Source of the DNA: a virus
Reading direction: 5' to 3' (one strand)
Virus record (IMG/VR): IMGVR_UViG_3300046535_001869
Location: 45,300 to 109,299 of that record
DNA length: 64,000 nucleotides
Below the pieces are notes generated by a model that made no database searches, was not told the DNA's origin, and worked only from the letters and a program-made list of their open reading frames with translations. The position numbers and the translations under genes are program-made. Below, piece by piece: positions 1 through 64,000 of this stretch. Numbering within the stretch: the first letter of the stretch is position 1; every line of letters starts with the position of its first letter.

Positions 1-312
1 GATGAACGTCTCATCGAGGCGATGGCGGGCGTACCATAGCGCGCCGCCGGTCCCGGCGTCCGGGACCGGCTCGATAGCGACGTAGATCGGGACGCCGAGG
101 CGTCGGTCCGCCTCGCGAGCGTACTCCACTACCTTCATCGCCTCGAAGCCGGCGAGCAGGAGGAAGCGGTCGCACCCGTGGTCGCGCAGGTGGGCGATGA
201 CGTGGTCGAGGAACGGTACCCCGCCGACCTCGAGCAGAGGCTTCGGGGTGGAGGCGGTCAGCGCACCGAGGCGGGTGCCCCGGCCACCGACGAGGATCGC
301 GGCCTGGGTCAT
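1..312 (-). CDS. Sugar-phosphate nucleotidyltransferase (HddC-like), truncated by the window edge
   Basis: Manual translation from ATG 312: MTQAAILVGGRGTRLGALTASTPKPLLEVGGVPFLDHVI...IEPVPDAGTGGAL. Shows the GGxGTRL...PKP signature. Absent from the ORF track because it runs off the edge. Confidence 0.88.
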   Translation of the reverse strand, partial: MTQAAILVGGRGTRLGALTASTPKPLLEVGGVPFLDHVIAHLRDHGCDRFLLLAGFEAMKVVEYAREADRRLGVPIYVAIEPVPDAGTGGALWYARHRLDETFI

Positions 313-488
313 CTCCCATACTCCCCGAACGGCCCGCGCGGCTCCTCGGGGTCTGGGTGCATGGTCAACTCGGCGAACACGTCGCGGTAGTCGACGTCGT
401 CGAACTCCGCGGCGCGCGGGTCGTACTCGACGATGTTCGGGATGACGTTCCCGAACGGGAAGGGGTGGGTCTTAGTCCGGCGCATCAT
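309..488 (-). CDS. Hypothetical protein (59 aa)
   Basis: Manual translation MMRRTKTHPFPFGNV...; ATGA overlaps with both neighbours. Confidence 0.5.
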   Translation of the reverse strand: MMRRTKTHPFPFGNVIPNIVEYDPRAAEFDDVDYRDVFAELTMHPDPEEPRGPFGEYGR

Positions 489-667
489 GGCTTCACCTGC
501 GCCGCACGGATCTCATCCTTCAACTTACGCCAGCGTTTCGCCGCGCGCATATATCGCATCATCAGGTCATCTGGGACCTCTGCGTGATCGAACCCGCCGT
601 AGCCGTCGTCGCTCTTGGACGCGACCGGCTCCATCTCGCCGTCTAGGTAGTCCCACTGTATCTTCAT
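485..667 (-). CDS. Hypothetical protein
   Basis: ORF preceded by the conserved CCGAGGAGAAACCTCATG RBS cassette. Confidence 0.65.
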   Translation of the reverse strand: MKIQWDYLDGEMEPVASKSDDGYGGFDHAEVPDDLMMRYMRAAKRWRKLKDEIRAAQVKP

Positions 668-683
668 GAGGTTTCTCCTCGGG

Positions 684-1028
684 TTAATTCAGCTCTTGCG
701 CTGATCCCAGAAATTCCGCCACCGTACGGCAACGGGACATGGAGGTAAAGTAATCTAGATGGCGTTCCATGCCATCTGGACCTGATCGGCTGACTCTAGC
801 CATTTCAATCTCGCCGTTGTCAGTGCGCGAGACCTCGGTACCGACGTATACTCCCAACCTTCTGTAGAAGTATTCTGCCTCGAGCGGAGTGCGCATACCT
901 GCGGGAGCTGTTATAGTAAATTCGCAGGTTCGATTACCGTAACTTAACAGCACCCAGCTGCGGGCCTGGACGGTCGCGGTGGTTAAGACAAGAGCGGTCG
1001 CTGTAGCCGCAATGAGCTTGGTAAACAC
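684..1028 (-). CDS. Hypothetical secreted protein
   Basis: Signal-peptide-like N-terminus (KLIAATATALVLTTATVQA); RBS cassette. Confidence 0.65.
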   Translation of the reverse strand: MFTKLIAATATALVLTTATVQARSWVLLSYGNRTCEFTITAPAGMRTPLEAEYFYRRLGVYVGTEVSRTDNGEIEMARVSRSGPDGMERHLDYFTSMSRCRTVAEFLGSAQELN

Positions 1029-1073
1029 TGAGGTCTCTCCTCGGGTTTGGGGTTCAGCTATCTCCTCTGGGGA

Positions 1074-1433
1074 TTAAGTTAAACGTTCTTTGGCTGCCGG
1101 ATCATCCGGCTCGTTGCTGTCGTCGTAGTTGTACGGGGACGGCTCGGCGTCGTGGTACCTGGCGAACACCACCCGGTCGATCGCCGGGGCGATCTCGCGC
1201 GCGGCGCGCTGGTCCCAGACGTAATGAGTAACGTCGGGCTCGCCGAAGACGCGGACCGCGTTCTCCCACTGCTGGGGATCGCGAAATCCGACGAAGTGCG
1301 TCGCGGGGCGGACGCCGTCCATCAGCAGATCGAGCAGCGTGGCGCCGGTAGACTTGCAGCAGCGCCGGGCGCAGGCGCCGGCCGTCGCGCAATCGCTGGC
1401 GTCTATGGGGCAGATCGGGCTAGGTTTAGTCAT
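1074..1433 (-). CDS. Hypothetical protein
   Basis: ORF coupled to neighbour; Cys-rich N-terminus. Confidence 0.55.
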   Translation of the reverse strand: MTKPSPICPIDASDCATAGACARRCCKSTGATLLDLLMDGVRPATHFVGFRDPQQWENAVRVFGEPDVTHYVWDQRAAREIAPAIDRVVFARYHDAEPSPYNYDDSNEPDDPAAKERLT

Positions 1434-1657
1434 CCCTCGTACTTCCTAGCTATGTCCATCATCGCGCCGTGCGACAGGTGCGTCGGTGGATTCGTCCTCA
1501 CTAGCTCCTGGAGCCTGAAGAACTCCTGGCTGAGCGCGGCGGACCGGATCGTGGTCAGGACGACCGCGATCCGGGTCTCGTTCATGCCCTCCTCGCGCAT
1601 CATCTCGATCGCGGTCCGGCAGCGGGAGACGAAGATGGCGTCATCGGCGGTGATCAT
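1430..1657 (-). CDS. Hypothetical protein
   Basis: ORF in tightly packed minus-strand array. Confidence 0.55.
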   Translation of the reverse strand: MITADDAIFVSRCRTAIEMMREEGMNETRIAVVLTTIRSAALSQEFFRLQELVRTNPPTHLSHGAMMDIARKYEG

Positions 1658-1662
1658 AACGA

Positions 1663-2058
1663 CTACCCACGATCCTCGAGATAGCCGATCAGGTCCGCGC
1701 AGAGGCGGTTCCAGCCGCGCTCGGCGTCCTCGGCGGGGATGGTGATGTCGGCCCTCGGGTCGATCGCGAGGACCGCCTGGGCGACGCGCTTCAGCGACAG
1801 GCGTAGGATGGCGAGCTCGTGGGCCGAGGTGCGGCCTATCAACTCGGCCGTCTTACGGTCTTTCCCGGCCGCCCACGCGGCGTGGGCCAGCGGGGCGCGG
1901 TTATACGGGGTCGCGCGACCACCGTGGTGATAGCCGCGCCGGTAGGCCGAGGTCAGCCCGGTACCCGCGGGGTTATCCAGCTCGGGGATCTCGGTCTTCG
2001 CGATATAGACCGCGTAGACCTTCTCCTGGCCGGGATAGGCGAAGGTTCGATTATTCAT
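1663..2058 (-). CDS. Hypothetical protein (start MNNRTF)
   Basis: RBS cassette GAGGAGAGACCTCATG fixes the start at 2058. Confidence 0.6.
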   Translation of the reverse strand: MNNRTFAYPGQEKVYAVYIAKTEIPELDNPAGTGLTSAYRRGYHHGGRATPYNRAPLAHAAWAAGKDRKTAELIGRTSAHELAILRLSLKRVAQAVLAIDPRADITIPAEDAERGWNRLCADLIGYLEDRG

Positions 2059-2266
2059 GAGGTCTCTCCTCGTATGCGCTCCCAGAGCCGGCGCAGCGCG
2101 CGGATCCACCGCGGATAGCGCAGCTCGCTCAGATCGTGGCAGTATTGGCGCAGGTGCGCTTCCTTGACGCCCGCGACGTTGCGCTGGTGGGCCGCATCGA
2201 CCGCGCGCCACTCGGCCGGGGTCCTCGGGTAGGAGCCGCCGTTGAGCTTCGCGTAGTATTCGGCGC

Positions 2267-2479
2267 TCACGACCCGCGCTCCAGCTCGGCGAGCATCTCG
2301 ACGACGCGGTCGAGGACCACGTGGTACGGCGCGTCGATCACGACGCGATGGACCTGGGTCCCGGCGACGAAGCGCCGGCCCTCGTAGTGGGCCGCGGTGC
2401 GAACCGCGACGGCGATCCCGATCGGGGTGTCGCTCACGGTCGCGCGGTAGGCGGCGCTCGGGGAGAGGACGGTGGTCAT
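2267..2479 (-). CDS. Hypothetical protein
   Basis: ORF in packed array. Confidence 0.5.
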   Translation of the reverse strand: MTTVLSPSAAYRATVSDTPIGIAVAVRTAAHYEGRRFVAGTQVHRVVIDAPYHVVLDRVVEMLAELERGS

Positions 2480-2490
2480 CGCCTGATCCC

Positions 2491-2709
2491 CTAATAGAAA
2501 CTATTGTAGATCGTCTTACAGCCGCCGCGTGGGCCGACAAAGACGCACTCATGATATTCGACCTTGAAGCCGGGTTGGCTGTAGGTACGGGTCACACTCA
2601 GCGTATCTGTACCGCCAACCCGGTCCACCTCGTAACTGCGAAGCTCGTAGTTACCACCGTACGGTACGAGCCTGAGGTTATGTACGATTTCGATTTGACG
2701 GTCGGTCAT
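2491..2709 (-). CDS. Hypothetical protein (start MTDRQI)
   Basis: Directly downstream of the promoter plus RBS cassette. Confidence 0.6.
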   Translation of the reverse strand: MTDRQIEIVHNLRLVPYGGNYELRSYEVDRVGGTDTLSVTRTYSQPGFKVEYHECVFVGPRGGCKTIYNSFY

Positions 2710-2770
2710 GAGGTATCTCCTCGGTTGGTAGGGGTAGTATCGCGCCATTGCAGCGAAAAGTAAACCCCTA
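2706..2770 (-). repeat. ~65-bp promoter+RBS cassette, copy 1 (TTTACT-N17-GATACT ... GAGGAGATACCTCATG)
   Basis: Near-identical to 3998-4063; -35 at 2759-2764, -10 at 2736-2741. Confidence 0.85.
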
Positions 2771-2784
2771 TTTTGCCCGAATTT

Positions 2785-3096
2785 TCAGTCGACCCGGGAG
2801 ACCTCAAACGAACCATCGGGCTGGACGACCGCGAGCCAAGAGCAGTCGTAGAACCGGATCACCTCGTCGCGCAGGCGCGTCTCGGCCAGGACCGCGAGCG
2901 GGTCATCGCCTGGGTACGACAGGCGACCGTCCGCGAGCATCTTGAACTTCGGTATCGGCCGCCATCCGCCGCCGTGGCGGTAGTTCTCGTCGATCTGTTC
3001 GCGCGCCGGGCGCGAGTCGCGTTCGTCGAGGAACGCGGGGACCAGACCGAGGAGGTCCATCGACGCGCTCGGGTGCCTCATGATCCATTTCATCAT
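2785..3096 (-). CDS. Hypothetical phage protein
   Basis: Clean ORF with AAGGA RBS. Confidence 0.65.
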   Translation of the reverse strand: MMKWIMRHPSASMDLLGLVPAFLDERDSRPAREQIDENYRHGGGWRPIPKFKMLADGRLSYPGDDPLAVLAETRLRDEVIRFYDCSWLAVVQPDGSFEVSRVD

Positions 3097-3151
3097 GGTT
3101 TTCCTTTTATTTGAGGTTCAAACCAAGGTTGGCCAGACCAGTTGTTGATTC

Positions 3152-3490
3152 TTAACGTTTTATGGGTGGCCGATCCTGCGCCCGGAACATGGCCGTCCAG
3201 ACGTCCGAGTAGGCGTCGTGGCGCCGGTGGTCGCGTGGCGCGACCGTATTCTTAAAGTTCGGATAGTCGATCTCGTTGATCCGATCGGCCATCTCGGCCC
3301 AGACCTCGTAACGCGGGACCAGCGCCCGGTAGCGATAGTCCTTCTGCGGGGTCGTCGAGACCCTCGCAGAGGGGAACACACGCCGGATGTCGCCCTTGAA
3401 GCGGGCGCGGACTAGGAGCTGGTCTCCGGTCAGGTCGTCGTCGGGCGCGACAATCGAGAACATCGCGTCGGAGAGGAAGATCCACATCAC
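3152..3490 (-). CDS. Conserved-looking hypothetical phage protein
   Basis: MWIF..FSIV...LLVRAR...DYRYRA...IDYPNFK pattern. Confidence 0.65.
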   Translation of the reverse strand: MMWIFLSDAMFSIVAPDDDLTGDQLLVRARFKGDIRRVFPSARVSTTPQKDYRYRALVPRYEVWAEMADRINEIDYPNFKNTVAPRDHRRHDAYSDVWTAMFRAQDRPPIKR

Positions 3491-3807
3491 GGCACCCGCG
3501 CCGCGCGCAGCGCCGCCTCGTAGGCGTCGATCCCGCCCGCGTGCGCCTCGTCGAGGAGGCGCGCGACGGTGCGCTCCGTGAAGGGAATCGAGTCGCCAGC
3601 GCGGCCCATCGACGAGAAGCGCAGCGCGCCGTTCTTGCCGACGTAGACGCGATGGCGCAGCAGGTCCTCCTGCGGCTTGAGGAGGCTCCGCGTCTCGGCG
3701 GTCGGCCTGAAGACGACCTTCTTCGTCACGTGGGTCGCGGTGTCGACGACGTAGCCGCGCGCGAGGAGCGCGGTGGTCAGGAGCTGCTGGCGGGTGGGCT
3801 TGGGCAT
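3487..3807 (-). CDS. Hypothetical protein (start MPKPTR)
   Basis: RBS cassette at 3805-3822. Confidence 0.6.
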   Translation of the reverse strand: MPKPTRQQLLTTALLARGYVVDTATHVTKKVVFRPTAETRSLLKPQEDLLRHRVYVGKNGALRFSSMGRAGDSIPFTERTVARLLDEAHAGGIDAYEAALRAARVP

Positions 3808-3824
3808 GAGGTCTCTCCTCGGTT

Positions 3825-4001
3825 TCAAAGTCCAGCTTCGATGGCGCTGAGGATCTCGCGAGCCCAGCGCTTGACCTTCGGCTCGTACTCGCCGGTGATG
3901 AAGTGCTCGGTCAGATCGCGCGCGTGGCGCAGGGCCTCCTCCTGGCGGATCAACTTCTGACCGACGAGCTCGTCCTGGAGGTCGTGACGGGTGGTCTTCA
4001 T
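3825..4001 (-). CDS. Hypothetical protein (start MKTTRH)
   Basis: First gene after promoter cassette copy 2. Confidence 0.6.
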   Translation of the reverse strand: MKTTRHDLQDELVGQKLIRQEEALRHARDLTEHFITGEYEPKVKRWAREILSAIEAGL

Positions 4002-4063
4002 GAGGTATCTCCTCGGATTGGTAGGGGTAGTATCGCGCCGTTGCGGCGAAAAGTAAACCCCTA
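3998..4063 (-). repeat. Promoter+RBS cassette, copy 2
   Basis: -35 TTTACT at 4052-4057, -10 GATACT at 4029-4034, 17-bp spacer. Confidence 0.85.
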
Positions 4064-4206
4064 ATTTCGCGATCTTGGAAGATTTCTGCGGAGCCCGAGC
4101 TCGAACCGCACAAGCGGCGCGTGCCACCACGGCAGCGGGCCAAACGTGCGCTGCCACGCGGCGCGGGTCTCGGCCTGCCGCCAGATCCGGCGCCAGTCGA
4201 GCCGGC

Positions 4207-5196
4207 TCACGTCGCCCACCCGTTTACGACGACCGTCGAGCCGGAGCGGGCGATACCCACCGGCACGAACACCGCGCTCGGGAGCGCGGCGCGGACCCGC
4301 GTGTGGTCCTCCGGGCACGCGAATAGCAAACAAAATCCCCCTCCGCCTGCTCCCAGCAGCTTCCCGCCGATCGCACCGGCCGCGCGGGCTCGCTCGTACA
4401 GCTCGCCGACTGTCGGGGTGGCTACCAGGGGTGAGAGGGCTTGCTTTAATCGCCAGGCCTCGTCCAGCAGCTCGCCTAGCGCCTCTATCGGCGTTGTCGA
4501 GGACAGCAGGATCGTCTCGGCCTCGTCGACCTGCTCGCGCATGCGGGCTAGGTACGGGGAGATCGGGGAGAGGTCGAGCGAGGCGGCGATCTGCGGCGCA
4601 TCTCTGACTTCTCCCGTAAACGCGAGTAGCAGATGATCGAGTAGCTCGCGCTGGCGGGCCTGGGGGACCATCGGGCGCCGGACTTCCCATCCGGACGGCC
4701 CGAAATCGACCCGGAGCAGATCGCCGTAGGCGGCGAAGATCTGGTCCTGTTCGCCGCCCAATTCCGCCATCACCGTGCGCTCCAGGTGGATCGCGCGGCG
4801 GGCGAGGAGGCCCGGGTGGTCGTGGCGGCCCGAGAGGGCATCGATCGCGGTGATCAGGCCACAGATGAAGGCTGACGATGATCCGAGGCCCGCGCGGGAG
4901 GGCAGGTCCGCCGAGTATGTGCACTCGATGTTAGTAGGGCGTCCCAGCTGGGTCAGGACGGCGCGGGCGGCCGGGTGGATCAGATCGTCGGCGTGCTCGG
5001 TCAGCTCGATCCTGGAATATACGAGCCTGACGTTGTGCTCGTGAAATGCGGGGAGCTCCCTCACAGTCAAGTAGACGTAGTGGTCGATGGCGAACCCGAG
5101 GACCGCACCGCCGCGCGGGGACTCGTTGTAATAGGCCGGCGTGTCTGTGCCGCCGCCGAAGAGGCTCACCCTTAGTGGCGTTCGCGTGATGATCAC
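4207..5196 (-). CDS. GHMP sugar kinase, heptose-7-phosphate kinase (HddA-like)
   Basis: MIITRTPLRVSLFGGGTD, LPSRAGLGSSSA, GEQDQ and GGKLLGAGGGGF motifs. Confidence 0.9.
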   Translation of the reverse strand: MIITRTPLRVSLFGGGTDTPAYYNESPRGGAVLGFAIDHYVYLTVRELPAFHEHNVRLVYSRIELTEHADDLIHPAARAVLTQLGRPTNIECTYSADLPSRAGLGSSSAFICGLITAIDALSGRHDHPGLLARRAIHLERTVMAELGGEQDQIFAAYGDLLRVDFGPSGWEVRRPMVPQARQRELLDHLLLAFTGEVRDAPQIAASLDLSPISPYLARMREQVDEAETILLSSTTPIEALGELLDEAWRLKQALSPLVATPTVGELYERARAAGAIGGKLLGAGGGGFCLLFACPEDHTRVRAALPSAVFVPVGIARSGSTVVVNGWAT

Positions 5197-5579
5197 GGAT
5201 CAATCCTCTCCACAACGAGCTCGTACCCGCTCGGACGCTCCTCGACGCGGACGATCGCGTTGCCGCTGCTCGTGTGCTGGTCTGGCGCGACCCAGACCGC
5301 GGTATCGGTCCGAGCGACGTAGCCGCCGCCCTTGTAGCCCACGAACACGCGCCCGATGGCGTCCGAAAGCAGGCCCGCCAGCGCGCCCGCGGTCTGGGGA
5401 CGGTCGCCGCGCTGGACGAACACCAGCGCCAGGTCCTCGTAGTAGCCGCGGTAGCTGACCAAGTGGTCCCAGCGGTAGCGGCCCGAGCCGACCCAGACCT
5501 TGGCCGAGCGTGGCAGGCGGGTGAGCGTGGCGAGGAGCGTCCCGACCGTCATCGCGCCGAGCGCGGCGCCGGGGCTCAC
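5193..5579 (-). CDS. Hypothetical phage protein
   Basis: SYRGYYEDLAL...GYKGG pattern; coupled to kinase start. Confidence 0.6.
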   Translation of the reverse strand: MSPGAALGAMTVGTLLATLTRLPRSAKVWVGSGRYRWDHLVSYRGYYEDLALVFVQRGDRPQTAGALAGLLSDAIGRVFVGYKGGGYVARTDTAVWVAPDQHTSSGNAIVRVEERPSGYELVVERIDP

Positions 5580-5809
5580 TGCTTCTCCCCATAGATCAGG
5601 CGCGTGACCCGCTCGCGCAGGCCCTCGCAGAACGCCTCGACGAGCTCGTCGGGCTGCTTGTTGTAGCGCACCGCGTTGAACGCGATCAAACCGGCGACCA
5701 TGCCCTCAACCGCGACCATCTCGGTCTCGAACTGACCGATCGCAGCCATCTTGGCGCCGAACTCCCGGATCAGGGAGGCGGTCAGGTCATTGATCTCATC
5801 CGTGGTCAC
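5576..5809 (-). CDS. Hypothetical protein
   Basis: Packed ORF. Confidence 0.55.
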   Translation of the reverse strand: MTTDEINDLTASLIREFGAKMAAIGQFETEMVAVEGMVAGLIAFNAVRYNKQPDELVEAFCEGLRERVTRLIYGEKQ

Positions 5810-6138
5810 TCGACCAACCCGCGGATCGTCGCGTCGTACAGGTCGAGGACGTCCTCTACGGTCCGCTCGGGCGCGTCGTTCCAGTCAGCGACGGGACAGG
5901 AGATGCCCCGGCCCACGAGTGTCTTCCTTAGTGCGTCGAAGGCGACCTGGCGGCGGACGGTATCCTCGTAGGTGCACATCCGGCCGCCGACCACCGCAAA
6001 GATGCCCCCTACTGCGCAGGCTCGTCCGTTATCAATGGAGACATTCTGGCACCAGCCGTGGGTTACGATGTACTCGCGAGCGGCGCGGAGGTCCTCGACG
6101 AGGGTACTCGGGGCGAAGGTAGTGCTGTCTAGGGGCAT
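5806..6138 (-). CDS. Hypothetical protein (DUF6197-like)
   Basis: GWCQ...CAVGGI...WNDAPERT..DV pattern. Confidence 0.55.
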   Translation of the reverse strand: MPLDSTTFAPSTLVEDLRAAREYIVTHGWCQNVSIDNGRACAVGGIFAVVGGRMCTYEDTVRRQVAFDALRKTLVGRGISCPVADWNDAPERTVEDVLDLYDATIRGLVE

Positions 6139-6147
6139 ATCGGACTC

Positions 6148-6447
6148 CTATGATTTAACCAGCTTGACGACCTTCTCGGCGGGTGGCTCGTCGACCCAGT
6201 CCAGGAAGGTGCGGACCGCGGCGAAGTCGGGGAAGATCTTGGCGCGGGCGTAGTCCTCGCCCGGCTGAAGCATCAGCAGGTGGAGGTCGACGAGGTACGA
6301 GCCGATCTTATTGGGCTCGCCGGTCTGTGGATTAAGGCACTCGACGAGATACATCGTCTTCGTGACCCGCTCGCGGAACCGAACCAGAGTCCAGTGCCCC
6401 TCGTCCGGGTCGTCGATCATGGCGAGGAGGTTGATCATGGCCACCAT
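6148..6447 (-). CDS. Hypothetical protein
   Basis: Packed ORF. Confidence 0.55.
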   Translation of the reverse strand: MVAMINLLAMIDDPDEGHWTLVRFRERVTKTMYLVECLNPQTGEPNKIGSYLVDLHLLMLQPGEDYARAKIFPDFAAVRTFLDWVDEPPAEKVVKLVKS

Positions 6448-6758
6448 CCGTTATTGGTATGAACCTTTGTTGCCAGATAGCCTAGAATCGTGAGACGAGT
6501 ATCGATCCAGGGCGCGCCGCACGAGGAGCAGACGCAGACGTCGAACCTACTTGCTTCCTCTGGTATAGTCTGACCCATGGCGTAGTTATGGAACATTTTT
6601 GTAACGATCACGTCCCCCTCGGGTCCTGGGTCTTGGCCGGCCGGGACCCCAACGGGGGCCGGTCGTATGACTACCTTCGTCTCGCAGATCCGGTGTCCAT
6701 TCTCGCAGGTTATCTCGGTCCCAGCCGGTAACGGCCCGGAGTAACCGTCGTAAGTCAC
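6435..6758 (-). CDS. Hypothetical protein with Cys/His Zn-ribbon-like motifs
   Basis: CENGH...CSSCG. Confidence 0.5.
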   Translation of the reverse strand: MTYDGYSGPLPAGTEITCENGHRICETKVVIRPAPVGVPAGQDPGPEGDVIVTKMFHNYAMGQTIPEEASRFDVCVCSSCGAPWIDTRLTILGYLATKVHTNNGWWP

Positions 6759-8269
6759 TTCGCCTCCTCCAACAGATCCCGTTTCAGCGTATACGACGTC
6801 ATCCTACGGATCTCCTCGACCGCCGCTTGGCCGAACTTGTCGCGGATCATCGCGAGGTAGCCCGGGTCGGTGAAGTAGCACGTGAAGGCGGTGTCGCGGA
6901 AGCGGAGGACCTCAGCGGCGGGGACGGTCTCGGTGTCTAGTGGACGAGATACGGAATTGTGCTGAGAATATCCGGCCCAGGACGATGGAGGCGTCCATCC
7001 CTCGGCGAGGGCCTGGTCGTATAGAGGCGAGCCGGGATAGGCCATCGCGCAGTAGAAATTGGCAAACTCGGTTCGGAGGGAGCGCGCGAGATCGAGGGTC
7101 TCTCCCATCGTCTCCATCGTATCGCCGCGCAGGCCAAAGATATAGTTCCCAATCACGTTGATCCCCGCGGCCTGGATCATCGCAACAACCCGGCGGATCT
7201 CGGCGTTATCGTCCTGGCCGGCGCGCAGGCGCTTGTTCGCCCCGGCGCGGACGTGGGCCGAGCCGGCCTCTATGCCGAGGGCTAACCATTTGATCCCAGC
7301 CTTGCGTAGAAGTGGTAAGTCGTCGTCGTGGACCGTGTCGGTACGAGAGTAGGCCCATATGTTCAGGTCGTCGGCGATCCCGGAGGCGATCAGCCGATGG
7401 CAGATCTCGCGAAAATGCCCGCGGTTCAAAACAAAGAGCTCGTCAGTTATCTTGAACGTTCGGATACCGTACTCGCGATAGAGCATCACGATCTCGTCGA
7501 CGACCTTGCGCGGATCGCGGCGCCGGTAAACGTTCGAGTGCTGGAATACGTTAATCATGCAGAAGTGGCACTTGAAGCTACACCCCAGGCTCGTGTGGAT
7601 CGACGCGTAAGGCTGACGCCGCGTCGGGTCCTCCAGGCACTGCCAGTTGTGCGCCCGGTAGAGGTGCATCGGCAGCAGGTGCCACGCCGACGAGCCGTGG
7701 AGATCGCAGTCGAGGTCGAGGAGCGGTGCGCGGGGATTGGCGACCGCTCGCTCGTCCCCGCCGCAGGTCGGGTGGGACCACACCAGGCCTGGGATCTCCT
7801 GCGGGTACCAGACGCCACCGTGCTTGTGGATTTGCTCTAGGAGTCCCTCGATCGTCAGTGGTCCCTCGCCGTCGCAGACGAAGTCAACCGGCTCCTCGCG
7901 CAGCGTCCTTTCTGGTAGCGCCGAAGGGTGGTTACCGAGCATGAGGATCGGAGGGGGGAAGAGCAGGACGCGGATGGCCTGAGCTACGGCCCGCGCTCCC
8001 GTCATTTGCTGTGTACTCGCCGATGGTTGATGACCGTGGACGCATATCGCAACTAGACGCGGTCGATAGAAGGTAACCTTGATAGCAACCTGCTCCGGTG
8101 AAAGGTGTTCGGCCTCCTGGTCGATGATCGCGACGGTCTTCCCACGATCTAGAAAGTAGGAAGCGATAATTCGACACCACAGAGCCTGTTCGATAGCCGT
8201 GAGGGTGCCACCAAGCTCGCCGTAGATGCCGTGCACCGCGCCGGGATGGATCAGGACCAGGTCGATCAT
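6755..8269 (-). CDS. Cobalamin-binding radical SAM protein
   Basis: N-terminal B12-binding-like domain (GNHPSALPE, DFVCDGEG); CSFKCHFC (CxxxCxxC); GIEAG; YPGSPLY. Confidence 0.88.
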   Translation of the reverse strand: MIDLVLIHPGAVHGIYGELGGTLTAIEQALWCRIIASYFLDRGKTVAIIDQEAEHLSPEQVAIKVTFYRPRLVAICVHGHQPSASTQQMTGARAVAQAIRVLLFPPPILMLGNHPSALPERTLREEPVDFVCDGEGPLTIEGLLEQIHKHGGVWYPQEIPGLVWSHPTCGGDERAVANPRAPLLDLDCDLHGSSAWHLLPMHLYRAHNWQCLEDPTRRQPYASIHTSLGCSFKCHFCMINVFQHSNVYRRRDPRKVVDEIVMLYREYGIRTFKITDELFVLNRGHFREICHRLIASGIADDLNIWAYSRTDTVHDDDLPLLRKAGIKWLALGIEAGSAHVRAGANKRLRAGQDDNAEIRRVVAMIQAAGINVIGNYIFGLRGDTMETMGETLDLARSLRTEFANFYCAMAYPGSPLYDQALAEGWTPPSSWAGYSQHNSVSRPLDTETVPAAEVLRFRDTAFTCYFTDPGYLAMIRDKFGQAAVEEIRRMTSYTLKRDLLEEAK

Positions 8270-8478
8270 CAGAACTCCTTCATCAACGTGACGATGATCC
8301 GGCCGCGGCCGAACGCGTCGCGCTCAAACTTAAAACCAGACTGGAACGAGAGCCTGGACGCCTCCTCCCAGAGCTCCAGGACCGGCGCGAGCGCCTCCTC
8401 GATCCGACGCTTCAGGTCGACGGCGACCTCGGCGTCGCTCCGGGTCGTCAGCAGGCGAACCGGCGGGTCGTCGTTCAC
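8269..8478 (-). CDS. Hypothetical protein
   Basis: Packed ORF. Confidence 0.55.
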   Translation of the reverse strand: MNDDPPVRLLTTRSDAEVAVDLKRRIEEALAPVLELWEEASRLSFQSGFKFERDAFGRGRIIVTLMKEF

Positions 8479-8723
8479 TTCACCCTCGTCAGCTTGAGCA
8501 CGTTCGGAACCCGCCCGATGCCCCTGGTCTCGGCCAGCACCGCGTCCAGCTGTCGGTTCAGCGCGTCACAGCGCGTGTAGAGAGTCGTCTTGGACACGCC
8601 GCCGTAGTCGCGCCAGATCCCTGCGACAACGTTCTTGGACACGCCGAAGCGTTCCGCGACCACGGACTGGATCTCGCCGTCGCCGAGGAGGTCGAGGATC
8701 GCGGTGCGGCGCTCTGGGGTCAT
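8475..8723 (-). CDS. HTH protein resembling the GcrA N-terminal domain
   Basis: VAERFGVSKNVVAGI helix-turn-helix. Confidence 0.5.
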   Translation of the reverse strand: MTPERRTAILDLLGDGEIQSVVAERFGVSKNVVAGIWRDYGGVSKTTLYTRCDALNRQLDAVLAETRGIGRVPNVLKLTRVK

Positions 8724-9154
8724 CCGGCAAACTTCTCGCGAGCCCTCATACTGAACCAGTGGTGGACGTTCAGGATAGCGGCTTGCGCGATCTCATCGAT
8801 TTGCTTTGATGAACCATCGCTACCCTCGGTATCAGCGACGAGCTCCCCATTAAGATCGCCATCATTAAACGAGAATACGAGCTTCACACTGCCACGGTCC
8901 GCGAGAGCGGTTCGTATAGCCTCTAGGGCTGGTTCCTTGAAGCCGGAGACAGCAAGCTCAGTCGCGGCGCGAAATCGCATCCCCCGCTCGGCAGCAACGA
9001 TCGTTACTAGTTGATCTGCGGTTGCGTCCGGCAGCTTTCCGCGAACGTACTCGGTGGGATCAAGGTCCTCGTCCGTGAGATATGCCGTAACGCTCCGTTC
9101 GCTGAAGATCTCTCCTTCAGCTCCGACTCTAAACGTCAATTTTGCTAGATGCAT
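8720..9154 (-). CDS. Hypothetical protein (probable start MHLAKL)
   Basis: AAGGA RBS before internal Met of track ORF 8720-9334. Confidence 0.5.
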   Translation of the reverse strand: MHLAKLTFRVGAEGEIFSERSVTAYLTDEDLDPTEYVRGKLPDATADQLVTIVAAERGMRFRAATELAVSGFKEPALEAIRTALADRGSVKLVFSFNDGDLNGELVADTEGSDGSSKQIDEIAQAAILNVHHWFSMRAREKFAG

Positions 9155-9340
9155 GATGTCTTCCTTACGAAATAAGCCGCCCGCGCCGCGCGATACTCCT
9201 CGCGCGTCGGCCGCGGGGTCGGCGATGCGGGCCGGACGCGGATGAACTCTCGCATATCGGCCTCGTTGACGCAGCGTTAGGCGAGCCACTCGCGGCCGGC
9301 GTGGAGGAAGGTGTGGGTCATGATTCTTTATCATAGTCGT

Positions 9341-10513
9341 TCATAGTGTGTTCTTTAAAATTTTTACAGCTTTTTCAATAAGATCTGGGATTGGCCACGG
9401 CGCGCAGCCCAGGAACAGGCCAGTATCGTGGATCCGATCGGCGTTCGGCGTCGGGTTCGCCTCGCGCCAGGGCGCGCCGTAGGGATGACGGGTAAAGGAC
9501 CCGCCGGTAGGTAAGCGTGCGTCGATCGAGGCTTCGCGCAGGGCCGCGACCAGGGCACGGCGGCGCTCGCGCGACTCGACCGTAAACGGCAGCCCGAACG
9601 GACTGGGAGTCCCCTCGATCCTCGGGTGGACGATCGGTAGATCAGTCGTGAGGCTACGAAATAGGTCGGCGTTGGTGCGACGCGCGGCGATCATCTCGGG
9701 GAGCTTCCGTAGCTGCTCGCGGGCGACCGCGGCGTGGATCTCGACTGGCCGCAAATTGTACCCGAAAATGGTGAAATTGTAGTGCTCCTCAACCTCGGCG
9801 CTGCCCCACCCGGCGTTCCCGTGGTCGCGCAGGAGGCGCATCGTCCGGGCTAGGTCGTCGTCGTCGGTCAGCGCGGCGCCGCCTTCCCAAGCGCTAATCT
9901 GGTGGGAGTAGAAGAAACTAACGGTGGCGATGGCGCCGAACTCGATGGCGTCTACCCCAGGAGGCTTGCCCGCAAAGGCGCCGATCGACTCGCAGGCATC
10001 TACTAGGAGCGGGATGTTGAGACGAGTAGCCAAGATCTGCCAGTCGACAAGATATGCCGGGTTGCCGAGGACCGGAACGGTGACGAGGAGCGACAACTTG
10101 TCCCACTCCATTTCGACGAGGTTTCCGGCGGGCGCATTCCACGTGTCGTCTACGTCGACAACTAGCGGCGCGAGGCCGTGCTGGATCGGGGGAGCATAGG
10201 TCGTGGCCCAGGCGATGGCCGGCGCGGCGAATCGGGAGATCTCCAGGGGAGGATCTCCCATCCACTGCTCGCCGTTCCGGATCCACCCATCCCCAGCGCG
10301 ATGCGCCAGCGCCACCACCGCGATGAGGTTAGCCGACGACCCGGAGTTGACCATCACCGCGTGGCGGCGGCCGTGGAATGCCGCGAGCTCGGCCTCCAGC
10401 GCCTCGGTCTCCGGCCCCATCGTCAGGCGGTCGGAGGCCAGCACGCGGGCGACGGCGGCGGCCTCTTCCGCTCCGTGCGCGCTGAAGGCTGTCGGAAAGT
10501 CCCACGTCGTCAT
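9341..10513 (-). CDS. DegT/DnrJ-family PLP enzyme, ColD-like NDP-4-keto-6-deoxysugar 3-dehydratase
   Basis: VNSGSSANL, DACES, SFFYSHQISAWEGG (His at the usual Schiff-base Lys position), GYNLRP. Confidence 0.82.
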   Translation of the reverse strand: MTTWDFPTAFSAHGAEEAAAVARVLASDRLTMGPETEALEAELAAFHGRRHAVMVNSGSSANLIAVVALAHRAGDGWIRNGEQWMGDPPLEISRFAAPAIAWATTYAPPIQHGLAPLVVDVDDTWNAPAGNLVEMEWDKLSLLVTVPVLGNPAYLVDWQILATRLNIPLLVDACESIGAFAGKPPGVDAIEFGAIATVSFFYSHQISAWEGGAALTDDDDLARTMRLLRDHGNAGWGSAEVEEHYNFTIFGYNLRPVEIHAAVAREQLRKLPEMIAARRTNADLFRSLTTDLPIVHPRIEGTPSPFGLPFTVESRERRRALVAALREASIDARLPTGGSFTRHPYGAPWREANPTPNADRIHDTGLFLGCAPWPIPDLIEKAVKILKNTL

Positions 10514-10783
10514 TAGTATACTCCCAGACCGTGCGCTACGTCGTTCGCGAACAGTAGGACGACCATGAGCAGGACGACCGCACCGATCGCGTATGCTAGT
10601 GCTTCCATTACACCCTCACGTTCCAGATCCGGAGGCCTAGTCGACAGAGCTCGGTGAAGGCCAAACGACGCTTAATGTGAAACTCGTCTCCGGGGTTAAT
10701 AGGGTAAGCTGGATTCTCAATGGCATCGCGGGTCCGCTGGTCGACATTCCGCATTAGGTCCTCGTAGCGGCGCTCCAGGTCGG

Positions 10784-11368
10784 TCATCCCTGGTCCTCCG
10801 TCTCGTATAGCTCCGCCCTCTCGACGAGGATCGTCGACGTCGGACGACGAAGGGCATCCATATAATAGGGGACGATCATGTACGGCTCGAATAGTTCTAT
10901 CACGTGGATAGTCCGCAGCATCGCGCGGAGCGCAGCGACGTAACCGGTGGGAACAAGGTCGACCTCGTCCGAGAGATAGTTGCCGCCCTCAGGGTCGACG
11001 TGCTGCGGACCTGGGTCGAGCGGGATCGGGGAGGCGATCGACGTACGGATGATGACCTTCGGGCGATAGTCGGAGTAGAGCGGGATCGCGTCGAGGTGGA
11101 GGACGAGCTGATTCATCGCCAGCAGAAGGAAGTTGATTCGCGGGTAGACCGCTACCGGGATCGCGCCGGTCAACGACAGCCCCGTGGCGATTCCCATCTG
11201 AGTATCTTCAAAGACAGGCGTCTCGATCATCCTCTCGCGCGGAACGTCGCGGAACGTCGCGGTCATCGCGGTGCCGCCGGCTACGATGGACTGGCCAAGA
11301 AACATGACGCGAGGGTCCTCGGCGAGGAGGGTCATCGCCTCGGTCAGGCGATCACGATAGGTGGTCAA
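10784..11368 (-). CDS. TPP-dependent enzyme, beta/pyrimidine-binding subunit (short)
   Basis: MFLGQS, ETPVFEDTQMGIATGLSL, PRINFLLLAMNQL, DPGPQH. Confidence 0.85.
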   Translation of the reverse strand: MTTYRDRLTEAMTLLAEDPRVMFLGQSIVAGGTAMTATFRDVPRERMIETPVFEDTQMGIATGLSLTGAIPVAVYPRINFLLLAMNQLVLHLDAIPLYSDYRPKVIIRTSIASPIPLDPGPQHVDPEGGNYLSDEVDLVPTGYVAALRAMLRTIHVIELFEPYMIVPYYMDALRRPTSTILVERAELYETEDQG

Positions 11369-11386
11369 AACTCTTTCCTCGTGACG

Positions 11387-12088
11387 TTAGTCATCATCAT
11401 GTAGTCGTAATTTCCCTGGAGCACCAAGGGCATGAATGCCCAACCGCGTAACCCAGTCTAGTATGTGGCACCATCGCCGATCGTCTTTCTCGAATCGGGG
11501 AACCTTACCATCAGCGACATCAAGGCACACACAGGCGACGCAATTCAATTGCGCATCAGCCATTCCAATCTGCTCCATCAGTTCGATGTAGCGAAGATCA
11601 TCGGCGGTCGGTTCAATTGGCACCATGCCATGCGGGTCAGGCAGAGGTACAGGTTCGCCCAACTTAACGTAGGAGTTTGTAGTTTCCCAATGCCGTATCG
11701 TTTGCAAGCATCGCTCGTACCAACGCACCCATTTTTCTGGTTCCCACACGATGTTCGCATTCATCGAGCGTCCGAATCGCTTGTACCAGCGTATCTCGAC
11801 GCCCTCGAACGAGAAATTCGGAGCGTCGGCTAGTTGCTGATCCCAGTCGGCATCTTCGGGCGAACCACCCCAATTATAATAGTGATTCCAAACAATCCCC
11901 TGCGGCAGTGGCGTTAGCCCCCCTTCGTCTGACCACATATCAAAATCGCGACCCGCTTCCCATTGTTTCTGCTGGGTATTCCAATATGCTCGATTCAGGT
12001 GCGCGCGTAACCCCTCTATCAGTGCATCAACGTAATCTGGCAGCGGTGCGCCGACAGGGTTGTTGTGAATTATTTGTCCTAATTCCAT
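11387..12088 (-). CDS. Hypothetical Trp-rich protein inserted between the TPP subunits
   Basis: 233-aa ORF, lower GC than flanks. Confidence 0.65.
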   Translation of the reverse strand: MELGQIIHNNPVGAPLPDYVDALIEGLRAHLNRAYWNTQQKQWEAGRDFDMWSDEGGLTPLPQGIVWNHYYNWGGSPEDADWDQQLADAPNFSFEGVEIRWYKRFGRSMNANIVWEPEKWVRWYERCLQTIRHWETTNSYVKLGEPVPLPDPHGMVPIEPTADDLRYIELMEQIGMADAQLNCVACVCLDVADGKVPRFEKDDRRWCHILDWVTRLGIHALGAPGKLRLHDDD

Positions 12089-12142
12089 TTGTAAAACCAG
12101 CGTCCTTTAAGCGCGGTCACAGTCCGGCACGAAGGATTTTCG

Positions 12143-12733
12143 TCAGAAATCGACGCGGACACCCGCACCAGCGTGCGGGAACTTATTCTTATAGAAGTAT
12201 CGATGCTCCTCTGCCGCCCCCGGGTGTGCGCCCCAAGCCTCCTGCGTATCGGTCATGACGGAGAGGCCGTTATCTTCGACGACGAACGAGATCGGCAGCG
12301 CCTGGCGCCGCGCGTAGGTCGTCGCCTCGTGATATGCTCCAGTCACTGCTGTCATGTCGCCACAAAATACATGAACCTTGGCGTCAGACCCCTGGCGTCT
12401 TAACCCCACCGCGATCCCCACGGCGATCGGCAGGATTCCGCCGACGATCGCCGACGAGACGACCCGGTGCTCGAGGAAGCACAACGTGATCGAGCGGCCG
12501 GCGAGGATCGCGGCGCGGACCTCGTCCGAGGGGACTTCGGCCAGGAGGCAGTGGTAGTGCATTCGCCATGACCCACAGACCCAGTCGCCGCGGGCCGCGT
12601 CGTGGTGCGCGGCGAAGTAGTCGATCAGCTGCTGCTCGTTGCCGCCCGAGAGGTGTACCGGGTGTGGGATCTCGGCGCGGTTGAACCGCTCGGCGATGTC
12701 CGCCTCGAAGGCTATCAGGTCGGCGGGGGTCAT
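12143..12733 (-). CDS. TPP-dependent enzyme, E1 alpha-like subunit (short)
   Basis: PVHLSGGNE, WRMHYH, SSAIVGG, GDM...EDN TPP motif; start MTPADL follows the promoter. Confidence 0.85.
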   Translation of the reverse strand: MTPADLIAFEADIAERFNRAEIPHPVHLSGGNEQQLIDYFAAHHDAARGDWVCGSWRMHYHCLLAEVPSDEVRAAILAGRSITLCFLEHRVVSSAIVGGILPIAVGIAVGLRRQGSDAKVHVFCGDMTAVTGAYHEATTYARRQALPISFVVEDNGLSVMTDTQEAWGAHPGAAEEHRYFYKNKFPHAGAGVRVDF

Positions 12734-12762
12734 CTTCGAGTCCTCCTTCGAGCAGGTTCCCG

Positions 12763-12791
12763 ACCATAGCGCACTAACAACGAAAAGTAAA
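12763..12791 (-). promoter_or_regulatory. Sigma70-type phage promoter TTTACT-N17-TATGGT
   Basis: Member of the TTTACTTTTCG family; upstream of the TPP alpha gene. Confidence 0.7.
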
Positions 12792-13211
12792 CTAAGGAAA
12801 TCGGAATCCACGCTCCTCCCAGAACGCGACGACGCGCGGGTCGGCCTCGCGCTCCAGGCGGAGGTACCACGGCCGACTGACGCCGAGGCTTTCGTACACG
12901 TCGACGAGGAGCTCGCCGGACCGGCGGCGCGCGGCGGCGCACAGCTCGGCCTGGGTGGGTACCAGACCCTCGATCGGTTCGGCAGCGGCGGCGACCTCCG
13001 CGGCTAAGACGCGAGCACCAAGGCCAGCCTCGATCGCACGATAGGAACTGTAGCTAACGCCGATCGTCGCGGCTGCCTCGGTCTGAGTCATCGCCGGCCC
13101 GGCCCGGCCGAAGGTCCTCCCGTTTCGGCTGAGCTGCCGACGGCGCCAGATCCACAGCCGCTCGGCGTCGGTCAGGTAGCCGAGGTCGTAGCGCGTCGAT
13201 ACATCGTTCAT
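12792..13211 (-). CDS. XRE-like HTH protein (two HTHs)
   Basis: MTQTEAAATIGVSYSSYRAIEAG and LGVSRPWYLRLE. Confidence 0.7.
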   Translation of the reverse strand: MNDVSTRYDLGYLTDAERLWIWRRRQLSRNGRTFGRAGPAMTQTEAAATIGVSYSSYRAIEAGLGARVLAAEVAAAAEPIEGLVPTQAELCAAARRRSGELLVDVYESLGVSRPWYLRLEREADPRVVAFWEERGFRFP

Positions 13212-13606
13212 CTGAATCGCTTCGTTATGACGCGTCGTTCAATCGGCGCCAGGTGGCGGAGGATCTCCTTCAGCGGGAACGCGCCCTCGGCGCGGACCAC
13301 CGGCGCGGGTTCGGCGTGCTCGTAGAGTAGACGCGTTCCCACGGCGTCATGGAGGAACCACGTCCGGTCGGCGTATAGCAGGACGTGGTAGAGACCGCCG
13401 GCCTTGACCCACCGCTCGCCGAACAGAACCTGGTCGAGCGTGATCGAGCCGATGGTCGCTTTCATTTCTAGCGTCCCGGTGACCCCGACGAGGCAGTACA
13501 CCGTGTCCGGGAACCCAAGCGAGACGCCGTTCTCGACGCGCTCTAGCACGCCGAACGGCGCGAGGTGGTCGCGCGTGGTGGACCAGGCGTGGGACTCAAG
13601 GGGCAT
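13208..13606 (-). CDS. PD-(D/E)xK nuclease (VRR-NUC/resolvase-like)
   Basis: RVEN...GFPD...LEMK. Confidence 0.65.
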   Translation of the reverse strand: MPLESHAWSTTRDHLAPFGVLERVENGVSLGFPDTVYCLVGVTGTLEMKATIGSITLDQVLFGERWVKAGGLYHVLLYADRTWFLHDAVGTRLLYEHAEPAPVVRAEGAFPLKEILRHLAPIERRVITKRFR

Positions 13607-13791
13607 TAGATTTCAAGAGCCTTCTTCACAGCCGATTTTTCATCGCCCTTATAGGCTTTCTTTAGTCCTTCTTTATCAAATAAAGAGATGAATACCGGAA
13701 GCATCTTACTTGCCGCGAACCTGAAACCGACCCATATCATAAAAGCAGACCAGGCTAAGAAGCCTGCAAATAGAACTAAGGTCTCCATCAC
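13606..13791 (-). CDS. Small membrane protein
   Basis: Hydrophobic N-terminal helix, Lys-rich tail. Confidence 0.55.
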   Translation of the reverse strand: MMETLVLFAGFLAWSAFMIWVGFRFAASKMLPVFISLFDKEGLKKAYKGDEKSAVKKALEI

Positions 13792-14159
13792 CTCACCCTC
13801 CCTCCCGGGTGCCTCTCCGCCGCGCGGTCCGCGGCGTCCACCACGACGGCCCGCTGTCTCGGGCTGACGAACCCGCGAGCGTAGTACTGCTCGCGGATCG
13901 AGTTGAGGACCCCGCGGAATTCACCGCTGGCGTTTCGCATAGCCAGGTCGAACGCGGCCTCGAGGTCGTCGTCCCCAGCCGGGGCAGACTCGACTTCTGC
14001 CACGACCGAGATCACCCTCGACAGTGCCATCTCCCACGTGTAGCCGTTGCGCGCCAGGAGCGACGTCGCCTGACGTAGGCACGCCAGCGCCTCGTGATCG
14101 TTGTCCGACGTCGAGAGGGTCATCAGCTTCTTTAACTGACCGAAGTCCTTGAGGTTCAT
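13788..14159 (-). CDS. Hypothetical protein with DUF2786-like N-terminus
   Basis: LKKLMTLSTSDNDHEALAC. Confidence 0.55.
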   Translation of the reverse strand: MNLKDFGQLKKLMTLSTSDNDHEALACLRQATSLLARNGYTWEMALSRVISVVAEVESAPAGDDDLEAAFDLAMRNASGEFRGVLNSIREQYYARGFVSPRQRAVVVDAADRAAERHPGGRVR

Positions 14160-17100
14160 CCACATCCCTCGTTATACGAGCACCGCGTACAAGTCCGGCA
14201 GGTCCCGGTCCTAACAAGCGACAGGTTGTGACAGTCTGGGCACTCGTCGAGCTCAGCCTTCCTGGCGACGTTTACCCACGCGGCCAGGGCGACCGGTGGT
14301 CGGCTCTCGACGAACTCCGAGATCTTCCGGTGGATCTCCTCGACCCCGACCGCAGCCTCGACCGCCGGGACGTTAGCCAGTTCCTCGCGCCCGAGGTAGT
14401 GGATAGCCACGTCGCGGAAGATCAAGTCGAACAGCGACTGTGCCAACCTGATCCGCTCGTGGCCCTCGACGATCCCCGCCGGCTCGAACTTTGTATGAAC
14501 GAACGCGTCGACGAATTCGTCGAGCGGGACACCGTACTGAAGGCCGATCGAGATCGCCTTGGCGAACCCGTTGACCAGGGAGCGGACGGTCGACCCTTCC
14601 TTGCTCATCTCGGTGAAGATCTCGGCGAGCCGCCCGTCCGGGTACTCCCCGGTGTGGAGATAGACCGAGTGCCCGTCGAGCTTGAACTTTTGCCGATAGC
14701 CGCGAGCGCGTGGAGTTAGCGCCTCGCGTTCATTACGGGAGAAAACCGTATCCGCAACAACAGAATATCGACGCTTGGGATCGGTCAAGAAATCGGTTTC
14801 GCCGGAGGTCTGTGCGATTTTAGGTTTGGCAGCCGCGAGCGGCTGCGTCAGTTTCGACCCGTCGCGGTACAACGCGATGGCCTTGACGCCGAGCCGCCAA
14901 GCCTCGCGGTAGACGCCGGACACGTCCTCGACCGTCGCATCGTTCGGCAGGTTCACGGTCTTCGACGCCGCGCCCGAGAGATGCGGCTGGAGCGCGGCGA
15001 CCATCAACACATGGGCCATCGGGCGGAGGTCGGCGACGCAGTGGAAGACCCGTAGGGTCAGCGTCGGTGCACGATAAATACCGGGCCAACCATCTAGGGT
15101 ACCAGCCTCGCTGATCCAATTTATGGCGTCTCTGGTATCTCGTTCATCGAAACCGAGGCGTCCTAGAGCCATAGGAACCGCCTGGTTGACGATCACCATC
15201 GTCCCGCCGCCGGCCAGCTGCTTGTCCTTGACCAGCGCGTAGTCCGGCTCACACCCGGTGGTGTCGCAGTCCATCACGAACGAGATAGTCCCGGTCGGCG
15301 CGATCAGCGTCGTCTGGGCGTTGCGGAAGGATTTGGCCTCGAGGACATGCTCCCAGACATAGATGGATCGATCGACGATCCTTCCGGCCTGCCCCTCGCA
15401 GCTCACGAAGTCGACCGCCTCGCGGTGCTTGTGCATCACGCCGTAGAACGAGGCAACATTTGCCTCCCACCGAGGGAACGGCCCGAGCTCCTCGGCCAGC
15501 TCCGCCGAGGTCCGATAGGCGACGCCGGTCATCAACGCGGTCAGGGCAGCAGCGAGCGCGCGACCCTCGTCGGAATCGTACGGTAGCGCCAGACGCATCA
15601 GCAACCCACCGAGGTCAGCGTAGCCCAGGCCCAGGGTCCGGTAGTTGTACGCGCCCTCGGCGAACTCGCGCGCCGGGAACGAGGCCATCGAGACGCTGAT
15701 GTCGAGCACCATCGTCCACAGCCGGCAAGCGTGCTCGTAGCGGTCAAGGTCGATCGAGCCGTCGTCGTTAAGGAAGGCGGTCAGGCGGAGGGAGGCGAGG
15801 TTGCACGCCGAGCCGTCATTTGAGTGAAATTCTGCGCACGGGTTCGTCGTCCTAATAGGACCGTCCGCGGCCGTAGTGTGCCAGGAGTTAATCGTATCGT
15901 GGAACAGTAGCCCAGGGTCCGCGCTGGCCCAGGCGGCACGACAGATCTCGTTCCAGACCTCACCGGCGTTAACGATCTTCGCCACCTCGCCGGTCGTGCG
16001 CGCTATCAAGTTCCACGGTTTATGTCCCTCGGCTGAACGCATGAACGCGTCGGTCACTCGGACCGAGTTGTTCGAGTTCTGCCCATCGATCGTCCGCATC
16101 GCCTCGGACTCCCAGGTCGCTGGGAGCGCTTCGGGCTCGAAGCCGTTCTCAAGTCGATCGATCATCGGCTGGGGGATATCGATGCCGATGGGAGCGAACC
16201 CCCCGTATTTTAATCGTAGCACCTGACTCCCGACGTCCATCGCCGCGGCCTTGCCCTCCTCGCGAACCTTCCAGCGAATGAACTCCAGGAGCTCCGGGTG
16301 GTCGTCGTCCAGGCAGACCATCTTGGCCGCGCGCCGGGTCGTCCCACCGGACTGGATCGCTCCGGCGGCTCTATCCCCGATCGCTAGCCAACTCATCACG
16401 CCGGAGGCTCGACCACCTCCGGATAACGGTTCGTGCAGCGCGCGCCAGGTGCTAGGATTTACCCCCGACCCGGACCCGTGCTTGAAGATCCGCGCCTCGC
16501 GGACCCACGTGTCCATGATCCCGCCCTCGTTGACGAGGTCGTCCCGGGTTGGCGTCAGGAAGCAGGCGTGCGGCTGGGGGTTCTCGTAGCTGTTGTAGAC
16601 GCGATCGGCGATCGGCCAGCCGTCATCGGTGACCTTGTGCTCCTTCCCGACCCGCCACATCCCCGAGTCGGGTCCGGCGATGCCGTAGGCCCAGTGGAGG
16701 CCGGTGTTGAACCATTGCGGGGAGTTCGGCACCGCGATCTGCATCGCGAGCATGTAGTAGAGCTCGTCGTAGAACGCGCGGGCGTCCTCCTCTCCGATTT
16801 TATCCGCGTCCGCACCGAGAACTTTGAAGTACCCCTCGCGCCAGCCCCAGTACGTCCACGCGCCGGCCATCCTGTTGAAGATCTGGCGCGCTGAGGTCTC
16901 GGGGCCATACGTTATAGTCCTGTTCGTGCCGCTGTGGGGTTCACGAGGCCTTAACCAAAATGGTAGGGAATGATCTATGTCCTTGACGCTATCAATCGTT
17001 TCGCTCGGCACCCCTGCCTTCCGCAGGTACTTGTCCGCGAGGATGTTCGCAGCGTTCTGGGACCAGCGCGCCGGTACCTCGACCCGCGGCACCTGGGCGA

Positions 17101-17191
17101 CCTTACCGGTGATGGCGACGTCGACGGTCTTCCATTCGATCTGGTCCTCGATGGGACGGTCAGTGGTCGTATATAGGCGGGTTATCTTCAC
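14156..17191 (-). CDS. nrdJ: Class II (adenosylcobalamin-dependent) ribonucleotide reductase
   Basis: PNSPQWFNTG, PQPHACF, GGTTRRAAKM, TNPCAE, CNLASL, APTGTIS, YRDGSK; C-terminal TSCPD-like domain and Zn ribbon. Confidence 0.93.
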   Translation of the reverse strand: MKITRLYTTTDRPIEDQIEWKTVDVAITGKVAQVPRVEVPARWSQNAANILADKYLRKAGVPSETIDSVKDIDHSLPFWLRPREPHSGTNRTITYGPETSARQIFNRMAGAWTYWGWREGYFKVLGADADKIGEEDARAFYDELYYMLAMQIAVPNSPQWFNTGLHWAYGIAGPDSGMWRVGKEHKVTDDGWPIADRVYNSYENPQPHACFLTPTRDDLVNEGGIMDTWVREARIFKHGSGSGVNPSTWRALHEPLSGGGRASGVMSWLAIGDRAAGAIQSGGTTRRAAKMVCLDDDHPELLEFIRWKVREEGKAAAMDVGSQVLRLKYGGFAPIGIDIPQPMIDRLENGFEPEALPATWESEAMRTIDGQNSNNSVRVTDAFMRSAEGHKPWNLIARTTGEVAKIVNAGEVWNEICRAAWASADPGLLFHDTINSWHTTAADGPIRTTNPCAEFHSNDGSACNLASLRLTAFLNDDGSIDLDRYEHACRLWTMVLDISVSMASFPAREFAEGAYNYRTLGLGYADLGGLLMRLALPYDSDEGRALAAALTALMTGVAYRTSAELAEELGPFPRWEANVASFYGVMHKHREAVDFVSCEGQAGRIVDRSIYVWEHVLEAKSFRNAQTTLIAPTGTISFVMDCDTTGCEPDYALVKDKQLAGGGTMVIVNQAVPMALGRLGFDERDTRDAINWISEAGTLDGWPGIYRAPTLTLRVFHCVADLRPMAHVLMVAALQPHLSGAASKTVNLPNDATVEDVSGVYREAWRLGVKAIALYRDGSKLTQPLAAAKPKIAQTSGETDFLTDPKRRYSVVADTVFSRNEREALTPRARGYRQKFKLDGHSVYLHTGEYPDGRLAEIFTEMSKEGSTVRSLVNGFAKAISIGLQYGVPLDEFVDAFVHTKFEPAGIVEGHERIRLAQSLFDLIFRDVAIHYLGREELANVPAVEAAVGVEEIHRKISEFVESRPPVALAAWVNVARKAELDECPDCHNLSLVRTGTCRTCTRCSYNEGCG

Positions 17192-17213
17192 GCGTGTTCT
17201 CCTAACTTCAGTA

Positions 17214-17402
17214 TCACTCCACCCTCCCACCGGCGTACAGGCCGAGGTCGAGGAGCCCGCGGAGCGTCTCGCGTGCAGCGTCGTCTTCGACGATCCGGTA
17301 TCCGTTGAGCTTGATCGGCACCGCCCCGGCGGTCAGTCGGAAGATCACCGGGCCGACGTCGCGGACGGTTAGTTCTCGGCCGGTGGAGTAGATGAGCTTC
17401 AC
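17214..17402 (-). CDS. Hypothetical protein (probable GTG start, MKLIYST)
   Basis: GGAGG RBS; GTGA overlap with upstream ORF. Confidence 0.5.
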   Translation of the reverse strand: MKLIYSTGRELTVRDVGPVIFRLTAGAVPIKLNGYRIVEDDAARETLRGLLDLGLYAGGRVE

Positions 17403-17599
17403 TCGATGCCCCTCCGGTCCTTGCCTAACGGCCAAATCTTATCCTGGTAGATCTGGCCGTGACGTCGGAGCTGCGTTACACCATCGATCTTGTCCCACTC
17501 GGACAGCTCCGGCACCAGCTCGATGGCGCGGCGGCGGAGGACCGGGTCGACGCAGGCCTGGAAGAGGTGGACTAGGCAGGTCAGCTCGCGGATGGTCAC
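17399..17599 (-). CDS. Hypothetical protein
   Basis: Packed ORF. Confidence 0.5.
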   Translation of the reverse strand: MTIRELTCLVHLFQACVDPVLRRRAIELVPELSEWDKIDGVTQLRRHGQIYQDKIWPLGKDRRGIE

Positions 17600-18624
17600 T
17601 TGTCTCCCTCCCAGCCCTGCGGGCGCTCGAAGCCGCCCGCGCCGTGGTGCCCACCGCCCCCGTACAGCGCGCAGACCTTCGACACGTCAGCGCCCTCGGG
17701 GCGCGAGCGGAGGCTGAAGTTGCGCCGGCCATCGCGGTCGTAATAGGTGGCAGCAAAAGCCGCGGCCATCATAAATTCACCGCTAGTACCGGTCATAGAT
17801 TGAGGCTCGGTTAACGCGTGCCCCACATCAGAAGCCAACCACGGCGGGCAGTTGCAGACTGGGACGCGAACGCCGCCAATAACCATCGTGCGGCGGGTGG
17901 TGCGAATGATGGTCTGAACGTCGAGGTCGTGCTTGCGGAGGATGCCGGTGCCCTCCTTGATAAGGTCAGCTCCGAACCAAGCACCTGAATCCGCTATATT
18001 TCCGTTGTCCTCGTATAGCCGATCCCACAGCGCGAAGGAGAGCGGGTAGGAGGTCACCGCGGCGTGGAACGGGCGCGAGCGGTCGTCGGTGAACTTCCAG
18101 ATGTCGTAGTCCTCAACTAGGTCGATGAACCAGGGGCGCGAGACGCCGGGGTTGAAGAAGTCCCAGGTAATGCCGGCGCCACTCCTCGACATATCGAATA
18201 ACACGCCGAGGTTTACTGGAGCGCCGGAAGAAATATATCTTACGGGTTCATCGGTCACATGATATGTCATACCTTGAATAGGAAGCGCTGGCCGACCAGC
18301 GAGTGTTTCGATCATATTGATTTCTAATGCCCAAGAGATAAAGTTTGAACGCGGAGAGGCTAATTCAGCCAGGTCCTCCGCTGCGGATTTATGGTGATCC
18401 AACACGAGCACCGAGCGGGCGGTGCGGGCCATCGCCTCGAGGATCGGACGAGGGTAGGAGAAGTCGACGATCAGGACGTCGCGGTCCTTGACGTCCGGCG
18501 GATCCTGGTTATACGACGCGTAGACGAATTCGACGTTGTTCTGGAGCGCGCGATGGACGACCCAGGAGGCAGCGAAGCCGTCGATGCAGGAGGAGCCGTG
18601 GGCGATGCAGAGGGTTTTGGTCAT
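17596..18624 (-). CDS. DHH/DHHA1 phosphoesterase
   Basis: CIDGF, VDFS, LDHHKSA, SGAG, FSLRS, GGGGH motifs. Confidence 0.88.
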   Translation of the reverse strand: MTKTLCIAHGSSCIDGFAASWVVHRALQNNVEFVYASYNQDPPDVKDRDVLIVDFSYPRPILEAMARTARSVLVLDHHKSAAEDLAELASPRSNFISWALEINMIETLAGRPALPIQGMTYHVTDEPVRYISSGAPVNLGVLFDMSRSGAGITWDFFNPGVSRPWFIDLVEDYDIWKFTDDRSRPFHAAVTSYPLSFALWDRLYEDNGNIADSGAWFGADLIKEGTGILRKHDLDVQTIIRTTRRTMVIGGVRVPVCNCPPWLASDVGHALTEPQSMTGTSGEFMMAAAFAATYYDRDGRRNFSLRSRPEGADVSKVCALYGGGGHHGAGGFERPQGWEGDK

Positions 18625-18920
18625 CGTCCAACTCCGACTAACACGTTGCGGTACCGCGGGACGAACGTCTTCTTGATCTTGACGCCCCTCCACCGCGTGC
18701 CATAGCGACAGAGCGGGCTGGAGCGCCACGCCGACTGCTGAAGGAAGCGCGCCTCGCGCCGGTAGTAGCGCGCTAGGGCCTCCTCGTCGGCCGTGGTTCC
18801 CTCGGTCTGGCCGAAGAGTATCCTTGCCGGAACGTTCATAGCCTCGGAGATGCTCTCCATAAGATCATCGCGCGCCTCGGTGAACTCGGCTAAGGTAGGA
18901 ATTACGGTTACGATCTTCAC
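18621..18920 (-). CDS. Hypothetical protein resembling a portal segment
   Basis: ISEAMNVPARILFGQTEG...RYY. Confidence 0.5.
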   Translation of the reverse strand: MKIVTVIPTLAEFTEARDDLMESISEAMNVPARILFGQTEGTTADEEALARYYRREARFLQQSAWRSSPLCRYGTRWRGVKIKKTFVPRYRNVLVGVGR

Positions 18921-19210
18921 AGCGTCATCTCGCGGTTCTGGTTGTATAGCTCCTCGGCGAGGTTCCCGAAGGCCAGGGCGCATGCCGCTTCCTCATCGTA
19001 GACGTGCCCCGATGGCATGTCCGCGCGCAGGTCCTCGCGGACCTCGTGGCACTCGGCGCAGGTACAGTACTCGGTCGCGGTATTGTCCCAGATGCCGAAC
19101 GAGTTCAGGTAGACTTCACCGGCCTCGATGGTGCGCCGGCACTCGCAGCATCGGTGGGGCTTGCGTGCCCGGCGAGGCTGCTCCTGGTAGAGGGTTGGGA
19201 TTTCACACAT
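18917..19210 (-). CDS. Cys-rich Zn-finger phage protein
   Basis: RARKPHRCCECRRTI..GE.Y...CTCAEC. Confidence 0.65.
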   Translation of the reverse strand: MCEIPTLYQEQPRRARKPHRCCECRRTIEAGEVYLNSFGIWDNTATEYCTCAECHEVREDLRADMPSGHVYDEEAACALAFGNLAEELYNQNREMTL

Positions 19211-19522
19211 TCAGCGTCTTCCCCTCGGTTGATTGTAACCGTCGATGTAGTTCGACCGATCCTCGAAGCACCCCGGGTGCGGCACGCAGCGGACCTCGGC
19301 GTTCTCGATCGGCGGGTAGCCGTTCGGGTGGAAGGCGTCGCGTTCTGGTTTCCAGCGCCCCTCGCGTGCCACGGCGCACGGGTCGGGCATCCCGCGCAGC
19401 GGGGCCTTGGCGCAGGCACGGACCTCGCTCCCATCGGGCCAAGTGACGATCAGCTCGCGGTCGTCGGCCGAGGCGAGGACGACGAGGGCGGTGGCGAAGA
19501 GGAGGGGGTGGAGGGTGATCAT
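19211..19522 (-). CDS. Hypothetical secreted protein
   Basis: Hydrophobic N-terminus, 4 Cys. Confidence 0.55.
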   Translation of the reverse strand: MITLHPLLFATALVVLASADDRELIVTWPDGSEVRACAKAPLRGMPDPCAVAREGRWKPERDAFHPNGYPPIENAEVRCVPHPGCFEDRSNYIDGYNQPRGRR

Positions 19523-19812
19523 CCTTCAAGCCTCGCGCGCTCGTCCTCGGTCAGCAGATGCCACAGGCGGAAGCGAACGACGCGCCAATCGTTGATCAGT
19601 CGATCGGATTTCGACCGTTCAACCAGCTGGTTCCAGTACCACCGCGCCGACTCCAGACTGTGCTCGGGCGACTTGTCGCGCCGAAGGTACTTCAGGACGT
19701 TCCCAGCGGCGAACGCGGGACCCCAGTCGGTCTTCTCGACTATAGTATCCCAGACCTGGCGGCCCTCGCCGTAGTGGGTCTGGCGGACGGTCTCGTCGAC
19801 GCGGGCGGTCAT
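19519..19812 (-). CDS. DUF3310-like protein
   Basis: HY...FAAGNVLKYLRR...ARWY. Confidence 0.7.
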   Translation of the reverse strand: MTARVDETVRQTHYGEGRQVWDTIVEKTDWGPAFAAGNVLKYLRRDKSPEHSLESARWYWNQLVERSKSDRLINDWRVVRFRLWHLLTEDERARLEG

Positions 19813-20150
19813 CGTTCGGCCTCCAGTTGCGCGATCCGCTCGCGCGCCTTGAAGTGCGAGCGACCTATGACCCCGACGACGTCGAAGCCGGCGCAGCGGA
19901 CTAGGAGCGTCCAGTACGCGAAAACGTCGGACAATTCGTCCTTGAGCAGCTCACGGTCGATCTTGTCGCCGCGCCACTGCTTCTTGATGAAGTTCGCGAC
20001 CTCACCCGCCTCGCCTGCGAGAGCCAGCGCGAGGAATCGCTCGTCCTCGATCGAGCCAGCGACGTTCCCGGACCGCGCGATGAACCGGTGGTGAAGGTCC
20101 CACAGGTCACGATCGACGTCGTTGATCAGGTCCTTACCGTCCGATGGCAT
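19809..20150 (-). CDS. MazG-like nucleotide pyrophosphohydrolase
   Basis: LAGEAGEVANFIKK...DELSDV. Confidence 0.8.
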   Translation of the reverse strand: MPSDGKDLINDVDRDLWDLHHRFIARSGNVAGSIEDERFLALALAGEAGEVANFIKKQWRGDKIDRELLKDELSDVFAYWTLLVRCAGFDVVGVIGRSHFKARERIAQLEAER

Positions 20151-20406
20151 CGGCGTACTCCCAGTTGTATCGCTTCGACTTCTTCGGCGGCCAGCCGTCC
20201 TCCCCGGCGAGCGCGAGCGCGACGACCGGGGACGGCGCGCGGACGCTCAGCGAGTCGTCGATCTCCTCGGGCTCGATCCGATAGACCGGGTCGCCAGGAC
20301 CCCAGAACCAGCGGTGGGCGTCGTAGCCCGCGGCATCGAGCCGGACGCGACGCATGATCCAGCCATCGGGCAGGCGCGCGATTCCGTGGTGGAAGACGCG
20401 GGTCAT
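20134..20406 (-). CDS. Hypothetical protein
   Basis: RRVRLDAAGYD...WG.G.PVY pattern. Confidence 0.55.
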   Translation of the reverse strand: MTRVFHHGIARLPDGWIMRRVRLDAAGYDAHRWFWGPGDPVYRIEPEEIDDSLSVRAPSPVVALALAGEDGWPPKKSKRYNWEYADAIGR

Positions 20407-21227
20407 ACCTTCAGATACCTCGGCGCGAAGCCGCCAGCCTCGGTCCGCTCCAGGTCACCGAACAGCGCGGGCTCAGCTGCGAGCATCAGCTCGGCGATCC
20501 GTGAGAAGACGTGGAAGATCTCCTCCTCGGCCGCCGGCTCGGTCCGGAGCGCGATGACGTGGCGGAGCGCGCGGACGTTCCCGGTCCAGACGCCGCCGGT
20601 CGCGACGCCCAGCGGAACGATCCGGCTCAAGCACGACGTCACTCGCTTCTTGTAGTCGAAGTTCTTGTCGCCCTCGTCCATCTCCCAGATCTTCAGCAGC
20701 TCGGCGTAGTAGTGCTCGACCGTCTCGAACGTCGCGTCGAAGACCGCGCGGCTCGCCGCCTTGCGGTCGGCCAGGTCCGGATCATCGGACGCGCGCTCGG
20801 TCAGCGACGTCGGGATCCAGTACGGGATGTCCCTGTCGAACCTGATGAACCTGAGGGACCCCTCGCTGATCGCCCAGCCGGCGCGGTGGCGGTTCATCTC
20901 GGCGGTGAAGACGCGCGATACGCCCTCGATCGCGAACGTATAGACCGCGTGCTCCAGGACCGAGCCGTGGCCGGACGCCAGGATGTTGTCCAGGTACGCG
21001 ACGAGGTCCGAGCGGACCCGCGTCACGTTCGGATTCAGGCCCGGCTCGAACGACATATAGCAGCGCTTCGCGGCGAGCGCGATCAGCAGCGCCGGATCGG
21101 TCGCGACATCCGGTCCCGGAACTTCGTACCCGTCCGCCCCGACGTGGTCGAGCCAGCGACGGACCTCAGCGCGGTCGACGACCGTTCGGCCAACGTTGAA
21201 GATTTCGATAGAGACGTGCTTAGGCAC
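20403..21227 (-). CDS. thyX: FAD-dependent thymidylate synthase
   Basis: GHGSVLEH, SRVFTAEMNRHR...SLR, NVRALRH, AEEEI; GTG start MPKHV. Confidence 0.9.
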   Translation of the reverse strand: MPKHVSIEIFNVGRTVVDRAEVRRWLDHVGADGYEVPGPDVATDPALLIALAAKRCYMSFEPGLNPNVTRVRSDLVAYLDNILASGHGSVLEHAVYTFAIEGVSRVFTAEMNRHRAGWAISEGSLRFIRFDRDIPYWIPTSLTERASDDPDLADRKAASRAVFDATFETVEHYYAELLKIWEMDEGDKNFDYKKRVTSCLSRIVPLGVATGGVWTGNVRALRHVIALRTEPAAEEEIFHVFSRIAELMLAAEPALFGDLERTEAGGFAPRYLKV

Positions 21228-21413
21228 GTTCCGCCTCGATCCGCCCATCGTGCTGGGTGAAGTAGCGGGTGTGCGGATCAACGGCCCGCAGCGCTGCAAC
21301 GACCTCCTGTCGCGTTAGAGGGGGGAGGCTATTTACCGCCTCCAGGAGGTTCTCCAGGGTCACTCGTCCGGTCGGTCGGCGCACTGGTTCTCTCCCCTCA
21401 GCTCAGAAAGCAG

Positions 21414-21443
21414 ATAATACCATGGTAATGATAGAAAAGTAAA
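21414..21443 (-). promoter_or_regulatory. Phage promoter TTTACT-N18-TATTAT
   Basis: TTTACTTTTC family; heads the thyX-nrdJ operon. Confidence 0.65.
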
Positions 21444-21452
21444 GTGTGGTCT

Positions 21453-21866
21453 TTACCGTTCCACTAACCAAACATTGTGAACCCGGTCTTTGGTATACGG
21501 GTGCGTGGCGCCTGGCGCGCCGTGTGGTGTCCAGGAATCGTAGACTCGACCGTCCTTGATAATCACGACATGCTGCGGGACCGCCAACATGAGGACCCGA
21601 CCTGGGTAGAGTTCGACGCTGCGCTTGGCCCAGGTCGCGACGGTGCCGAGCTTTGCATGTTTGTATGGTCGTACCTTGTAACCAAGTTCGACCAGGGTGG
21701 CGCGGGCCGCTGCCATCGTGCTTGCTGTGACAACACCGGTGAGCGTGTCGTTGCGTGCGTGACGGTTCAGCGCGGGGTGGATTACCGAGGCAAAGTCTGC
21801 CCCGGTAATCGCGACCAGGGCGCTTGGTACGCACCATAGGCCTGGGGGAATTGGGTGGAGGTCCAT
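21453..21866 (-). CDS. Hypothetical protein with possible papain-like Cys-His-Asp motif
   Basis: WCVPSAL...HVVIIKDGRVYDSW. Confidence 0.55.
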   Translation of the reverse strand: MDLHPIPPGLWCVPSALVAITGADFASVIHPALNRHARNDTLTGVVTASTMAAARATLVELGYKVRPYKHAKLGTVATWAKRSVELYPGRVLMLAVPQHVVIIKDGRVYDSWTPHGAPGATHPYTKDRVHNVWLVER

Positions 21867-21867
21867 G

Positions 21868-22860
21868 CTACTTCAACAGCTTGCGTTTGCTCGAGCCGAC
21901 CTGCGAGTCGAGGCCAATGTTATCGCCAGCGCTGCGGCCGGCTTGGTACGATGCGGAGTTCACCTTTTCGTGGTGCTTCGAATCTGCGTGCGTCCAGTTC
22001 TGCGAGCGACCGCGTCCGCCCCCGCTATTGCGACGGTTGCTGCGCTTGCGCCACGAATCGGCGTAGGTCTTGGCCTCCTCGACCCCGTAACCGTATGACT
22101 GATAGAACGCCTCGGTGGCCTCGACCCCGGCTGCAACCAGCGCCTCCTCTTTGGCGCGGCGTTCCATTTCCTTGGCTTGGCCCTGTGCGCGACGGGTCGC
22201 CGTGGTACCAGCGGGAAACCCGTTCAGCGCATCGTTGTTCAGGTCGGCCTCGCTGCCGTACACGTCAGTGAGAACCAGCTCGCGCCCGGTACCGTTGCCG
22301 GTGGGTGCTGCCTTGCGAGAGGCCAACTCGGCCTCGCGACGGCGCTGCACCAGGCGTTCGATGACGCGCGAGGTGGCACCCTCGAGGAAAAACGTAAGTT
22401 CCCGCGTACTGCGGTTATCGATGCCGGCCTCGGTCGACAAGCGACGCATGGTAGAATCGAGATAGTCGTACATCTGCTCGGTGGCCTGGACATTAATGAA
22501 CCGGCCGACCAGCACGTGGCACCTCGAGGTCTTACCGCGGCCACCGGAATAGAGCGGCTTGACGTTTTGGACCTTAATGATCTGATGCAGGCAGAAGTTG
22601 TTGTTGGCCAGCGCGGCCATCAGGTTCCGCTGGTATTCGTACATCGCACGGCGGTCCGTGGTGCGCTTCTCGCGCTTGCCACCAACATCGCTAGCATCAC
22701 CCCCGGCCTGCTCGACCTGGGCCATGGTCAGACCGTTCTCTTGCAGCAGCCGCTGGACGTGCTCGGCCGCCAGTGAGGCCTCGGCCTCGGTGGCGCCGCT
22801 GTTCTGCGACAGCGCAAGCAGCTTGGCGATACGTGCGAGGACTGGGTTCGAATCGGACAT
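21868..22860 (-). CDS. DUF2786-domain protein
   Basis: RIAKLLALS...EAEASLAAEHVQRLLQENGL; C-terminal YQAGRSAGDNIGL. Confidence 0.75.
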   Translation of the reverse strand: MSDSNPVLARIAKLLALSQNSGATEAEASLAAEHVQRLLQENGLTMAQVEQAGGDASDVGGKREKRTTDRRAMYEYQRNLMAALANNNFCLHQIIKVQNVKPLYSGGRGKTSRCHVLVGRFINVQATEQMYDYLDSTMRRLSTEAGIDNRSTRELTFFLEGATSRVIERLVQRRREAELASRKAAPTGNGTGRELVLTDVYGSEADLNNDALNGFPAGTTATRRAQGQAKEMERRAKEEALVAAGVEATEAFYQSYGYGVEEAKTYADSWRKRSNRRNSGGGRGRSQNWTHADSKHHEKVNSASYQAGRSAGDNIGLDSQVGSSKRKLLK

Positions 22861-22901
22861 GGTGTACTCCCGTTTGAAGTTGTGGCGTTTGCGGCGCCTA
22901 G

Positions 22902-23075
22902 TTAGACCGGCTGGACGTCGTCTGAATAGTCATCGTCCATGTATGCCGTATACGGCGTAAAATCGTTTGTCACATCCACGAAGTGATTAATGTACTCTTG
23001 TAGACTTTCGTGTTCCTCTTTCGTAAACTTGCACGCATCGATAACAATTACGTATGCTTCTTTATAATAAGCCAT
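22902..23075 (-). CDS. Small acidic hypothetical protein (57 aa)
   Basis: Manual translation MAYYKEAY...; shares ACTTCAAACGGGAG leader with neighbours. Confidence 0.5.
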   Translation of the reverse strand: MAYYKEAYVIVIDACKFTKEEHESLQEYINHFVDVTNDFTPYTAYMDDDYSDDVQPV

Positions 23076-23129
23076 GTTGGTTCTCCCGTTTGAAGTCGGG
23101 GACGTTTGTAGCGCCCCCGGGACCTCAGA

Positions 23130-23858
23130 TTAGATCCAGTATTTCTTATCGGCGTTCTGGATCTTGTGGCCCTTTTTTACCAGGGCAACGAGCTGGACCC
23201 CAATAGTTACCCGCATCCCACCTTCGGCGGTCGCGCGGTCAGGGAACTGTTCGGCGAGCGCGGCATACAGCTCTGCACGGGTCCGCGGGGTACCGTCGGC
23301 CAGCAGCGCGACCAGGGCGCCAATAATGCCAGGCTTAGTCTTCGGTGCGTTGGCCTGAACGTGCGCCTGCTCGAGGATCTGCTGCGGCGTCCGCATAGTC
23401 TTCGCGACCTTGGCCGCCTTGGGAGCTTTGGGCGTCGGGAGCGTAAAGCCGCCGGTGGCATCGCTCAGGCCATCAGCGGCCTCGTCGATGTGGTCGAGCA
23501 CCTCGTTAACCGCGTCCTCAAACTCCTGGTCCTCCAAGTCCAGGTCGAGGTTTTCCAGCTCCTCGTTGGCCGACCGGATGGTCTCGGCAGCGTTTTCCAG
23601 TGTGTCAATGGCCTCCTGCGCCTCGCCCGCGCGCTCGCCGTTTTGGAGCGATTCCGGCATACCGTCGAGGTATTCCTGCTCCTCATCACGAAGGGTGTCG
23701 ACCTCGTCGGCGATGGTGTCGAAGCTGCCGATTTCGTCATATGCCGTTTTGCGCTCGGTCACTTGCAGGTCGTTGTTAATTAGAGCCTCGACCGCGTCCC
23801 GTACCTTGGCCAGCTCTTGGCCCTGGATTGCGATGTCTTTGCGCCGTTGCTTGTTCAT
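23130..23858 (-). CDS. Acidic coiled-coil protein with C-terminal winged-helix-like domain (paralogue 1)
   Basis: Start MNKQRRK; C-terminus nearly identical to that of 23924-24499. Confidence 0.7.
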   Translation of the reverse strand: MNKQRRKDIAIQGQELAKVRDAVEALINNDLQVTERKTAYDEIGSFDTIADEVDTLRDEEQEYLDGMPESLQNGERAGEAQEAIDTLENAAETIRSANEELENLDLDLEDQEFEDAVNEVLDHIDEAADGLSDATGGFTLPTPKAPKAAKVAKTMRTPQQILEQAHVQANAPKTKPGIIGALVALLADGTPRTRAELYAALAEQFPDRATAEGGMRVTIGVQLVALVKKGHKIQNADKKYWI

Positions 23859-23923
23859 GGTGTCTAAACTCCCGCTTGAAGGTTGGGTGGACCGGGGGCG
23901 TTGTGCGCCCCCGGGACCTCCGG

Positions 23924-24499
23924 TTAGATCCAATAGCGCTTATCGGCGCTCTGGATCCTGTGGCCCTTTTTCACCAGCGCCACGAGCTGGACCCCGATGG
24001 TTACCCGCATGCCACCCGCCTCGCTGGCCCGGTCGGGGAACATCGCAACCAGGGCATCGTAGAGCTCCGCCCGGGTGCGCTTGGTACCGTCGCTGAGCAG
24101 GGCGACCAGCGACCCGATCACGCCACCGGCCTTCGGGGCCTTGGCGGCGACCGTGGCGGCCTTCGGGGCCTTGGCGGCGATCGGGGCCTTCGGGGCCTTC
24201 GGGGCCTTCGGGGCCTTCGGGGCCTTCGGGGCCGCGGCGACCTTGACCTCGGCGACGTGCGCAACTTCGCGCTGCGCGGCCATCTGCAACAGCATGTTAT
24301 CGAGCTCAGTGGCCTCGGCGTGGACACGGCCCTGCTCGGGGCAGTTAATGTCGCCGATGGTCTTGCGGCTGAACGGCCTCAGTACGGTCAGGTCGCAGAC
24401 CACCACGTGACCAAACTCCTCGGTAACGGTCAAGTCAGCGGCCTCGATAACGGCCTTTTGGGCGGCGGTAACGCGGACGGTCGGGTCGATGTGGGCCAT
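23924..24499 (-). CDS. APK-repeat (histone H1-like) protein with winged-helix-like domain (paralogue 2)
   Basis: APKAPKAPKAPKAPK repeat; GVIGSLVALL...FPDRA..GGMRVTIGVQL. Confidence 0.75.
   Translation of the reverse strand: MAHIDPTVRVTAAQKAVIEAADLTVTEEFGHVVVCDLTVLRPFSRKTIGDINCPEQGRVHAEATELDNMLLQMAAQREVAHVAEVKVAAAPKAPKAPKAPKAPKAPIAAKAPKAATVAAKAPKAGGVIGSLVALLSDGTKRTRAELYDALVAMFPDRASEAGGMRVTIGVQLVALVKKGHRIQSADKRYWI
24181..24233. repeat. 9-bp tandem repeat (TCGGGGCCT)n encoding APK
   Basis: About 6 consecutive copies, with 2 more nearby. Confidence 0.9.
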
Positions 24500-24529
24500 A
24501 AACCAAACTCCCTAAAACCGTGCCCCAAC

Positions 24530-24700
24530 GGCACCGGTGATCACCATAGTGACCGATCCCGTGATCATGGTCAAGCTAAAAATCGCACCGACCGTGATTT
24601 TTTATTTACCAATAAAATCAAGCACTTAGGTGATCCCGTCGCCCCGGACGGTCCAAAATTTCTTGACCTTGGCGCTACCTTGCCTCAGTATCACGTTACC
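24530..24700. promoter_or_regulatory. Divergent promoter region with IHF-consensus site
   Basis: TTGACC-N17-CACTAT (minus), TTGACC at ~24663 (plus), AATCAAGCACTTA at ~24616-24628 matching WATCAANNNNTTR. Confidence 0.5.
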
Positions 24701-24745
24701 CACCGAGCACCCGCGGTGGGGCACCGGCAAGGGGGTTTAGGTCAA

Positions 24746-25012
24746 ATGCAGTACATCTACATCGTTCGTTGGTCCTACGCCGAGCACTGTGCGGCATTTG
24801 CCACCCTCGAGGCGGCCCAGCAGTGTGCGTGCGATGGCGACCATGCACTTACATGGTCAAACTTTGATACCGACATGCGGGACGTCGAAATGTGGGAGTC
24901 CAGTTCGTACACCCTACACGGCGACCTCGTTGGCACGTACAGCGGCAAAGGTCACGTTACCATTACCAAGTACCCTCTCGGATTCACCCCAATGGAATTG
25001 GCGGGATTTTGA
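24746..25012 (+). CDS. Hypothetical protein (start MQYIYIV)
   Basis: GGGGG RBS; plus-strand island. Confidence 0.6.
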   Translation: MQYIYIVRWSYAEHCAAFATLEAAQQCACDGDHALTWSNFDTDMRDVEMWESSSYTLHGDLVGTYSGKGHVTITKYPLGFTPMELAGF

Positions 25013-25015
25013 AAC

Positions 25016-25192
25016 ATGCACCTACATCTGTGGGACGAATCTTTAGCAGATCAGCCAGAGGCCTATGTAACTACCATGGTCGAATGCGATCTTAGACCTA
25101 ACGAAATTTATGTGGGCGACCATATCCAGTGGATTGGTGAGATCGTAATTAATGGTAAAACATACCACGTTGAGCTGCGACAACACGTCTAA
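25016..25192 (+). CDS. Small hypothetical protein (58 aa)
   Basis: Manual translation MHLHLWDESL...; converges on the polymerase stop. Confidence 0.5.
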   Translation: MHLHLWDESLADQPEAYVTTMVECDLRPNEIYVGDHIQWIGEIVINGKTYHVELRQHV

Positions 25193-27243
25193 ACCGTCTC
25201 ACCCCAGTTCGCCCCGCGTTCCCAGTCGACCTTCATTGGGACGGTAAGCTTTACTGTGGTCTCCATAATGTGCCGGGCCTCGACCGCCGCTTTATCCGCG
25301 GCGGCCGACCTGGGCACGGAGTAGTCAAGTTCATCATGGATTGTTAGGAGCGGTGCTCCCAGCACGCTACAAACACCGCTTTTCCAGATATCTAGCATCG
25401 CCTTCTTTAGGATATCAGCGGCCGATCCCTGTAGAATCCGGTTTAGCCCAGCGTGGCAGAACGCACGGCGAATATTGTTCCCATAGGTCTCGGTCGCCCG
25501 TTCTTTGAGCATCATACGCGATTTGCGGTCGGCTTTGCTCTCGCCGCGTTGTTGTCGCAGGTTGGGTTCCCAGAGTGTGAATCGCTGGCGGCGACCCAAG
25601 AGAGTCCTTACGTGACCCCGGTCCTCGGCTGTCTGCATGGCGATAATACCGAGCTGGCGCACGAACGGTAGCTTCGCGTCGTATTTTCGGGAGAATGACC
25701 GGGCTTCCTCAAGCGAAATCCCAGCGGTTGCCGCAATTTTGTCATCCCCTCCCATGTAGACTCGACAAAAATTAACATTCTTGACCCGTTTGCGGAGAAA
25801 CTTGTCGTGAGGATCTATACCAATCATTTCAGCCGTCATATTATGAAAATCAGTTGACGGATCATCAATGTAGGCCTGTCGTGCGTCCTCCGCCCCTGCA
25901 AGAATGTTCTGGGTACCGGGATATTTGGTTAAGGATGCAAAATGAGTTAAAACTCTATATTCGATCTGCGACTCGTCATGTCTTTCAAAGATCTCGCCAA
26001 CTTCCGGTTCGAAGATTGATCGTGTTAGCGGACCCAATTCTTCATCCCGCGCTGGCTGGTTCTGGAGGTTGGGGCGACTGGAGGCGAAACGGGCCATCGT
26101 CCCACCCGACTCACCCTTTAGTTGCGGGAACTCGGCATAGATTCGGCCCCTAACATTGTGCTTCAAGATGTTTCCGGTGTAGGTATTGATAATCTTGTCG
26201 ACCCGACGACCGGCCTGGATCGCATCGACCAACGCATCTTTACCTTGGAATAAAGCAAGCCAGGGCTTAGTGACGGAGAGCTTGCCCTTCTTGGAGGTCC
26301 TGGGAACCTGAAGACCACGGTCCAGTAGCGCCTGGGCAAAGCTGTCCGGGGCCATAAGTTCCGCGGCCTTGTTATTGGAGAGGCGGCGGACCTCGCCCAG
26401 CCAGCGGTCGCGCTGTTTGATCATCTCCTGGTTAACGGTCTCAGCGCGCTCGACATTAACTGGGACACCACGAAGCCGCATTGCCAACATTAATGGCAGT
26501 AGGCCACGCTCGAGATCGTAGACCTCCCGTAAACCTTCCGCATCGATGATTGCTAGTTGTTTCTCTAGAATCCGTAAGGGCAAGTCAACGTCACCCTCAC
26601 CATATTCACCAACAAATCGTGCTGGTGCCCGCCAGAGGTTGCCCTTAATTTGCTTCTCTGTTGTCCACCCGTTCGCCGCACCCCAGGAGTAGAGCATCTC
26701 GTGGCGCTTGCTTTCGCCGAGATGATACTCAGCGACATCATCCATCGAATAACCGTGCGGGCGCCATTCATCAACTAATGGTTCGGCTAACAGGATATCG
26801 TGAAATCCTTTGGCATTGCGGAATGTGACGTCCCACTCCGGCATCGCCATGAACTCGAGGTCGTAGAGCAGATGGGCGCCGACGACTTCCCCGTCGAAGG
26901 CGTTTAGTTCGTCGTACGCCCAGGCATGCACTGCACCAGCATCCATATTCCCACCGCCCTCGTGGCGGACAGGGAAATACCAGCGCTGTCCATCATCGGT
27001 TCCAACCGCCAGGCCGACCACGTAGGAGCCGCGGCGTGTGCCAGGCCCTAGAGACAGGAGGTCGTCGTCCCGTGTCTCCACGTCAAACGATATACGCTTA
27101 ATACCGCGGTTGCGTAGCGTGGGGAGCCCTGTCGGGGCTGTCCAGCTGCATTCCGGTAGGGCGCGCGGGCCGTATGTTACTGGGACCCGTTGTTTTGGCT
27201 GGACCTGCCAAAACATACCGACGTCGTCATCGAAGGCAGACAT
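25189..27243 (-). CDS. Family A DNA polymerase with 3'-5' exonuclease
   Basis: FDVET exo I; RFASSRPNLQNQP; DESQIEYR (motif A); RKRVKNVNF..VY (motif B); TIHDEL (motif C). Confidence 0.92.
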   Translation of the reverse strand: MSAFDDDVGMFWQVQPKQRVPVTYGPRALPECSWTAPTGLPTLRNRGIKRISFDVETRDDDLLSLGPGTRRGSYVVGLAVGTDDGQRWYFPVRHEGGGNMDAGAVHAWAYDELNAFDGEVVGAHLLYDLEFMAMPEWDVTFRNAKGFHDILLAEPLVDEWRPHGYSMDDVAEYHLGESKRHEMLYSWGAANGWTTEKQIKGNLWRAPARFVGEYGEGDVDLPLRILEKQLAIIDAEGLREVYDLERGLLPLMLAMRLRGVPVNVERAETVNQEMIKQRDRWLGEVRRLSNNKAAELMAPDSFAQALLDRGLQVPRTSKKGKLSVTKPWLALFQGKDALVDAIQAGRRVDKIINTYTGNILKHNVRGRIYAEFPQLKGESGGTMARFASSRPNLQNQPARDEELGPLTRSIFEPEVGEIFERHDESQIEYRVLTHFASLTKYPGTQNILAGAEDARQAYIDDPSTDFHNMTAEMIGIDPHDKFLRKRVKNVNFCRVYMGGDDKIAATAGISLEEARSFSRKYDAKLPFVRQLGIIAMQTAEDRGHVRTLLGRRQRFTLWEPNLRQQRGESKADRKSRMMLKERATETYGNNIRRAFCHAGLNRILQGSAADILKKAMLDIWKSGVCSVLGAPLLTIHDELDYSVPRSAAADKAAVEARHIMETTVKLTVPMKVDWERGANWGETV

Positions 27244-27948
27244 TTATGGTACGCCCCAAATTTTGTGCATTTGCATTCCGGCAATATAACCGTGTCTCAT
27301 TGCCATGCGCACCACTTCTCGTTCGTTCGCCTTAGTCAGAACGGTATCCAACTCATCGCACGGGCTGAGGTAGACCGGTGCACCTGGGCGTGGACGGGCG
27401 ATAGTTGACCGTTGGCCTTGGCGCTGGGTCGACATGACAGGTAATCCGTCGTTCTCGGCGTTTTGACCCTGACGGATGATGTATTTGAATGCCGCTGCAT
27501 GTAGATATATCTTTGAATTGATTTTTGGCGTCTTTGGTGAGACAACGATGGAGACATCATCGTGTAATAAGATATCTTGCCAGATGGTTCCGGCTGTTTC
27601 AAATTGAATACGGGTGCGGCCGTTGCCAAGCTTGAATAGTGCGGGGACCAGGAGGCTCATATCTTGGCGCAGCGGTTCGCCGCCGGTGATGACGTAGAGA
27701 CGACAGGTGTCAGTTTGGACTTGTCGTACTTTATTGATAATTTCATCGACGGACAGGTAAGGGTCGGTCTCGTCTCCCCACTCAGTATCGCAGAAGGCGC
27801 ACTTCAGATTGCATCCAGTTAAACGTATGAATACCGCGGGCCAACCAGCGTAAATTGATTCTCCTTGCAGTGTCATAAAAATTTCCCGCACCTGGAGCTT
27901 ACTGTCGTCTCGATATTCTCTATGACGTATCGGGTTCTGTCCGAGCAC
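27244..27948 (-). CDS. queE: 7-carboxy-7-deazaguanine synthase
   Basis: EIFMTLQGE, FIRLTGCNLKCAFCDT, ITGGEP, VSPK, QMHK. Confidence 0.92.
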   Translation of the reverse strand: MLGQNPIRHREYRDDSKLQVREIFMTLQGESIYAGWPAVFIRLTGCNLKCAFCDTEWGDETDPYLSVDEIINKVRQVQTDTCRLYVITGGEPLRQDMSLLVPALFKLGNGRTRIQFETAGTIWQDILLHDDVSIVVSPKTPKINSKIYLHAAAFKYIIRQGQNAENDGLPVMSTQRQGQRSTIARPRPGAPVYLSPCDELDTVLTKANEREVVRMAMRHGYIAGMQMHKIWGVP

Positions 27949-28908
27949 CTAGCGCCTCCCAATAATAAACCCGCGCAGCCCAGGTGCGGCGAACGCCGTT
28001 GGATTCGGGTACTTGTCCGGCTCCCAGTGTGTTGCGTTCTTAATCACCGCATCGAGAAATTGTGAGGCCCATAAGGACCGCTCCTCCACCGGCACCGGGG
28101 TCAACGGTATCTCGTGCTCGACCTCGCTTGCATCGCGATGTCCAACAAGCTTGGTTGCATGGACTTCAACGACACTCTCGGTCATCTCCGACACAAATTC
28201 ATATGCCTCGCGCCATTCATTCGTAATAGCCCACTCGGGTTTCTTGTAATTCTCGAAGAGCTTTAGACCAGTCGTGGGGAACTCATCATTAATGAGTTGG
28301 GTCCGCATCCACGAATTATCGTCCCACTTGAAGGCCGCATAGTTTGGATAAAGCTGCCATCCAATGAGGTTGCCGTCCTTGCGGGATAAGAGATAGTCGA
28401 CGGCCCAGCAAGGTAAGAGATGCCCAGCACCGTCGAGGCTTGGACAATCGACCTGGGCCAGGCTGACGTTTGTCGTCGCAACAAACGAATCACGACCGAT
28501 GCAGGCACAGAGCGCCCAGGGGTGAATCGCGTTGTCGGAGATAAATGGACGAATCAATGCGAGTGCAGTCAAGAAGTTTGGCGGTAGGGGATTCCAGGTG
28601 TCACCCGGCTGGGCATATTCGACATCGTTTGCCGGTAGAGTCTTGATTGTACCGTGCATACGCCGGGAGCGCAGCGTAATGCTACCGTCGCCGATTTGCA
28701 CTGACTCGATAGAGGGGAGCCGATTGATAAGCCGCTCGAACTCACGACCCGGGACCGCGAATGTCCCGTCGCACGGAATAGGCGCGCAGGCCGTATATCG
28801 GCCGTCACCCGCGGTAATGGTGCCATCGCGTACAAGGTATTGTGTCATTGAGGCTACAATATCCTGGCGCGATAGGGCCTTACGGACTTTGTCGAGCGAT
28901 TCTTTCAT
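27949..28908 (-). CDS. Putative beta sliding-clamp-like protein
   Basis: Size, position next to the polymerase, and repeated ATT/AGDG, RTQLINDEFP clamp-like segments. Confidence 0.55.
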   Translation of the reverse strand: MKESLDKVRKALSRQDIVASMTQYLVRDGTITAGDGRYTACAPIPCDGTFAVPGREFERLINRLPSIESVQIGDGSITLRSRRMHGTIKTLPANDVEYAQPGDTWNPLPPNFLTALALIRPFISDNAIHPWALCACIGRDSFVATTNVSLAQVDCPSLDGAGHLLPCWAVDYLLSRKDGNLIGWQLYPNYAAFKWDDNSWMRTQLINDEFPTTGLKLFENYKKPEWAITNEWREAYEFVSEMTESVVEVHATKLVGHRDASEVEHEIPLTPVPVEERSLWASQFLDAVIKNATHWEPDKYPNPTAFAAPGLRGFIIGRR

Positions 28909-29867
28909 TATGCGACCAGGAGCGGCTGGACTTCGGTGAACCGGTCGACACCGAGGTCCTCGAGACCTTGGTAGGTTGCAGCATTTACGACGTCACGAAA
29001 CGTGTAATGAGTCGCGAGCTGTTCAGCGGTAACACCAAACTCCCCGAGCCACTGATCAACAACACATCGCGACTCTAGAGGAAGGGTTCGATAATGCCAA
29101 CCATTGAAACTACGGGCCTGTGGCGACTCCTCGGAAAAAACTACCTTGCGGAGCTTGTTATTAACGCGAAATAAACAGGCGCCGAAGATTCCTGTCATAA
29201 GCCAGGAGGATGAGTCTACAGAGTGCCAGGGGTACCGGAACATGAGCTGCATGTCCGTTAAACCGAATCCATGGGTTCGGACTTTTGGTGACCCATTTTG
29301 GTTGGTAAGATACTTCATCCAGAGCCAGTCAAGCCGTTGCATTAGCCATTTCGTAGTCTCGGGTACCATTCCTCCTATGAAGATATAATCTTCACCGTCG
29401 TCAATATACTTCTGAAGCCATTCGTCTGGCTCGCGTACATGGAAGACCGGTTTGACCGGGGCGCCTAGTTTAAGAAGGGTCTGGTAATTAGCGTATGTGG
29501 CGCTGGCTGATTCCTCACCGGAACCAATAGCATCGAGCGCGGAATAGACTGTAAAGATCTGGCGTGGTAGGCAACGGCGAATGTACCGGGCATACTCCTC
29601 AATCGGTATCTCATTGCCTTTGGTAAAGGCCGTGAAAGCTCCGGAATCTAGAAATAAATCCCAACCGAAATCAATCGAGTCTCCTATCGCAGCGCTGAGA
29701 CCGTTGGGGAGTTTTTCGAAGTTTGAGCCGGAAAAACCGTGGTAGAAGAAACTGAACAGGCGGCGCTTAACATACTTGGTCCAGACGCCTGCGGCCGTGT
29801 CTCCACCACTGAGGCGAGATATGGCGGTGGCGGTGGCGGCGCGTTCGCCGGCCAGGTAGATCTTCAT
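28908..29867 (-). CDS. dpdA: DNA 7-deazaguanine transglycosylase (DpdA-like, TGT fold)
   Basis: LFLDSGAFTA, ALDAIG, PVFH, IGGMV, THGFG, SVDSSSW; located within the que cluster. Confidence 0.8.
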   Translation of the reverse strand: MKIYLAGERAATATAISRLSGGDTAAGVWTKYVKRRLFSFFYHGFSGSNFEKLPNGLSAAIGDSIDFGWDLFLDSGAFTAFTKGNEIPIEEYARYIRRCLPRQIFTVYSALDAIGSGEESASATYANYQTLLKLGAPVKPVFHVREPDEWLQKYIDDGEDYIFIGGMVPETTKWLMQRLDWLWMKYLTNQNGSPKVRTHGFGLTDMQLMFRYPWHSVDSSSWLMTGIFGACLFRVNNKLRKVVFSEESPQARSFNGWHYRTLPLESRCVVDQWLGEFGVTAEQLATHYTFRDVVNAATYQGLEDLGVDRFTEVQPLLVA

Positions 29868-30253
29868 CGTTTGATAAACTCGCAGGCAGCCTCGAGCGAG
29901 TCGAAGAACTTCCAAGTGTGACAGACGAGCCAGGGAGAGCGCGGTGCACCGCTGACGTCAATGGTGTAAACCGGTATTTGAAGTTCCACCGAGGCCATAC
30001 GAATTTCCATTGCAGAGCCTACGCTCGGCCTGTCGAAATAGGCCAAGAGGGCCGAGGAATTACGGATATCTTCCTCATCCGCTGACACGATTTGGCCGGC
30101 CATCCCCGGTTCCTGCTCGCGTCCGCGGTAGTCACGCCGAATGGGGTCGAGGACCGGGATGGGCGCGAGGAGCTGGGCTGCGCGCTGGCGCCACTCGACA
30201 CAGTCTTGGTCGGAGCGGCCCTGGATTGGGCCGCAAAGGTACACCGGCCTCAT
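29864..30253 (-). CDS. Nucleoside 2'-deoxyribosyltransferase-like / dNMP N-glycosidase
   Basis: VYLCGPI...WR...LDP...D..DI...SVGSAMEI. Confidence 0.75.
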   Translation of the reverse strand: MRPVYLCGPIQGRSDQDCVEWRQRAAQLLAPIPVLDPIRRDYRGREQEPGMAGQIVSADEEDIRNSSALLAYFDRPSVGSAMEIRMASVELQIPVYTIDVSGAPRSPWLVCHTWKFFDSLEAACEFIKR

Positions 30254-31122
30254 TTGCGGAGCGCCATGAATTCGGCCCTCGCCCGTGCGTCGTCATAGAG
30301 TGCACCGCGCAAGGCGCTGGTCGTCGTCGGAGTGTTTGGTGCATGGACACCGCGTGATTCCATACACATATGACGGCATTCGATGATGACACCAACGCCG
30401 ACCGGTGTCAGATGTTCCATTAGCGCGTCGGCAATTTCATTTGTCAAACGCTCCTGTACCTGTAGTCGCTTAGCGAATACGTTGGTCAAACGGACCAGCT
30501 TGGATAGGCCGATGATTTTCCCATCTGGGATATAACCAATGGTCGCGGTTCCAAAGAAAGGAATAAGATGGTGTTCGCACGTTGAGTAAACTGGGATACC
30601 GCGCATAACGACGAGCTCGTTAACCCGGTCGGCTCCGTCCTCAAATGTCTTGAGGACGTCTGCTGGCGACTGGCCGTAACCGCTACATGCCTCAGCCCAG
30701 GCCTTTACCACACGCGTCGGTGTTTGTCGCAGGCCTTCACGCGTCGGATCCTCTCCGATAAACTGGAGGAGGCGTACCACGGCGTCCTCGGCCGAGGCGT
30801 CGTGTTCCTCGGTGGTTTCCCACGGCATGACAAGCCACTGTCCGGCGTACTCGGGTGTGCGTTTGTCGAAAAGGACGCCGAATCGAATTCCTTCGTACCT
30901 CGCGGCAGTGCGCCCACTATCCCAGATATCGTCGACGACCACGTCGGCCGCACTGAGGCTGTCGACGAGCTCGGCACCGGTAAGGGCGCCGATGGCCAAG
31001 GCGACCGGTACCCCGCCACGTGGCACGCCCCAGATACGCGTCCTACTGCCAATCTGGAGACGGTCGGCGAGTTGGCGTGCCGCTGCCAAGACCTCGGCCG
31101 GAGTAATGAGACGTTGGGTCAT
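30250..31122 (-). CDS. folE: Phosphoribosyltransferase-GTP cyclohydrolase I fusion
   Basis: N-terminal GVPRGG, VVVDDIWDSGRT, MPWE (PRTase); C-terminal REGL..TP.RV, STCEHHLIPF, GLSKL, RLQVQERLT, HMCMESRG. Confidence 0.9.
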   Translation of the reverse strand: MTQRLITPAEVLAAARQLADRLQIGSRTRIWGVPRGGVPVALAIGALTGAELVDSLSAADVVVDDIWDSGRTAARYEGIRFGVLFDKRTPEYAGQWLVMPWETTEEHDASAEDAVVRLLQFIGEDPTREGLRQTPTRVVKAWAEACSGYGQSPADVLKTFEDGADRVNELVVMRGIPVYSTCEHHLIPFFGTATIGYIPDGKIIGLSKLVRLTNVFAKRLQVQERLTNEIADALMEHLTPVGVGVIIECRHMCMESRGVHAPNTPTTTSALRGALYDDARARAEFMALRK

Positions 31123-31694
31123 TGTGCAGCCTGCTGCCAAGTTAGATTATGAATAATATTATAAATAGTACTTTCGTGAACATTATATCGATTCGCGAGT
31201 GCTCGAACTCCATTCTTTCTTGACCATGGAGTACAATTGTCTCTTATGAACTCAATTTCTATTTGAGTTAATTTTCCGGACTTAACAAATTCGCCGTAAG
31301 TTGTCCGTCTACCGTTGCGTACTGCATCTTGAATATTTTCTTTCTGGGTTCCCCAGATAAGATTATCTAGACGATTATTCTCAACATTATCATCTATATG
31401 ACGGGCTTTGTTTCGCCGATCGTCAGGAGGTGGTCCGACAAAGGTGAATAGGATTAGACGCGCTGCTGAAATTTTTGCCGCTCGTCCACTATCATGCAAT
31501 GATATAAATGTACGCCTATAAGGTGGAGGCAAAGACGGTGAAAAGTTCTCCGACGCAGTCTTAGAGGAATAGTATTGTACGTTCACAACCAAATCGTGTG
31601 CCGGACGATTAGAGCACGCAAGTTTACGGAAATGGCCTAAATTACTAGCCTCGTGGTTTGGCCAGTCGGGTATTTGTCTCCACTCCTCTGTCAT
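31119..31694 (-). CDS. NUMOD4/HNH homing endonuclease-like protein
   Basis: EEWRQIP...EASNLG; RHIDDNVENNRLDNLIWGTQKEN; AT-rich. Confidence 0.8.
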   Translation of the reverse strand: MTEEWRQIPDWPNHEASNLGHFRKLACSNRPAHDLVVNVQYYSSKTASENFSPSLPPPYRRTFISLHDSGRAAKISAARLILFTFVGPPPDDRRNKARHIDDNVENNRLDNLIWGTQKENIQDAVRNGRRTTYGEFVKSGKLTQIEIEFIRDNCTPWSRKNGVRALANRYNVHESTIYNIIHNLTWQQAAQ

Positions 31695-32377
31695 TTTGCG
31701 TACTCGGTTGGATCGTTTACTCCTGCACGAATAAATGCCTCTCGACGCGCACGGCATGTCGGACACACGCCACAATGCAGATCGCCACCGGCATAACAGG
31801 ACCATGTCATATGGTAAGGAGTTCCGAGCTCTGCACCCATCTTAATAATTTGATCTTTTGTCATAAACTGCCAAGGGACATTCAGCTGAACGCGATGGTA
31901 TGTCCCAACATCAATGGCATTGGCCATCGCACCAGTGAATTGAAATGTGCAGTCTGGGTATGCGCTCCGCTCCGCGTCCTCGGCATGCGCTCCAAAGTAG
32001 ATAATCGCATTGACGCCGTCGATTAGCGTTCCCTGGATATGGGAGGCCAGGACCGAGAGCATAAGACCATTTCGAAATGGAACATAGGTCGGACTGATCC
32101 CATGGGGGAGGTCCGCGTACGATACGGACGGGATTTCGCGTGAGGAGTCGGTTAGCATTGTCTTGGGAACAATCGAATCGAGTGTAATGACCGAGTGCGG
32201 ACGACCATAGAAGTTCGCCACCCGTTGGGCGTGCTCGATCTCCTTACTGTGGCGCTGACCATAGTTGATACTTATAGTCCGAACGGCCTGCTGGCCAAGG
32301 TTTCGGACCGCCAGCGACACGGCAGTTGAGGAGTCGATGCCGCCGGATAAAAGAACGTAGCCCAGGGTGATGGTCAT
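31691..32377 (-). CDS. queC: 7-cyano-7-deazaguanine synthase
   Basis: LLSGGIDSST, YGQRH, TYVPFRN, YPDC, TWSCY..CGVCPTC. Confidence 0.95.
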   Translation of the reverse strand: MTITLGYVLLSGGIDSSTAVSLAVRNLGQQAVRTISINYGQRHSKEIEHAQRVANFYGRPHSVITLDSIVPKTMLTDSSREIPSVSYADLPHGISPTYVPFRNGLMLSVLASHIQGTLIDGVNAIIYFGAHAEDAERSAYPDCTFQFTGAMANAIDVGTYHRVQLNVPWQFMTKDQIIKMGAELGTPYHMTWSCYAGGDLHCGVCPTCRARREAFIRAGVNDPTEYAK

Positions 32378-32403
32378 GATGCTCCCTTTTCGCTAAGGTA
32401 GAC

Positions 32404-32438
32404 GCCGGCCTTTCTTCCCACTGTGGCCGGCAACAGTG
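32404..32438 (-). ncRNA. Candidate H-type pseudoknot in the queD-queC spacer
   Basis: Minus strand CACTGT-T-GCCGGCC-ACAGTG-GGAAGAAA-GGCCGGC: two perfect interleaved stems. Confidence 0.4.
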
Positions 32439-32473
32439 CGTCAAAGATAGAAGTGGAGGGAGTAGAACCACCG

Positions 32474-32914
32474 CTACCCGGAAGCTGGATAGTCTGACCA
32501 ACAATTAACGGTTTCGTAGACACGTAGCCGGGCGAGCGAGGCCAGGCCTTTACTCCGGCGCTCCACCTCGGGTGCTAATTGATTAAACCAGAGACGCGCC
32601 AAGTTCTCGGCGGTTGGAATACTCGGGATAATCTGGAGCTTCCCGCAGCACTCGCGAAACTGCGAAAGTAATGGGTCGTCCGACCAAACGATCATTGCAT
32701 GATCAAATGGTTCGTCTATTACAGACATCATCTCATCTTTGAGAAAACCAAAATCAAGGACCATCCCGGCCTGGCTGCCCTCCTCTTGTAAGGCGCCGAC
32801 ACAGGTGGCCTGAATCGTATACCGATGACCGTGGACGTTACAGCATTTTGATTCGTGATCGGGAACACGGTGTGCTGCATCGATACTAATTTCACGGGTA
32901 ATATGATGGAGCAC
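32474..32914 (-). CDS. queD: 6-carboxy-5,6,7,8-tetrahydropterin synthase
   Basis: IDAAHRV...C.NVHGHRY, GMVLDFG, FDH, PTAENLA, VYET. Confidence 0.93.
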   Translation of the reverse strand: MLHHITREISIDAAHRVPDHESKCCNVHGHRYTIQATCVGALQEEGSQAGMVLDFGFLKDEMMSVIDEPFDHAMIVWSDDPLLSQFRECCGKLQIIPSIPTAENLARLWFNQLAPEVERRSKGLASLARLRVYETVNCWSDYPASG

Positions 32915-32950
32915 GGTAGGTCTCCCTGGATAACATATTGACGAAACACA

Positions 32951-32979
32951 ATAGTACCGGTAAATAGACGAAAAGTAAA
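32951..32979 (-). promoter_or_regulatory. Phage promoter TTTACT-N17-TACTAT for the que/dpdA/pol operon
   Basis: TTTACTTTTCG family. Confidence 0.75.
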
Positions 32980-33001
32980 GGCCCCTGGTGGGGCCTTTAC
33001 T
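32971..33001 (-). terminator. Rho-independent terminator overlapping the -35 of the next promoter
   Basis: GTAAAGGCCCC-ACCA-GGGGCCTTTAC followed by TTTT. Confidence 0.7.
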
Positions 33002-33028
33002 CATTGTTGTGCTCGATGTCGTGTGGGG

Positions 33029-33721
33029 CTACTCGACGGCCGATCCGGTGTACACAAGGCCGCGGCCTTCGACCTTCTCCTTGTGGATATTCAGCTTGCC
33101 GGTCTTGGCCAGACGCACGAGCTGGACGCGGATAGTCGTGCCCATACCGCCCTTGGAGCCTTCGCCGGCGCGGTCGGGGAAGACGCTCGCGAGATGCTGG
33201 TAGAGCTCCTCGACCGTCCCGCCGCCGTTCTTGAGCATGTCGACAAGAGTTGAAATGACACCCGGCGCCTTTGGCTCGGCTGGCGCCTTCTCGGCCTTTG
33301 GTGCACGGGTCTTCTTGGCCTTGACTTCGGTTCCGGTGACTTCGGTGTTCTCGCCTTCCATTGACTTAGTCCTTTGGGTTTGAGGGATAATGCTAGGCAC
33401 GGCGGCCTGGGCCTTGTCGATGAGCTTTAGAGCGATACGGCGGAATGCGGTGTCCCGGTCGTGGAAGCTCTTGACCCGGTCCTTTTCAGAGACCATGGCG
33501 TTATAGATCTCAGCGAGTTTGGCCTGGGTTGTGAACCCGCGAATGATCCAAGCGGATTCAATCTCCTCCTGTAGTGGGTGCGCAGTATCGAAGATGAACG
33601 CAGTCCGATTCGAGGGGAGGTGCTCGGTCCAGTTCTTGATCTGGGCCAAACTGACATCATCCTCAAACCGCCGAATACGAACATCCTCGAGCCACTCACG
33701 CCAATCCAAAACGATACGCAT
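33029..33721 (-). CDS. Protein with Lys/Ala/Pro linker and winged-helix-like C-terminus (paralogue 3)
   Basis: APGVISTLVDML...ELY..L...FPDRA...GGMGTTIRVQL. Confidence 0.7.
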   Translation of the reverse strand: MRIVLDWREWLEDVRIRRFEDDVSLAQIKNWTEHLPSNRTAFIFDTAHPLQEEIESAWIIRGFTTQAKLAEIYNAMVSEKDRVKSFHDRDTAFRRIALKLIDKAQAAVPSIIPQTQRTKSMEGENTEVTGTEVKAKKTRAPKAEKAPAEPKAPGVISTLVDMLKNGGGTVEELYQHLASVFPDRAGEGSKGGMGTTIRVQLVRLAKTGKLNIHKEKVEGRGLVYTGSAVE

Positions 33722-33858
33722 GTGCCTAAACTCCCTCGGTTAGAGCCGGGTTTTGACGACCCAGCGTGGACCAAGATTGTCCCGAAACTCGACGGTAAAA
33801 GTCAAGACTTCATTACGTCAAATTTCGGGATCTGACAGTCGAAAACGATGGTTGACTT

Positions 33859-34731
33859 TTAGAATGGTACCTCATCCGAGGAGGCGCGTTGGGTGTCGGT
33901 GCCGCCCTCAGCCGAGGCCTGGAAGTTGGCGCGGGCCTGACCCGAACGGACCAGCTCGGAGAAGGACTTGGCCGTCGCATAGAGCGGCTCGTTCTGGCGG
34001 ATCAGCGACTCGCGGGCGGTCGGGGCGGCCAGCTCGAACTGGAAGTTGTAGAACGGCTGGCCCTGGCTATTCTTCTGGCCAACCGAGGTCAGCCGCCAGC
34101 GGTGCGCCCAGATCGGCGGGGTCACGACCCGGCCGTTGACCGGGTACTTCAGGGAGCCGATCCGGGTGAATAGCTTCTTGTAAACCCCGATCTTGGTGCT
34201 GGTGAACGCGATGACGACCTGCTCGGCCGAGGTCTCGTCGAGCGGAGGGGGTGCGACGAGCGCGAAGAGGTTGAACTGCTCGACGAGCTCTGTCCCCTCG
34301 CCGGTGTCGAGCGGCTTGAAGCGGCCCTGCTGGCGGATCAGGCGCTGGACGCGCTCGTCGTCCGGGCCGACGACGCCGCGGAACCCGCCGCCCTGGGTGC
34401 GCGGGACCCACTCGCCGTAGAGGTAGTCGCGCGCGACCGGGACCACGTCGAGGCCGGTGTGGCCGTCGTAGAGCTGGCCGGTCATCGTGTTGACGAACAT
34501 GCCGGGCTTAGCAGCCTCGTTATAGACCGGTCCCGAGGGGTCGGCGACCTGCGGGCTAAGGGCCTGGATCAGGCCAAGGAACGGTGTCAGCAGCTCCTCG
34601 GAACGGGCGCCCTCCATCCCAGCGCCGGCATCGTCGCCGAAGTCGACTATTTCGAGATCGGTGCCCGGCCCCAGATTGGCCGGGGTCAGCGGTGGCTTCT
34701 CGTCCTGTTGCTTGCGTCTCGCGTCGCTCAT
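33859..34731 (-). CDS. Putative ssDNA-binding/annealing protein
   Basis: PFLGLIQALSPQV, EWVPRTQGGGF; acidic C-terminus ending DEVPF; replication module. Confidence 0.6.
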   Translation of the reverse strand: MSDARRKQQDEKPPLTPANLGPGTDLEIVDFGDDAGAGMEGARSEELLTPFLGLIQALSPQVADPSGPVYNEAAKPGMFVNTMTGQLYDGHTGLDVVPVARDYLYGEWVPRTQGGGFRGVVGPDDERVQRLIRQQGRFKPLDTGEGTELVEQFNLFALVAPPPLDETSAEQVVIAFTSTKIGVYKKLFTRIGSLKYPVNGRVVTPPIWAHRWRLTSVGQKNSQGQPFYNFQFELAAPTARESLIRQNEPLYATAKSFSELVRSGQARANFQASAEGGTDTQRASSDEVPF

Positions 34732-34943
34732 GGTTCGTCCTTCCTCTGGGTTAACATCGATTCGATCGCCGCGGCCTGAGCTAGTGCCAGGTCTACGAAG
34801 GCGATCGGATTATGGGGGTACGCGGTAGTCCACTCGGGCCAACGCTCGCGGTGGGCGGCGGCCGGTCCCCAGGCGAGGTCGCGGCGGGCCTCGTGGAGGA
34901 GCTTGGCTACGGGCCAGAGGCGGCGCATCTGGTCTAGGGTCAT
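34728..34943 (-). CDS. Hypothetical protein
   Basis: Packed ORF. Confidence 0.5.
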   Translation of the reverse strand: MTLDQMRRLWPVAKLLHEARRDLAWGPAAAHRERWPEWTTAYPHNPIAFVDLALAQAAAIESMLTQRKDEP

Positions 34944-35212
34944 CGCTCGCGAGTCCCGGTGATCGGGTCACGAGGGGCGTTGCACGCCGCCTCGATATTT
35001 CGCTTCAGGCCATAGATGTCAGGTGGACCGCCATCATGATTTGAGTGAAATCTTAGGGTGGTACTTCCTCCGCCGACGTAGTGGAGTACCAACGTTCCGT
35101 CGCGTCCATCCGTGACTTCTACGGCGGCGAGATGGTCTAGGTCGAAGCTAAGGCCACCAGGCGACGCGATCTGCATCCCAGGAGGGCAGAACTTCGTGAT
35201 GCGAGTCATCAT
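34940..35212 (-). CDS. Hypothetical protein
   Basis: Packed ORF. Confidence 0.5.
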   Translation of the reverse strand: MMTRITKFCPPGMQIASPGGLSFDLDHLAAVEVTDGRDGTLVLHYVGGGSTTLRFHSNHDGGPPDIYGLKRNIEAACNAPRDPITGTRER

Positions 35213-35805
35213 CGGCGGGCAAGTCCCTTCAGCTCGACGGTCCTCGGGCGAGAGCCAACGACCGCGGTCGTCGAGCGGTAGACGCCGAGTAGCTCCAAGG
35301 GGGGATCGTCGCCGCGCAGGACTAGCTCTCGCACGAAGGCGCCGATGGTCGGCGCAGCAATTTGTTCTCTGAGGTCGAGCTTTTTGAAGCGGTTCGACAG
35401 GCGGTGAGCGCGAAGCTCAGCGAGGAGCGTACGTGCCTCCTCGAGGTCACCGCGGTCCAGCTCGATCTCAATCGTGGTCTTGATTAACGGCGCTCCATCG
35501 TGCTCCTCAACCCAGAGGAGGCCGTCGGCAGCGGTCAACTTGTTCCCGATGAACTTGTCCTCGATCTTAACCGGGGTGCCGTCGGTCAGGGTAAAGCCCG
35601 ACATGCCTACGGCGCGGAGAGCCTCGGGGAGGTCGACCTCCTTAGTCTGACGCAGCGCGGTCAGGGCCTGCTGGAGGAGGGACGTGAGGCGCACGGCCTC
35701 GGCCTCCTCCTGGCGCTGGCGCTCGGCTAGCGTCGCGACGCGGCTTAGGTCAGCGTCGGTCGGGGGAGGGGCGGGCTCTACGTCGGCGGGGGACAGGTCG
35801 TTCAT
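35209..35805 (-). CDS. Conserved-looking phage replication-module protein
   Basis: DLPEAL...GFTLTDG...W....G..LIK pattern. Confidence 0.6.
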   Translation of the reverse strand: MNDLSPADVEPAPPPTDADLSRVATLAERQRQEEAEAVRLTSLLQQALTALRQTKEVDLPEALRAVGMSGFTLTDGTPVKIEDKFIGNKLTAADGLLWVEEHDGAPLIKTTIEIELDRGDLEEARTLLAELRAHRLSNRFKKLDLREQIAAPTIGAFVRELVLRGDDPPLELLGVYRSTTAVVGSRPRTVELKGLARR

Positions 35806-35841
35806 GGTGTCTTAGGCTCGTCAGTTAATTACACGGGAGGT

Positions 35842-35870
35842 CTTATACGCTACTTTAGACGAAAAGTAAA
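35842..35870 (-). promoter_or_regulatory. Phage promoter TTTACT-N17-TATAAG
   Basis: TTTACTTTTCG family. Confidence 0.75.
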
Positions 35871-35877
35871 CACCTAA

Positions 35878-36075
35878 TCACCGTTCGTACTGCGCTACTC
35901 GAACGCCAGTAAGGACGCTGGTTAGAATCACAGTTCCGCTGGAGATTATGAGAGACGCGGTCGGCGCGGGCGGCAGACCGCCTTCCCCAAGATGAGATAA
36001 GACTTCGAGTAAGAGCACCGCGTTCGCGAAACCAGAGACCCAGGTGATTATCACTAGACTTTTCATCACAACCAC
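35878..36075 (-). CDS. Small two-TM membrane protein
   Basis: Two hydrophobic helices. Confidence 0.5.
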   Translation of the reverse strand: MVVMKSLVIITWVSGFANAVLLLEVLSHLGEGGLPPAPTASLIISSGTVILTSVLTGVRVAQYER

Positions 36076-37646
36076 CTCGATGGGGGATCGCCGACGATCA
36101 GCTCGGCGATAGAGCGTTTTGCGCGGAGGGCCTCGATCACGTCGAGGTCGCGGGTTCCCTCGGCGACGAGGTCGACGACGTCGGTCCAGGCGTCCTGGTC
36201 CATCGACTCGGTCCGATCCTCGGTCTGGCGTCTTTCACGGAGGGAAAATTCGTTACTGTAGTAAATGGACAGGCGAGCGCGGGAGCAGTCGTGGCCGCGG
36301 CCCAGGCCGGACTTCTCGGTGGCGATCAGGCCGTCGAGTTGGCCGTCTTTGAAGGCGTGGTAGTAGCCCTCCCTCGTGTCGCGCGGCATCGAACCGTCGT
36401 AACGGCCGACCTTGAACTGGGCCTTGGTGAGGGCTACCGTGACGTCGGTTACGTCCTGGCGAAAGCGGCACCAGACGAGGAACGGCTTGCGGGTACGCTC
36501 GACCTCGCTGACGAGTGTCTCAAGCGCTGGGTTATGGGTATCGATCCGCTGGAGCTCGGTCTGCGCGACGGTCATGCCCAGGCCGTCGCACTGGGGACAC
36601 TCGGTGCCATCGTCGAGGAAGCCAGCGGTCTCGCAGTTGGTGCACGGGGTACCGGTGCGTTCGGGCGGGAAATATCCGCGGGCTACCATTTGTAATCGGG
36701 TCATGCGAGTCAAGACGTTGGCCACCGGGACGTCGCCGTCGCCGAGTTCGGCGACGTACTGGTCGCGCAGGCCGTCGTAGACCTTCTGCTGTTTCGGGGT
36801 CATCGTGAAGTAGCGGGTGGCGTACTCCTTGTTTGAGCCCTCGCGGCGGACGCGGTCGCTGAACGTGGACAGGCGTGCGAACAGCTCCTCTAGGTTCTGA
36901 TAACCGATCTTAACGTCGAAGTGGGTGTTGGTCCTGCGGTTGTAGCCCTTCTTGCGGGTGAACACGCCGGGGGCGATCTCCTCCTCCTCGTACTTGGTGT
37001 AGCGAGCGCGGAAGGCGGTAGCGGTGGTGAAGCCCAGGGCGCCGGGGCGGAGGAAATTCGTGGGGAAGTATAGATTGTCCGGCCCCTCGTCGGCCGGGGT
37101 ACCGGTCAGGAGACGACGCATCTTGACGTTCGGGGCGCGACCAAGGCGCAGAAGCATCTTGGTACGGGCGGACCATCTAGTCGCCCAGTCCTCGTCGACG
37201 ACGAGCATTGTCTTGCGGTTGCGGAGGATCGCTCGTAGAGCATACTCGCCGTCGTTGGTAGTAATCGCCTCGCAGTTCATCGTCAAGATCGCAGGGCCGG
37301 GGTGGATGGCCAGGGCGTCGATCGCGGCGCGGGCGGCCTTGGTTCCCATACGGCCGGGGCGCCAAGTCAGGAGGTTGGTCTTCTCGAGGAACTCCGGAGG
37401 AAGATCCTTCGGGGCCTCGTCGCGCCACACGAGGTGGACGTCGGAGGGGTAGGCGATCACCACGAGGGTGGTGACTCGGCCGAGATCGTAGTTGTAGCGG
37501 AACTGGTCGAAGATGGTTTTTGATTTACCAACGCGCGGGTCCCAGAAGTGAGCGTGGTACTCCGTGTCCTTGGCTCGCTCGAAGGCGGCGAGTTGAGCTG
37601 GACGTGGGGGGCGGTGGAAGGTGAAGGCGGATTTCTGGGGCGACAT
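36066..37646 (-). CDS. SNF2-like SF2 helicase with Zn-finger insertion
   Basis: RVGKSK, VVDE, LLTGTP, LVWCRF, GRGHD, QTEDR. Confidence 0.85.
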   Translation of the reverse strand: MSPQKSAFTFHRPPRPAQLAAFERAKDTEYHAHFWDPRVGKSKTIFDQFRYNYDLGRVTTLVVIAYPSDVHLVWRDEAPKDLPPEFLEKTNLLTWRPGRMGTKAARAAIDALAIHPGPAILTMNCEAITTNDGEYALRAILRNRKTMLVVDEDWATRWSARTKMLLRLGRAPNVKMRRLLTGTPADEGPDNLYFPTNFLRPGALGFTTATAFRARYTKYEEEEIAPGVFTRKKGYNRRTNTHFDVKIGYQNLEELFARLSTFSDRVRREGSNKEYATRYFTMTPKQQKVYDGLRDQYVAELGDGDVPVANVLTRMTRLQMVARGYFPPERTGTPCTNCETAGFLDDGTECPQCDGLGMTVAQTELQRIDTHNPALETLVSEVERTRKPFLVWCRFRQDVTDVTVALTKAQFKVGRYDGSMPRDTREGYYHAFKDGQLDGLIATEKSGLGRGHDCSRARLSIYYSNEFSLRERRQTEDRTESMDQDAWTDVVDLVAEGTRDLDVIEALRAKRSIAELIVGDPPSRWL

Positions 37647-37647
37647 G

Positions 37648-38013
37648 TTAGTGGATCTCTTGCGGTCTCTTCGGACAGCTCCATCGGTTCTTATGCTTAA
37701 CTGCCAGCCCTTCTCGACTTAAAGTCCAGAGCGTTCCTCGGACACTATTGGGTTTAAAGCCGGTCGCTTTAACTATCTCGTCCAACGTTAATCCCACGTT
37801 CGTCTCAACGATCATCTGCCTAATCGCCGGCTTAACACTACCAGATTTTGCACGACCGGATGACTCTTCATTAGGGTTTAGCGGAGTCAAGTCAGCGAGC
37901 TTCGTTTTCATTTCTGCTACTGCTGCATCATAGCCAAGTTCAAATGCCTTTTCAATCAAAGGTCTTAGAGTCTCTGACGAGGCTGAAATAATTTTATCCA
38001 AGTCTGCGCGCAT
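37648..38013 (-). CDS. Winged-helix DNA-binding protein
   Basis: LTLDEIVKATGFKPNSVRGTLWTL. Confidence 0.65.
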   Translation of the reverse strand: MRADLDKIISASSETLRPLIEKAFELGYDAAVAEMKTKLADLTPLNPNEESSGRAKSGSVKPAIRQMIVETNVGLTLDEIVKATGFKPNSVRGTLWTLSREGLAVKHKNRWSCPKRPQEIH

Positions 38014-38044
38014 GATATATCTCCCAGGAGCATTTGACGACAAC

Positions 38045-38073
38045 AATATATACGAAATGTGGCGAAAAGTAAA
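38045..38073 (-). promoter_or_regulatory. Phage promoter TTTACT-N17-TATATT
   Basis: TTTACTTTTCG family. Confidence 0.75.
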
Positions 38074-38082
38074 GTGTGGGGC

Positions 38083-40326
38083 TTAGAACGGGGTCTCGTC
38101 GTGATCGTTTTGTAAGTGGTTCGCGGTTGGAGCATCGTTATACGATACTTCAACTGTTCCGTCGATCGGATCACGGTAGACGTAGATATCTTTATGGCGA
38201 TCCTCCCAGGTATCGCCTTTGACAAAACACCGGGATGGTGGTCCTTTACCGGTGGCAATTCTTTGAACAACTCGCTCCCAGCCCAGCTCCAACATGGCCT
38301 CGGTCAGCCGTCCATTATCCGGGCTACCACGTTGATGTTCTGGTTTGTTAATAATTTTCCAAACGTCGTTAGATGTGATGCATCCGCATGGCGTGTCAAA
38401 GAGTTTCGGCAGTAGTATATCTGTCCATGGATCGCCTTGGCGGACCGCATCTTGCACGACGGCCGCCTCATCCCACAGTGTCGGGTCGAGGCGAATCGAA
38501 GTGCCTAGAGATTCTAGGTACGCTGCCTCAGCCCACAAGGCCTCTCGCGCCGCACGTAGCGCGGCGATATCAAAACGGAGGACGTAGATCGGCCAGAATC
38601 GCCTATTGGTGCGGTCGCGTAGGAAAGCGGTCGAATTTGTGGTTCCGAAGAAAACACATTGGCGCGGGGCGTTGGTTGGATGATGACCATAGGCGAGGCG
38701 CGCCCGATCTACCTGCCGGCTTAGAATTGATTTGATGGTCTCGACATCAGACTGATGAATACCTTGGAGCTCTGCACATTCGACGATCCAGCGGCCGGAG
38801 AGTTGCTCGATAGTTTTCTTCTCGTCGGCTTTGAGGGGAAAGCTGTCGGTAAACCAATCCTCATTCACCGCCAGGGTACTGAGCGCGAGTGACTTCTCCG
38901 TCCCTTGGATAGGGCTAATTAAAACCATCATTTCATCAAACTTACAACCAGGGTTGCGGACGCGGCGGACAGCAGCCAGGAGTATAAGGCGGGACGTGGC
39001 CCTAATAAACGGGGTATCCTTAGCCCCAGCAAAGCGAATAAGCCATTCCTCGGTTAAATTCTGGGTAGTGCTGGGGTCGTGTAGGGGAAGGGCGTTAAAA
39101 TAGTCTAGGACTGGATGGTAGGCCGCCTGACGGGCGATGGTTGATGTAGTGATGTTTAAGATATCGCGGGTTGGCAGAAATCCGAATCTTTCATACGTAT
39201 TCACCCGGATCTCGGCCTCTGTTGGATCATCGAGACAACGTGCCGGGCCTACGCCGTTAACATAGGAGCGGTCCTGGAAAACGTTGTGACTTAATTTGAT
39301 TCCCATATCGTTGAGCGCCTTGCGAACGTTCTTGGGCGATAGTGGGTCGATACTACCGTGCGATGTCCTTTCCCAGTCGATTGCAACTACATGGCGGGCG
39401 CGCTCTACTTGGCGGCGGGCGACCGCTGTTGGATTTGGTTGAGATAGGCAATGTGCTGCAATCCCACACGATGGATCAATTAGGATGGGGATGATATCGC
39501 CATCAGGCCAACCACGTCGTATCAGCGCTGTTACTACGGCGAACACTAGACGGGAACGGTCATCATTGTAGTCAGATGCATCACCAGTTTTTATGGCCTT
39601 CTGAAGTTTTACGGGAAGGCTACCAACCGATGGGTGCACCTTTTCATCATCGGCCGTATGCGCACCCTCGGGAAGATGGGGGACTGGATCACTCTCGTAT
39701 GACCATGTTCGGTCCCAATTTGTTTCAACGATAGCCGCTAATGCCGGAACACGGCCGCGGGCCAGCTTGGCGCTGGAGGGAAGATTGATGGTACCGGGAA
39801 GCCTCATCAGCCGGTTGATGTTCTGGACCGCATCCGAACCCAGGTCCCGTGCGATCGCCTTTCCTGAGGCCTCGATACGCTCGAGGTTATTATCCTCGTG
39901 AGCAATTAGCGGACCGGCGAATCGCCAAAACGCCTGGTAACCACCGCCAGAGAATATAATAGCGGTCGGTGGTGGCTCGAGGAGCTTTAACCGCGATAGG
40001 AGACGTGTGAAGTTTTCCTCGGTTGGCAGAGAGAAAGGTCCGGACTTTGGTAAGTCCAGGTCGACATAGATTGCCCAAATAGCTTTGATCTGATCTTTGG
40101 TTGGTGTAGTTCTTGGCGCGCCCTCGATGATGTTTGGGACAAAATACAGGTTGACGATACCGTTTCGGTCGTCAAGATATTCTTGTAGCGGCTGTTCTTC
40201 AGTGAATCGACGGGCTGGTACTAGAGGGTTCTCGACGGAGGGATCGATCTCGACTACGAGCCAGGGGCCACTAGGACCGTGCCAGGCCTTTAGCCATTTG
40301 ACGGCTGTCTGGGTGTCTGGTGCCAT
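38083..40326 (-). CDS. Primase (RepB-like AEP) fused to VapE/VirE-like ATPase
   Basis: YVDLD, SGGGYQAFW, RLMRLPGTIN; PGCKFD, QGTEKS, ECAEL, FGTTN, NRRFWP. Confidence 0.85.
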   Translation of the reverse strand: MAPDTQTAVKWLKAWHGPSGPWLVVEIDPSVENPLVPARRFTEEQPLQEYLDDRNGIVNLYFVPNIIEGAPRTTPTKDQIKAIWAIYVDLDLPKSGPFSLPTEENFTRLLSRLKLLEPPPTAIIFSGGGYQAFWRFAGPLIAHEDNNLERIEASGKAIARDLGSDAVQNINRLMRLPGTINLPSSAKLARGRVPALAAIVETNWDRTWSYESDPVPHLPEGAHTADDEKVHPSVGSLPVKLQKAIKTGDASDYNDDRSRLVFAVVTALIRRGWPDGDIIPILIDPSCGIAAHCLSQPNPTAVARRQVERARHVVAIDWERTSHGSIDPLSPKNVRKALNDMGIKLSHNVFQDRSYVNGVGPARCLDDPTEAEIRVNTYERFGFLPTRDILNITTSTIARQAAYHPVLDYFNALPLHDPSTTQNLTEEWLIRFAGAKDTPFIRATSRLILLAAVRRVRNPGCKFDEMMVLISPIQGTEKSLALSTLAVNEDWFTDSFPLKADEKKTIEQLSGRWIVECAELQGIHQSDVETIKSILSRQVDRARLAYGHHPTNAPRQCVFFGTTNSTAFLRDRTNRRFWPIYVLRFDIAALRAAREALWAEAAYLESLGTSIRLDPTLWDEAAVVQDAVRQGDPWTDILLPKLFDTPCGCITSNDVWKIINKPEHQRGSPDNGRLTEAMLELGWERVVQRIATGKGPPSRCFVKGDTWEDRHKDIYVYRDPIDGTVEVSYNDAPTANHLQNDHDETPF

Positions 40327-40344
40327 TTGCGGATTTCTTTCGCA

Positions 40345-40674
40345 TTAACTGTTGACTATCTCCATCTCCTCTGGTGGTTGCGCGGGTTGCGCCGGTACTG
40401 GTAGCAGGCGCCACCGCCGGCCAAAACGTGAAAATCTGTAAATGTCGTAAGTTTTGTCTTCTTTCTGCGACAAAATAAACCGGTTTTCGTTCTTTGATAA
40501 CCAGACCGCGAGAGCATCCGGATGCGGGTGTTCTCGCTCCATGTCCACGACTGTGATAATAGTTGATAGAAAGTCTGGGCGATGATCGATACCGTAATCA
40601 AGAACGGTACGGGGGCTTACCGGCGTTTGACCAAACGCCTCAATCCAGGTTTTAATAAAGATTTCTTCCAGCAT
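40345..40674 (-). CDS. Hypothetical protein (probable start MLEEIF)
   Basis: GGGGAG RBS; first gene of the left arm. Confidence 0.55.
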   Translation of the reverse strand: MLEEIFIKTWIEAFGQTPVSPRTVLDYGIDHRPDFLSTIITVVDMEREHPHPDALAVWLSKNENRFILSQKEDKTYDIYRFSRFGRRWRLLPVPAQPAQPPEEMEIVNS

Positions 40675-40775
40675 TTTTTTGAATCTCCCCTGGTTTGACA
40701 AAAGGTACGGTTGTGTACAATACACCACCCAAATTAAAGATTACTAGAGAAAAATTATTTTGTTTTTGTTGGTTC

Positions 40776-41060
40776 GACTAGTGTAACAGGTGTAACATGT
40801 CCGAAAATAAAATTTAAAATGTTACACCTGTTACGGTGGAATGGGCGCTAAGTTATTGAAATCATATGTTACACTGGGGGTGTTACGGTGGGTACCCCCT
40901 ACTGGTACACCCTTATTTTTTTTACATACTTTGGGGCTAACATTGCCTCGGTTGTATTGGTTTTGCTGTAACAGGTGTAACATCATAAAAATAACATAGT
41001 AATAATAATAGGTTAAGTCTTGTTACATGGGGTTTTGTGACTAGTGTAACAGGTGTAACA
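40776..41060. repeat. Putative replication origin with TGTAACAGGTGTAACA iterons
   Basis: Direct copies at 40782, 40967 and 41045, inverted copy at 40820, half-sites at 40867, 40881 and 41021; strongly AT-rich. Confidence 0.7.
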
Positions 41061-41142
41061 ATCATAAAATTTATGAAATAGAGTGTCGGTCGTTTTGTTT
41101 CCACTTGACAGCACCGCTCTGGGTGAATGAGACTCTCGCTTC

Positions 41143-41751
41143 ATGATAGATCTTGATCTACCGTGGCGCGCTCTTGGTATTCAGCCCAGATCCGAGATTG
41201 CTGTATCGGGATTCATTAGTGATCTCGATTTTATTTGTTATTGTCCGAGTTATAAGATGGTCATGGTTCACCGTGGTAAGAAACGCGAAACAGTTGTTCC
41301 GTTTATTCATTCTTATATTTTTGTCAGATTTGGCTTTGATGCTATAACGTGGCATCAGATGATGAATATTGTTGGGGTCAATCGGATACTTCTTGGTCGA
41401 GTTGCTGAGGAGGAAATTTTGCAGTTGCGTCATCAGGTTGGTGATGGAACTGGGGTGCTCAGTTATGAGGTGAGAAAGATTTTTCGGAGGATTAATGTCG
41501 GCGATCGAATAACCCTGTGCAATGGGGTATTCGCAGGAACAGATGGCGTTGTCGAAACTGTCGATGATGAGCTCCAGGTCGGGGGTATAAATATCTCTTT
41601 ACTTGGTCGAGAGATCGTGGTAAACCAACCTCTGGCTTGGTGTGAGAAGAGTGCTCCGGCCACTGATGGTGGACCTGGAACCCGCTCCCGTAAGCGCCAT
41701 AGGAATGGTCGTTTACGAAGTCCTTATGTGAATCTTGGTTCACAGGCTTAA
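41143..41751 (+). CDS. NusG-family transcription antiterminator (NGN + KOW)
   Basis: PFIHSYIFVRF, IVGVNRIL, VGDRITLCNGVFAGTDGVV, ISLLGRE. Confidence 0.8.
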   Translation: MIDLDLPWRALGIQPRSEIAVSGFISDLDFICYCPSYKMVMVHRGKKRETVVPFIHSYIFVRFGFDAITWHQMMNIVGVNRILLGRVAEEEILQLRHQVGDGTGVLSYEVRKIFRRINVGDRITLCNGVFAGTDGVVETVDDELQVGGINISLLGREIVVNQPLAWCEKSAPATDGGPGTRSRKRHRNGRLRSPYVNLGSQA

Positions 41752-41760
41752 CATCACCTC

Positions 41761-42666
41761 ATGGCAAAGTTTCCGGACCCTCGGCGGAAGTATAAGCGGG
41801 CTTTCCGACCGCCATCGGCTCCCAGCCCGCGACCATATCGACCGCCGCTCACGCCGCAGCATCTTCGATTCGTCGATGAGTATACGCTGAGCCATGACCT
41901 TGCGATCGCAAGTAAAGCGTCCGGGGTTGATTTCGAGACTGGTAAGTCGCTATTTGCTAAACCGATAATCCAAGCGGCGATTCAGATCGCAAAGCAGCGG
42001 TCGATGCGCCGAACCGAGATCTACACTGATGAGGTCCTCCGTCGCTGGTGGCTCCTCGCTACGGCTGATGCGCGTGAGTTTACGCAGATTCGTCGAGTCA
42101 ACTGTCGCCGCTGTTGGGGTCGAAATCATCAGTATCAGTTCCGCGATAACGAATTAATCGAGGCTGAACTGGAGCATGAGCATACTCAAATTCAACTTGA
42201 CGAAAAACAACGCTATGAATTCAACGATTTAGGTGGTGGAGGTTTTGATGGATTCAAAGATCCTTGCCGAGGTCCGAAGGCGGTATCGCGTCTTTTAAGT
42301 CTCGGTGTTGATGTTGAAGCAACATCTGAGCATGATTGCCCAGCATGCGACGGCCTTGGCGAAGTCACAGTGTGGGTCAATGATTCGCGTAATTATTCGC
42401 CGGGTGCTGTGCTGCTTTACGATGGAGTGAAGGTTTCAAAAGAAGGTTCAGTCGAGATCAAGCATCGCGACCGCGATGAGGCGATGAAGATGGTAGCCCA
42501 GCACCTTGGGATGCTCGTGACCCGCAACGTCAACCTCGAACTGGACCCGACGAAGCTCACCGATGAACAGCTCGATCAGGTCCTTGAACGGTTCGGCCAC
42601 CTCGCGGGACGCGAAGATGGCCCTCTTCTTGAGCATGCTCCAGCGGGAGAAGACGCGGCGGGTTGA
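41761..42666 (+). CDS. Terminase small subunit with Zn-finger insertion
   Basis: LTPQHLRFVDEY...; RRVNCRRCWG...CPACDGLG; LYDGVK; immediately before terL. Confidence 0.8.
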   Translation: MAKFPDPRRKYKRAFRPPSAPSPRPYRPPLTPQHLRFVDEYTLSHDLAIASKASGVDFETGKSLFAKPIIQAAIQIAKQRSMRRTEIYTDEVLRRWWLLATADAREFTQIRRVNCRRCWGRNHQYQFRDNELIEAELEHEHTQIQLDEKQRYEFNDLGGGGFDGFKDPCRGPKAVSRLLSLGVDVEATSEHDCPACDGLGEVTVWVNDSRNYSPGAVLLYDGVKVSKEGSVEIKHRDRDEAMKMVAQHLGMLVTRNVNLELDPTKLTDEQLDQVLERFGHLAGREDGPLLEHAPAGEDAAG

Positions 42667-44152
42667 GGGGAGGCCGCTGCCGAATCTAGACCAAAATTGG
42701 GCTAGATCCTACGCCGGCCGCGCATCAGACTTCATCGGGGAGTTGATAGGCCCGCCCTGGCTAACCGATGACTGGTTGGCCTGGCGAGCTTTTATTAAGA
42801 CGTTATTTGGCGAATACTTGTACGATGAAGAACTGCAAGTATACCGCAAATGTACGGGCCTAGATGGTCCACCCCTTGGGCGCCAGCGCGAGGCGTGGCT
42901 GCCGGTCGGGCGTCGCGGCGGGAAGAGCCGGATGCTCGCTGCTATAGCGGTTCATCTCGGTTGCTGCTATGATTGGACACAGTATCTCTCCCCCGGAGAG
43001 ATGGGCCACGTGTTTATCGTTGCGGATCAATTGAAGCATACAACGCCGATTCTCCACTACGTCAAGGGCTTCCTGTTCAGCCACCCGAAACTCACGAAGC
43101 TAGTCGCGAAGCCTCTTGTCGAGTCTGTTGAGCTAATAGGCCAGATTAAGATCGAGGGTGTGGCAGCCTCGATCGAGGCAGTGCGGTCGAAAACAGTCGT
43201 CGCGGCGCTTCTTGATGAGATCGCGTTCTGGCAGCCGGATGAGACGCAGGCCAACCCGGACGTCGAGGTCATAAATGCCCTCCGTCCGGCGATGCTGACG
43301 ATCCCGAACGCTACCCAGCTCGCCGCCTCCTCGCGCTACGCGCGCAAGGGTGCGCTGTGGAACGCCTTCCGTGATTACCACGGCCGTGCCGAAGGTCCGC
43401 TGGTCTGGTCGGCCGACACCGTGACGATGCACCCGAGCGTTGACCAGGATTTCATCGCGGCGGAGTACGAGAAGGACCCGCTGGCCGCCGCGGCCGAGTA
43501 CGGCTTGGAGTGGCGCTCCGACGTCGCAGCGTTCGTCACGAGGGAGATCGTCGAGGCGACGGTCCCAGTTGGCGTCTTCGAGCGTGTGCCCCAGCCCGGC
43601 GTCGTCTACAAGGCGTTCACCGATCCTTCTGGTGGGTCGGCCGATTCGTTCACGCTGGCCATCGGCCACAAGGACTGGGCGACGGGCCGGGGGATACTAG
43701 ACGTGGTGCGCGAGGTAAGGCCTCCGTTCGGCCCCGAGTCGGTCGTGGGGGAGTTTGCGGAGCTGCTACGGTCGTACCGGATCGGCGAGGTGATGGGAGA
43801 TCACTATGCGGGTGAATGGCCTCGAGAGCAGTTCCGCAAGGTCGGGATCAATTACAACCTCTCCGAGGACGCAAAGTCCAGGATCTACCAGGGGTGGCTA
43901 CCCCTACTCAATAGCGGTAAAGTTGAGCTCCTCGACCTTCCACGTCTCGTGCTACAGGCCTGCGGTCTCGAACGAAGGACGAGCCGCGTCGGTAAGGATA
44001 CGATCGATCACGCCCCCGGCGGCCACGACGACGTGGTCAACGCCGTGGCCGGTGTGCTACGGCTTGTGACGGACATCGCTCAGCCGATCGTCGTCTCGAA
44101 CGAGGCGCTGATGATGAGCCGGGCGCGGGCGGCTGGGGGGATGAGGCGTTAG
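42617..44152 (+). CDS. Terminase large subunit
   Basis: GRRGGKS Walker A, LLDEIAFW Walker B, FTDPSGG nuclease, HDDVVNA. Confidence 0.88.
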   Translation: MALFLSMLQREKTRRVEGRPLPNLDQNWARSYAGRASDFIGELIGPPWLTDDWLAWRAFIKTLFGEYLYDEELQVYRKCTGLDGPPLGRQREAWLPVGRRGGKSRMLAAIAVHLGCCYDWTQYLSPGEMGHVFIVADQLKHTTPILHYVKGFLFSHPKLTKLVAKPLVESVELIGQIKIEGVAASIEAVRSKTVVAALLDEIAFWQPDETQANPDVEVINALRPAMLTIPNATQLAASSRYARKGALWNAFRDYHGRAEGPLVWSADTVTMHPSVDQDFIAAEYEKDPLAAAAEYGLEWRSDVAAFVTREIVEATVPVGVFERVPQPGVVYKAFTDPSGGSADSFTLAIGHKDWATGRGILDVVREVRPPFGPESVVGEFAELLRSYRIGEVMGDHYAGEWPREQFRKVGINYNLSEDAKSRIYQGWLPLLNSGKVELLDLPRLVLQACGLERRTSRVGKDTIDHAPGGHDDVVNAVAGVLRLVTDIAQPIVVSNEALMMSRARAAGGMRR

Positions 44153-44359
44153 CTACGACGCTCTGTACCGAGCTGGATCCTTCCAGTCGGCGGCGTCGGC
44201 GCAACCCGCGAGGTATTCCTGCGCAGCGTCATCGGCTGAGGTATCAGTCTCGATGCCTGGATTATCGATGACGAAGCGAGCAGCCTCGGTCAGAGGATTA
44301 GGTAGACCGGCCTCCGAGAGGTAGGTCGCTAGGCGAAGAATGAAATTGTCGGTGGTCAT
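44153..44359 (-). CDS. Hypothetical protein (reverse-oriented insert)
   Basis: Start MTTDNF, coupled to 44356-44598. Confidence 0.55.
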   Translation of the reverse strand: MTTDNFILRLATYLSEAGLPNPLTEAARFVIDNPGIETDTSADDAAQEYLAGCADAADWKDPARYRAS

Positions 44360-44598
44360 TTCCGCAACTGAGGGTAATAACCGCGCCAATCGTCGGCGCA
44401 CAGCTTAGCGGTCGAGAGAGCCGACTGCCAGTATTCATCCGAGTACCATTCGCCGCCAGTTTCGTTCATCGTGTCCCCGGCGTTGGTCTCGGCGCTGCAT
44501 TCGATGTGCCAACGCAGATCACCGTAGTTGTCGCGACCGGCGATTGAGGTATCGATCGCTGCGATGAAGTTCTGGTAGGCTCGTTCTGCGTTGGTCAT
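44356..44598 (-). CDS. Hypothetical protein (reverse-oriented insert)
   Basis: Own promoter and CCGAGGAACTGCCTCATG RBS. Confidence 0.65.
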   Translation of the reverse strand: MTNAERAYQNFIAAIDTSIAGRDNYGDLRWHIECSAETNAGDTMNETGGEWYSDEYWQSALSTAKLCADDWRGYYPQLRK

Positions 44599-44625
44599 GA
44601 GGCAGTTCCTCGGTTAGTAAGGACG

Positions 44626-44654
44626 ATTATCGCCCGTCCGCGCACGAAAGTAAA
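44626..44654 (-). promoter_or_regulatory. Phage promoter TTTACT-N17-GATAAT
   Basis: Same family as the early-arm promoters. Confidence 0.7.
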
Positions 44655-44682
44655 CTACTTTTTCTCCAAATCGCGCAGAAAA

Positions 44683-45417
44683 ATGGAGACAGCGACGCCC
44701 CTTTTAGACACCCTCCGCCGCGACGGCATCGCCCGCGTCTACCCGCCCCTCGGCGCCGGCCCGGCGGCCGAGCTCGCCGCGTACCTGCGCGCCGCGCCGT
44801 GCTACCCGGGCCACGTGCGCGTGTACGGCGACGGGGTCGCGCGGTCGTGGGATGTTACCTCGGAGATATGTGACGTCTGGTGCCATTCCTTGGAGACGAT
44901 CGTCCTGGCGCCCCATCTCTGGGACCTGGCGATTGGCCTCCTCCCGGCCGCCGCGCGGTACCTCGACGCCCCACCACGGCTCTATTCGATGAATGCCTTC
45001 TGGTCGCGCGCGTCCGCTACCGAGCCGATGCTTGACCTCCAGACCTGGCATCGCGACCGCGACGACGATAAGTTCCTCGCGCTGTTCGTCTACGGGACCG
45101 ACGTGCTATGCGAGGAGGACGGACCGCACCGGTTTATGATCGGGACCCACGACCCGAAGTGCGTGATGGCGAACTACGGACCTCCGGTCTTCGGCCCTGC
45201 CGGCACGACCTTTCTCGCCGACACGCGCGGCCTTCACATGGGGGTGAAACCAACGAGCCGCGAGCCACGCCTAATCGTCTGGGCGCGTTACGGCATCTCC
45301 GAGCGCCCGTGGGCCTACGGGCAGGATCAACTGGCGCCGGTCGCGGCAGCGCGACTCGGGGATCGCTATCCACCGGACGCGGCGACGCGGAAGATGGTGG
45401 AGCTCGTCGCGGCGTGA
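44683..45417 (+). CDS. PhyH-like 2-oxoglutarate/Fe(II) dioxygenase
   Basis: WHRD (HxD), LFVYGTDV..DGPH, GPAGT..DTRGLHMG, downstream Arg. Confidence 0.75.
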   Translation: METATPLLDTLRRDGIARVYPPLGAGPAAELAAYLRAAPCYPGHVRVYGDGVARSWDVTSEICDVWCHSLETIVLAPHLWDLAIGLLPAAARYLDAPPRLYSMNAFWSRASATEPMLDLQTWHRDRDDDKFLALFVYGTDVLCEEDGPHRFMIGTHDPKCVMANYGPPVFGPAGTTFLADTRGLHMGVKPTSREPRLIVWARYGISERPWAYGQDQLAPVAAARLGDRYPPDAATRKMVELVAA

Positions 45418-48122
45418 AGTCCGCCACCGTAACCCGACTCCCCGGGACCCGGCGCCAGCGCGCCGCGAAGGCAGCTCCGTCGATCTCGCAGCAGGCGGTC
45501 GATACCTCAGCCCAGCGGCGCCAGCGGCGCGTCGACCCGTTCGCGATGCCCCACCATCCGCCCGGCGTGATCCCCGCGGGCGAGGGTGGTTCGAAGATCG
45601 CCCAAGATTCCGCGATAGACGAGGCTTGGGTCTGGGCGCAGCAGTCGTTCATCAACAGCGCGGTCGCCGAGGGCACGACGTTCCTCGGCTACGCCGCGCT
45701 CTCGATCTTGGCCCAGCGCGCCGAGTACCGCGTCATCTCCGAGGAGATCGCCTCCGAGATGGTCCGCGAGTGGATAGAGCTGAAGGCGGTCGGAGACGAG
45801 GACAAGACCGAGCGGATCGCTCAGCTCAACGCTGAGATGGAGCGGCTCGATGTCCGCGCGGCGTTCGAGCGCGGCGGCGCGGTCTACGACGGACTCTTCG
45901 GCCGCGGCCACGTCTACCTGGATACAGGTGACTCGGACGATCGCGACGAGCTGAAGACCCCGATCGGCGACGGGTGGAACTTGATGAGCCGGTCGAAGAT
46001 TGGGCTCGAGGGCCACAATGGCAGGACTGAGACTAAAAAGATCCTCGCCCTGCGCCCGGTCGAACCCGTCTGGTGCTATCCGACGACGTACGATTCCAAC
46101 GACCCGCTGAAGCCAGACTGGTATTGCCCGACGACGTGGCACGTTATGGGGAAGGAGGTCCACGTCTCGCGCCTGCTGACGTTCATCGGTCGTGAGGTTC
46201 CTGACCTGTTGAAGCCCGCCTACTCCTTCGGCGGCCTCTCGATGTCCCAGATGGCCAAGCCGTACATCGACAACTGGCTGCGCACGCGCCAGTCGGTCAG
46301 CGACAAGGTGGCCTCGTTCAGCGTCCGCGGGATCAAGACCCCTGGCCTGGCGGCCTCGCTCAGCGCCGGGGGCGACCTAATCTACAAGCGCGCCGAGATC
46401 TTCAACAACATGGTCCAGAACTCCGGGCTGATGCTGCTCGACAGCACCAACGAGGAGTTTTTCGAGGTCGCGACGCCGCTCGGCGGGCTCCATGAGCTCC
46501 AAGCGCAAGCGCAGGAGCACATGGCTTCTGTGAGCAGAATACCTCTTGTCAAGCTCCTGGGCATCACCCCGTCCGGCCTGAACACCTCGACCGAGGGCGA
46601 GATCCGCTCGTTCTACGACTGGATTGCTAGCTTCCAGGAGCACCTGTTTCGCAAGAACCTCCACGCGGTCATCGGGTTCCTCATGCTCGGGCTGTGGGGA
46701 GAGGTGGACCACGGGATCAAGTTTGAGTTCAAATCCTTGTGGCAATTGGACGAGGCGGCCCAGGTCGCGGTTGAGAAGACCAAGACAGACATCGACGACG
46801 CGAATGTCGCGATGGGTTCGGTCAGTCCCGAGGAAGTTCGCAAACGGATCGCTCAGGATCCATCCTCGACCTATGCCGGCCTCGACCTCGACCCGGACGA
46901 GCTCCCCGAGCCGCCCGGCGGCGAGATGGAGATGGGCGAGCCAGGATCGGAACTGATGGGCCATAATGGCGGCCCAGAGCTGAACGACGAGGGTGAGGTT
47001 CGCTCCCCACCGTCGCCTGGTGCCCCAAAGGGCGCGATCCCCGGCGCACGCAACCCGCGTGATAACTCGCTGTCCGTTACCTCGCGCGCCGGCAACCTCG
47101 CCTCCCCGACCGGTGGGTTCGGCGGTGATTCTTTAGCTGAGGAGGTTCATGTCTATCTTGAGGCTGTAAACGACTCCCGTCACGCTAATGACAAGTGGAA
47201 TGAGAGCGACCATCCTCGAGGCAATCCCGAGAACTCCGGCGAATTTACCTCAGGAGGCGGTGGCGGTAAAACAAGTCATCTTCATCCATCAGAAGGCAGC
47301 GGAAAAGAACGCACCGCGGTTGGTGGTGGGGGCCTTCCAGAACATATCGTTAGTCTGGCGATACCCCCTGCATGGACTGACGTGAAATACAGTTCGGATC
47401 CAAAAGCCGACCTTCTGGCGGTTGGTCGTGATGCAAAAGGCCGCGAACAGCGAATATACTCGGATGCATACCACGCGGCCCAGGCTGAGGCTAAGTTTCG
47501 ACGAATCTCCGAACTGAGTGACAAGTTCAAAGATATCAAAGCGCAGAACGAGGAGCTGCGGAAATCGCCCGATAAACGTGTCCGTGATTCTGCTGACTGC
47601 ACAGCCCTAATCATGTCGATGGGTATCCGTCCTGGCGGGGAATCGGATACTGGCGCCGATAAGTACGCTTATGGTGCGACGACGCTCAAAGGCGAGCACG
47701 TGGTTACCGAATCTGATGGTTCGGTGCGCTTGAAATTTGTTGGCAAGAAGGGCGTTGATCTCGATCTACCGGTCGAGGATCGAGGTCTCGCGCATATGCT
47801 GGTATCCCGGGCACGCAGGGCCGGCGCGAGTGGGCAGATCTTCCCCAGTACGAGCGCCGGTGCACTCCTTGGGCATGTTCACACGTTGGACGGTGGTGGG
47901 TTCAAAACAAAGGATTTTCGGACCCTGCATGGCACCAGAACAGCGATCAAAGAAGTTGCCCGCCAACCGGTACCGAGGTCGGCCTCGGCCTATAAGAAAG
48001 CCGTGCGATCAGTCGCGGCAGCGGTTGCAAGAACATTAGGCAATACCCCGACAGTCGCGCTACAATCATACATCAACCCCGTTGTTTTTGCCCGATGGAG
48101 ATTGGCAAGTGGCGCAGCATGA
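45414..48122 (+). CDS. Portal protein (DUF1073-like) fused to C-terminal DNA topoisomerase IB
   Basis: Portal: FLGYAALS, VHVSRL, YSFGGLS, IPLVKLLGITPSGLN. TopIB: IPPAW, GRDAKGR, GIRPG, FVGKKG, KDFRT, LGNTPTVALQSYI. GTG start overlaps the upstream stop. Confidence 0.9.
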   Translation: MKSATVTRLPGTRRQRAAKAAPSISQQAVDTSAQRRQRRVDPFAMPHHPPGVIPAGEGGSKIAQDSAIDEAWVWAQQSFINSAVAEGTTFLGYAALSILAQRAEYRVISEEIASEMVREWIELKAVGDEDKTERIAQLNAEMERLDVRAAFERGGAVYDGLFGRGHVYLDTGDSDDRDELKTPIGDGWNLMSRSKIGLEGHNGRTETKKILALRPVEPVWCYPTTYDSNDPLKPDWYCPTTWHVMGKEVHVSRLLTFIGREVPDLLKPAYSFGGLSMSQMAKPYIDNWLRTRQSVSDKVASFSVRGIKTPGLAASLSAGGDLIYKRAEIFNNMVQNSGLMLLDSTNEEFFEVATPLGGLHELQAQAQEHMASVSRIPLVKLLGITPSGLNTSTEGEIRSFYDWIASFQEHLFRKNLHAVIGFLMLGLWGEVDHGIKFEFKSLWQLDEAAQVAVEKTKTDIDDANVAMGSVSPEEVRKRIAQDPSSTYAGLDLDPDELPEPPGGEMEMGEPGSELMGHNGGPELNDEGEVRSPPSPGAPKGAIPGARNPRDNSLSVTSRAGNLASPTGGFGGDSLAEEVHVYLEAVNDSRHANDKWNESDHPRGNPENSGEFTSGGGGGKTSHLHPSEGSGKERTAVGGGGLPEHIVSLAIPPAWTDVKYSSDPKADLLAVGRDAKGREQRIYSDAYHAAQAEAKFRRISELSDKFKDIKAQNEELRKSPDKRVRDSADCTALIMSMGIRPGGESDTGADKYAYGATTLKGEHVVTESDGSVRLKFVGKKGVDLDLPVEDRGLAHMLVSRARRAGASGQIFPSTSAGALLGHVHTLDGGGFKTKDFRTLHGTRTAIKEVARQPVPRSASAYKKAVRSVAAAVARTLGNTPTVALQSYINPVVFARWRLASGAA

Positions 48123-48321
48123 AGAAGATCAAGATCAGTTACCGGAAATTCATTTCGGCACCGCAACTGCTAAGCCGACCGTGAACTGGCGGGATGAGGA
48201 GTTCGACGATCCGGATCCTGATGATGACGAGGAACTAGCCGAAACCCCGGCCGATGTGATTAGCATGCTGGGATTTGATCCCCTGGACGACGAGCCGGAT
48301 GAGTCTTCACGTTCACTTTAG
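48109..48321 (+). CDS. Very acidic small protein
   Basis: EEFDDPDPDDDEELAETP...MLGFDP; overlaps the TopIB end. Confidence 0.65.
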   Translation: MAQHEEDQDQLPEIHFGTATAKPTVNWRDEEFDDPDPDDDEELAETPADVISMLGFDPLDDEPDESSRSL

Positions 48322-49747
48322 AAGCTCGATCGATCCTGGCCGAGCTCGCCGGTTCGCTGGTCTACTTCAAAACCATGTCGGAGTCTTAGAGGAAGGCAAA
48401 TATCTCCGTGATCCCGCCGGCACGCTATGGCGGGTGCGTGAGGTCCGCCGGGTTGTGGCGCTGGCACACGACGGCCTGGCAATGGATGAGATCTCCTGGA
48501 AAGAGGAGGAGCATCCCAGGGCGAAGAACGGCGAGTTCGCTAAGTCCTCCGAAGTTAGCCAGCACATAAAGGGCACACTCAAGACTGCCGGATATACTCC
48601 TTCCAAGTTCGGCGGGTATTATCATTCATCTGGTCACCATGTAAGAATTATGTCCCCCGAGGGCGGGCAGAAACTGTCCTCAATCTGGGAGCACCGGCAT
48701 GGGGGGACAAACAAGTTTGCCCACGGTTTCGGTTCGCCGAGTTTGTTGGCATATTTAGACAAAATCAAAAAACAGCCCGAGGCGAAGACTGAGACTCCAA
48801 AGGTCGAGCCAAAGGTCGAGGCTGAGATCTCGAAGACCGCGATAAAGCTTCCAAAGAAGCCTGGCCCCATCACCTCGCCCTCGAATGCGCATAATCAGAA
48901 GCATCTCGATACGTTAGAGGCACTGGCCCTCGCAGGGAAGTGGGACGCGCTCCTCGCGTACAAGAACAAGCTGAAGGGGAGTAATGGCTACGCAAGAATG
49001 ATCCAGAAGTACGGCGACGAGTTGCTTGCTGCCCGGTCGCAGACCGGGGAGGTCACGAAGAACGAACTGAAAACCACGCAATCGTACGAAGATGGATTAG
49101 AGTTCCACGCGACAGATACTGTTAGTGAACTCTTTCAATCTCGTGTGAAAACTACGTGGAGTATGTTACCCGAAAGCGTGAAGAGTGCGGTCGTAAAAAA
49201 CGGCACGCAGGTTCGCATGGGATTTTCTACAACGGAGGTAATGCCACATCTTAAAGATATGGCACCAAGAGGTTGGCCCAAGGGGAGCACCTGGGACATG
49301 GCGGAGGGACTTTATAGTCCATCTATAAACTCCGTAGTAGTGTCTGAAAATCTCTATGATAGAAGTCTCCGGGAATTTATTCCAACGCCTCGCGCCAAGG
49401 CGGTATTACGGCACGAAATAGGTCATGCATACGATCGTGCTTTGGCGAATAGTACAGATCCAGGGGTCGAGTATTCTCAGTCGCAGAAGTTCCGCGAAGA
49501 CTATAATGATGATTACAACGCAATGGATTTGAAGGCTGGTAGATATTCTGGAATAGGTTATTATCTGCAAGAGGGCAATGCTGGACCGTCCGAGACATTC
49601 GCTGAGATAACTGCCCAAGTTATGGCAGAAGTGGGAAGCGAAGGGGTCCTTGGGACCGGTGGCTCTAGTCTAGTGTTTTTAAAGGACTGGTTTCCAAAGA
49701 CATATGCACACATAAAAACCCTAATCATTGGAGAGACCGAGGCGTGA
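48299..49747 (+). CDS. Putative virion cargo protein with C-terminal zincin metallopeptidase
   Basis: LAMD-EISWKEEEHPRAKNGEF tag; LRHEIGHAYD (HEXXH) and SETFAE. Confidence 0.8.
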   Translation: MSLHVHFRSSIDPGRARRFAGLLQNHVGVLEEGKYLRDPAGTLWRVREVRRVVALAHDGLAMDEISWKEEEHPRAKNGEFAKSSEVSQHIKGTLKTAGYTPSKFGGYYHSSGHHVRIMSPEGGQKLSSIWEHRHGGTNKFAHGFGSPSLLAYLDKIKKQPEAKTETPKVEPKVEAEISKTAIKLPKKPGPITSPSNAHNQKHLDTLEALALAGKWDALLAYKNKLKGSNGYARMIQKYGDELLAARSQTGEVTKNELKTTQSYEDGLEFHATDTVSELFQSRVKTTWSMLPESVKSAVVKNGTQVRMGFSTTEVMPHLKDMAPRGWPKGSTWDMAEGLYSPSINSVVVSENLYDRSLREFIPTPRAKAVLRHEIGHAYDRALANSTDPGVEYSQSQKFREDYNDDYNAMDLKAGRYSGIGYYLQEGNAGPSETFAEITAQVMAEVGSEGVLGTGGSSLVFLKDWFPKTYAHIKTLIIGETEA

Positions 49748-49953
49748 AATTGTTTTTCATTACTAGCGAGAACGAGATTACCGTTGAAGGTTACATGAAG
49801 GGTGACGACGGTACGGTCGCTCAATACCATGATGTCATCAAGCCCAAAGGTAATGTCTTCGATGTTCCTTATGAGGAACTATCGGTTCACAAGGCCGGCG
49901 AGATCGAAGTTAACGACGACGGCTATATAATTCATGCGTACACTGATGCTTGA
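49744..49953 (+). CDS. Small acidic protein (candidate peptidase inhibitor)
   Basis: GTGA-coupled to the peptidase; same low GC. Confidence 0.55.
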   Translation: MKLFFITSENEITVEGYMKGDDGTVAQYHDVIKPKGNVFDVPYEELSVHKAGEIEVNDDGYIIHAYTDA

Positions 49954-50488
49954 TTCCATCCTCAACCACCCCCGCTACGCCCCTTACCACGGCTGGCACG
50001 ACGATCACCGCGCCGCCGATGGCACCCCGGCCTATCTCCCAGCGATGCAGCAGGTCCGCGAGGAGTTCATCGAGTTCCTGCGCGTCGTCCCCGAGCGTGG
50101 CTCGTGCCTACAGCTCGGCCTGGGCGAGTGCGACGCCTCCCACGCCGTTTGGTGCAGCCTGTTCGCCCACGTCGTGACGATTGACTGGCGCGCGTGCTTG
50201 GTTAACGAGGATAGCTACCCAGGCGCCGATACACGATCGCGTGAGGCAATCACCCTGGCCGTACGCTACGCGCCGTATGACCTAGTCTTCATCGACGCTG
50301 GTCACTCGTTCGTCGACGTCCAGCACGACTACCTCCACTACCGCGAGATGCTGCGCCCCGGCGGGATCGTCGCGCTTCACGACGCGCTGCCGCGCCCGAC
50401 CTACCCCGAGGTCGAGGTCCATAAGCTCATCGCGATGCTGCCCGGCGTCAAGATTATCGGAAATGAGGTGGGGATAGCCTGGTTATGA
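49946..50488 (+). CDS. Class I SAM methyltransferase (Methyltransf_24-like)
   Basis: LQLG, YDLVFIDAGHS...D...LRPGGIVALHD. Confidence 0.8.
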   Translation: MLDSILNHPRYAPYHGWHDDHRAADGTPAYLPAMQQVREEFIEFLRVVPERGSCLQLGLGECDASHAVWCSLFAHVVTIDWRACLVNEDSYPGADTRSREAITLAVRYAPYDLVFIDAGHSFVDVQHDYLHYREMLRPGGIVALHDALPRPTYPEVEVHKLIAMLPGVKIIGNEVGIAWL

Positions 50489-50646
50489 TCATCGAGATCC
50501 TGTTTGTCGTTACCATGTTCCTGTGGTTCCTGACGAGGGTGCCGCATCCGTCGATCGCTCAGTTCGAGCCAGCTGGTGGCTACCTCGCGTTCGTCGCGGT
50601 CCTCCTCCTGGGCATCGCGGTCTATATGCCAGGACTGGGTCGCTGA
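50485..50646 (+). CDS. Small two-TM membrane protein (53 aa)
   Basis: Manual translation MIIEILFVVTMFLWFLTRVPHP...YLAFVAVLLLGIAVYMPGLGR; coupled at both ends. Confidence 0.65.
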   Translation: MIIEILFVVTMFLWFLTRVPHPSIAQFEPAGGYLAFVAVLLLGIAVYMPGLGR

Positions 50647-51812
50647 TCCGCCTCGTCTCCCTCGGCGGCACCGGCGACGCGTACCTCATCTGCGCGCTGG
50701 CGAACCATGTCCGCGATAAGTATGGCGACGACGTCACGATCGCCCTGAAGGAGACCCAGGCTGCGATCCCGGAGATGTTCGGCCTGCAATACGACCCGCG
50801 CCCCGTAGATGAAATTCGCGACGTAGAGCGCGACGGGACGCTCCACCGCGAGTACGAGAACACCCTGGGTCCCGGCCGCGTCTTCTACGCCCACCCCTGC
50901 TTCACGCGCTCCGGCGTCCGGATCGACGAGCTGACGACGCTGCCGCACGCCATATCCCAGGCGGATATGTACCGCGCGCTGCTCGGCCTACCGCTCGATG
51001 CGCCTCTGGCGCTTCCGAGACTACCAACCCCCGAGCCGCGCCCTAACACCGCGGTCCTGCTCACCGAGGCCGTCTCGTGGCCAAACGACCAGCCGGCCTT
51101 CTGGACTGCCTTAGCCGGCGCCCTTCGCGTTGGCGGCTGGAGCGTGGAGATACCGGGTTCTTCCCCATCCCTGGAATCTCTTCTATTGCTCGCCGCCAGC
51201 GCGGAGATGGTCGTTGGCCCGCAGTGTGGAGTGATGTCGATCCTCGTCGCCGCCGAGTTCCCGTGCCGCAAGGTCCTCGCCACGCCCTCGATCGACGAGG
51301 GTTCGGGTTTCCTGGTCGGGCGGACGCTGCTCAAGAAGACATACCCGTACGCCTACGTGACGAAGTTCACCGGGCAGGACTATGACGTCGAGGAGTATCG
51401 GGTCCGCGCTGAGACTCATGGCGAAATCATCGCCTCGATCCTTGTGGCTCCGCGGACCCCGCGCGATCCGCGTCCGGTAACGACCGTCGAGATGCCGCTG
51501 ACCCCCGGCGACTTCCTCGATCGATTGGCGGTTCTTACGGTCAAAGTTCGGCGTGGACTTCTACTGGCTAGCCGTGAGGCGAATCGCTATGCGGAGGCGC
51601 TTCCCGAGGAATGGCTTAGGCTCTTGGCCTCGTTGGTGGATCTCCACGAGACGACCTTCGACCGCCTCGCCACGGACGTCCCCGATGCGCTAGAGAATAA
51701 GTGGCGCGACGACCACGTCGCCGTCACCCTGAACCGCCAGCGGGTCGAGCTGAAGCGCGCAATCGACGACGAGCTCCGCGCGCCGTACCGCGAGGTCAAG
51801 GATTACTATTGA
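50643..51812 (+). CDS. GT9 (heptosyltransferase-like) glycosyltransferase with C-terminal DUF6165-like domain
   Basis: LGGTGDAYLICAL; SLESLLLLAASAEMVVGPQCG; PGDFLDRLAVLTVK...NRQRVELKRAID...EVKDY. Confidence 0.65.
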   Translation: MIRLVSLGGTGDAYLICALANHVRDKYGDDVTIALKETQAAIPEMFGLQYDPRPVDEIRDVERDGTLHREYENTLGPGRVFYAHPCFTRSGVRIDELTTLPHAISQADMYRALLGLPLDAPLALPRLPTPEPRPNTAVLLTEAVSWPNDQPAFWTALAGALRVGGWSVEIPGSSPSLESLLLLAASAEMVVGPQCGVMSILVAAEFPCRKVLATPSIDEGSGFLVGRTLLKKTYPYAYVTKFTGQDYDVEEYRVRAETHGEIIASILVAPRTPRDPRPVTTVEMPLTPGDFLDRLAVLTVKVRRGLLLASREANRYAEALPEEWLRLLASLVDLHETTFDRLATDVPDALENKWRDDHVAVTLNRQRVELKRAIDDELRAPYREVKDYY

Positions 51813-51997
51813 TGCCGCGCTGGTGGCCCACATACTTTACCAACGCCGATCGCGCGCTGCTCTACCGTATCGCGGCTGATCAGGGCGAGATCCTTCGTCT
51901 CCTTCGCACGTTGATCGACCAGAATCGAGCCACCGGGATACGGGTCGAGCTTGGTACCCCCACCGATAAGTCGGACAACCATGGCAAGAGCAGCTAG
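51812..51997 (+). CDS. Small protein with LGxPTDK tail
   Basis: MPRWWPTYF...ATGIRVELGTPTDKS. Confidence 0.65.
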   Translation: MPRWWPTYFTNADRALLYRIAADQGEILRLLRTLIDQNRATGIRVELGTPTDKSDNHGKSS

Positions 51998-52412
51998 TCA
52001 GAGCGTTCAGACGACGATCCCCCTAGATCCGAATTCGGATCTGCGCGCCGAACTCGTTGCGGCGCTCGACGTCCTAGAGCCGCAGATCCGGGGTCTAACT
52101 GATCTCAGCTACATCCCCGGGTCACCCGAGCTGGAGACGTTCGTCGCGGCCCAGCTGGCGGCCCATCGTCGTCGGCGCGACCTGATCAATGCGGTCATCG
52201 GCGGGCTCGACTCGGTCATCATCGAGCGTACCGAGCTGGAGACCGACGGTTATCCGACCACGTCGACCGTTGCGATACCGATCAACGTCTTCCGCGAGCT
52301 TACGAACCAGGTCGACGATCTTGAGAAGGCCGCCTCGGTCTTCGAGGCGGAACCGGCGCCGACCGTTAGCGTTGCGCTCGGTAGTCCCACCGACAAACCA
52401 GAAGGAACATAG
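51981..52412 (+). CDS. Helical protein with LGxPTDK tail
   Basis: ...APTVSVALGSPTDKP. Confidence 0.7.
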   Translation: MARAASQSVQTTIPLDPNSDLRAELVAALDVLEPQIRGLTDLSYIPGSPELETFVAAQLAAHRRRRDLINAVIGGLDSVIIERTELETDGYPTTSTVAIPINVFRELTNQVDDLEKAASVFEAEPAPTVSVALGSPTDKPEGT

Positions 52413-52414
52413 AC

Positions 52415-52750
52415 ATGGCACAGCTCACCACTCGCCAGATGGTTCACGCCACCCTCGCAGTCACCAAGGCCGATGGCTCGGCCGGTCAGGTTGAGGCCGG
52501 CTCGGTCGTCTGGGCCTCCTCGGACGAGACCGTGGTTCTCGCTGCGCCGAGTGCCGACGGAATGGAGGCGGACATCAGCTCCGTTGCACCGGGCGGTCCG
52601 GCCCGCTTCACGGTGACGGCGGACGCCGACCTCGGCGCCGGGGTGGTGAACATCATCGGCGTCTCGGAGGACATCCTCGTGACGGCCGACCCCCGCGACC
52701 AGGCCTCGATCATCAATATCACGCTCGGGGCGCCGACCGATAAACCGTAA
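52415..52750 (+). CDS. Ig-like (BIG-type) protein with LGxPTDK tail
   Basis: VVWASSDETV, FTVTADADLG; ...ASIINITLGAPTDKP. Confidence 0.75.
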   Translation: MAQLTTRQMVHATLAVTKADGSAGQVEAGSVVWASSDETVVLAAPSADGMEADISSVAPGGPARFTVTADADLGAGVVNIIGVSEDILVTADPRDQASIINITLGAPTDKP

Positions 52751-53550
52751 TGCCCCGCGCCAGGACGATCGCCCCGGTCCGCCCGTCCGCGGCGATCGAG
52801 GCGCTGTACCGACGTCGGCTCGATGCGCTTCTCGACGAGATGCACCGGAGCCTGGTCTATTGGATCAGTGCCAACTACCGGGCGAACGAACCGGAGATCG
52901 CGAAGCTGGCGACGGATGACAGCCCGGCAGCCAACCTCCGTTCTGCCTTCCGGCGCTTGGCACGTCGGTGGACTAGCCGGTTCGATGATCTTGCCGCAGA
53001 CCTCGCGAAGTATTTTGCGACCCAAACGGCCCAAAGAAGTACCTCGGCGCTCCAGTCGATGCTGAAGAAGGGCGGGATGACCGTTCGGTTCAGGATGTCC
53101 CGGCCCGTCAACGACATCGTCAGCGCAGCTGTCGGAGAGAACGTCTCGTTGATCAAGAGCATCGCCCAGCAGCACCTGACCGCGGTTGAGGGGCACGTGA
53201 TGCGCTCAGTCCAGACTGGGCGCGACCTGGGCACGCTGGCTAAGGAGCTCCAGGACCAGTTTGGGGTGACGAAACGTCGCGCGGCCCTGATCAGTCGTGA
53301 CCAGAACAACAAAATGACTGCGGTCGTTACTCGCGCGCGGTTCGTCGAGCTCGGCGTTCAGGAGTGTCAGTGGGTCCACTCGTCGGGCGGAAAGGTTCCT
53401 AGACCATCGCACGTCAAGGCGGGGAAGGAAAAGACGAAATTTGATCCAAAAATCGGATGGTTCGATCCAGCAATTGAAAAATACATTTGGCCAGGGACAG
53501 AAATAAATTGCAGATGTGTAAGTCGACCAGTTATTCCTGGTTTTTCTTAA
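52750..53550 (+). CDS. MuF/SPP1-gp7-like minor head protein
   Basis: ENVSLIKSI, RAALISRDQNNK, WVHS...RPSH, PGTEINCRC. Confidence 0.9.
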   Translation: MPRARTIAPVRPSAAIEALYRRRLDALLDEMHRSLVYWISANYRANEPEIAKLATDDSPAANLRSAFRRLARRWTSRFDDLAADLAKYFATQTAQRSTSALQSMLKKGGMTVRFRMSRPVNDIVSAAVGENVSLIKSIAQQHLTAVEGHVMRSVQTGRDLGTLAKELQDQFGVTKRRAALISRDQNNKMTAVVTRARFVELGVQECQWVHSSGGKVPRPSHVKAGKEKTKFDPKIGWFDPAIEKYIWPGTEINCRCVSRPVIPGFS

Positions 53551-54404
53551 CTCTTCCATAAGTCCAACCTTCTGGTATTACATCGTTAGACATTAGCTTT
53601 TTATTGCGTTTTCCATTATTAATCCATAGAAAACCTTTCTTAATATTACTATTGAATGGAACTCTTCCTAATTTCCAATTTTCTGGTACTGTTTCATTAA
53701 TATCGATACGATGATTTATTAACTAACTCAGTCGCCGATATATCTCGATTGATTATTCCGTTAGTAATTTTGATGATAGATCCGCGGGTAAGCCGGCTTT
53801 TAAGAGCGGATTTTCTCCTAGATTCAGGATTAGGCAAAGTTCTGATGATTAATCCTGCGTGTACTTTACTCCAATATTCTATTGATGCTTGAGAACAAGA
53901 TTCACGAGTCTTCGCAGAGTGGGTCCAACCATCGTCGTGTCGTTTTTCCCAAGATAATTTAACTGAGCTACTGGTCTTTTCTCGTTGCTCTTCAGTTGCT
54001 ACGTGACTCGCGCTGGCTTCTGATATCTTTTTCTTAGATTCATCTGTATGCTTGTAGCCCAGAGTTATTTGATTACCGAGCATCGCTTGAACCATTGCTC
54101 TTCTAGCGACGGCATATTGCCAGGATGATATAATTCGTTTTCCATATTTGTTGTGGGTCATTAAGCGAAGCGCCCGGCACATTTTCTTTTGATTTTGGCC
54201 GCTAGTGCATTTTGTAAGTAACCAATGAGCTAGAAAATGTTTTCTAAATGATAATCTAACTACCTCTTTGTTATTTTTTCTTTTGAATGATCTAGGAATA
54301 GGATGATGTAGCTCGGTATCAGATCCTACGTCACTTTTTGAAAGTATTTGCACGTACCGACGATAGTACTTGTTATCGACGAGCATTTCTGGATCAAATC
54401 GCAT
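53531..54404 (-). pseudogene. HNH/NUMOD3 homing endonuclease-like gene with a frameshift in its C-terminal repeats
   Basis: ELHHPIPRS, HFLAHWLL, HTDESKKKIS; TNG..PEGW..GR repeats continue in another frame after ~53720. Confidence 0.65.
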
Positions 54405-54528
54405 CTTGCCATGCTCCGTGCCAGGGATCGACGCGGCAATTTCCCTGGCAAGAGAGAAGTTTCAGTGTTGCAACACCTAGCCGCGTCGGTACGAAGCATA
54501 CCTCACTTACCTTAAAAGGTAAACAACA

Positions 54529-54801
54529 ATGCCCTGCCCCTGCGGCAAGAACACCCGAGAGCGATTATACTGCCACCGCCCCGACTGCGGCACGCTGGTA
54601 GCGGTGGACCTGCCTCCCCCGACCGTCGACGTGACCCCGGCCGTCAATGATGCGACCGGGGCGCTTGACGTCGTCGTTCACCGCGATGGCAAGGGACGCT
54701 CGTACCGGGCGGAGGGTACCAGCTCAGTCGAGCTGGTCAAAGACGCCGTGAGGAAGGTCCTCGCGGACCCATACTCGGCCGAGTGGGTTCCGAAGGCGTG
54801 A
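54529..54801 (+). CDS. Small Cys-containing hypothetical protein
   Basis: CPCG...CHRPDC. Confidence 0.55.
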   Translation: MPCPCGKNTRERLYCHRPDCGTLVAVDLPPPTVDVTPAVNDATGALDVVVHRDGKGRSYRAEGTSSVELVKDAVRKVLADPYSAEWVPKA

Positions 54802-54989
54802 GCGACTGCGTCTGCATCGTCTGCCGGACCCATCTCCTCTCCGCGCTCCTCGTGGGCTGCCAGGAGTGCGCCACGTTCGTCTGCCCGGCCTGTGGGACGC
54901 ACGGCAAGGTCGTGCCGTTCGGGACGTACACGGTGCCGCCGAGCGCGGTGAACTCGGTCAGGTCGTCGGTCTGGGGGAGGCCGAACTAG
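54798..54989 (+). CDS. Small Zn-finger protein
   Basis: CIVC, CQEC, CPAC. Confidence 0.55.
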   Translation: MSDCVCIVCRTHLLSALLVGCQECATFVCPACGTHGKVVPFGTYTVPPSAVNSVRSSVWGRPN

Positions 54990-57900
54990 GTGTTCGGGGT
55001 CGCGACGGCTCGGGATGTGTTCGAGGAGTCAGCTCATCCCAGAGGGCAGCCCGATAATCCTGGTCAGTTCGCTAAGAGTTCGGAGCACGTGGCCTATCAT
55101 AAAAAGATGGGTCAGTATCATAATTCAAATTCAAAGTCCGTAGAAGATAAGCACGGATTTGCGGCCGTATCCCACTTCGAGGCGGCCTCAGCCCATAGGA
55201 AGAACGCTCCGGAGGCGAAGCGTTTATCAGATAAGGCGAAGACGGCGACTGCCGCAACCGAGTACGGCGTCTCCCGCGAGCCGCAACAATCGCGTAAGAA
55301 GAACTTTATTCCGGAATCCGATGATGAGATTACTCCTGAGGTCCTGAGGAATGTCCTGTCCCAGCTTCCACCAGAGGCCAGGACCCCGGCTGGTGCTGAG
55401 AGGTTATTCAACAGCAAGATCGCCGAGCTTAACTCGCGCGGCGACCTAACATTTTACCATGAGAGCGATGGGGACCAAGTATCGTCGATGCGACAGAAGG
55501 GTCTCGTCGATAGGGACCATGGGATCTACGCAGCGATAAATGCGCCAAGCAATTTCATTACGTCTCCGGTCAAAACGGAAGTCCAGTTCAAGGTTCCCCC
55601 GAGGAATAGCCGGGACATCGTCCCAGACGAGAGCTTTAGTTGGTCCGAAAAAATATCGCCGCACCAGATACTGCTTTTAGCTCATCCGGATCTGAAGGGA
55701 GCCTATGTCAATGCTGGAGACGCGATCCCTTCGAGTCAGATCAAGAGTGTTCGTCTAATTCAAGGTAAGGCCCACGATCGCATGCCCTTGGCCATCGCCA
55801 CCGACCCTCCGGTCTCCGAGAAGCAGCGCCGCGCGATGTTCGCGGCGAAGGCCGGTCATTCGACCCTAGGAATCCCGCAGTCCGTAGGCGAAGAGTTCAC
55901 CTCTGCCGACCCCGGCGGCAAGCTCCCCGAGCACGCCAAGGCCAAGGACATGGCCCGCACCAAGTGGTCCGCGCTGAAGCGCCTGCTCCTGGAGTGGATC
56001 GACGAGGAGCGGGCCGAGCCGGAGCACGCGACGGACGCCGAGAAGCGCCCCAAGCCAGACGTTGGCTTCGAGCACCCGGCCAAGGGCACCGACCACTGCG
56101 CCGATTGCACTCACTTCGAGGCCCCGGATGCCTGTGAGCTCGTCGAGGGCCGTGTCCAACCGCGCGACTGGTGCAAGATGTTCCTGGCGAGCCAGACGCG
56201 ACCGGAGGCGGAGGATGAGGACCCCAGGGTCCGCGCCGCCGGCATCGCTTTCGTCACCCCCGAGGGCAAGACCCTGTTCCTCCGCCGCTCCGACGCGAGC
56301 GACCACGAGGGCGAGTGGTGCTTCCCCGGCGGAGTCATCGAGGCCGGCGAGACGCCGGAGGAGGCCGCGATCCGCGAGGCGAGCGAGGAGACGGGTTACA
56401 GCGCGAGGGAAGGCGCTGGGGGCATGAGACAGGCGCACAGGCACTTACACGACGGCGTCGAGTTCACGACGTTCTACCAGCCCGTGGCAGCGCCGTTCGA
56501 CCCGAATCTCAACGACGAGTCGACCGAGCACGCGTGGCATCCGATTGATGCCGCGCCGGACCCGATCCATCCTGGGGTGCGCGCGACGATCGACGAGATC
56601 TTAGCGAACCTGGATGACTCGGCCGAGAACGAGGCGGAGGATGCGGTTAAACACGACCCGAAGACGGGGCAGTTTACGTCGTCCAGTGGAACGTCCTACT
56701 CGACAAAGCCGAAGGAAAAAGGCGGCGGATCGACGGTCCACCATGAGTCCGGAGAGATCGGCAATACGAACTTCATCGCTCCGAACCCGAACTATCCCAA
56801 GGACAAGAGCGGATATACTGCCTGGAGCAGCCATACCAAGGGATATGTCGGTAGTCCGCGCTCTACCGCTGGAGCTAGTGCGGCCTCACGAACGATGGGG
56901 AGCCTGCTGGGTCGAAAGCCGACCATCAATCCTCGCTTGTTTACCTCGGAGCATCACGCCATTAAGGGTTTGATCGAGCATCACGAGGCTCATAAGGCCT
57001 CGGCTCAGGACACCCCGACTACCTCCGCCCTCCCAGACGCCGCGCGCCGCGCCAGGTTGCGCGGGCGCGGGGACCTGGCGCGGAGGATCGAGGCGGAGGA
57101 TGCTGAAATCAAGCGCGATGAGCATGGTCAGTTCGCCGCTAGCCAGGGCTACAACGAGGTTGCGCACAACCAGGAGGGACAACCCTGGACCTGGGCAAAG
57201 AAGATCGGGGCCGATCCATCCGGCACGACACACACGGTCAATATAAAACACGCCGGTGAGCCGAAGTCGTTCATCGCTACGCGCCTTTTTAAGCCATCCG
57301 GGACGATCTCTGGTGGTAGTGTCCTGGTCGGGAAGCACGCCTCCTTCAAGGAGGCCCACGAAGCAAGCCTAAAAGCAATCAACTCGCTGCCGCGGATGAA
57401 GGATGCGCCGCCGTTTGGTCAAGATGAGGTCAAACACGACCCGAAGACGGGGCAATTCACGTCAGGTGAGGGAGCTGCTGGCTTTGGTGATCTTCATAAG
57501 ACCTACGGAAAGGGTGGATATCTAGATTCCCATACTCTGGAAGAATCTCACCCTCATACCGTTGCTGAATTTTCTAAGGCGTTTGTTTCTCATGATCCTG
57601 GTTCCTATGAGCAACACCAGGAGTTGAATAAGACCAAGAAGAGGTTGTCGGCGGATCCTTCTCACTCCTCCGGCGCCGTGGAGGATACTCATAAGATGAT
57701 AGCCCAGCGTTTAAGGGCAAATCACGGCACGCCGGCACGTCCAGCAGCGGTGCAGCGAACGGCAGCGATGAGTCGTTATCTGAAGGATAAGGTCGGCGGC
57801 CGAGCCAAAGACTCCGGCATCGGCCCCAACGGCCACCTGACCGTCGGCGCGCAGACCGACCCGAACGGCGGGTTCGGCTGGGCCATCGGCGGGAAGGTCG

Positions 57901-58565
57901 GGACCGGGAAGCGGCAGATGCGGATGTCGTCAGCGGTGAAGTCTGGACGGGGGCTCGCCAACGTCGCTCAGGACATGGCCCTAGCTACTGACAAGCGGAC
58001 GTACGACAAGGACGGGCGCCTCCACGTTGACCGCGCTAACGTGACGAAGGCCTGCGTGAACCCCTACACCGGCGCCGAGATCAACGCAGTAATGAAGGGA
58101 ACTGACAACTGGAAGATGCTCGACCCGGATCGTCGCTATGCGCTTCTGCGTCATCCCGACGAGCTCCGCAAAGCGGTCGACACGTTTAACGGTCTCCCGA
58201 TCTTGTTCACTCACAAGCCAGCCTCGGCCCAGGACCATCCGCACGAGATTACGGTTGGTGCTACCGGGAACGATGCCTCGTGGGAACCTCCCTACGTTCG
58301 CAACAGCTTGAGCATCTGGCCCGCCTATGCCAGCGAGGCGATCGACGACGGTTCGCAGCGTCAGTTGTCCATGGGTTACGCCTATCGTGCAGAGATGACC
58401 CCAGGTGTTTACGAAGGCGAGAAATATGACGGCGTGATGCGCGACATCGTGGGCAACCATCTCGCGATGGTTCGCGAAGGTCGTGCAGGGGCGGACGTCG
58501 CGATCGACCGGGCGCTGATCTCCTGGCGCGGGATCGCTGCGGCCATCCGAGAGCTGAGGACCTAA
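54990..58565 (+). CDS. Polyprotein: tagged modules, ART-like, HiPIP-like and Nudix domains, C-terminal DUF2213 prohead protease
   Basis: FYHES..RQKGL; CADC..C..WC; GGVIEAGETPEEAAIREASEETG; RTYDKDGRLHV..VNPY.G.EI..LSMGY..GNHLAMVREGRAG. Confidence 0.85.
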   Translation: MFGVATARDVFEESAHPRGQPDNPGQFAKSSEHVAYHKKMGQYHNSNSKSVEDKHGFAAVSHFEAASAHRKNAPEAKRLSDKAKTATAATEYGVSREPQQSRKKNFIPESDDEITPEVLRNVLSQLPPEARTPAGAERLFNSKIAELNSRGDLTFYHESDGDQVSSMRQKGLVDRDHGIYAAINAPSNFITSPVKTEVQFKVPPRNSRDIVPDESFSWSEKISPHQILLLAHPDLKGAYVNAGDAIPSSQIKSVRLIQGKAHDRMPLAIATDPPVSEKQRRAMFAAKAGHSTLGIPQSVGEEFTSADPGGKLPEHAKAKDMARTKWSALKRLLLEWIDEERAEPEHATDAEKRPKPDVGFEHPAKGTDHCADCTHFEAPDACELVEGRVQPRDWCKMFLASQTRPEAEDEDPRVRAAGIAFVTPEGKTLFLRRSDASDHEGEWCFPGGVIEAGETPEEAAIREASEETGYSAREGAGGMRQAHRHLHDGVEFTTFYQPVAAPFDPNLNDESTEHAWHPIDAAPDPIHPGVRATIDEILANLDDSAENEAEDAVKHDPKTGQFTSSSGTSYSTKPKEKGGGSTVHHESGEIGNTNFIAPNPNYPKDKSGYTAWSSHTKGYVGSPRSTAGASAASRTMGSLLGRKPTINPRLFTSEHHAIKGLIEHHEAHKASAQDTPTTSALPDAARRARLRGRGDLARRIEAEDAEIKRDEHGQFAASQGYNEVAHNQEGQPWTWAKKIGADPSGTTHTVNIKHAGEPKSFIATRLFKPSGTISGGSVLVGKHASFKEAHEASLKAINSLPRMKDAPPFGQDEVKHDPKTGQFTSGEGAAGFGDLHKTYGKGGYLDSHTLEESHPHTVAEFSKAFVSHDPGSYEQHQELNKTKKRLSADPSHSSGAVEDTHKMIAQRLRANHGTPARPAAVQRTAAMSRYLKDKVGGRAKDSGIGPNGHLTVGAQTDPNGGFGWAIGGKVGTGKRQMRMSSAVKSGRGLANVAQDMALATDKRTYDKDGRLHVDRANVTKACVNPYTGAEINAVMKGTDNWKMLDPDRRYALLRHPDELRKAVDTFNGLPILFTHKPASAQDHPHEITVGATGNDASWEPPYVRNSLSIWPAYASEAIDDGSQRQLSMGYAYRAEMTPGVYEGEKYDGVMRDIVGNHLAMVREGRAGADVAIDRALISWRGIAAAIRELRT

Positions 58566-58567
58566 GA

Positions 58568-59614
58568 ATGCGACTCATCGACGCCTTAAAGAAGAGGTTT
58601 CAGACACCAGAGCAGGCTCTAGAGGCTCTGGGTTTGGACGCCGCGACGATCGCGCTCGACGCGGCTATACGACCAGCGCGCGACAACAAGGAGAAGGCCA
58701 CCATGACGATCCAGTCGAAGTGGTCCCCCACGGCGCTGGTCGCCATGGGGGCACTGCAGAATTATCTCAATCCCCGCCTCGCCCAGGACGCGGCGATCAA
58801 CCTCCGCCCGATCCTGAAGGACGTGACGGCCAAGAACTTCACCGCCCGGCGCCCGTACGTGACCAGCGCGATCCGCGCTGCGGTCTCGGGCAACTTGGCA
58901 CAAGATGCCGACATCGAGGACCTCCCCGAGATCCTCGATAATATCGAGGCGCTCGCCGGTGAGGCCAGCCAGGCCGTTGGCGGCGAGGCCGGCCCGGACG
59001 ACGGCAACCCGATGGCCGACCCGGTCGACGAGGATGCCGGTGGCGACCCCGATGACGCCGGTGCGGGCGACCCGGATGTAGCTGCCGGTGACCCGGACGC
59101 GATGCAGTCCGGCGAATCGGACGCTAACGAGATCGAGGACTTCCTCCGCGACAAGCTTGATCCGGCCGACCTCGATACCGTGTGCGCCATGATGAAGGCC
59201 GCCAAGGCCGGCGGCGCCGTCGACGAAGACAATGGAGCAGACCTCGAAGCAGGGAAACCACCAGCGATGGACAAGAAGGCGATGGACGCGGCCATCAAGA
59301 CCGCCGTCGAGGCGGCCGTGGCGCGCGTCGAGAAGAACCACAACGCGGTAGCCGAGGCCCAGCGGATGGTCCGGCCGTACGTCGGTGACCTCAGCGTGGC
59401 GTTCGACTCGGCCGAGGCTGTCTATCGGCACACGCTGACCGCCATGGGCGTCAACGTGAAGGACACGCACCCCGACGCGCTGCCCGCGATCCTCGCGGCC
59501 CAGCCGAAGCCGGGCGCGCGCCGGAGCAGCGAGGCCCGGATCGCCCACGACGAGGCGGCGGCGAAGGGCTTCTCGGAGCGCTTCCCGAGCGCCTCCCACA
59601 TCAGGACGATGTAA
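58568..59614 (+). CDS. Capsid scaffolding protein
   Basis: Acidic/Ala-rich; VRPYVG...FDSAEAVYR; lies between protease and decoration genes. Confidence 0.75.
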
Positions 59615-59646
59615 CCAACCCGCCAAACCTTCAAGGAGATTATGAA

Positions 59647-60615
59647 ATGGCAAACGGGTTTCAGGCGAGTGTTGGCACCCAGCCCGCCCCCGCCGTGGCC
59701 GGCGACTTCGCCGATCACAATCCTCGCGTCTCGGTCATGGCCGGGCCGGGAGGCTTCGTAGCAGGCGGCTCCGGCGTTATCGTCGGGCACTTCGCCTGGG
59801 CCTCGTACGCGGGGATCGACCCCGACAACGCGCCGACGATCGTTAACAGCTTCGGTGGCGGTGCGCCGACCGGGTTTGTCCACCGCGAGCAGCAGGCGCT
59901 GATCACGACCTACCTGGCCGACGCCGGGATGGTCGTGCCCCAGGGCTTCGGCGTCACCTTGTTCAACGAGGGCGGCTTCTGGGTCAAGAACGACGGCACG
60001 ACCGCCGCGCTGATCGGCCAGAAGGCGTACGCGCGCAACTCCGACGGCGCGGTCCTCTTCGCCGCCACCGCAACGCCGGGCACCGCGACCGTCACCGGCT
60101 CGATCGGCCCGGTCGCGACCACCTCGGTCACCGGCTCGATCAGCGGCAACGTCCTCACGGTCACCGCGGTCAGCTCCGGCACCCTCTATCCCGGCTCGGT
60201 GCTCACGGGCACGGGCGGCGGCGGCGTCGCGTCCGGTTCTACGATCGTATCCCAGCTCTCGGGCACGACCGGCGGCACGGGCACGTACTCGCTCAGCGTC
60301 CCCAACCAGACCGTGACTTCGACTACGATCACGGCCGCCGCGGGCCTCCTGACAGTCGCCTCGGTCTCGTCCGGCGTCCTAGCGGTCGGCGACGTCCTTA
60401 GCGGTACCGGCGGCGGCGGTGTCACGTCCGGCACCACTATCACGGCGCTCGGCACCGGGACGGGCCTCACGGGTACGTATATCGTGACGCCGACCCAGAC
60501 CGTCGCGGTCGGCACGGTGATCACCGCCGGGGTCACGACCGAGACGAAGTTCGTCGCGATGTCCTCGGGCCTCGCGGGTGAACTCATCAAGATCAGCTCC
60601 TGGCCCCTCGGCTAA
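59647..60615 (+). CDS. Head decoration protein with two Thr/Ser/Gly-rich repeats
   Basis: GFQ..V...[29 protein letters not shown]; repeats LTV..VSSG.L..G.VL.GTGGGGV.SG. Confidence 0.8.
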
Positions 60616-60641
60616 GGTCGCAGAGAGAAAGGAATAGCACC

Positions 60642-61739
60642 ATGAACGCAACGGAAGCTCTCGCGGCCTTTCGCGGAGACAAGGCGCACCTGGAGGAGCT
60701 CGGCATCGCCTGGCAGCCGGGCACCGAGCCAATCGGCTACGTCACGCCGGAGATGAAGCGCGACTACCGGATCGCGATGGACGCGCTGCCAACGCTGACT
60801 ACCGACCCGAACTCGGGCGTCCCGGCGATGCTCACGACGTTGATCGACCCGAACGTCTACGAGGTCCTCTTCGCCGCGAACAAGGCGGCGGTGATCCTCG
60901 GCGAGCTCCGGAAGGGCACGTGGCTCGATCAAACCGCGATGTTCCCGGTCGCCGAGGCCACCGGCGAGACCAGCACATACGGCGACTTCAACGAGAACGG
61001 TCGGGCCGGCGTCAATACCAACTGGCCCCAGCGCCAGGCGTACCTGTTCCAGATCATCAAGGAGTACGGTGAGCTGGAGCTGGAGCGTGCGGGGCTGGCC
61101 CGGATCAACTGGGTCTCGGAGATCGACAAGGCGGCGGCCTTGAACCTCAACAAGTTCGCCAACCTGACGTACTTCCGCGGCGTCTCGGGCCTCCAGAACT
61201 ACGGGCTACTGAACGACCCGAACCTGAGCGCCTCTATCACCCCGGCGACCAAAGCGGCCGGCGGCGTGACGTGGTTCTCCGGAACCAGCCCGAACGCCAC
61301 GGCCAACGAGGTGTACAACGACATCCTGGCGACGTACACGCAGCTGGTGGTTCAGACCGCGGGCCTGGTCGAGATGGACACTCCGCTGAAGCTGGCCCTG
61401 GGAACGACGAATGCGGTGGCGATGAAGTTCATCAACACCTTCGGGTTGACCGTCGCGGACATGCTCGACAAGACGTTCCCGAACCTGAAGATCGAGTCGG
61501 CGGTGCAGTACAACGCGCTGTCAACCCAGAACACCCAGGGGAACCCGGCGGGCAACCTGATGCAGTTGATCGCCGACAACGTCGAGGGCCAGGCTACCGG
61601 CTTCTGCGCGTTCAACGAGAAGATGCGGTCACACCCGATCATCCGCGCCACCTCGTCGTTTAAGCAGAAGGTGACCGCGGGTACTTGGGGCGCCGTACTG
61701 CGTTTCCCCGCTGGTATAGCATCGATGGTCGGAATTTAA
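60642..61739 (+). CDS. Major capsid protein (DUF2184-like)
   Basis: IAMDA, NSGVPAMLTT.IDP, KGTW, YGD, RQAY.FQ..YGELE, YGLLNDPNL, GTWGAV. Confidence 0.9.
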   Translation: MNATEALAAFRGDKAHLEELGIAWQPGTEPIGYVTPEMKRDYRIAMDALPTLTTDPNSGVPAMLTTLIDPNVYEVLFAANKAAVILGELRKGTWLDQTAMFPVAEATGETSTYGDFNENGRAGVNTNWPQRQAYLFQIIKEYGELELERAGLARINWVSEIDKAAALNLNKFANLTYFRGVSGLQNYGLLNDPNLSASITPATKAAGGVTWFSGTSPNATANEVYNDILATYTQLVVQTAGLVEMDTPLKLALGTTNAVAMKFINTFGLTVADMLDKTFPNLKIESAVQYNALSTQNTQGNPAGNLMQLIADNVEGQATGFCAFNEKMRSHPIIRATSSFKQKVTAGTWGAVLRFPAGIASMVGI

Positions 61740-61748
61740 GGAGCAACG

Positions 61749-62258
61749 ATGAGTAACGACCTCGACAACAACGAGCCGCGGCGTCGGCGACGCCCGGCCT
61801 CGGCCGAGCCCGACACGGTCACCGTCGGGTGCAAGCTGCCGAACGGCCTGCTCCTCCAGAACTTCGTGATGGAGAACTACCAGGAGCAGGTGATGGGCGG
61901 CGGCACGCGCACCTCCCAGCGTGCGGTCCGTCTGGAGGAGACCTACCGGATCTGCGGGAACTCGCTCGACATCTCCAAGATGGCGCTCGGCGAGGTCCCG
62001 AACCTGATCATCGGCGGATACGGGATCACCTCCGGTATCCCGCGCGTGTTCTGGGACGAGTGGCTCCGCGCCAACAAGGACGCCGCGTACGTCAAGAACG
62101 GCTTGGTCTTTGCCGAGGACAGCGAGGCGCGGGCGCGCAAGCGCGCGGCCGAGGGCGCCAAGCTGCGCTCCGGCCTGGAGCCGATCGACCCGCTCGCCCC
62201 GAGCACAGCGGCGCCGGACATGCGGTCGATCCAGCGCGGGACCCAGACGGCGGCGTAA
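61749..62258 (+). CDS. Conserved head-associated protein
   Basis: VTVGCKLPNGL, GYGIT, FWDEWL, SGLEPIDP. Confidence 0.75.
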   Translation: MSNDLDNNEPRRRRRPASAEPDTVTVGCKLPNGLLLQNFVMENYQEQVMGGGTRTSQRAVRLEETYRICGNSLDISKMALGEVPNLIIGGYGITSGIPRVFWDEWLRANKDAAYVKNGLVFAEDSEARARKRAAEGAKLRSGLEPIDPLAPSTAAPDMRSIQRGTQTAA

Positions 62259-62434
62259 TGGCCGGATACGTCGACCAGGTCGGTACGGTTAAGATCCAGT
62301 GCCGAGTCCGGCGCTGGGTCAAGCCGACCGTGCGCGTCCTGGCATGTCTCCACGCGTTCCACCTTTTGCCGTTCCCGAGCTATGTGGTTCGATTGTTGTC
62401 TCGCTACGGCATAATCGTCGAGGTGGTGCGCTGA
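62258..62434 (+). CDS. Small hypothetical protein
   Basis: MAGYVDQ...; coupled at both ends. Confidence 0.45.
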   Translation: MAGYVDQVGTVKIQCRVRRWVKPTVRVLACLHAFHLLPFPSYVVRLLSRYGIIVEVVR

Positions 62435-62880
62435 TGACCAACCAGGTTGAGTTCAATTACGCCACCTGGATCGCGCGGTACCCTGAGTTCACGGCTGTTA
62501 CTGAGCCGACCGCGCTTGGGTACTTTAACGAGGCGGTGATTTATCACCGGAACGACGGCACCGGTCCGGTGACCGACGACACGGTCCAGCTCGCGCTGCT
62601 GAATATGGTCGTGGCGCATATCGCCGCGCGTTACGCGATCATCAATGGCGTGCCCGCGTCGCCGCTCGTTGGGCGGATCACTAACGCCACCGAGGGCTCG
62701 GTCTCGGTCGCTACGGGCGGATTCGCGAACGTCCAGCCGGGGACAATGGAGTGGTGGCTGCAGACGAAACCAGGATCAGACTACTGGTTTGCCACCGCGC
62801 CCTATCGTGTGTTCAACTATCGTCCCGGCCCAAGAAGGGTATTCGACCAGATCTTTCCACCAACGATTATAGTAAGATAG
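62434..62880 (+). CDS. Head-tail connector (DUF4054-like)
   Basis: RYPEF, LLNMVVAHIA, VGRITNATEGSVSV, WWLQT..G..YW. Confidence 0.85.
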   Translation: MTNQVEFNYATWIARYPEFTAVTEPTALGYFNEAVIYHRNDGTGPVTDDTVQLALLNMVVAHIAARYAIINGVPASPLVGRITNATEGSVSVATGGFANVQPGTMEWWLQTKPGSDYWFATAPYRVFNYRPGPRRVFDQIFPPTIIVR

Positions 62881-62884
62881 GCAT

Positions 62885-62913
62885 TTTACTTAGTATTAAC
62901 TAAGGCGTAATAT
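62885..62913 (+). promoter_or_regulatory. Promoter TTTACT-N17-TAATAT for the HNH gene
   Basis: Same -35 as the early promoter family. Confidence 0.6.
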
Positions 62914-62943
62914 AAACCTCGTACTTAGTTACGAGGTAGCGTC

Positions 62944-63579
62944 ATGAAAGTAGGACAGAAACATACCGAAGAAGCGAAAGCTAGAATAAAAGCAGCGGCT
63001 ATTTCACTATATTCTCCACGTTTAGCCGATTCTGTTCGAGGAGGTAAATGGATTACCAACGGAATAGATAATCGAAGAGTACCAAAAGAGCACGAAGTAC
63101 CGGAGGGATGGAGGTACGGACGAGTTAGAAACGGCGGCATATCTTGGGGTTATAATTTTCCTCAAGATCAGTCTGGTGATAAAAGTCCTTATCGCCTTCA
63201 TCGTGAAAAAATTACTGGAATAAAATTTTTACCAGTTAAACATCCGTGGCTTCGTGTAGCTACAGCCATTCAACGTCGATGTAAAGATGAAAATATTCAG
63301 TTTGGTTTTACATCGAGACACGAGTTTGCGTACTATCTAAATGATATAGCTCCAACTCACTGTCCAGTTTTTGGTTTTCCTTTATCATTTGCAAACGGTA
63401 CTTCTGGTAAACGTGGATTTCGCGGAATACTACCTAGTGTTGATCGAATAAAACCAGAATTAGGGTATATTCGTGGAAACCTTCAGGTAATTAGCTTTAG
63501 AGCTAATGTTATGAAATCTAATGCCTCCGAGGAAGAGCTTCAAATGTTCGCTGAATGGATACTACGACGTAATGCCTGA
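62944..63579 (+). CDS. Homing endonuclease-like protein (NUMOD3 + HNH-like)
   Basis: HTEEAKARI, WITNG..PEGWRYGR, CPVFG, PSVDRI.PELGY.RGN.QVIS.RAN..K; AT-rich. Confidence 0.8.
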   Translation: MKVGQKHTEEAKARIKAAAISLYSPRLADSVRGGKWITNGIDNRRVPKEHEVPEGWRYGRVRNGGISWGYNFPQDQSGDKSPYRLHREKITGIKFLPVKHPWLRVATAIQRRCKDENIQFGFTSRHEFAYYLNDIAPTHCPVFGFPLSFANGTSGKRGFRGILPSVDRIKPELGYIRGNLQVISFRANVMKSNASEEELQMFAEWILRRNA

Positions 63580-64000
63580 TATCTCCGGTGGCGACAAGCT
63601 CCAGGCAGCGCTCGACAAGATCGCGCGTAAGTTGAAGAAGGGCGGGACGGTCAAGGTCGGGTTCCTCGAGGGCGCTACCTATCCCGATGGAACTTCTGTG
63701 CCACTTGTCGCCGCTATCAACGAGTTCGGCGCTCCATCCCGCGGCCAGCCTCCGCGTCCCTTCTTCCGCAACATGATTGCGGCGAAGTCCGGCGAGTGGC
63801 CGAAGGCGATCGAGGGTCTGCTGATCGCGAACGACTACGACGCCCGGAGGACTCTGGAGCTGACCGGCGCGGCCATCGCGGGGCAGCTCAGGCAGTCGAT
63901 CGTGGATCTCGTCGATCCGCCGCTGGCGCCTTCCACGATCGCCCGTAAGGGCAGCTCAAAGCCTTTGATTGATACCGGCGTGATGCTCCAGTCAGTCGAT
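63572..64000 (+). CDS. Neck/virion morphogenesis protein, partial
   Basis: Manual translation MPDISGGDKL...VKVGFLEGATYPDG...NEFG...PPRPFFR...KPLIDTG. Confidence 0.8.
   Translation, partial: MPDISGGDKLQAALDKIARKLKKGGTVKVGFLEGATYPDGTSVPLVAAINEFGAPSRGQPPRPFFRNMIAAKSGEWPKAIEGLLIANDYDARRTLELTGAAIAGQLRQSIVDLVDPPLAPSTIARKGSSKPLIDTGVMLQSVD

Follow-up and report, generated by a model that had tools for sequence, protein, structure and literature searches.

Among known systems, the locus described here comes closest to the internal proteins of phage T4, which bear a targeting sequence, and to what Iyer et al. (2017) termed 'polyvalent proteins'. The cargo proteins IPI-III and Alt of T4 enter the prohead, where the protease that matures the capsid protein and the scaffold also trims them, at the same kind of site. 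This protease, gp21, cuts at [L/I]-x-Glu. By analogy, the present system would work like that of T4 without being filed as a member of it: cargo would likewise enter the prohead and be trimmed there by the capsid-maturing protease, which appears to share the gp21 fold, and in both cases N-terminal leaders end in the (here predicted) cut site. However, P1 is Asp in this phage, its cargo mostly comes in strings or fused to the portal rather than as stand-alone proteins, and a conserved tag that is absent from T4 is predicted to stay on the mature cargo; sequence similarity to the T4 targeting sequence is absent.

Polyvalent proteins are multi-enzyme polypeptides encoded, as here, together with portal and terminase genes (PMC5512222; Iyer, Burroughs, Anand, de Souza, and Aravind 2017). 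In that study, an assemblin-like peptidase at the C-terminus was noted and expected to act in virion processing, autoprocessing by a zincin metallopeptidase (MPTase) was favoured, and there is no mention of the tag ('HPR' gives 0 matches), DUF2213, or a cut-site rule. The T1-like coliphages (T1 gp47/gp50, TLS gp36/gp33) share the head module, i.e., a PF06381 portal, MuF, a DUF2213 protease-scaffold, and a PF09950 capsid protein whose mature N-terminus follows x-x-Asp, as predicted here; unlike the portal of the present phage, those in the T1 and TLS head regions are short and unextended, and the T1 and TLS papers state no Asp rule (PMC11945409, PMC11447400). Finally, in phiKZ-like giant phages (SPN3US; ejection proteins) and in the P1 Dar system, numerous proteins of the head interior undergo cleavage by the prohead protease or are loaded via an N-terminal signal (PMC9024508; PMC5694885, PMC7411985). 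The proteases and site rules of these systems differ from those of our phage, the P1 capsid protein being cut after Glu120 (PMC9024508). No published description of the tag or of the Asp rule was found in the literature, in keeping with the preliminary description, whose author knew of no report of such a cut-site-plus-tag grammar.

The locus forms the head module of a tailed phage that is uncultured and has a genome of 109 kb; it was analysed within a stretch of 64,000 nucleotides (the window); all features given below are on the + strand. Genes for TerS, TerL, portal, MuF, scaffold, and major capsid protein (MCP) flank the cargo genes, and at least two unrelated domains are joined per polypeptide, namely portal and type IB topoisomerase (TopIB) in one case and NUDIX, DUF2213, and at least five segments without a family match in another. 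The portal gene (45414-48122) combines a PF06381 core (about 45693-46796) with a C-terminal TopIB domain (47346-48059), as assigned by Pfam. The protein encoded at 48275-49747, read from its sequence as stand-alone tagged cargo, comprises a leader of about 71 residues (including MSLHVHF), an A-H-D and an A-M-D site, the tag, a module of low G+C content, and the zincin. The HEIGHAYD motif of the latter (49412-49435, at the end of the cargo module) agrees with the phage-type MPTase in PMC5512222; a lethal-factor-like zincin match is weak and lies under the Pfam cut-off.

A MuF-like head morphogenesis protein (52750-53550; Pfam PF04233) is followed by a polyvalent head polyprotein of 1191 residues (54990-58565; ORF with Pfam and profile matches), which starts with GTG directly after an in-frame TAG, with GGAGG about 9 nt upstream. 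It runs from a 9-residue leader through a tag, an unknown module, a Cys-rich segment, a NUDIX domain (56226-56585), and three short-tag modules to a DUF2213 prohead protease domain (57996-58508; Pfam). Directly ahead of the protease core stands an A-T-D site (57984-57992), for which the consensus in relatives is xLAxD↓RxSVR (↓, predicted cut). Candidate processing peptidases are encoded among the head genes in the form of the HEIGH zincin and the C-terminal DUF2213 domain. The scaffold (58568-59614; matching positions 184-426 of phrog_2229) has its own gene in this phage and is protease-fused in relatives, and the MCP (60642-61739) is of the PF09950 type. The modules had been portrayed beforehand as swappable and often lower in G+C. 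Their diversity and exchange are borne out by TopIB, zincin, and NUDIX here and LPD3, ddrB-ParB, and ART in relatives, and PMC5512222 lists zincin MPTase, NUDIX, LPD3, ddrB-ParB, and ART alike. The lower G+C content applies to TopIB (0.56), the peptidase module (0.50), and the first polyprotein module (0.53), as against 0.61-0.67 in the portal core, protease, scaffold, and MCP, but not to the NUDIX region (0.70).

Re-translation from the DNA recovered all six tags at their coordinates, distributed over three head genes and each behind an x-x-D tripeptide, just as first reported (five A-x-D and one G-Q-D). In the portal-TopIB ORF, A-N-D (47184-47192) opens the first junction (47184-47246) and is followed by the long tag KWNESDHPRGNPENSGEF, a Gly-rich linker, and TopIB. 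The zincin peptidase ORF contains AMD followed by EISWKEEEHPRAKNGEF (48479-48538). The remaining four junctions belong to the 1191-residue polyprotein: ARD followed by VFEESAHPRGQPDNPGQF (55008-55070), AED with the short tag AVKHDPKTGQF (56634-56675), AED with the short tag AEIKRDEHGQF (57093-57134), and GQD with the short tag EVKHDPKTGQF (57417-57458). A loose tag pattern yielded no further credible tag in six frames of the window and of the whole 109,299-bp record. The long form reads aromatic-x-acidic-x2-HPR-x3-6-G-x-F and the short form V/I-K-H/R-D-x2-3-G-x-F, with a flexible Gly/Ser stretch downstream. The Asp site ends 0-2 residues ahead of the aromatic start of long tags and 3-4 residues ahead of the H/R-D core of short ones. 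A chance match is expected at about 0.7% per position, which is a rough estimate from composition rather than a computed value, and a chance origin of the pre-tag sites is excluded. Wherever a DUF2213-positive locus of our collection has the short tag AVKHDPKTGQF, x-x-D likewise precedes it (L205, L214/L226, L217/L222, L220, and L224).

Similar sites occur in the structural proteins, where a hydrophobic-A-x-D sequence is nearly invariant at one place each in the MCP, portal, and MuF proteins of 74-77 DUF2213 relatives. All three sites cited at the outset were found in this phage: I-A-Q-D in the N-terminal region of the portal (45600-45608; conserved in an alignment of 74 relatives), L-A-T-D with the conserved A-T-D in MuF (52909-52917), and I-A-M-D↓A in the MCP (60774-60782), a predicted maturation cut. 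The consensus is L-A-M-D↓A-Q-P for the MCP (D in 73/77, with A at P3 and at P1' in 70/77 each), [LM]-A-M-D↓[SE] for the portal (D in 71/74, A at P3 in 66/74), and [IM]-A-Q-D↓E-S-P-A for MuF (D in 66/77). For TLS, whose gp33 matches the DUF2213 profile (1.6e-18), Edman degradation of the mature capsid protein gave the N-terminus ASDMGIW (PMC11447400), which begins at residue 33, after A-K-N-D32. The cryo-EM model of the T1 MCP spans residues 27-319 (PMC11945409) and its start follows K-Q-D26; T1 gp50 belongs to PF09979 (8.7e-26). In E217, a further phage with a DUF2213 protease, the cryo-EM model of the MCP begins at residue 66 (PMC10329688), preceded by A-M-D64. The I-A-M-D site of our phage is homologous in position to that of E217, and T1 and TLS are cut after x-x-D in the corresponding N-terminal MCP region, as placed by eye and not by alignment. 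Since P3 is Lys in T1 and TLS and not a small residue, the Asp rule varies within the protease family. On the strength of the conserved sites, the TLS N-terminus, the T1 and E217 model starts, and the covariation described below, [small]-x-Asp is very probably the cut site of the DUF2213 protease.

The protease itself is recognized by Pfam as PF09979 (DUF2213) over polyprotein residues 1003-1173 (E = 2.1e-40). His73, Ser125, and His155 (numbered from 57996) are invariant across 46 sequences and present in this phage, and by analogy we infer them to be the catalytic residues. The best PDB match of the structure model of the domain (pLDDT 91.3) is T4 gp21 (5jbl; Z 10.2, rmsd 2.8 Å over 128 residues), followed by herpesvirus assemblins with Z 8.4-8.7, as compared to Z ≤6 for unrelated MCE-domain entries; the Foldseek E-values for the model are weak (about 4e-3). 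The modelled fold supports the assignment of DUF2213 as a serine head protease of the gp21/assemblin type. Its gene holds the same place among the portal, MuF, scaffold, and capsid genes in phiE131, 4_D05, E217, T1, and TLS.

Beyond this phage, the tag neighbours head genes in viral contigs, of which there are at least 112. Tags were collected by a DNA pattern without the upstream residues, records were scored for DUF2213 both locally and over their whole length, and the DUF2213-negative comparison set was made up of records at least 50% complete. Of the context clusters, 53 of 59 from DUF2213-positive records had Asp at -2 to -4 from the tag, as compared to 4 of 23 from DUF2213-negative ones (Fisher 5e-10), where p-values overstate independence, even after context clustering, since the loci are mutually related. 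In DUF2213-negative phages, Lys often replaces the pre-tag Asp, and it adjoins the tag in two of the three such phages that have an S78 protease. The site logo of 71 tags (P3 A 39, T 8, G 7, V 6, S 5; P1' A 34, E 18) matches the pattern in MCP, portal, and MuF, i.e., the cargo site equals the maturation site of the capsid protein; P1 and P3 are kept, and P2 as well as the residues upstream of P4 are highly diverse. Asp is absent in 6 of the 77 tags of DUF2213-positive records, four of which have Asn at the equivalent place. Short leaders ending in x-x-D are conserved ahead of tags located 10-30 residues from the start, and in the Burkholderia phage phiE131, a cultured relative with tags, the portal contains S-V-D followed by SQFKEDDHPRDADGKF. 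In some phages the tag directly follows the start Met, leaving nothing to remove, and cutting is thus not intrinsic to the tag.

The frequency of A-x-D, which had been suggested as a check on the boundaries, was compared with composition. The tripeptide is enriched over the composition-based expectation in the polyprotein (20 observed vs 9.0 expected, Poisson p = 0.001) and in the peptidase ORF (5 vs 1.6, p = 0.02), and is near expectation in the remainder of the genome; for the phage's own scaffold, in contrast, the excess is not significant (11 vs 7.6). In the scaffold part of relatives, 665 copies face 314 expected (ratio 2.1), and the corresponding ratios are 2.0 for modules upstream of the protease, 0.56 for the mature MCP, and 0.85 for the portal core. 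Six of the 20 copies in the polyprotein fall within the folded cores of the NUDIX and protease domains, and hence the tripeptide alone is no boundary marker; context and accessibility must matter.

Taken together, we consider it likely that the DUF2213 protease cuts at A-x-D in structural proteins and ahead of the tags and thereby frees packaged cargo. Cargo would be borne by the portal, the stand-alone peptidase protein, and the 1191-residue string ending in the prohead protease, with modules of the 'polyvalent protein' type. During prohead maturation, the protease would cut after Asp in [A, or T/G/V/S]-x-D↓[A/E/S], and this one Asp rule would trim the capsid protein, portal, and MuF and degrade the scaffold. 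Cuts immediately ahead of each tag would separate TopIB from the portal, strip stand-alone cargo of its leader, and break up the polyprotein into individual modules retained in the capsid, each freed module starting with the conserved tag. The preliminary description had proposed such Asp-directed release by the DUF2213 protease, with the new N-terminal tag as a putative ejection or docking signal; of these, the cut-site rule is well supported by the conservation in MCP, portal, and MuF, the TLS, T1, and E217 N-termini, and the covariation. The enzymes probably become free cargo within the capsid; we infer cleavage ahead of the tags, packaging in the virion, and delivery to the host.

Conceivably, the tags could instead be conserved inter-domain linkers or N-caps that remain uncut, so that modules stay tethered to portal and protease, with the Asp inherited along with modules exchanged mainly among DUF2213 phages. 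Cleavage ahead of the tags is indeed deduced from comparison, common descent of the related loci could give part of the covariation, and full-length carriage is described for the virion RNA polymerase of N4 and for some polyvalent proteins of plasmids (PMC5512222). Yet P1 and P3 are kept amid highly diverse P2 and upstream sequence, the kept pattern is that of the MCP, portal, and MuF sites, of which the capsid-protein kind is cut in TLS, T1, and E217, and the conserved x-x-D leaders ahead of near-terminal tags are hard to explain without removal. With A-x-D moreover twofold enriched in cargo strings and depleted in mature MCP, we hold uncut linkers to be improbable. Even less credible, and in our view very improbable, is cleavage by the zincin (48275-49747) through recognition of the tag in place of the head protease. 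Although zincin MPTases are the commonest polyvalent-protein domain and a proposed processor (PMC5512222, Iyer et al.), and this phage encodes one that is itself tagged, the pre-tag residue tracks the head-protease family and not the tag, the head-protease substrates MCP, portal, and MuF conserve the same A-x-D rule, and TLS and T1 capsid proteins are cut after Asp with no such peptidase in their annotated head regions.

Another scenario accepts the cut but views the tag as the capsid-targeting signal that docks cargo to a procapsid component, much as the targeting sequences of T4 or P1 or the cargo peptides of encapsulins do, with the Asp site merely trimming what precedes it. The tag is the sole element common to all cargo modules and recurs beside head genes in other viruses, and in T4 and P1 an N-terminal peptide of 10-30 residues is enough for a protein to be packaged (PMC9024508). 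Conversely, the tag also sits on modules fused to portal or protease, for which targeting would be superfluous; it does not differ in phages whose proteases are unrelated and whose scaffolds probably are too, and it is absent from the P1 Dar proteins. Of 17 near-complete genomes with tags, MuF was detected in only 13, and the stand-alone cargo of DUF2213 phages has an additional leader with more resemblance to a clip-off address. We regard primary targeting by the tag as rather unlikely.

Over such primary targeting we tentatively favour, while still short of calling it probable, a role of the tag once the cargo is free (staying with the DNA, being ejected, or acting in the host), since it heads modules already tethered to portal or protease and is found at the very N-terminus of proteins in phages whose protease is different. 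The leaders before the Asp site, which are short and His-rich or amphipathic, are better candidates than the tag for a targeting signal that is clipped off; their similarity to this phage's own scaffold or protease was not significant. More speculatively, and doubtful at present, the tag might be a general transferable address for proteins travelling with the invading DNA, recognized by a component that tailed phages of very different kinds share. If true, leader, protease site, and tag would jointly make up a compact and portable code by which a protein is loaded into the capsid, released there, and sent into the next cell.

Six copies of the tag, the short conserved peptide that heads add-on modules of head proteins, were recovered by a pattern scan of the window, with coordinates confirmed by translation, at exactly the positions assigned to them in the preliminary description; all six frames were covered, both for the window and for the whole genome, and gave no further credible copy. 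They are carried by the portal-topoisomerase ORF (45414-48122), the zincin peptidase ORF (48275-49747) and the 1191-aa polyprotein (54990-58565), and comprise three long forms (an aromatic and an acidic residue, HPR, then G-x-F) and three short forms (V/I-K-H/R-D...G-Q-F). The tripeptide before the tag is A-x-D in five cases and G-Q-D in one. A proposed concentration of A-x-D in these proteins was borne out by counting, with 20 occurrences against 9.0 expected in the polyprotein and 5 against 1.6 in the peptidase protein, and no over-representation in the rest of the genome. The suggestion that the modules are lower in G+C was upheld for three tagged modules, which lie clearly below the head backbone, but not for every module. 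On the best-supported reading of the sequence comparisons, the cut made by the DUF2213 protease during prohead maturation follows a small residue, any residue and Asp, which would set tag-headed modules free inside the capsid.

The window forms the right-hand 64 kb of the 109,299-bp virus record. Gene order together with Pfam and PHROGs matches places the head module on the plus strand from 41.7 kb of the window onward, comprising TerS and TerL, a PF06381 portal fused to a type IB topoisomerase (TopIB), a 490-aa protein with a HEIGH zincin at its end, a methyltransferase, a MuF protein, the 1191-aa polyprotein (NUDIX mid-chain, DUF2213 domain at the end), a scaffold, a cement protein, and a PF09950 capsid protein. 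This row is interrupted by two ORFs of low G+C (0.37-0.43 versus about 0.63 around them), of which the one at 53697-54404 (minus strand) carries a NUMOD3 motif typical of homing endonucleases, and for the other (62944-63579, plus strand) no family match was found. A short Cys-rich frame at about 54840-54989 (C-x2-C ... C-P-A-C) closes with a TAG that immediately precedes the GTG start of the polyprotein, in the same frame; we read it as a separate small gene, predicted to encode a zinc ribbon.

The C-terminal domain of the polyprotein (57996-58508; residues are numbered from 57996) matches PF09979 (DUF2213) at E = 2.1e-40, and His73, Ser125 and His155 as well as Arg52 and Arg163 are invariant in 46 aligned relatives. 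A model built from this alignment is confident (pLDDT 91.3) and finds its best structural match in the T4 prohead protease gp21 (Z 10.2, rmsd 2.8 Å over 128 residues), with herpesvirus assemblins at Z 8.4-8.7. In 574 records of cultured phages, among them T1-like coliphages, phages of Acinetobacter and the Pseudomonas PB1/E217 group, DUF2213 relatives bear the annotation of head maturation protease and usually form one protein with the scaffold. Whereas protease and scaffold form one ORF in phiE131, 4_D05, E217, T1 and TLS, they are two genes in the window phage, split at 58563-58570, where the polyprotein stop (TAA) is followed 2 nt downstream by the scaffold ATG in another frame. The split-off protease may reach the prohead by riding on the other modules of the polyprotein.

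Cultured phages provide mature capsid N-termini against which a cut after Asp can be compared. The protease of coliphage TLS matches the DUF2213 profile at 1.6e-18, and Edman sequencing of its mature capsid protein gave ASDMGIW (PMC11447400), a peptide whose first residue is number 33 in the reference sequence, directly after A-K-N-D32. The same paper surmises the removal of 45 residues, at variance with the Edman start after N-D32 in the reference ORF (locus L231, 5073-6062); this discrepancy may be due to the start codon chosen. In coliphage T1, whose gp50 is a PF09979 protein (E = 8.7e-26), the capsid protein model begins at residue 27 (PMC11945409), directly after K-Q-D26, and in Pseudomonas phage E217 it begins at residue 66 (PMC10329688), two residues after A-M-D64, a position homologous to I-A-M-D47 of the window. 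None of these three papers states an Asp rule, and those on Pam3 and Pa193 yielded no information on the capsid N-terminus.

Alignment of head proteins from 80 viral contigs that encode a DUF2213 protease revealed a nearly invariant hydrophobic-A-x-D at one position in each of three unrelated proteins (a slash marks the predicted cut): L-A-M-D/A-Q-P in the capsid protein (Asp in 73/77), [LM]-A-M-D/[SE] in the N-terminal region of the portal (71/74) and [IM]-A-Q-D/E-S-P-A in MuF (66/77). The protease domain itself has a consensus beginning xLAxD/RxSVR in the 46 relatives. Across the relatives, A-x-D occurs about twice as often as expected in the scaffold parts and in the modules that precede the protease, and is depleted in the mature capsid protein (0.56 of expected), as a protease site should be.

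Every true tag in the 80 DUF2213 loci likewise follows x-x-D, and in the cultured Burkholderia phage phiE131 the portal (gp004) bears a long tag after S-V-D. For an unbiased retrieval, a DNA pattern restricted to the tag core (W-x-E-x2-HPR-x3-G-x-F) was run over viral contigs, yielding at least 112 stretches; PF09979 was scored for each record and similar contexts were collapsed into clusters. Among the matches listed, Asp stood 2-4 residues before the tag aromatic in 53 of 59 DUF2213-positive clusters; in DUF2213-negative records with a completeness of 50% or more it did so in 4 of 23 clusters (Fisher 5e-10), and Lys frequently took its place. Again among the matches listed, the HK97-type S78 protease (PF04586) occurred in only 3 of 26 negative records, in two of which Lys adjoins the tag; the comparison is thus one of DUF2213 present versus absent rather than of family versus family. 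With HK97 gp4, lambda C and T4 gp21 as seeds, iterative searches run locally recovered almost no protease from the control loci, and a search with PF03420 (T4-type S77) is uninformative, as it matched nothing, control genomes included. The pre-tag logo among the matches listed is that of the structural-protein sites, with Ala ahead of Thr, Gly, Val and Ser at P3 (two residues upstream of P1), Asp at P1 (the residue before the cut) and Ala or Glu at P1' (the first residue after it). The short tag conforms as well: wherever it occurs in a DUF2213-positive locus (L205, L214/L226, L217/L222, L220 and L224), x-x-D lies two or three residues upstream (for example, IHVHFHD/EVKHDPKTGQF). In four tags of DUF2213-positive loci (L108, L126, L134 and L151), Asn replaces Asp (A-Q-N/AN-W, M-N/AE-W, F-N/E-W, A-Q-N/E-W); Asn may be acceptable at P1, or else these junctions are left uncut.

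The modules here comprise TopIB, zincin, NUDIX and several segments without a family match, and those of relatives LPD3, ddrB-ParB and ADP-ribosyltransferase. Modules of these types are domains of phage-type polyvalent proteins, for which an assemblin-like peptidase was noted at the C-terminus and expected to process virion proteins (PMC5512222); unlike the present description, that account contains neither tag nor site rule. The tag lies outside the coverage of the Pfam module models, and five polyprotein segments and the N-terminal half of the peptidase protein have no family in Pfam or PHROGs. The segment at 55806-55930, following A-T-D272 (PPVSEKQRRAMFAAKAGHS...), has a weak PHROG match (phrog_16759, 58 residues, function unknown; E = 7e-4) and may represent a family of small modules that also stand alone. 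AlphaFold2, run on the whole polyprotein as a single sequence, gave no usable model (mean pLDDT 35.6), so module boundaries are defined for NUDIX and protease only.

As to what the tag does, it would remain on the released module, it occurs on modules already tethered to portal or protease, it is common to phages with different proteases, and in some phages it stands directly at the N-terminus, all of which favours a function following release over one in primary targeting. No single partner for the tag stood out, MuF being detected in only 13 of 17 near-complete tag-bearing genomes. No tag was found on the P1 Dar proteins, and the packaging signal of P1 DarB is therefore not the window tag. 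Stand-alone cargo of DUF2213 phages has an extra short leader before the Asp (e.g., MAKHLHIYFHTYD and MNTQQRAILSKAHRLLAMD, each ending at the predicted cut), which is a better candidate for a capsid address that would be clipped off. In the window, two His-rich, strand-like stretches, MSLHVHF... of the peptidase protein (48299-48320, plus strand) and VHVYLE (about 47145-47162, plus strand) of the VHVYLEAVND before the portal tag, resemble HLHIYFHTYD/, HLHIFIHTHD/ and IHVHFHD/, which precede Asp site and tag in L181, L185, L138, L133, L217 and L222. A likeness of the peptidase-protein leader to the protease motif NH-x2-V-x-EG-R gave z = 3.1, but the profile score of 0.8 bits was not significant and this idea was rejected.

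A literature search turned up neither the tag nor an Asp rule for DUF2213 proteases; the present analysis adds a quantitative test of covariation, the Edman anchor from TLS, the assignment of the fold and the short variant of the tag. Should the rule hold, it would provide a large and barely studied family of head proteases with a cut-site rule, make mature virion proteins and packaged enzymes predictable from sequence, and explain how enzymes as varied as topoisomerase, NUDIX, peptidase and ADP-ribosyltransferase are attached and released. The tag, predicted to be retained, is a widespread peptide, and its partner would give a direct handle on cargo retention or ejection in the capsid.

Follow-up and report, generated by a model that had tools for sequence, protein, structure and literature searches.

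A previously undescribed phage gene cassette in which matching C-terminal tails most likely join an Ig-like protein and the product(s) of upstream genes

Introduction

Ig-like domains are among the commonest accessory domains in tailed phages, and those known to us are either fused covalently to structural proteins or attached via a dedicated domain. In chaperone-usher pili, Ig subunits with an open edge are joined by donor-strand complementation and exchange, and the cap and adaptor subunits bear the donor strand. Short C-terminal segments serve as binding peptides in scaffolding proteins, encapsulin cargo and Hoc; the cargo-loading peptides of encapsulins and the capsid-binding C-terminal ends of scaffold and protease proteins bind the shell interior. 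The nested in-frame head genes C/Nu3 of phage lambda and I/Z of phage Mu yield long and short products which share a C-terminal assembly domain.

T4 Hoc, T5 pb10 and N4 gp17 are small non-essential Ig-fold proteins of tailed phages that are encoded with structural genes, their attachment relies on a non-Ig segment, and a role in binding to surfaces or glycans is presumed for the Ig part (PMC7602432). The C-terminal tail of phage L Dec has no structure in the monomer and becomes a three-stranded beta-helix only when Dec assembles (PMC7602432). In a literature search, no donor-strand or strand-complementation system was found described among phage Ig-like or decoration proteins. Here, a three-gene cassette was analyzed in an uncultured soil phage (IMG/VR IMGVR_UViG_3300046535_001869, complete genome of 109,299 bp). 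The whole stretch of DNA that was analyzed, positions 45,300 to 109,299 of the record (64,000 nucleotides), is called the window.

Results

Gene layout and comparison with described systems

The cassette consists of three small ORFs (A, B and C) packed tightly in the part of the head operon that runs from the portal gene to the MuF gene; their stops and starts overlap or nearly abut. The features, in window positions, were as follows.

50523-51812, + strand: upstream ORF, 429 aa, its stop overlapping the start of A; outside the conserved cassette
51812-51997, + strand: ORF A, 61 aa, ending in the tag and 8 variable residues (basis: ORF and homologue P0281)
51929-51970, + strand: tag of A, A-T-G-I-R-V-E-L-G-T-P-T-D-K, a tail-HMM match 8 residues from the stop
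51981-52412, + strand: ORF B, 143 aa, predicted three-helix protein ending in the tag and 4 residues (basis: AF2)
52356-52397, + strand: tag of B, A-P-T-V-S-V-A-L-G-S-P-T-D-K (basis: frame search and tail HMM)
52415-52750, + strand: ORF C, 111 aa, predicted free-standing Big_2-like Ig protein (basis: AF2 and fold matches), with the Ig domain at residues 1-91, a 5-residue linker, the tag and 1 further residue
52703-52744, + strand: tag of C, A-S-I-I-N-I-T-L-G-A-P-T-D-K (basis: frame search and tail HMM)
52750-53550, + strand: MuF-like head morphogenesis gene, downstream of C (Pfam Phage_Mu_F 6.2e-11, phrog_324 9.4e-77)

The ATG of A shares TGATG with the stop of the upstream ORF, the ATG of B at 51981 overlaps the end of A, and the stop of C shares TAATG with the ATG of the MuF gene.

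Like the chaperone-usher pili, the cassette has an Ig-like subunit with a putative open edge, and its sheet is proposed to be completed by the short alternating-hydrophobic strand of a neighbour. Unlike the pili, it is made of cytoplasmic proteins with no chaperone, usher, signal peptide, periplasm or homology; a scan of 20 proteins of the window and 16 of related loci turned up no periplasmic chaperone or usher family, and no N-terminal signal peptide was seen when the sequences of A, B and C were read by eye. Moreover, the donor would be C-terminal rather than N-terminal, the Ig protein may complement itself in cis, and binding in trans is a proposal. C resembles Hoc, pb10 and gp17 as a small Ig-fold phage protein with a non-Ig attachment segment, but its attachment peptide is common to unrelated helical proteins and matched gene by gene, and a location on the virion is putative. 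C was assigned to no Pfam or PHROG family, those of Hoc, pb10, gp17 and decoration proteins included, and tblastn against 50,697 phage records found no match to it.

The C-terminal tail without regular structure in the monomer is shared with Dec, and intermolecular beta structure is likewise proposed for the cassette; Dec, however, is built of three copies of a single protein whose tail has 40 residues, whereas the cassette contains different proteins with tails of 14-22 residues. As with encapsulin and scaffold peptides, a short conserved C-terminal peptide is found on unrelated proteins beside an HK97-fold shell gene, but here the constant partner is the Ig protein and the cassette moves among differing head genes. 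The internal start within one ORF, as in lambda C/Nu3 and Mu I/Z, is seen in long cassette homologues, yet the shared part is Ig plus tail instead of a scaffold, and the genes in the window are separate. The Big_2 domain of lambda gpV (PDB 2L04) belongs to the same fold class as C; phage Ig domains that are appended by frameshift or inserted are covalent parts of a capsid or tail protein, whereas C stands free and has a putative docking tail.

The shared tail in the genome and across the family

A, B and C ended in ATGIRVELGTPTDK plus 8 residues, APTVSVALGSPTDK plus 4 and ASIINITLGAPTDK plus 1, respectively, and the peptide common to these three consecutive ORFs was 14 residues long. PTDK and G.PTDK were confined to the three tag sites in all six frames of the window. 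Over the whole 109,299-bp genome, the back-translated tag pattern gave 3 forward, 0 reverse and 0 control matches, and all three occurrences of G-x-P-T-D-K were the ends of A, B and C. The shared tag is genuine and chance is excluded by a wide margin, which bears out the original prediction of a common C-terminal tag on three consecutive proteins. The codons for the tag residues common to A, B and C differed between the three genes, so the likeness lies in the peptide and is not a DNA repeat. The conserved segment was longer than originally described, with Ala at -8 and alternating hydrophobic residues before L-G-x-P-x-D-K; the hydrophobic positions of the consensus were -5, -3 and -1, and the alternation was seen in A, B and C.

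The conserved tail was present in 97 C homologues, and an anchored tail in 182/247 relatives of B or C, with A in 163, G in 165 and K in 176 of the 182. The tail was kept after the last Ig strand in every Ig-family member, at a spacing of 2-6 residues. Tails of other genomes include PVPK and PSAK types. A tail HMM applied to the 23,879 ORFs of the window and 80 loci gave its top ranks to C-terminal sites, either of the Ig gene or of the gene just upstream. In other phages, the tail of the gene upstream of the Ig gene matched the Ig tail of the same genome, and these upstream genes were of several unrelated kinds; the tail-bearing partners included B-type proteins, proteins of 52-75 aa, a 165-aa protein and a protein of about 104 aa encoded downstream of the Ig gene. 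Across 17 distinct B-C pairs, agreement over the last six residues was 4.41, compared with 3.34 +/- 0.17 after shuffling, and 4.41 was reached in 0/20,000 shuffles. The matching signal was located in the variable positions of the polar end and not in the strand part. Gene conversion as the source of matching tails was ruled out by differing codons, found at 41/75 shared residues of type-1 B-C pairs and at most of those in type 2. The match is retained in spite of the different codons, which indicates that selection acts on the peptide.

There was a second class of tail (..GLD...T..PQPVP..), which behaved in the same way together with a different small beta-protein. At one such locus (L102), 14/16 residues were identical with 10 differing codons, and the same pattern was found at L104, L112, L114 and L083. 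All type-1 B genes from metagenomes with enough room downstream (6/6, independent recoveries) were directly followed by a C gene. An isopeptide pair between the Lys at the tail end and a conserved N-terminal Gln was also considered, and dropped because no clean reciprocal swap pattern was present.

Natural in-frame fusions in the order module-tail-linker-Ig-tail were found (P0211, P0249, P0064 and L076), the N-terminal module being a coiled coil or a B module. An SD core was located 4-13 nt upstream of the ATG at the Ig start in 27/29 distinct long ORFs, compared with 9/49 other in-frame ATGs. Because both signals are kept at the Ig start of the long forms, long homologues probably also yield a separate short Ig-plus-tail product. 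The strand preceding the Ig domain in the long forms showed no lineage-specific excess of similarity to the protein's own tail (self 16.7, cross 15.4).

Loci from IMG/VR, genomes and metagenomes show a wide distribution of the cassette among uncultured phages of soil and freshwater and among prophages of Proteobacteria and Acidobacteriota. Only one distant relative was recovered among sequenced cultured phages. In 50,697 GenBank phages, searches at the DNA and protein levels gave no match to the region, B, C or P0092, a search with P0211 found no viral locus, and a long-form homologue matched ORF216 of Ralstonia phage RP13, which lies amid small unannotated genes and tRNAs and is uninformative on function. 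The cassette has no family annotation, and A, B and C have no family in Pfam or PHROGs.

Predicted structures of the cassette proteins

C was modelled by AF2 with a mean pLDDT of 89.8 and nine strands. The model could be superposed on solved Big_2-type domains (VIA Z of 9.8 for SbsC, 8.8 for LigA and 8.3-8.4 for Big_2-CBM56) and on the C-terminal domain of lambda gpV (PDB 2L04; Foldseek E of 5.9e-3, VIA Z of 8.1-8.9 over 77 residues). It also resembled the Big_2-type domain of phage SU10, the Z values for this set of domains being 8-9.8, and matched BFVD BIG2 proteins with E down to 2e-7. These comparisons indicated an Ig-like beta-sandwich, in agreement with the compact Ig-like domain that had been expected of the third protein. 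Neither C (at E<=10) nor the whole genome matched Pfam Big_2 (PF02368), and comparing the C alignment as a profile with PDB sequences yielded chance matches only. At the sequence level, the C homologue P0020 (57% identical) scored 27.1 bits against Big_2, above the gathering score of 22.8 bits, with residues 7-70 aligned to profile positions 12-68, and the homologue P0258 scored 17.4 bits. The P0020 match begins at position 12 of 79 of the profile, and the structural alignments of C begin about 14 residues into the gpV Ig construct, which we take to start near residue 156; these late starts are consistent with an absent first strand in the C family.

B was modelled as helical (pLDDT 91.1), with helices at 19-43, 49-88 and 101-118. 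Among its relatives (281 representatives, most with the tail), the N-terminus (..DPNP.LR..) and a DGYP motif were conserved. Fold searches with B returned generic helical hairpins only (Z <= 9.6, too low to mean anything for helical proteins), and the ESM Atlas gave unnamed viral clusters only. A is predicted from its sequence to contain a helix. One homologue of A (P0281, 75% identity) had the same tail followed by different residues after the K, and A-like modules of helix plus tail elsewhere preceded the Ig gene or were joined to it (P0064, L025, L028, L029 and L058). Two helical adaptors had been predicted; B fits this description by its AF2 model, and A by sequence.

Position of the tail relative to the Ig domain

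Covariation in 156 C sequences recovered the Ig topology, with residues 3-7 parallel to 87-91 and 9-11 paired with 52-54; the N-terminal strand of C, being parallel to G, corresponds to A'. Tail positions 97/99 were coupled to 14/16 of strand B, which spans residues 9-17, and tail position 103 to 83/84. The tail-Ig couplings were weak (0.17-0.33, compared with 0.38 for the best core pairs), blind to cis or trans, and confounded by subfamily structure; within the main subfamily, the variable tail positions were dominated by subclade markers. The register, with the tail parallel to strand B and a linker of 2-6 residues from G, is compatible with the tail of C lying on its own domain. Such folding on its own tail had been named in the original prediction as one half of the outcome that would speak against it. 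When the tail profile was compared with a canonical tandem Big_2 protein (L091), no significant match was found at domain junctions or first strands, so placing the tail as strand A is based on topology and not on homology. C was the sole Ig domain of its family in the genome; therefore, if the tails require an Ig site, the site is that of C.

Discussion

Our results describe a cassette in which matching tails most likely join an Ig-like protein and the product(s) of upstream genes. We propose that the products of A, B and C together form one small assembly encoded by the phage. The tail would combine an amphipathic beta-strand (A-x-x-h-x-h-x-L) with a short polar key (G-x-P-x-x-K), and would belong to the Ig module. 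Its site there would be the open edge to which strand B and the first part of strand G contribute; this edge would correspond to the place of the first strand in a canonical Big_2 domain. The own tail of C could fill the site in cis, while A and B would carry interchangeable copies that are inserted or exchanged in trans, giving adaptor-Ig complexes. A displaced C tail might engage the next C and possibly give rise to short Ig chains. In other phages, the same arrangement would have been made covalent by fusing a coiled coil or the B module to Ig plus tail. The idea of a strand-type docking tag tied to the Ig module, present in the original prediction, is supported by the matched tails of neighbouring genes, the module-tail-Ig-tail fusions and the covariation at the B/G edge. 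The whole reading, an edge strand with a polar key fitting one Ig site, perhaps in cis for C and by strand complementation or exchange for A and B, is put forward tentatively, as somewhat short of probable. The data show the tags, their conservation and peptide-level match inside genomes, the folds of B and C, the fusions and the internal start signals, while we infer the tail-Ig contact, the trans binding of the A and B tails and the nature of the complex as a virion appendage. It was worth noting that three tails face one Ig site, a stoichiometry which the docking model leaves without explanation.

It is unlikely, though deserving of serious weight, that the tail is an address tag by which A, B and C are each delivered separately to one site on a third party such as a capsid or cement, portal or host protein. 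The within-genome match in the polar G-x-P-x-x-K end is as expected if both tails follow one phage-specific pocket, and agrees with recognition by a third party specific to the phage as well. The cassette lies in head modules near MuF, protease and capsid genes in the window and at L003, L009 and L083; in the window, the major capsid gene is at 60642-61739 and the cement gene at 59647-60615, and the head operon of this phage includes other apparent cargo, namely a portal-TopIB fusion and a Nudix-protease polyprotein. However, elsewhere the cassette follows tail or lysis genes or stands amid small accessory genes, so that the head location expected originally was not supported across the family. 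The cassette also passes between phages that show no similarity by tblastn in their packaging and head genes and whose terminases and portals belong to different PHROG families. The tag was absent from every other protein of the 109-kb genome and from the +/-10 kb around related loci, it stayed conserved at internal positions of the fusions and of a 714-aa protein, and the constant element is the Ig partner. These points argue against an address tag.

A bolder extension of Ig docking, which we consider distinctly unlikely, is a plug-and-socket appendage new for phages, in which coiled-coil or helical adaptors and an Ig protein with interchangeable, genome-specific C-terminal strands would form non-covalent chains by strand exchange and serve as an adhesion fibre on the virion, with the polar end as a specificity code. 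One adaptor or the long isoform would be the initiator, followed by many short Ig-plus-tail units, encoded by their own gene or made from a nested start, and the code would prevent cross-assembly between the cassettes of co-infecting phages.

In its fullest form, the original prediction would make C a capsid filament assembled head to tail by donor-strand complementation without a fixed end, nucleated or capped by A and B and glycosylated by a neighbouring enzyme. An open-ended head filament is possible; the full model is very unlikely. A daisy chain would agree with all the support for docking, an excess of nested short Ig-plus-tail product over the long form would suit an initiator/extender system, and the short linkers from G to the tail are like the interdomain linkers of tandem Ig arrays. 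Yet the covariation register is cis-compatible, and the Ig-plus-tail unit also occurs N-terminally in larger proteins or with long Pro-rich extensions past the tail. The glycosylation part found no support: the 429-aa upstream ORF, taken for a 'GT', matched nothing in Pfam at E<=1, in PHROGs or in PDB sequences, it had no counterpart at 110 related loci, and Thr was found at this tag position in 38/156 sequences, with Ala or Val in close relatives. Overall, the tag, the Ig fold, the helical nature of B and the strand-type docking idea were supported, while a trans donor-strand polymer of C, the head location and the glycosylation were not supported.

It is highly improbable that like tails zip together in a small intermolecular beta-sheet or beta-helix using no site on the Ig core. 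Homotypic pairing would account for the likeness of tails within a genome, the assembly of Dec offers a precedent (PMC7602432), and the AF2 monomer models show the tails as neither helix nor strand (a coil with pLDDT 81-89 in B; no strand assigned in C; 81-91 for both), but most loci carry two tagged proteins instead of three, the tail is kept in single fused proteins, and covariation links it to positions of the Ig core. Finally, an enzyme signal, with the tail as a site for cleavage by a prohead or zincin protease, modification of the Lys by a methyltransferase or turnover, is extremely improbable, since the almost invariant Lys of the main class (176/182), the proteases in the same head operon and the methyltransferase directly after the B-Ig cassette in L114 (49% identical to the 184-aa enzyme of the window) are set against the replacement of the Lys by Gln or Arg, or its loss, in other tail classes of like behaviour, the lack of the methyltransferase, the zincin and the 'GT' at nearly all related loci, and the fact that such a signal needs neither a 9-residue amphipathic strand nor a constant Ig partner.

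Beside covalent fusion and attachment via a dedicated domain, the cassette would be a third solution, in which a free Ig module and unrelated adaptors are coupled by a short matched peptide. If the pairing of tail and Ig domain is true, it would give a testable rule for the attachment of accessory proteins, and small orthogonal co-evolved peptide/domain pairs which would be usable as protein-coupling tags. A role would then be assigned to two sizeable families of hypothetical phage proteins.

Three consecutive head-operon ORFs share a C-terminal tail

The 109,299-bp phage genome was complete with direct terminal repeats, and the window represented its right-hand 64 kb. The consecutive ORFs A, B and C (61, 143 and 111 aa) were located inside the head operon.

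Genes of the head operon in the window phage
41761 and 42563: small and large terminase, first in the operon list
45108-48122: portal fused to type IB topoisomerase
After the portal-topoisomerase fusion: zincin-like protein, 490 aa
49934-50488: class I methyltransferase (Methyltransf_24), 184 aa
50523-51812: ORF without any family match, 429 aa
51812-51997, plus strand: ORF A
51981-52412, plus strand: ORF B
52415-52750, plus strand: ORF C
52750-53550: MuF-like head morphogenesis gene
53697-54404, minus strand: homing endonuclease (phrog_655, NUMOD3 motif)
54990-58565: Nudix and DUF2213-protease polyprotein, 1191 aa
Between the polyprotein and the cement-type gene: scaffold-like gene
59647-60615: cement-type minor capsid protein (Pfam XM1_gp53_minor_capsid / Phage_cement, residues 5-153)
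Next to the cement-type gene, last in the operon list: major capsid protein

The junctions were TGATG (429-aa ORF/A), a 17-nt overlap (A/B), a 2-nt gap (B/C) and TAATG (C/MuF). Local GC was lower at the homing endonuclease gene, which separates the MuF gene from the protease polyprotein. Ahead of its last strand, the cement-type protein carried two repeats rich in Gly and Thr, each of about 65 residues, probably a surface-exposed insertion.

The tails of A, B and C all read h-x-h-x-L-G-x-P-T-D-K, with Ala at -8. PTDK and G.PTDK were restricted to these tails in the six frames of the window, and the back-translated tag pattern gave three matches in the whole genome and none in the reversed control, which confirmed the shared tag of the original prediction. 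At 5 of the 6 shared tag codons, at least one gene differed in the third position. The predicted folds of B and C were also borne out: B was modelled as a three-helix protein (pLDDT 91) and C as an Ig-like sandwich (AF2 pLDDT 89.8), whose best solved matches were the Big_2-type domains of SbsC, phage SU10, lambda gpV and LigA (Z 8-9.8). C was the sole Ig domain of its kind in the genome.

The tail belongs to protein families and is not peculiar to the window phage. It was kept in the alignment of 97 near-length homologues of C and was found on most of 281 representative relatives of B; the single homologue of A (75% identical) had exactly the same tail up to the Lys and diverged beyond it. The consensus of 182 anchored tails was Q/x-A-[SAT]-x-h-x-h-x-L-G-x-P-x-[DP]-K, with A in 163, G in 165 and K in 176. 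When 23,879 ORFs from 80 viral loci and the window were searched with the tail profile, the top sites were the C-termini of the Ig gene or of its immediate upstream neighbour. Some relatives of B (P0150, P0207, P0210 and P0247) had ..ETG[DQ]FNP.. at the end in place of LGxPxxK. This third tail type loosely resembled the HDPKTGQF-type peptides repeated in the 1191-aa polyprotein of the window and hints that B modules may carry alternative address peptides.

Tails are matched within genomes

Across 17 distinct B-C pairs, the mean agreement over the last six tail residues was 4.41, compared with 3.34 +/- 0.17 when partners were shuffled between genomes, and none of 20,000 shuffles attained this value. 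The excess was confined to variable positions (PTDK/PTDK, PEDK/PEDK, PSAK/PSAK, PAPK/PAPK); the strand part of the tail showed no within-genome excess. Gene conversion as the source of the matching was ruled out because different codons were used at 41 of the 75 residues shared between B and C tails.

Matching extended to other partners. Of the B genes found independently in metagenome data, all six that had the main tail type and enough downstream sequence were directly followed by a C gene. In four others, with a tail of a second type (..GLD...T..PQPVP..), the next gene encoded a different small beta-rich protein that ended in this second tail. At locus L102, of this second class, 14 of 16 tail residues were identical in both proteins, with different codons at 10 of the 14. 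Elsewhere the partner of the Ig gene was an A-like protein of 52-75 aa (L025, L028, L029, L035, L058), a 165-aa protein (L021) or a second, downstream protein of about 104 aa (L069, L072, L079), and every one had a tail resembling that of the adjacent Ig protein.

Fusions and nested starts

In-frame fusions in the order module-tail-linker-Ig-tail were found for B (proteins P0211 and P0249) and for A-like helices (P0064 and L076). A large class of homologues of about 200 aa (loci L020-L090, proteins P0250-P0266; for example L027:9722-10294 and L031:3079-3699) began with a coiled-coil-like part, then one or two strands, ahead of the Ig domain and tail. A Shine-Dalgarno core was located 4-13 nt 5' of the ATG at the Ig-start Met in 27 of 29 distinct long ORFs, compared with 9 of 49 other in-frame ATGs within these ORFs and a random-ATG rate of 12.5%. 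These retained start signals suggested that a nested, free Ig-plus-tail product is very probably made from the long-form genes.

The Ig-plus-tail unit was also N-terminal in a 714-aa protein, and elsewhere the tail preceded long Pro-rich extensions; thus the tail is not necessarily a free C-terminus. The 714-aa protein (L052:11932-14073, minus strand) continued with a Pro-rich linker and a large domain without family match. A similar tail was encoded at this locus by a long-form Ig gene as well, and the 714-aa protein may be a large component attached to the tail/Ig system.

Proposed position of the tail on the Ig domain

In 156 non-identical C sequences, with an effective number of 138, mutual information recovered the Ig topology: residues 3-7 covaried in parallel with 87-91, as in the A'-G pairing of I-set/Big_2 domains, and residues 9-11 with 52-54 (B-E). 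The outer edge of strand B was left without an N-terminal strand to cover it. In one C homologue the Pfam Big_2 alignment began at profile position 12, and structural alignments of C entered the lambda gpV Ig construct about 14 residues from its start, if the construct begins near residue 156, as we assume.

The strongest tail couplings joined 97/99 with 14/16, in parallel register to strand B, and 103 with 83/84 at the start of strand G, and on this basis the tail was placed at the B/G edge. We infer this placement, since the couplings were weak and confounded by subfamily structure and, in a canonical tandem Big_2 protein, the first strands were not matched by the tail profile. Because the linker after strand G is 2-6 residues, the site could be reached by the tail of C in cis. 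These structural statements derived from monomer models, covariation and comparative anatomy.

Discussion

The Ig module, tail included, was constant in all cassettes, that is, in the sets formed by the Ig gene and the neighbouring genes with matching tails; what varied was the upstream module, either fused to the Ig domain or bearing a copy of its tail. In the simplest mechanism, the tail would fit a single site on the Ig domain, which the tail copies of A and B would occupy in trans by strand complementation or exchange. Such a mechanism would account for five findings: the likeness of tails within a genome, their limitation to cassette members, the mobility of the cassette among phages whose terminase, portal and head genes are unrelated, the ability of a fusion to replace the tail, and C being the only such domain in the genome. 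In the main rival reading, a third protein such as the capsid would be addressed by the tails. The location of the co-variation in the polar end of the tail favours this rival; against it stand the portability of the cassette between phages and the lack of any further tagged protein in the genome or within 10 kb in the related loci. Under the one-site mechanism, the tail of one C, once displaced, might bind a second C and so form the chain originally predicted. The cis-compatible register and the occurrence of Ig plus tail as a domain of larger proteins speak for C being able to exist as a closed monomer.

The logic is similar to donor-strand complementation in pili, although the machinery that defines that system is absent. 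Ig-like decoration proteins such as Hoc, pb10 and gp17 resemble the cassette in fold and genomic setting but not by homology (PMC7602432). The long forms recall the nested products of lambda C/Nu3, the short product here being read from start signals. The literature searched contained no account of phage Ig and adaptor proteins with matched C-terminal tails.

The suggestion of a glycosylated appendage beside a glycosyltransferase was not supported. For the 429-aa ORF upstream of A, searches of Pfam (E<=1), PHROG and PDB sequences gave no match, and no glycosyltransferase signature was detectable; none of the 110 related loci contained a relative. The tag Thr was replaced by Ala or Val even in relatives 78-86% identical. 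In another 109-kb viral contig (L086:7956-9214), a weak B-like protein without tag adjoined an ORF judged GT2-like by its N-terminal sequence only. A methyltransferase 49% identical to the 184-aa enzyme lay directly 3' of a B and Ig-like cassette of the second tail type (L114:680-1261). This adjacency was seen in L114 alone, plus a weak match in L080, and a functional link is possible.

The cassette sat in the head operon of the window phage and in head modules of only some relatives. The cassette lay between MuF and protease in L003, L009 and L083, between terminase and portal in L004, and divergent from terminase in L019; in L018 it followed tail and lysis-like genes beside an integrase-like gene, and in Ralstonia phage RP13 it lay among small genes and tRNAs. 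As the cassette is not always in the head module, a virion location is likely in the window phage but unproven. The only relative in sequenced cultured phages was RP13 ORF216 (L093:5989-6336; LC554890.1), a 115-aa Ig-plus-tail protein with the tail ..ADAPVDQP and an Ala/Pro-rich end, whose neighbours are small hypothetical and tRNA genes. This protein could offer an experimental entry point.

Follow-up and report, generated by a model that had tools for sequence, protein, structure and literature searches.

Why should the capsid-maturation protease of a phage stand at the end of a long chain of accessory domains, and what might that chain do? The gene that raises the question, P0001, comes from an uncultured soil phage of 109 kb, of which a window of 64,000 nucleotides was analyzed. 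It is one open reading frame of 1191 codons (54990..58565; this and all other features described here lie on the plus strand), and its 1191-residue product carries about nine accessory modules N-terminal to the protease. We find that the joints between modules share an Ala-x-Asp motif with the cut site of the capsid protein, so that the protease probably takes the modules into the head as cargo and separates them by cleavage, and we put at roughly 60% the probability that P0001 encodes a 'polyvalent' polyprotein of phage head cargo, loaded and cut by its own protease. Most detailed knowledge of how enzymes are loaded into phage heads and released for injection comes from T4; P0001 provides a compact, sequence-readable case in another phage group, with vehicle (the protease), cut signal, conserved tag and cargo list.

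Gene extent and the C-terminal protease

P0001 occupies the protease position in the gene order portal, MuF, protease, scaffold, cement, capsid. It starts at GTG 54990, immediately behind the TAG that ends the preceding ORF and with GGAGG 9 nt upstream, and stops with TAA at 58563-58565. The scaffold is a gene of its own, as an earlier note made from the letters of this locus had stated: its ATG at 58568 lies 2 nt past the P0001 stop in a different frame and has its own GAGG, and its 348-residue product (58568..59614) contains six [AG]-x-D-[AS] sites and matches PHROG 2229 (C-terminal half). The DUF2213 protease is fused to the scaffold in 75 of 80 relatives. We also considered that the start of P0001 might be the 3' half of a MuF-cargo gene split by a homing endonuclease, and rejected this: two GC-rich small ORFs intervene, P0001 has no match to the MuF family PHROG 324, and its N-terminus (30 residues) aligns with that of stand-alone homologues.

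The same note had placed a prohead protease at the end of the module string, and sequence and model agree on this point. Residues 1001-1175 (57990..58514) form a DUF2213 domain, with a Pfam match over residues 1003-1173 (E 2e-40, 138.9 bits, cut-off 22), and P0001 matches PHROG 2229, 'head maturation protease'. The AlphaFold2 (AF2) model of this domain (pLDDT 96-98) shares the fold of T4 gp21 and the herpesvirus assemblins, with VIA-align scores of Z 10.9 against T4 gp21 (5jbl; rmsd 2.9 Å over 130 residues) and Z 9.4 against the VZV protease (1vzv), compared with 5.6 or less for unrelated rows; the best Foldseek rows are likewise herpesvirus assemblins and T4 gp21. His1075, Ser1127 and His1157 are nearly invariant across 39 sequences and fall in the catalytic order of His, Ser and third residue. 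The domain is followed by an amphipathic helix (residues 1176-1191, 58515..58562), a possible capsid-docking tail, and preceded by a conserved element (residues 939-995, 57804..57974) of the form AKD↓SG..GHLTVG..DPNGGFGWAIGGKVGTG..MRMS..VAQD↓M, where the arrow marks a candidate cut.

On the polyprotein reading, residues 1-264 would be an extra cassette (tag plus ART-fold domain) joined in frame to the start codon of relatives, M265, which opens a 'SEKQRRAMFAA..GIP..EF' module (residues 265-349, 55782..56036) that has an internal AKD320↓M and ends at ATD349↓A. It is also conceivable, if unlikely, that this cassette is a separate upstream product and the protease starts at M265, the join being recent or incidental, or that both starts are used. 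No stop codon separates the two parts, and therefore ribosomes from 54990 must produce the fusion; the good GGAGG at the GTG and the N-terminal alignment with stand-alone homologues likewise favor the upstream start, whereas at least 15 representatives, together with P0006, L006 and L015, start at residues equivalent to 265-273. Alternative starts come from two gene callers, one at M265 (P0002, 927 aa) and one at M40 (Atlas record), and a weak AAGG lies 11 nt upstream of ATG 55782. GC3, a mosaic along the ORF, rises from about 0.6 to 0.85 near residue 280, and the ART-fold family is found near the protease in 0 of 80 related loci, both as expected of two products. The junction itself reads AHD263↓R, so that the one-product and two-product readings would converge after processing.

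The modules ahead of the protease

The earlier note had recognized an ART-like domain at about 55450-55760, and we recover it, with wider borders, as residues 105-260 (55302..55769). It has no Pfam match at E ≤ 10, and its AF2 model (pLDDT >90) retrieves ART-fold proteins or close structural relatives in nearly all of 50 VIA rows, at middling scores (Tpt1-like 9ld3, Z 6.9; TreX, 6.2; DarT1, 5.9), with Tpt1, pertussis S1 and DarT1 as the best Foldseek matches. Polar residues remain invariant over 21 sequences of 30-43% identity; the invariant positions are H157, E158, S187, K195, D213 and G237, with H157 (strand 155-160) where ART enzymes have the NAD-binding His/Arg of strand 1 and an aromatic residue (180, in strand 180-183) where they have the aromatic or Ser of strand 2, as placed by model position rather than by superposition, and with D213 as no more than a candidate for the catalytic Glu/Asp of strand 5. 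The domain falls outside the named ART families tested (ART-PolyVal, ADPrib_exo_Tox, Tpt1): an hhalign comparison of the family with the ART-PolyVal protein P0006 aligned the tag alone, and searches of 50,697 phage records and of genome contigs returned no match to the domain. The predicted fold suggests NAD-dependent modification.

Two further domains match known families. Residues 350-405 (56037..56204) carry four cysteines (370, 373, 382 and 395) at the spacing of high-potential iron-sulfur proteins (HiPIPs) and resemble these in sequence, with matches to PioC (PDB 6xyv, E 2e-4, 48/54 residues), NCBIfam Iro (E 4e-8, 33 bits, under the cut-off of 100) and Pfam HIPIP (E 0.034, 14.8 bits, under the cut-off of 22), in agreement with the HiPIP-like domain proposed earlier. 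The Nudix hydrolase that follows (residues 410-545, 56217..56624) has the full Nudix box that had been read there (Gx5Ex7REUxEExGU, residues 448-470), and Pfam NUDIX matches residues 413-532 (E 4e-19, 69.3 bits, cut-off 21.1); it is also the sole PADLOC match in P0001. Its best matches are generic MutT/RppH-like enzymes (3ees, MutT) rather than ADP-ribose pyrophosphatases, and the domain stays below the cut-off of every NCBIfam equivalog; the suggestion that ART and Nudix write and erase ADP-ribose finds no support here. Possible substrates of the Nudix enzyme are RNA 5' caps, nucleotide signals and derivatives of ADP-ribose. A published prediction (PMC9503650) already holds, in general terms, that ARTs and Nudix enzymes packaged in phage heads oppose NAD- or ADP-ribose-based immunity.

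The remaining segments are less well defined in structure. The His-rich segment (residues 31-104, 55080..55301), described in the earlier note as a helical module, is instead predicted to be disordered (pLDDT 38-55). Module G (residues 565-701, 56682..57092) is His-rich with two predicted helices and has a stand-alone tagged homologue, P0160; module H (residues 719-809, 57144..57416) has another, P0157, and in P0004 lies between protease and scaffold; module I (residues 827-938, 57468..57803) is predicted to be helical at moderate confidence. All three occur at other positions in relatives, so the three tagged modules posited earlier stand as real units by homology; a confident fold does not emerge, as AF2 of residues 556-1191 gives them low confidence on alignments of just 2-5 sequences, too shallow to decide on folding. 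The helices of module I resemble the Pa193 scaffold hairpin (Z 3.8), a match that we dropped as one among many helical hairpins, and a protein atlas search with module H and the SEKQRR module gave no usable match. PADLOC has no match in G, H or I, which the earlier note had put forward as candidate anti-defence proteins.

The relatives P0003-P0006, P0158 and P0159 have modules in shuffled arrangements, P0157, P0160, P0009 and P0017 are stand-alone proteins of leader, tag and module, and the mosaic GC3 of the ORF also speaks for modularity. These features support the view of the earlier note that the modules are independent, swappable units on a genuine prohead-protease fold. Elsewhere, the domain families of P0001 are found only on head-anchored proteins (portal, MuF and protease fusions), consistent with capsid cargo.

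Tags, cut sites and a proposed route into the head

Four copies of a conserved tag, of the form HPR..GxF or KHDPKTGQF, each precede a module: tag 1 (residues 7-30, 55008..55079, ARD↓VFEESAHPRGQPDNPGQF), which lies in the region aligned with stand-alone N-termini, tag 2 (residues 549-564, 56634..56681, AED↓AVKHDPKTGQFTS), tag 3 (residues 702-718, 57093..57143, AED↓AEIKRDEHGQFAAS) and tag 4 (residues 810-826, 57417..57467, GQD↓EVKHDPKTGQFTS). Tags 2 and 4 form a 41-nt direct repeat at 90%. A profile from 60 tags reads A-x-D-A-E-[FW]-x-E-x-x-HPR..GxF, as in LLAMD↓AEWDESKHPR. Scanned in six frames, the window contains the tag in head proteins only, apart from one off-frame chance match: four copies lie in P0001, and the others at the portal-topoisomerase junction and in P0163 (LAMD↓EISWKEEEHPR); 875 kb of related loci contain 27 copies in 25 ORFs, 24 of which also match portal, MuF, protease, Nudix or topoisomerase IB.

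The tags open with Ala-x-Asp (GQD in tag 4), like the motif at the propeptide boundary of the major capsid protein (60642..61739; predicted maturation cut IAMD47↓A48). An A-x-D-[AS] stands at this boundary in all 63 distinct related capsid proteins, as AMDA in 47 of them, against a background expectation of 0.055 per window. Edman sequencing of the KPP12 capsid protein gave the N-terminus SNFTAPV... (PMC3474789), which corresponds to residue 65 of the LBL3 homologue, directly after SAMD64 (cut AMD↓S), and ties the cut signal of P0001 to published data on a relative's capsid protein. LBL3 and Pa193 encode a DUF2213-scaffold protein, and this gene content points to the DUF2213 protein as the putative cutter in KPP12. 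Within P0001, strict A-x-D-[AS] sites number 5 against 3 expected, an enrichment that is not significant, and the cut-site argument therefore rests on position and conservation rather than on counts: four of the five sites lie at module borders, several other borders have relaxed variants only, and A/G-x-D sites are many, some of them within folded domains.

These features suggest a sequence of events in which the C-terminal protease, perhaps via its terminal helix, would draw the entire polypeptide into the procapsid. Upon activation, it would cleave at [A/G]-x-D↓ in the capsid protein, in the scaffold and in the string N-terminal to itself, giving some nine pieces, several of which would start with an HPR/KHD..GxF tag. 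The freed enzymes may then remain in the head, enter the cell with the DNA and act early. Least certain in this scheme are the targets of the enzymes and the role of the tag once cut. The tag is far longer than a protease site requires and should therefore have a further role besides cutting; a complex prediction of the tag peptide (residues 1-60) with the protease domain scores 0.00, which speaks neither for nor against binding.

More broadly, we tentatively suggest that '[A/G]-x-D↓ + (A-E)-[FW]-x-E-x-x-HPR..GxF' (or KHDPxxGQF) may be a portable code for the loading and release of capsid cargo in a large, mostly uncultured group of DUF2213-type phages, in which whatever follows the tag, on portal, MuF, protease or a free gene, would be freed in the head and keep the tag as an N-terminal retention or ejection label. 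In that case the sequence by itself could suffice to list a phage's cargo, and heads of this kind could be loaded with foreign proteins. The cargo reading of P0001, if true, would itself permit motif-based annotation of head cargo in metagenomic phages; in P0001 this cargo comprises, among others, an ART-fold family without a name and a domain resembling iron-sulfur proteins. This grammar of tag and cut site is what is new here: we find it described nowhere in the open-access text searched, which also yielded no paper on the tag or on DUF2213 as a cargo carrier.

The enzymes might instead act late in the producer cell, where RNA ends or nucleotide pools are possible targets, with the fusion providing co-expression only and nothing being injected. 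P0001 does lie in a late operon, and ejection of its modules is something that we infer, but the families recur fused to portal, to MuF and to two different protease families, which co-expression alone hardly explains, and in T4 Alt there is already a case of head cargo that is processed by a protease and injected (reviewed in PMC5512222); we regard late action as improbable. That the N-terminal string is mainly core- or scaffold-like filler, loaded with the protease and digested, its peptides lost or inert and its enzymes without a post-injection role, is about as improbable: the protease-scaffold fusions of relatives (presumably degraded), the long stretches of P0001 that model as disordered, the numerous A/G-x-D sites and the low-confidence models of modules G, H and I and of the His-rich segment, which may be linkers or filler, would fit such a role, but the complete Nudix box and the invariant polar residues of the ART-fold family do not, and the same modules appear as stand-alone tagged genes, on portal and on MuF, which points to the modules themselves as targets of selection.

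Relation to known systems

Polyvalent proteins that end in an assemblin-like peptidase have been described (Iyer, Burroughs, Anand, de Souza, Aravind 2017, PMC5512222), and P0001 shares their design of many effector-type domains on one polypeptide: it has at least two effector domains, lies among the head-module genes and ends in an assemblin-like peptidase. Its ART-fold domain is unlike the ART-PolyVal of that study in having no Pfam match and in aligning with it through the tag alone, and a term search of the text finds no mention of DUF2213, HiPIP, linker or tag. Nudix domains fused to MuF, portal or a capsid-processing serine peptidase have been predicted to be packaged (Iyer et al. 2022, PMC9503650). 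We find a Nudix in the head module of 24 of 80 related loci; portal-Nudix fusions occur in Bcep781, Bcep1, Bcep43 and BcepNY3, and gp26 of Burkholderia phage BcepB1A combines Nudix, DUF2213 and a nested scaffold. P0001 differs from these in its separate scaffold gene and in the eight further modules beside its Nudix.

The Pbunavirus protease-scaffold proteins (Pa193 gp24, LBL3 gp19) share with P0001 the DUF2213 domain and the capsid protein family, the capsid protein being cut after A-M-D in KPP12. Unlike P0001, they lack cargo at the N-terminus and include the scaffold in the same chain, and in the Pa193 map the scaffold helix-turn-helix is the only part seen. In HK97, the C-terminal part of the gp4 protease reportedly targets the protease and fused passengers into proheads, as Duda, Oh and Hendrix are said to have found in 2013. 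This parallels our proposal of a protease that ferries proteins fused to its N-terminus into the procapsid, although the protease is of a different family and the HK97 passengers are engineered, not natural.

In T4, Alt and the internal proteins, which include an ART, are packaged in the head, lose an N-terminal signal to gp21 and are injected with the DNA. P0001 is similar in its putative head enzymes, one of them ART-fold, and in a protease of the same predicted fold, with injection proposed for P0001. T4 cargo is encoded by separate genes and cut at [LI]-x-E, whereas P0001 has its cargo in cis with the protease, has A-x-D as its predicted cut motif and would leave a long tag on the product. 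P0001 resembles the T4-type capsid-targeting sequence system in its proposed working but is not a member of it.

A C-terminal head protease and its genomic setting

Sequence comparison and structural modelling indicate that the 1191-codon single ORF at 54990-58565 (+) very probably (about 0.9) encodes a genuine polyvalent protein, P0001, with a functional-looking protease. Its C-terminal part matches DUF2213 (Pfam, residues 1003-1173, E 2e-40) and is annotated in PHROGs as a head maturation protease. When residues 556-1191 were modelled from an alignment of 39 rows, the DUF2213 part reached a pLDDT of 96-98; its best structural match is T4 gp21 (Z 10.9, rmsd 2.9 Å over 130 residues), followed by the varicella-zoster protease (Z 9.4) and the HCMV protease (Z 6.5), with unrelated structures at Z 5.6 or less. 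Foldseek likewise places herpesvirus assemblins and gp21 at the top of the list, and His1075, Ser1127 and His1157 are almost invariant among relatives. The prohead protease that the earlier note placed at the end of a string of accessory modules thus stands, because of these fold matches and the near-invariant His/Ser/His residues.

Of the 80 viral-contig sequences closest to the protease domain, 75 carry a fused C-terminal scaffold and possibly 29 have more than 150 residues ahead of the protease. Four lack a fused scaffold, like P0001, three of them on contigs of 95-115 kb; their N-terminal cargo of 349-801 residues includes Nudix in most, LPD3 and a metalloprotease-like domain. At its C-terminal tip the P0001 protease has a short amphipathic helix, WRGIAAAIRELRT (58515-58562), which MAFFT aligns with a helix close to the C-terminus of the fused scaffolds in two relatives, P0004 and P0005; judged from these alignments, a scaffold-less protease may dock in the procapsid through this helix. 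A further arrangement is found at L070:3525-6314 (IMG/VR contig 2547132293_000002), where a portal C-terminal half, a tag, LPD3, the DUF2213 protease and the scaffold form a single ORF; PHROG 30637 (1119 positions) is apparently built on portal-protease fusions of this kind.

The virus record is complete at 109,299 bp and carries direct terminal repeats; the window covers its right-hand 64 kb. The genes surrounding P0001 form a head module: a fusion of portal and type IB topoisomerase (45108-48122, +), the 490-aa protein P0163 with a weak metalloprotease-like (anthrax-lethal-factor-like) match (48275-49747, +), a short MuF (52750-53550), and, after P0001, the scaffold gene (58568-59614, +), a cement protein gene and the major capsid protein gene (60642-61739). 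Directly after MuF, in a low-GC island (53450-54500, GC 29-44% vs about 62%), lies a homing endonuclease (53697-54404, minus; PHROG 655, weak NUMOD3). MuF ends at 266 aa, against a length of 624 for its PHROG family profile, and its final codons are already within low-GC DNA; its cargo tail may have been lost through insertion of the homing endonuclease.

Two small overlapping Cys-rich ORFs (54529-54801 and 54783-54989, +) with many CxxC pairs, zinc-ribbon-like, lie directly upstream of the protease gene, the second ending in a TAG that immediately precedes, in the same frame, the P0001 GTG; GGAGG stands 9 nt upstream of that GTG. Gene callers disagree on the start, one choosing M265 and another M40; residues equivalent to M265 begin the protein in relatives, and GC3 climbs near residue 280 from about 0.6 to 0.85. 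No stop codon separates residues 1-264 from the remainder of the ORF, and residues 1-30 can be aligned with the N-terminal ends of free-standing proteins made up of leader, tag and ART-fold domain. We read the N-terminus as a putative tag-plus-ART cassette joined in frame to the ancestral start, and both starts may be used. GC3 is about 0.6 over residues 1-280, 0.82-0.95 over 281-560, 0.33-0.80 over 561-920 and 0.7-0.85 over 921-1191, a mosaic that suggests separate histories for the modules.

Putative cargo modules ahead of the protease

The Nudix hydrolase is a firm assignment (Pfam NUDIX, residues 413-532, E 4e-19), with the full Nudix box previously described complete at residues 448-470; its closest solved relatives are MutT/RppH-like, and it reaches none of the NCBIfam equivalog cut-offs. 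Of the 80 related loci, 24 have a Nudix domain among their head genes. The preceding HiPIP-like segment (residues 350-405) has four Cys and matches PioC (E 2e-4) and an Iro model (E 4e-8), short of the curated cut-offs.

The ART-like segment (residues 105-260) has no Pfam match. With residues 1-410 as query, 968 representatives reached E ≤ 0.001, many of them through the ART-like part alone, which on sequence is a member of a sizeable family, unnamed in the source databases. Modelled from a 21-row alignment, the segment has pLDDT >90, and its top 50 structural matches are nearly all proteins with the ART fold or structurally close to it, among them Tpt1-like (Z 6.9), TreX, DarT1, pertussis S1 and diphtheria toxin; the model bears out the proposed ART-like domain. 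H157 (strand 1), E158, S187, K195 and D213 are invariant. A search of 50,697 deposited phage genomes found no match to the family, and none of the 80 related loci has it in the head module; its neighbours elsewhere are MuF, portal, topoisomerase IB, Acb1 and an XkdF-type protease. One 694-aa metagenomic protein, P0036, joins an anti-CBASS Acb1 domain, the ART-fold family and a C-terminal XkdF-type (Peptidase_S78_2) protease, placing cargo ahead of a head protease as in P0001, but on a different protease family.

Other parts of the earlier description fare differently. The supposed His-rich helical module (residues 31-104) is predicted to be disordered. What were listed as short conserved-looking peptides (residues 265-349) are one very widespread module, SEKQRR, that forms the N-terminus of the protein in relatives. 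The three unknown modules, G (565-701), H (719-809) and I (827-938), are real units that recur in other proteins: G is found in P0005 and, preceded by a leader and a tag, as the only module of P0160; H lies between the protease and the scaffold of P0004 and stands by itself in P0157; I is found in P0003. They have few homologues, and the model gave them only a few helices at moderate confidence. The protease of another relative, P0158, is 86% identical to that of P0001, yet its N-terminal part is quite different.

The tag and the A-x-D motif

Each of four tags in P0001 (residues 7-30, 549-564, 702-718 and 810-826) stands ahead of a module. A six-frame scan of the window finds the pattern in P0001, at the portal-topoisomerase junction and in P0163 and nowhere else, except for one off-frame chance match; related loci totalling 875 kb contain 27 tags in 25 ORFs, 24 of which also match portal, MuF, protease, Nudix or topoisomerase IB. 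Sixty distinct tags give the consensus A-x-D-A-E-[FW]-x-E-x-x-HPR-(2-7)-G-x-F. The tag is retained even in portal and MuF fusions, which need no address, and may therefore serve retention, ejection or cassette recombination. The two KHDPKTGQF tags (56640-56680 and 57423-57463) make up a direct repeat of 41 nt (90% identity, 783 nt apart), and GAGGCGGAGGATG, coding EAED, occurs three times; recombination at these sequences may allow modules to be gained or lost.

The first four positions of the tag profile are a motif present in every related capsid protein. A-x-D-[AS] is found in 63 of 63 distinct capsid N-terminal regions (47 as AMDA; chance expectation, 0.055 per window), exactly between the variable propeptide and the conserved N-arm. 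For the PB1-like phage KPP12, Edman sequencing of the capsid protein gave SNFTAPVTTPS... (PMC3474789); this mature N-terminus corresponds to residue 65 of the LBL3 homologue, directly after SAMD64, and the E217 and Pa193 maps have 66 as first residue. The sole annotated head protease of these phages is a DUF2213-scaffold protein. By analogy, the capsid protein of the phage studied here should be cut at IAMD47/A (slash, predicted cut). Some related capsid proteins, those of loci L018, L019, L024, L033 and L063, have tandem A-x-D-A a few residues apart, e.g., LACDAMPELAMDAQ.

Predicted sites in P0001 lie in tag 1 (ARD9/V), at the ART-fold/SEKQRR junction (AHD263/R), within SEKQRR (AKD320/M), at the SEKQRR/HiPIP-like (ATD349/A) and HiPIP-like/Nudix (AED409/E) borders, in tags 2, 3 and 4 (AED551/A, AED704/A and GQD812/E), at the border of module I and the pre-protease element (AKD941/S) and directly before the protease domain (AQD995/M and ATD1001/K). 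The strict form is not enriched across the whole of P0001 (5 seen vs 3 expected); of the five, four coincide with module borders. In the scaffold, six such sites compare with 0.9 expected.

Elsewhere in the window, P0163 carries the exact capsid-type motif followed by a tag (residues 67-91, LAMD/EISWKEEEHPRAKNGEF) and is likely a free-standing head cargo. The portal-topoisomerase IB junction (about nt 47190-47250) reads AND/KWNESDHPRGNPENSGEF, and cleavage within the head may therefore release the topoisomerase from the portal.

Proposed processing and relation to known proteins

From sequence and models together, we consider it probable that the protease cuts P0001 at the A-x-D joints. The pieces would then travel with the DNA and work early, a step to which we give even odds, and that ART and Nudix act on NAD/ADP-ribose chemistry seems rather doubtful. 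In the open-access text searched, we found neither the A-x-D motif linked to the Edman data nor the tag, the unnamed ART-fold family or a HiPIP-like head cargo. Polyvalent proteins have been defined, with assemblin-like peptidases always C-terminal in them (Iyer et al. 2017, PMC5512222); Nudix fusions to MuF, portal and the capsid-processing peptidase have been described, and ART/Nudix packaging predicted (Iyer et al. 2022, PMC9503650). BcepB1A gp26 is a cultured example of the Nudix-protease-scaffold arrangement, and the class of P0001, together with the earlier note's general inference that ART and Nudix may act on entry, is therefore a published prediction.
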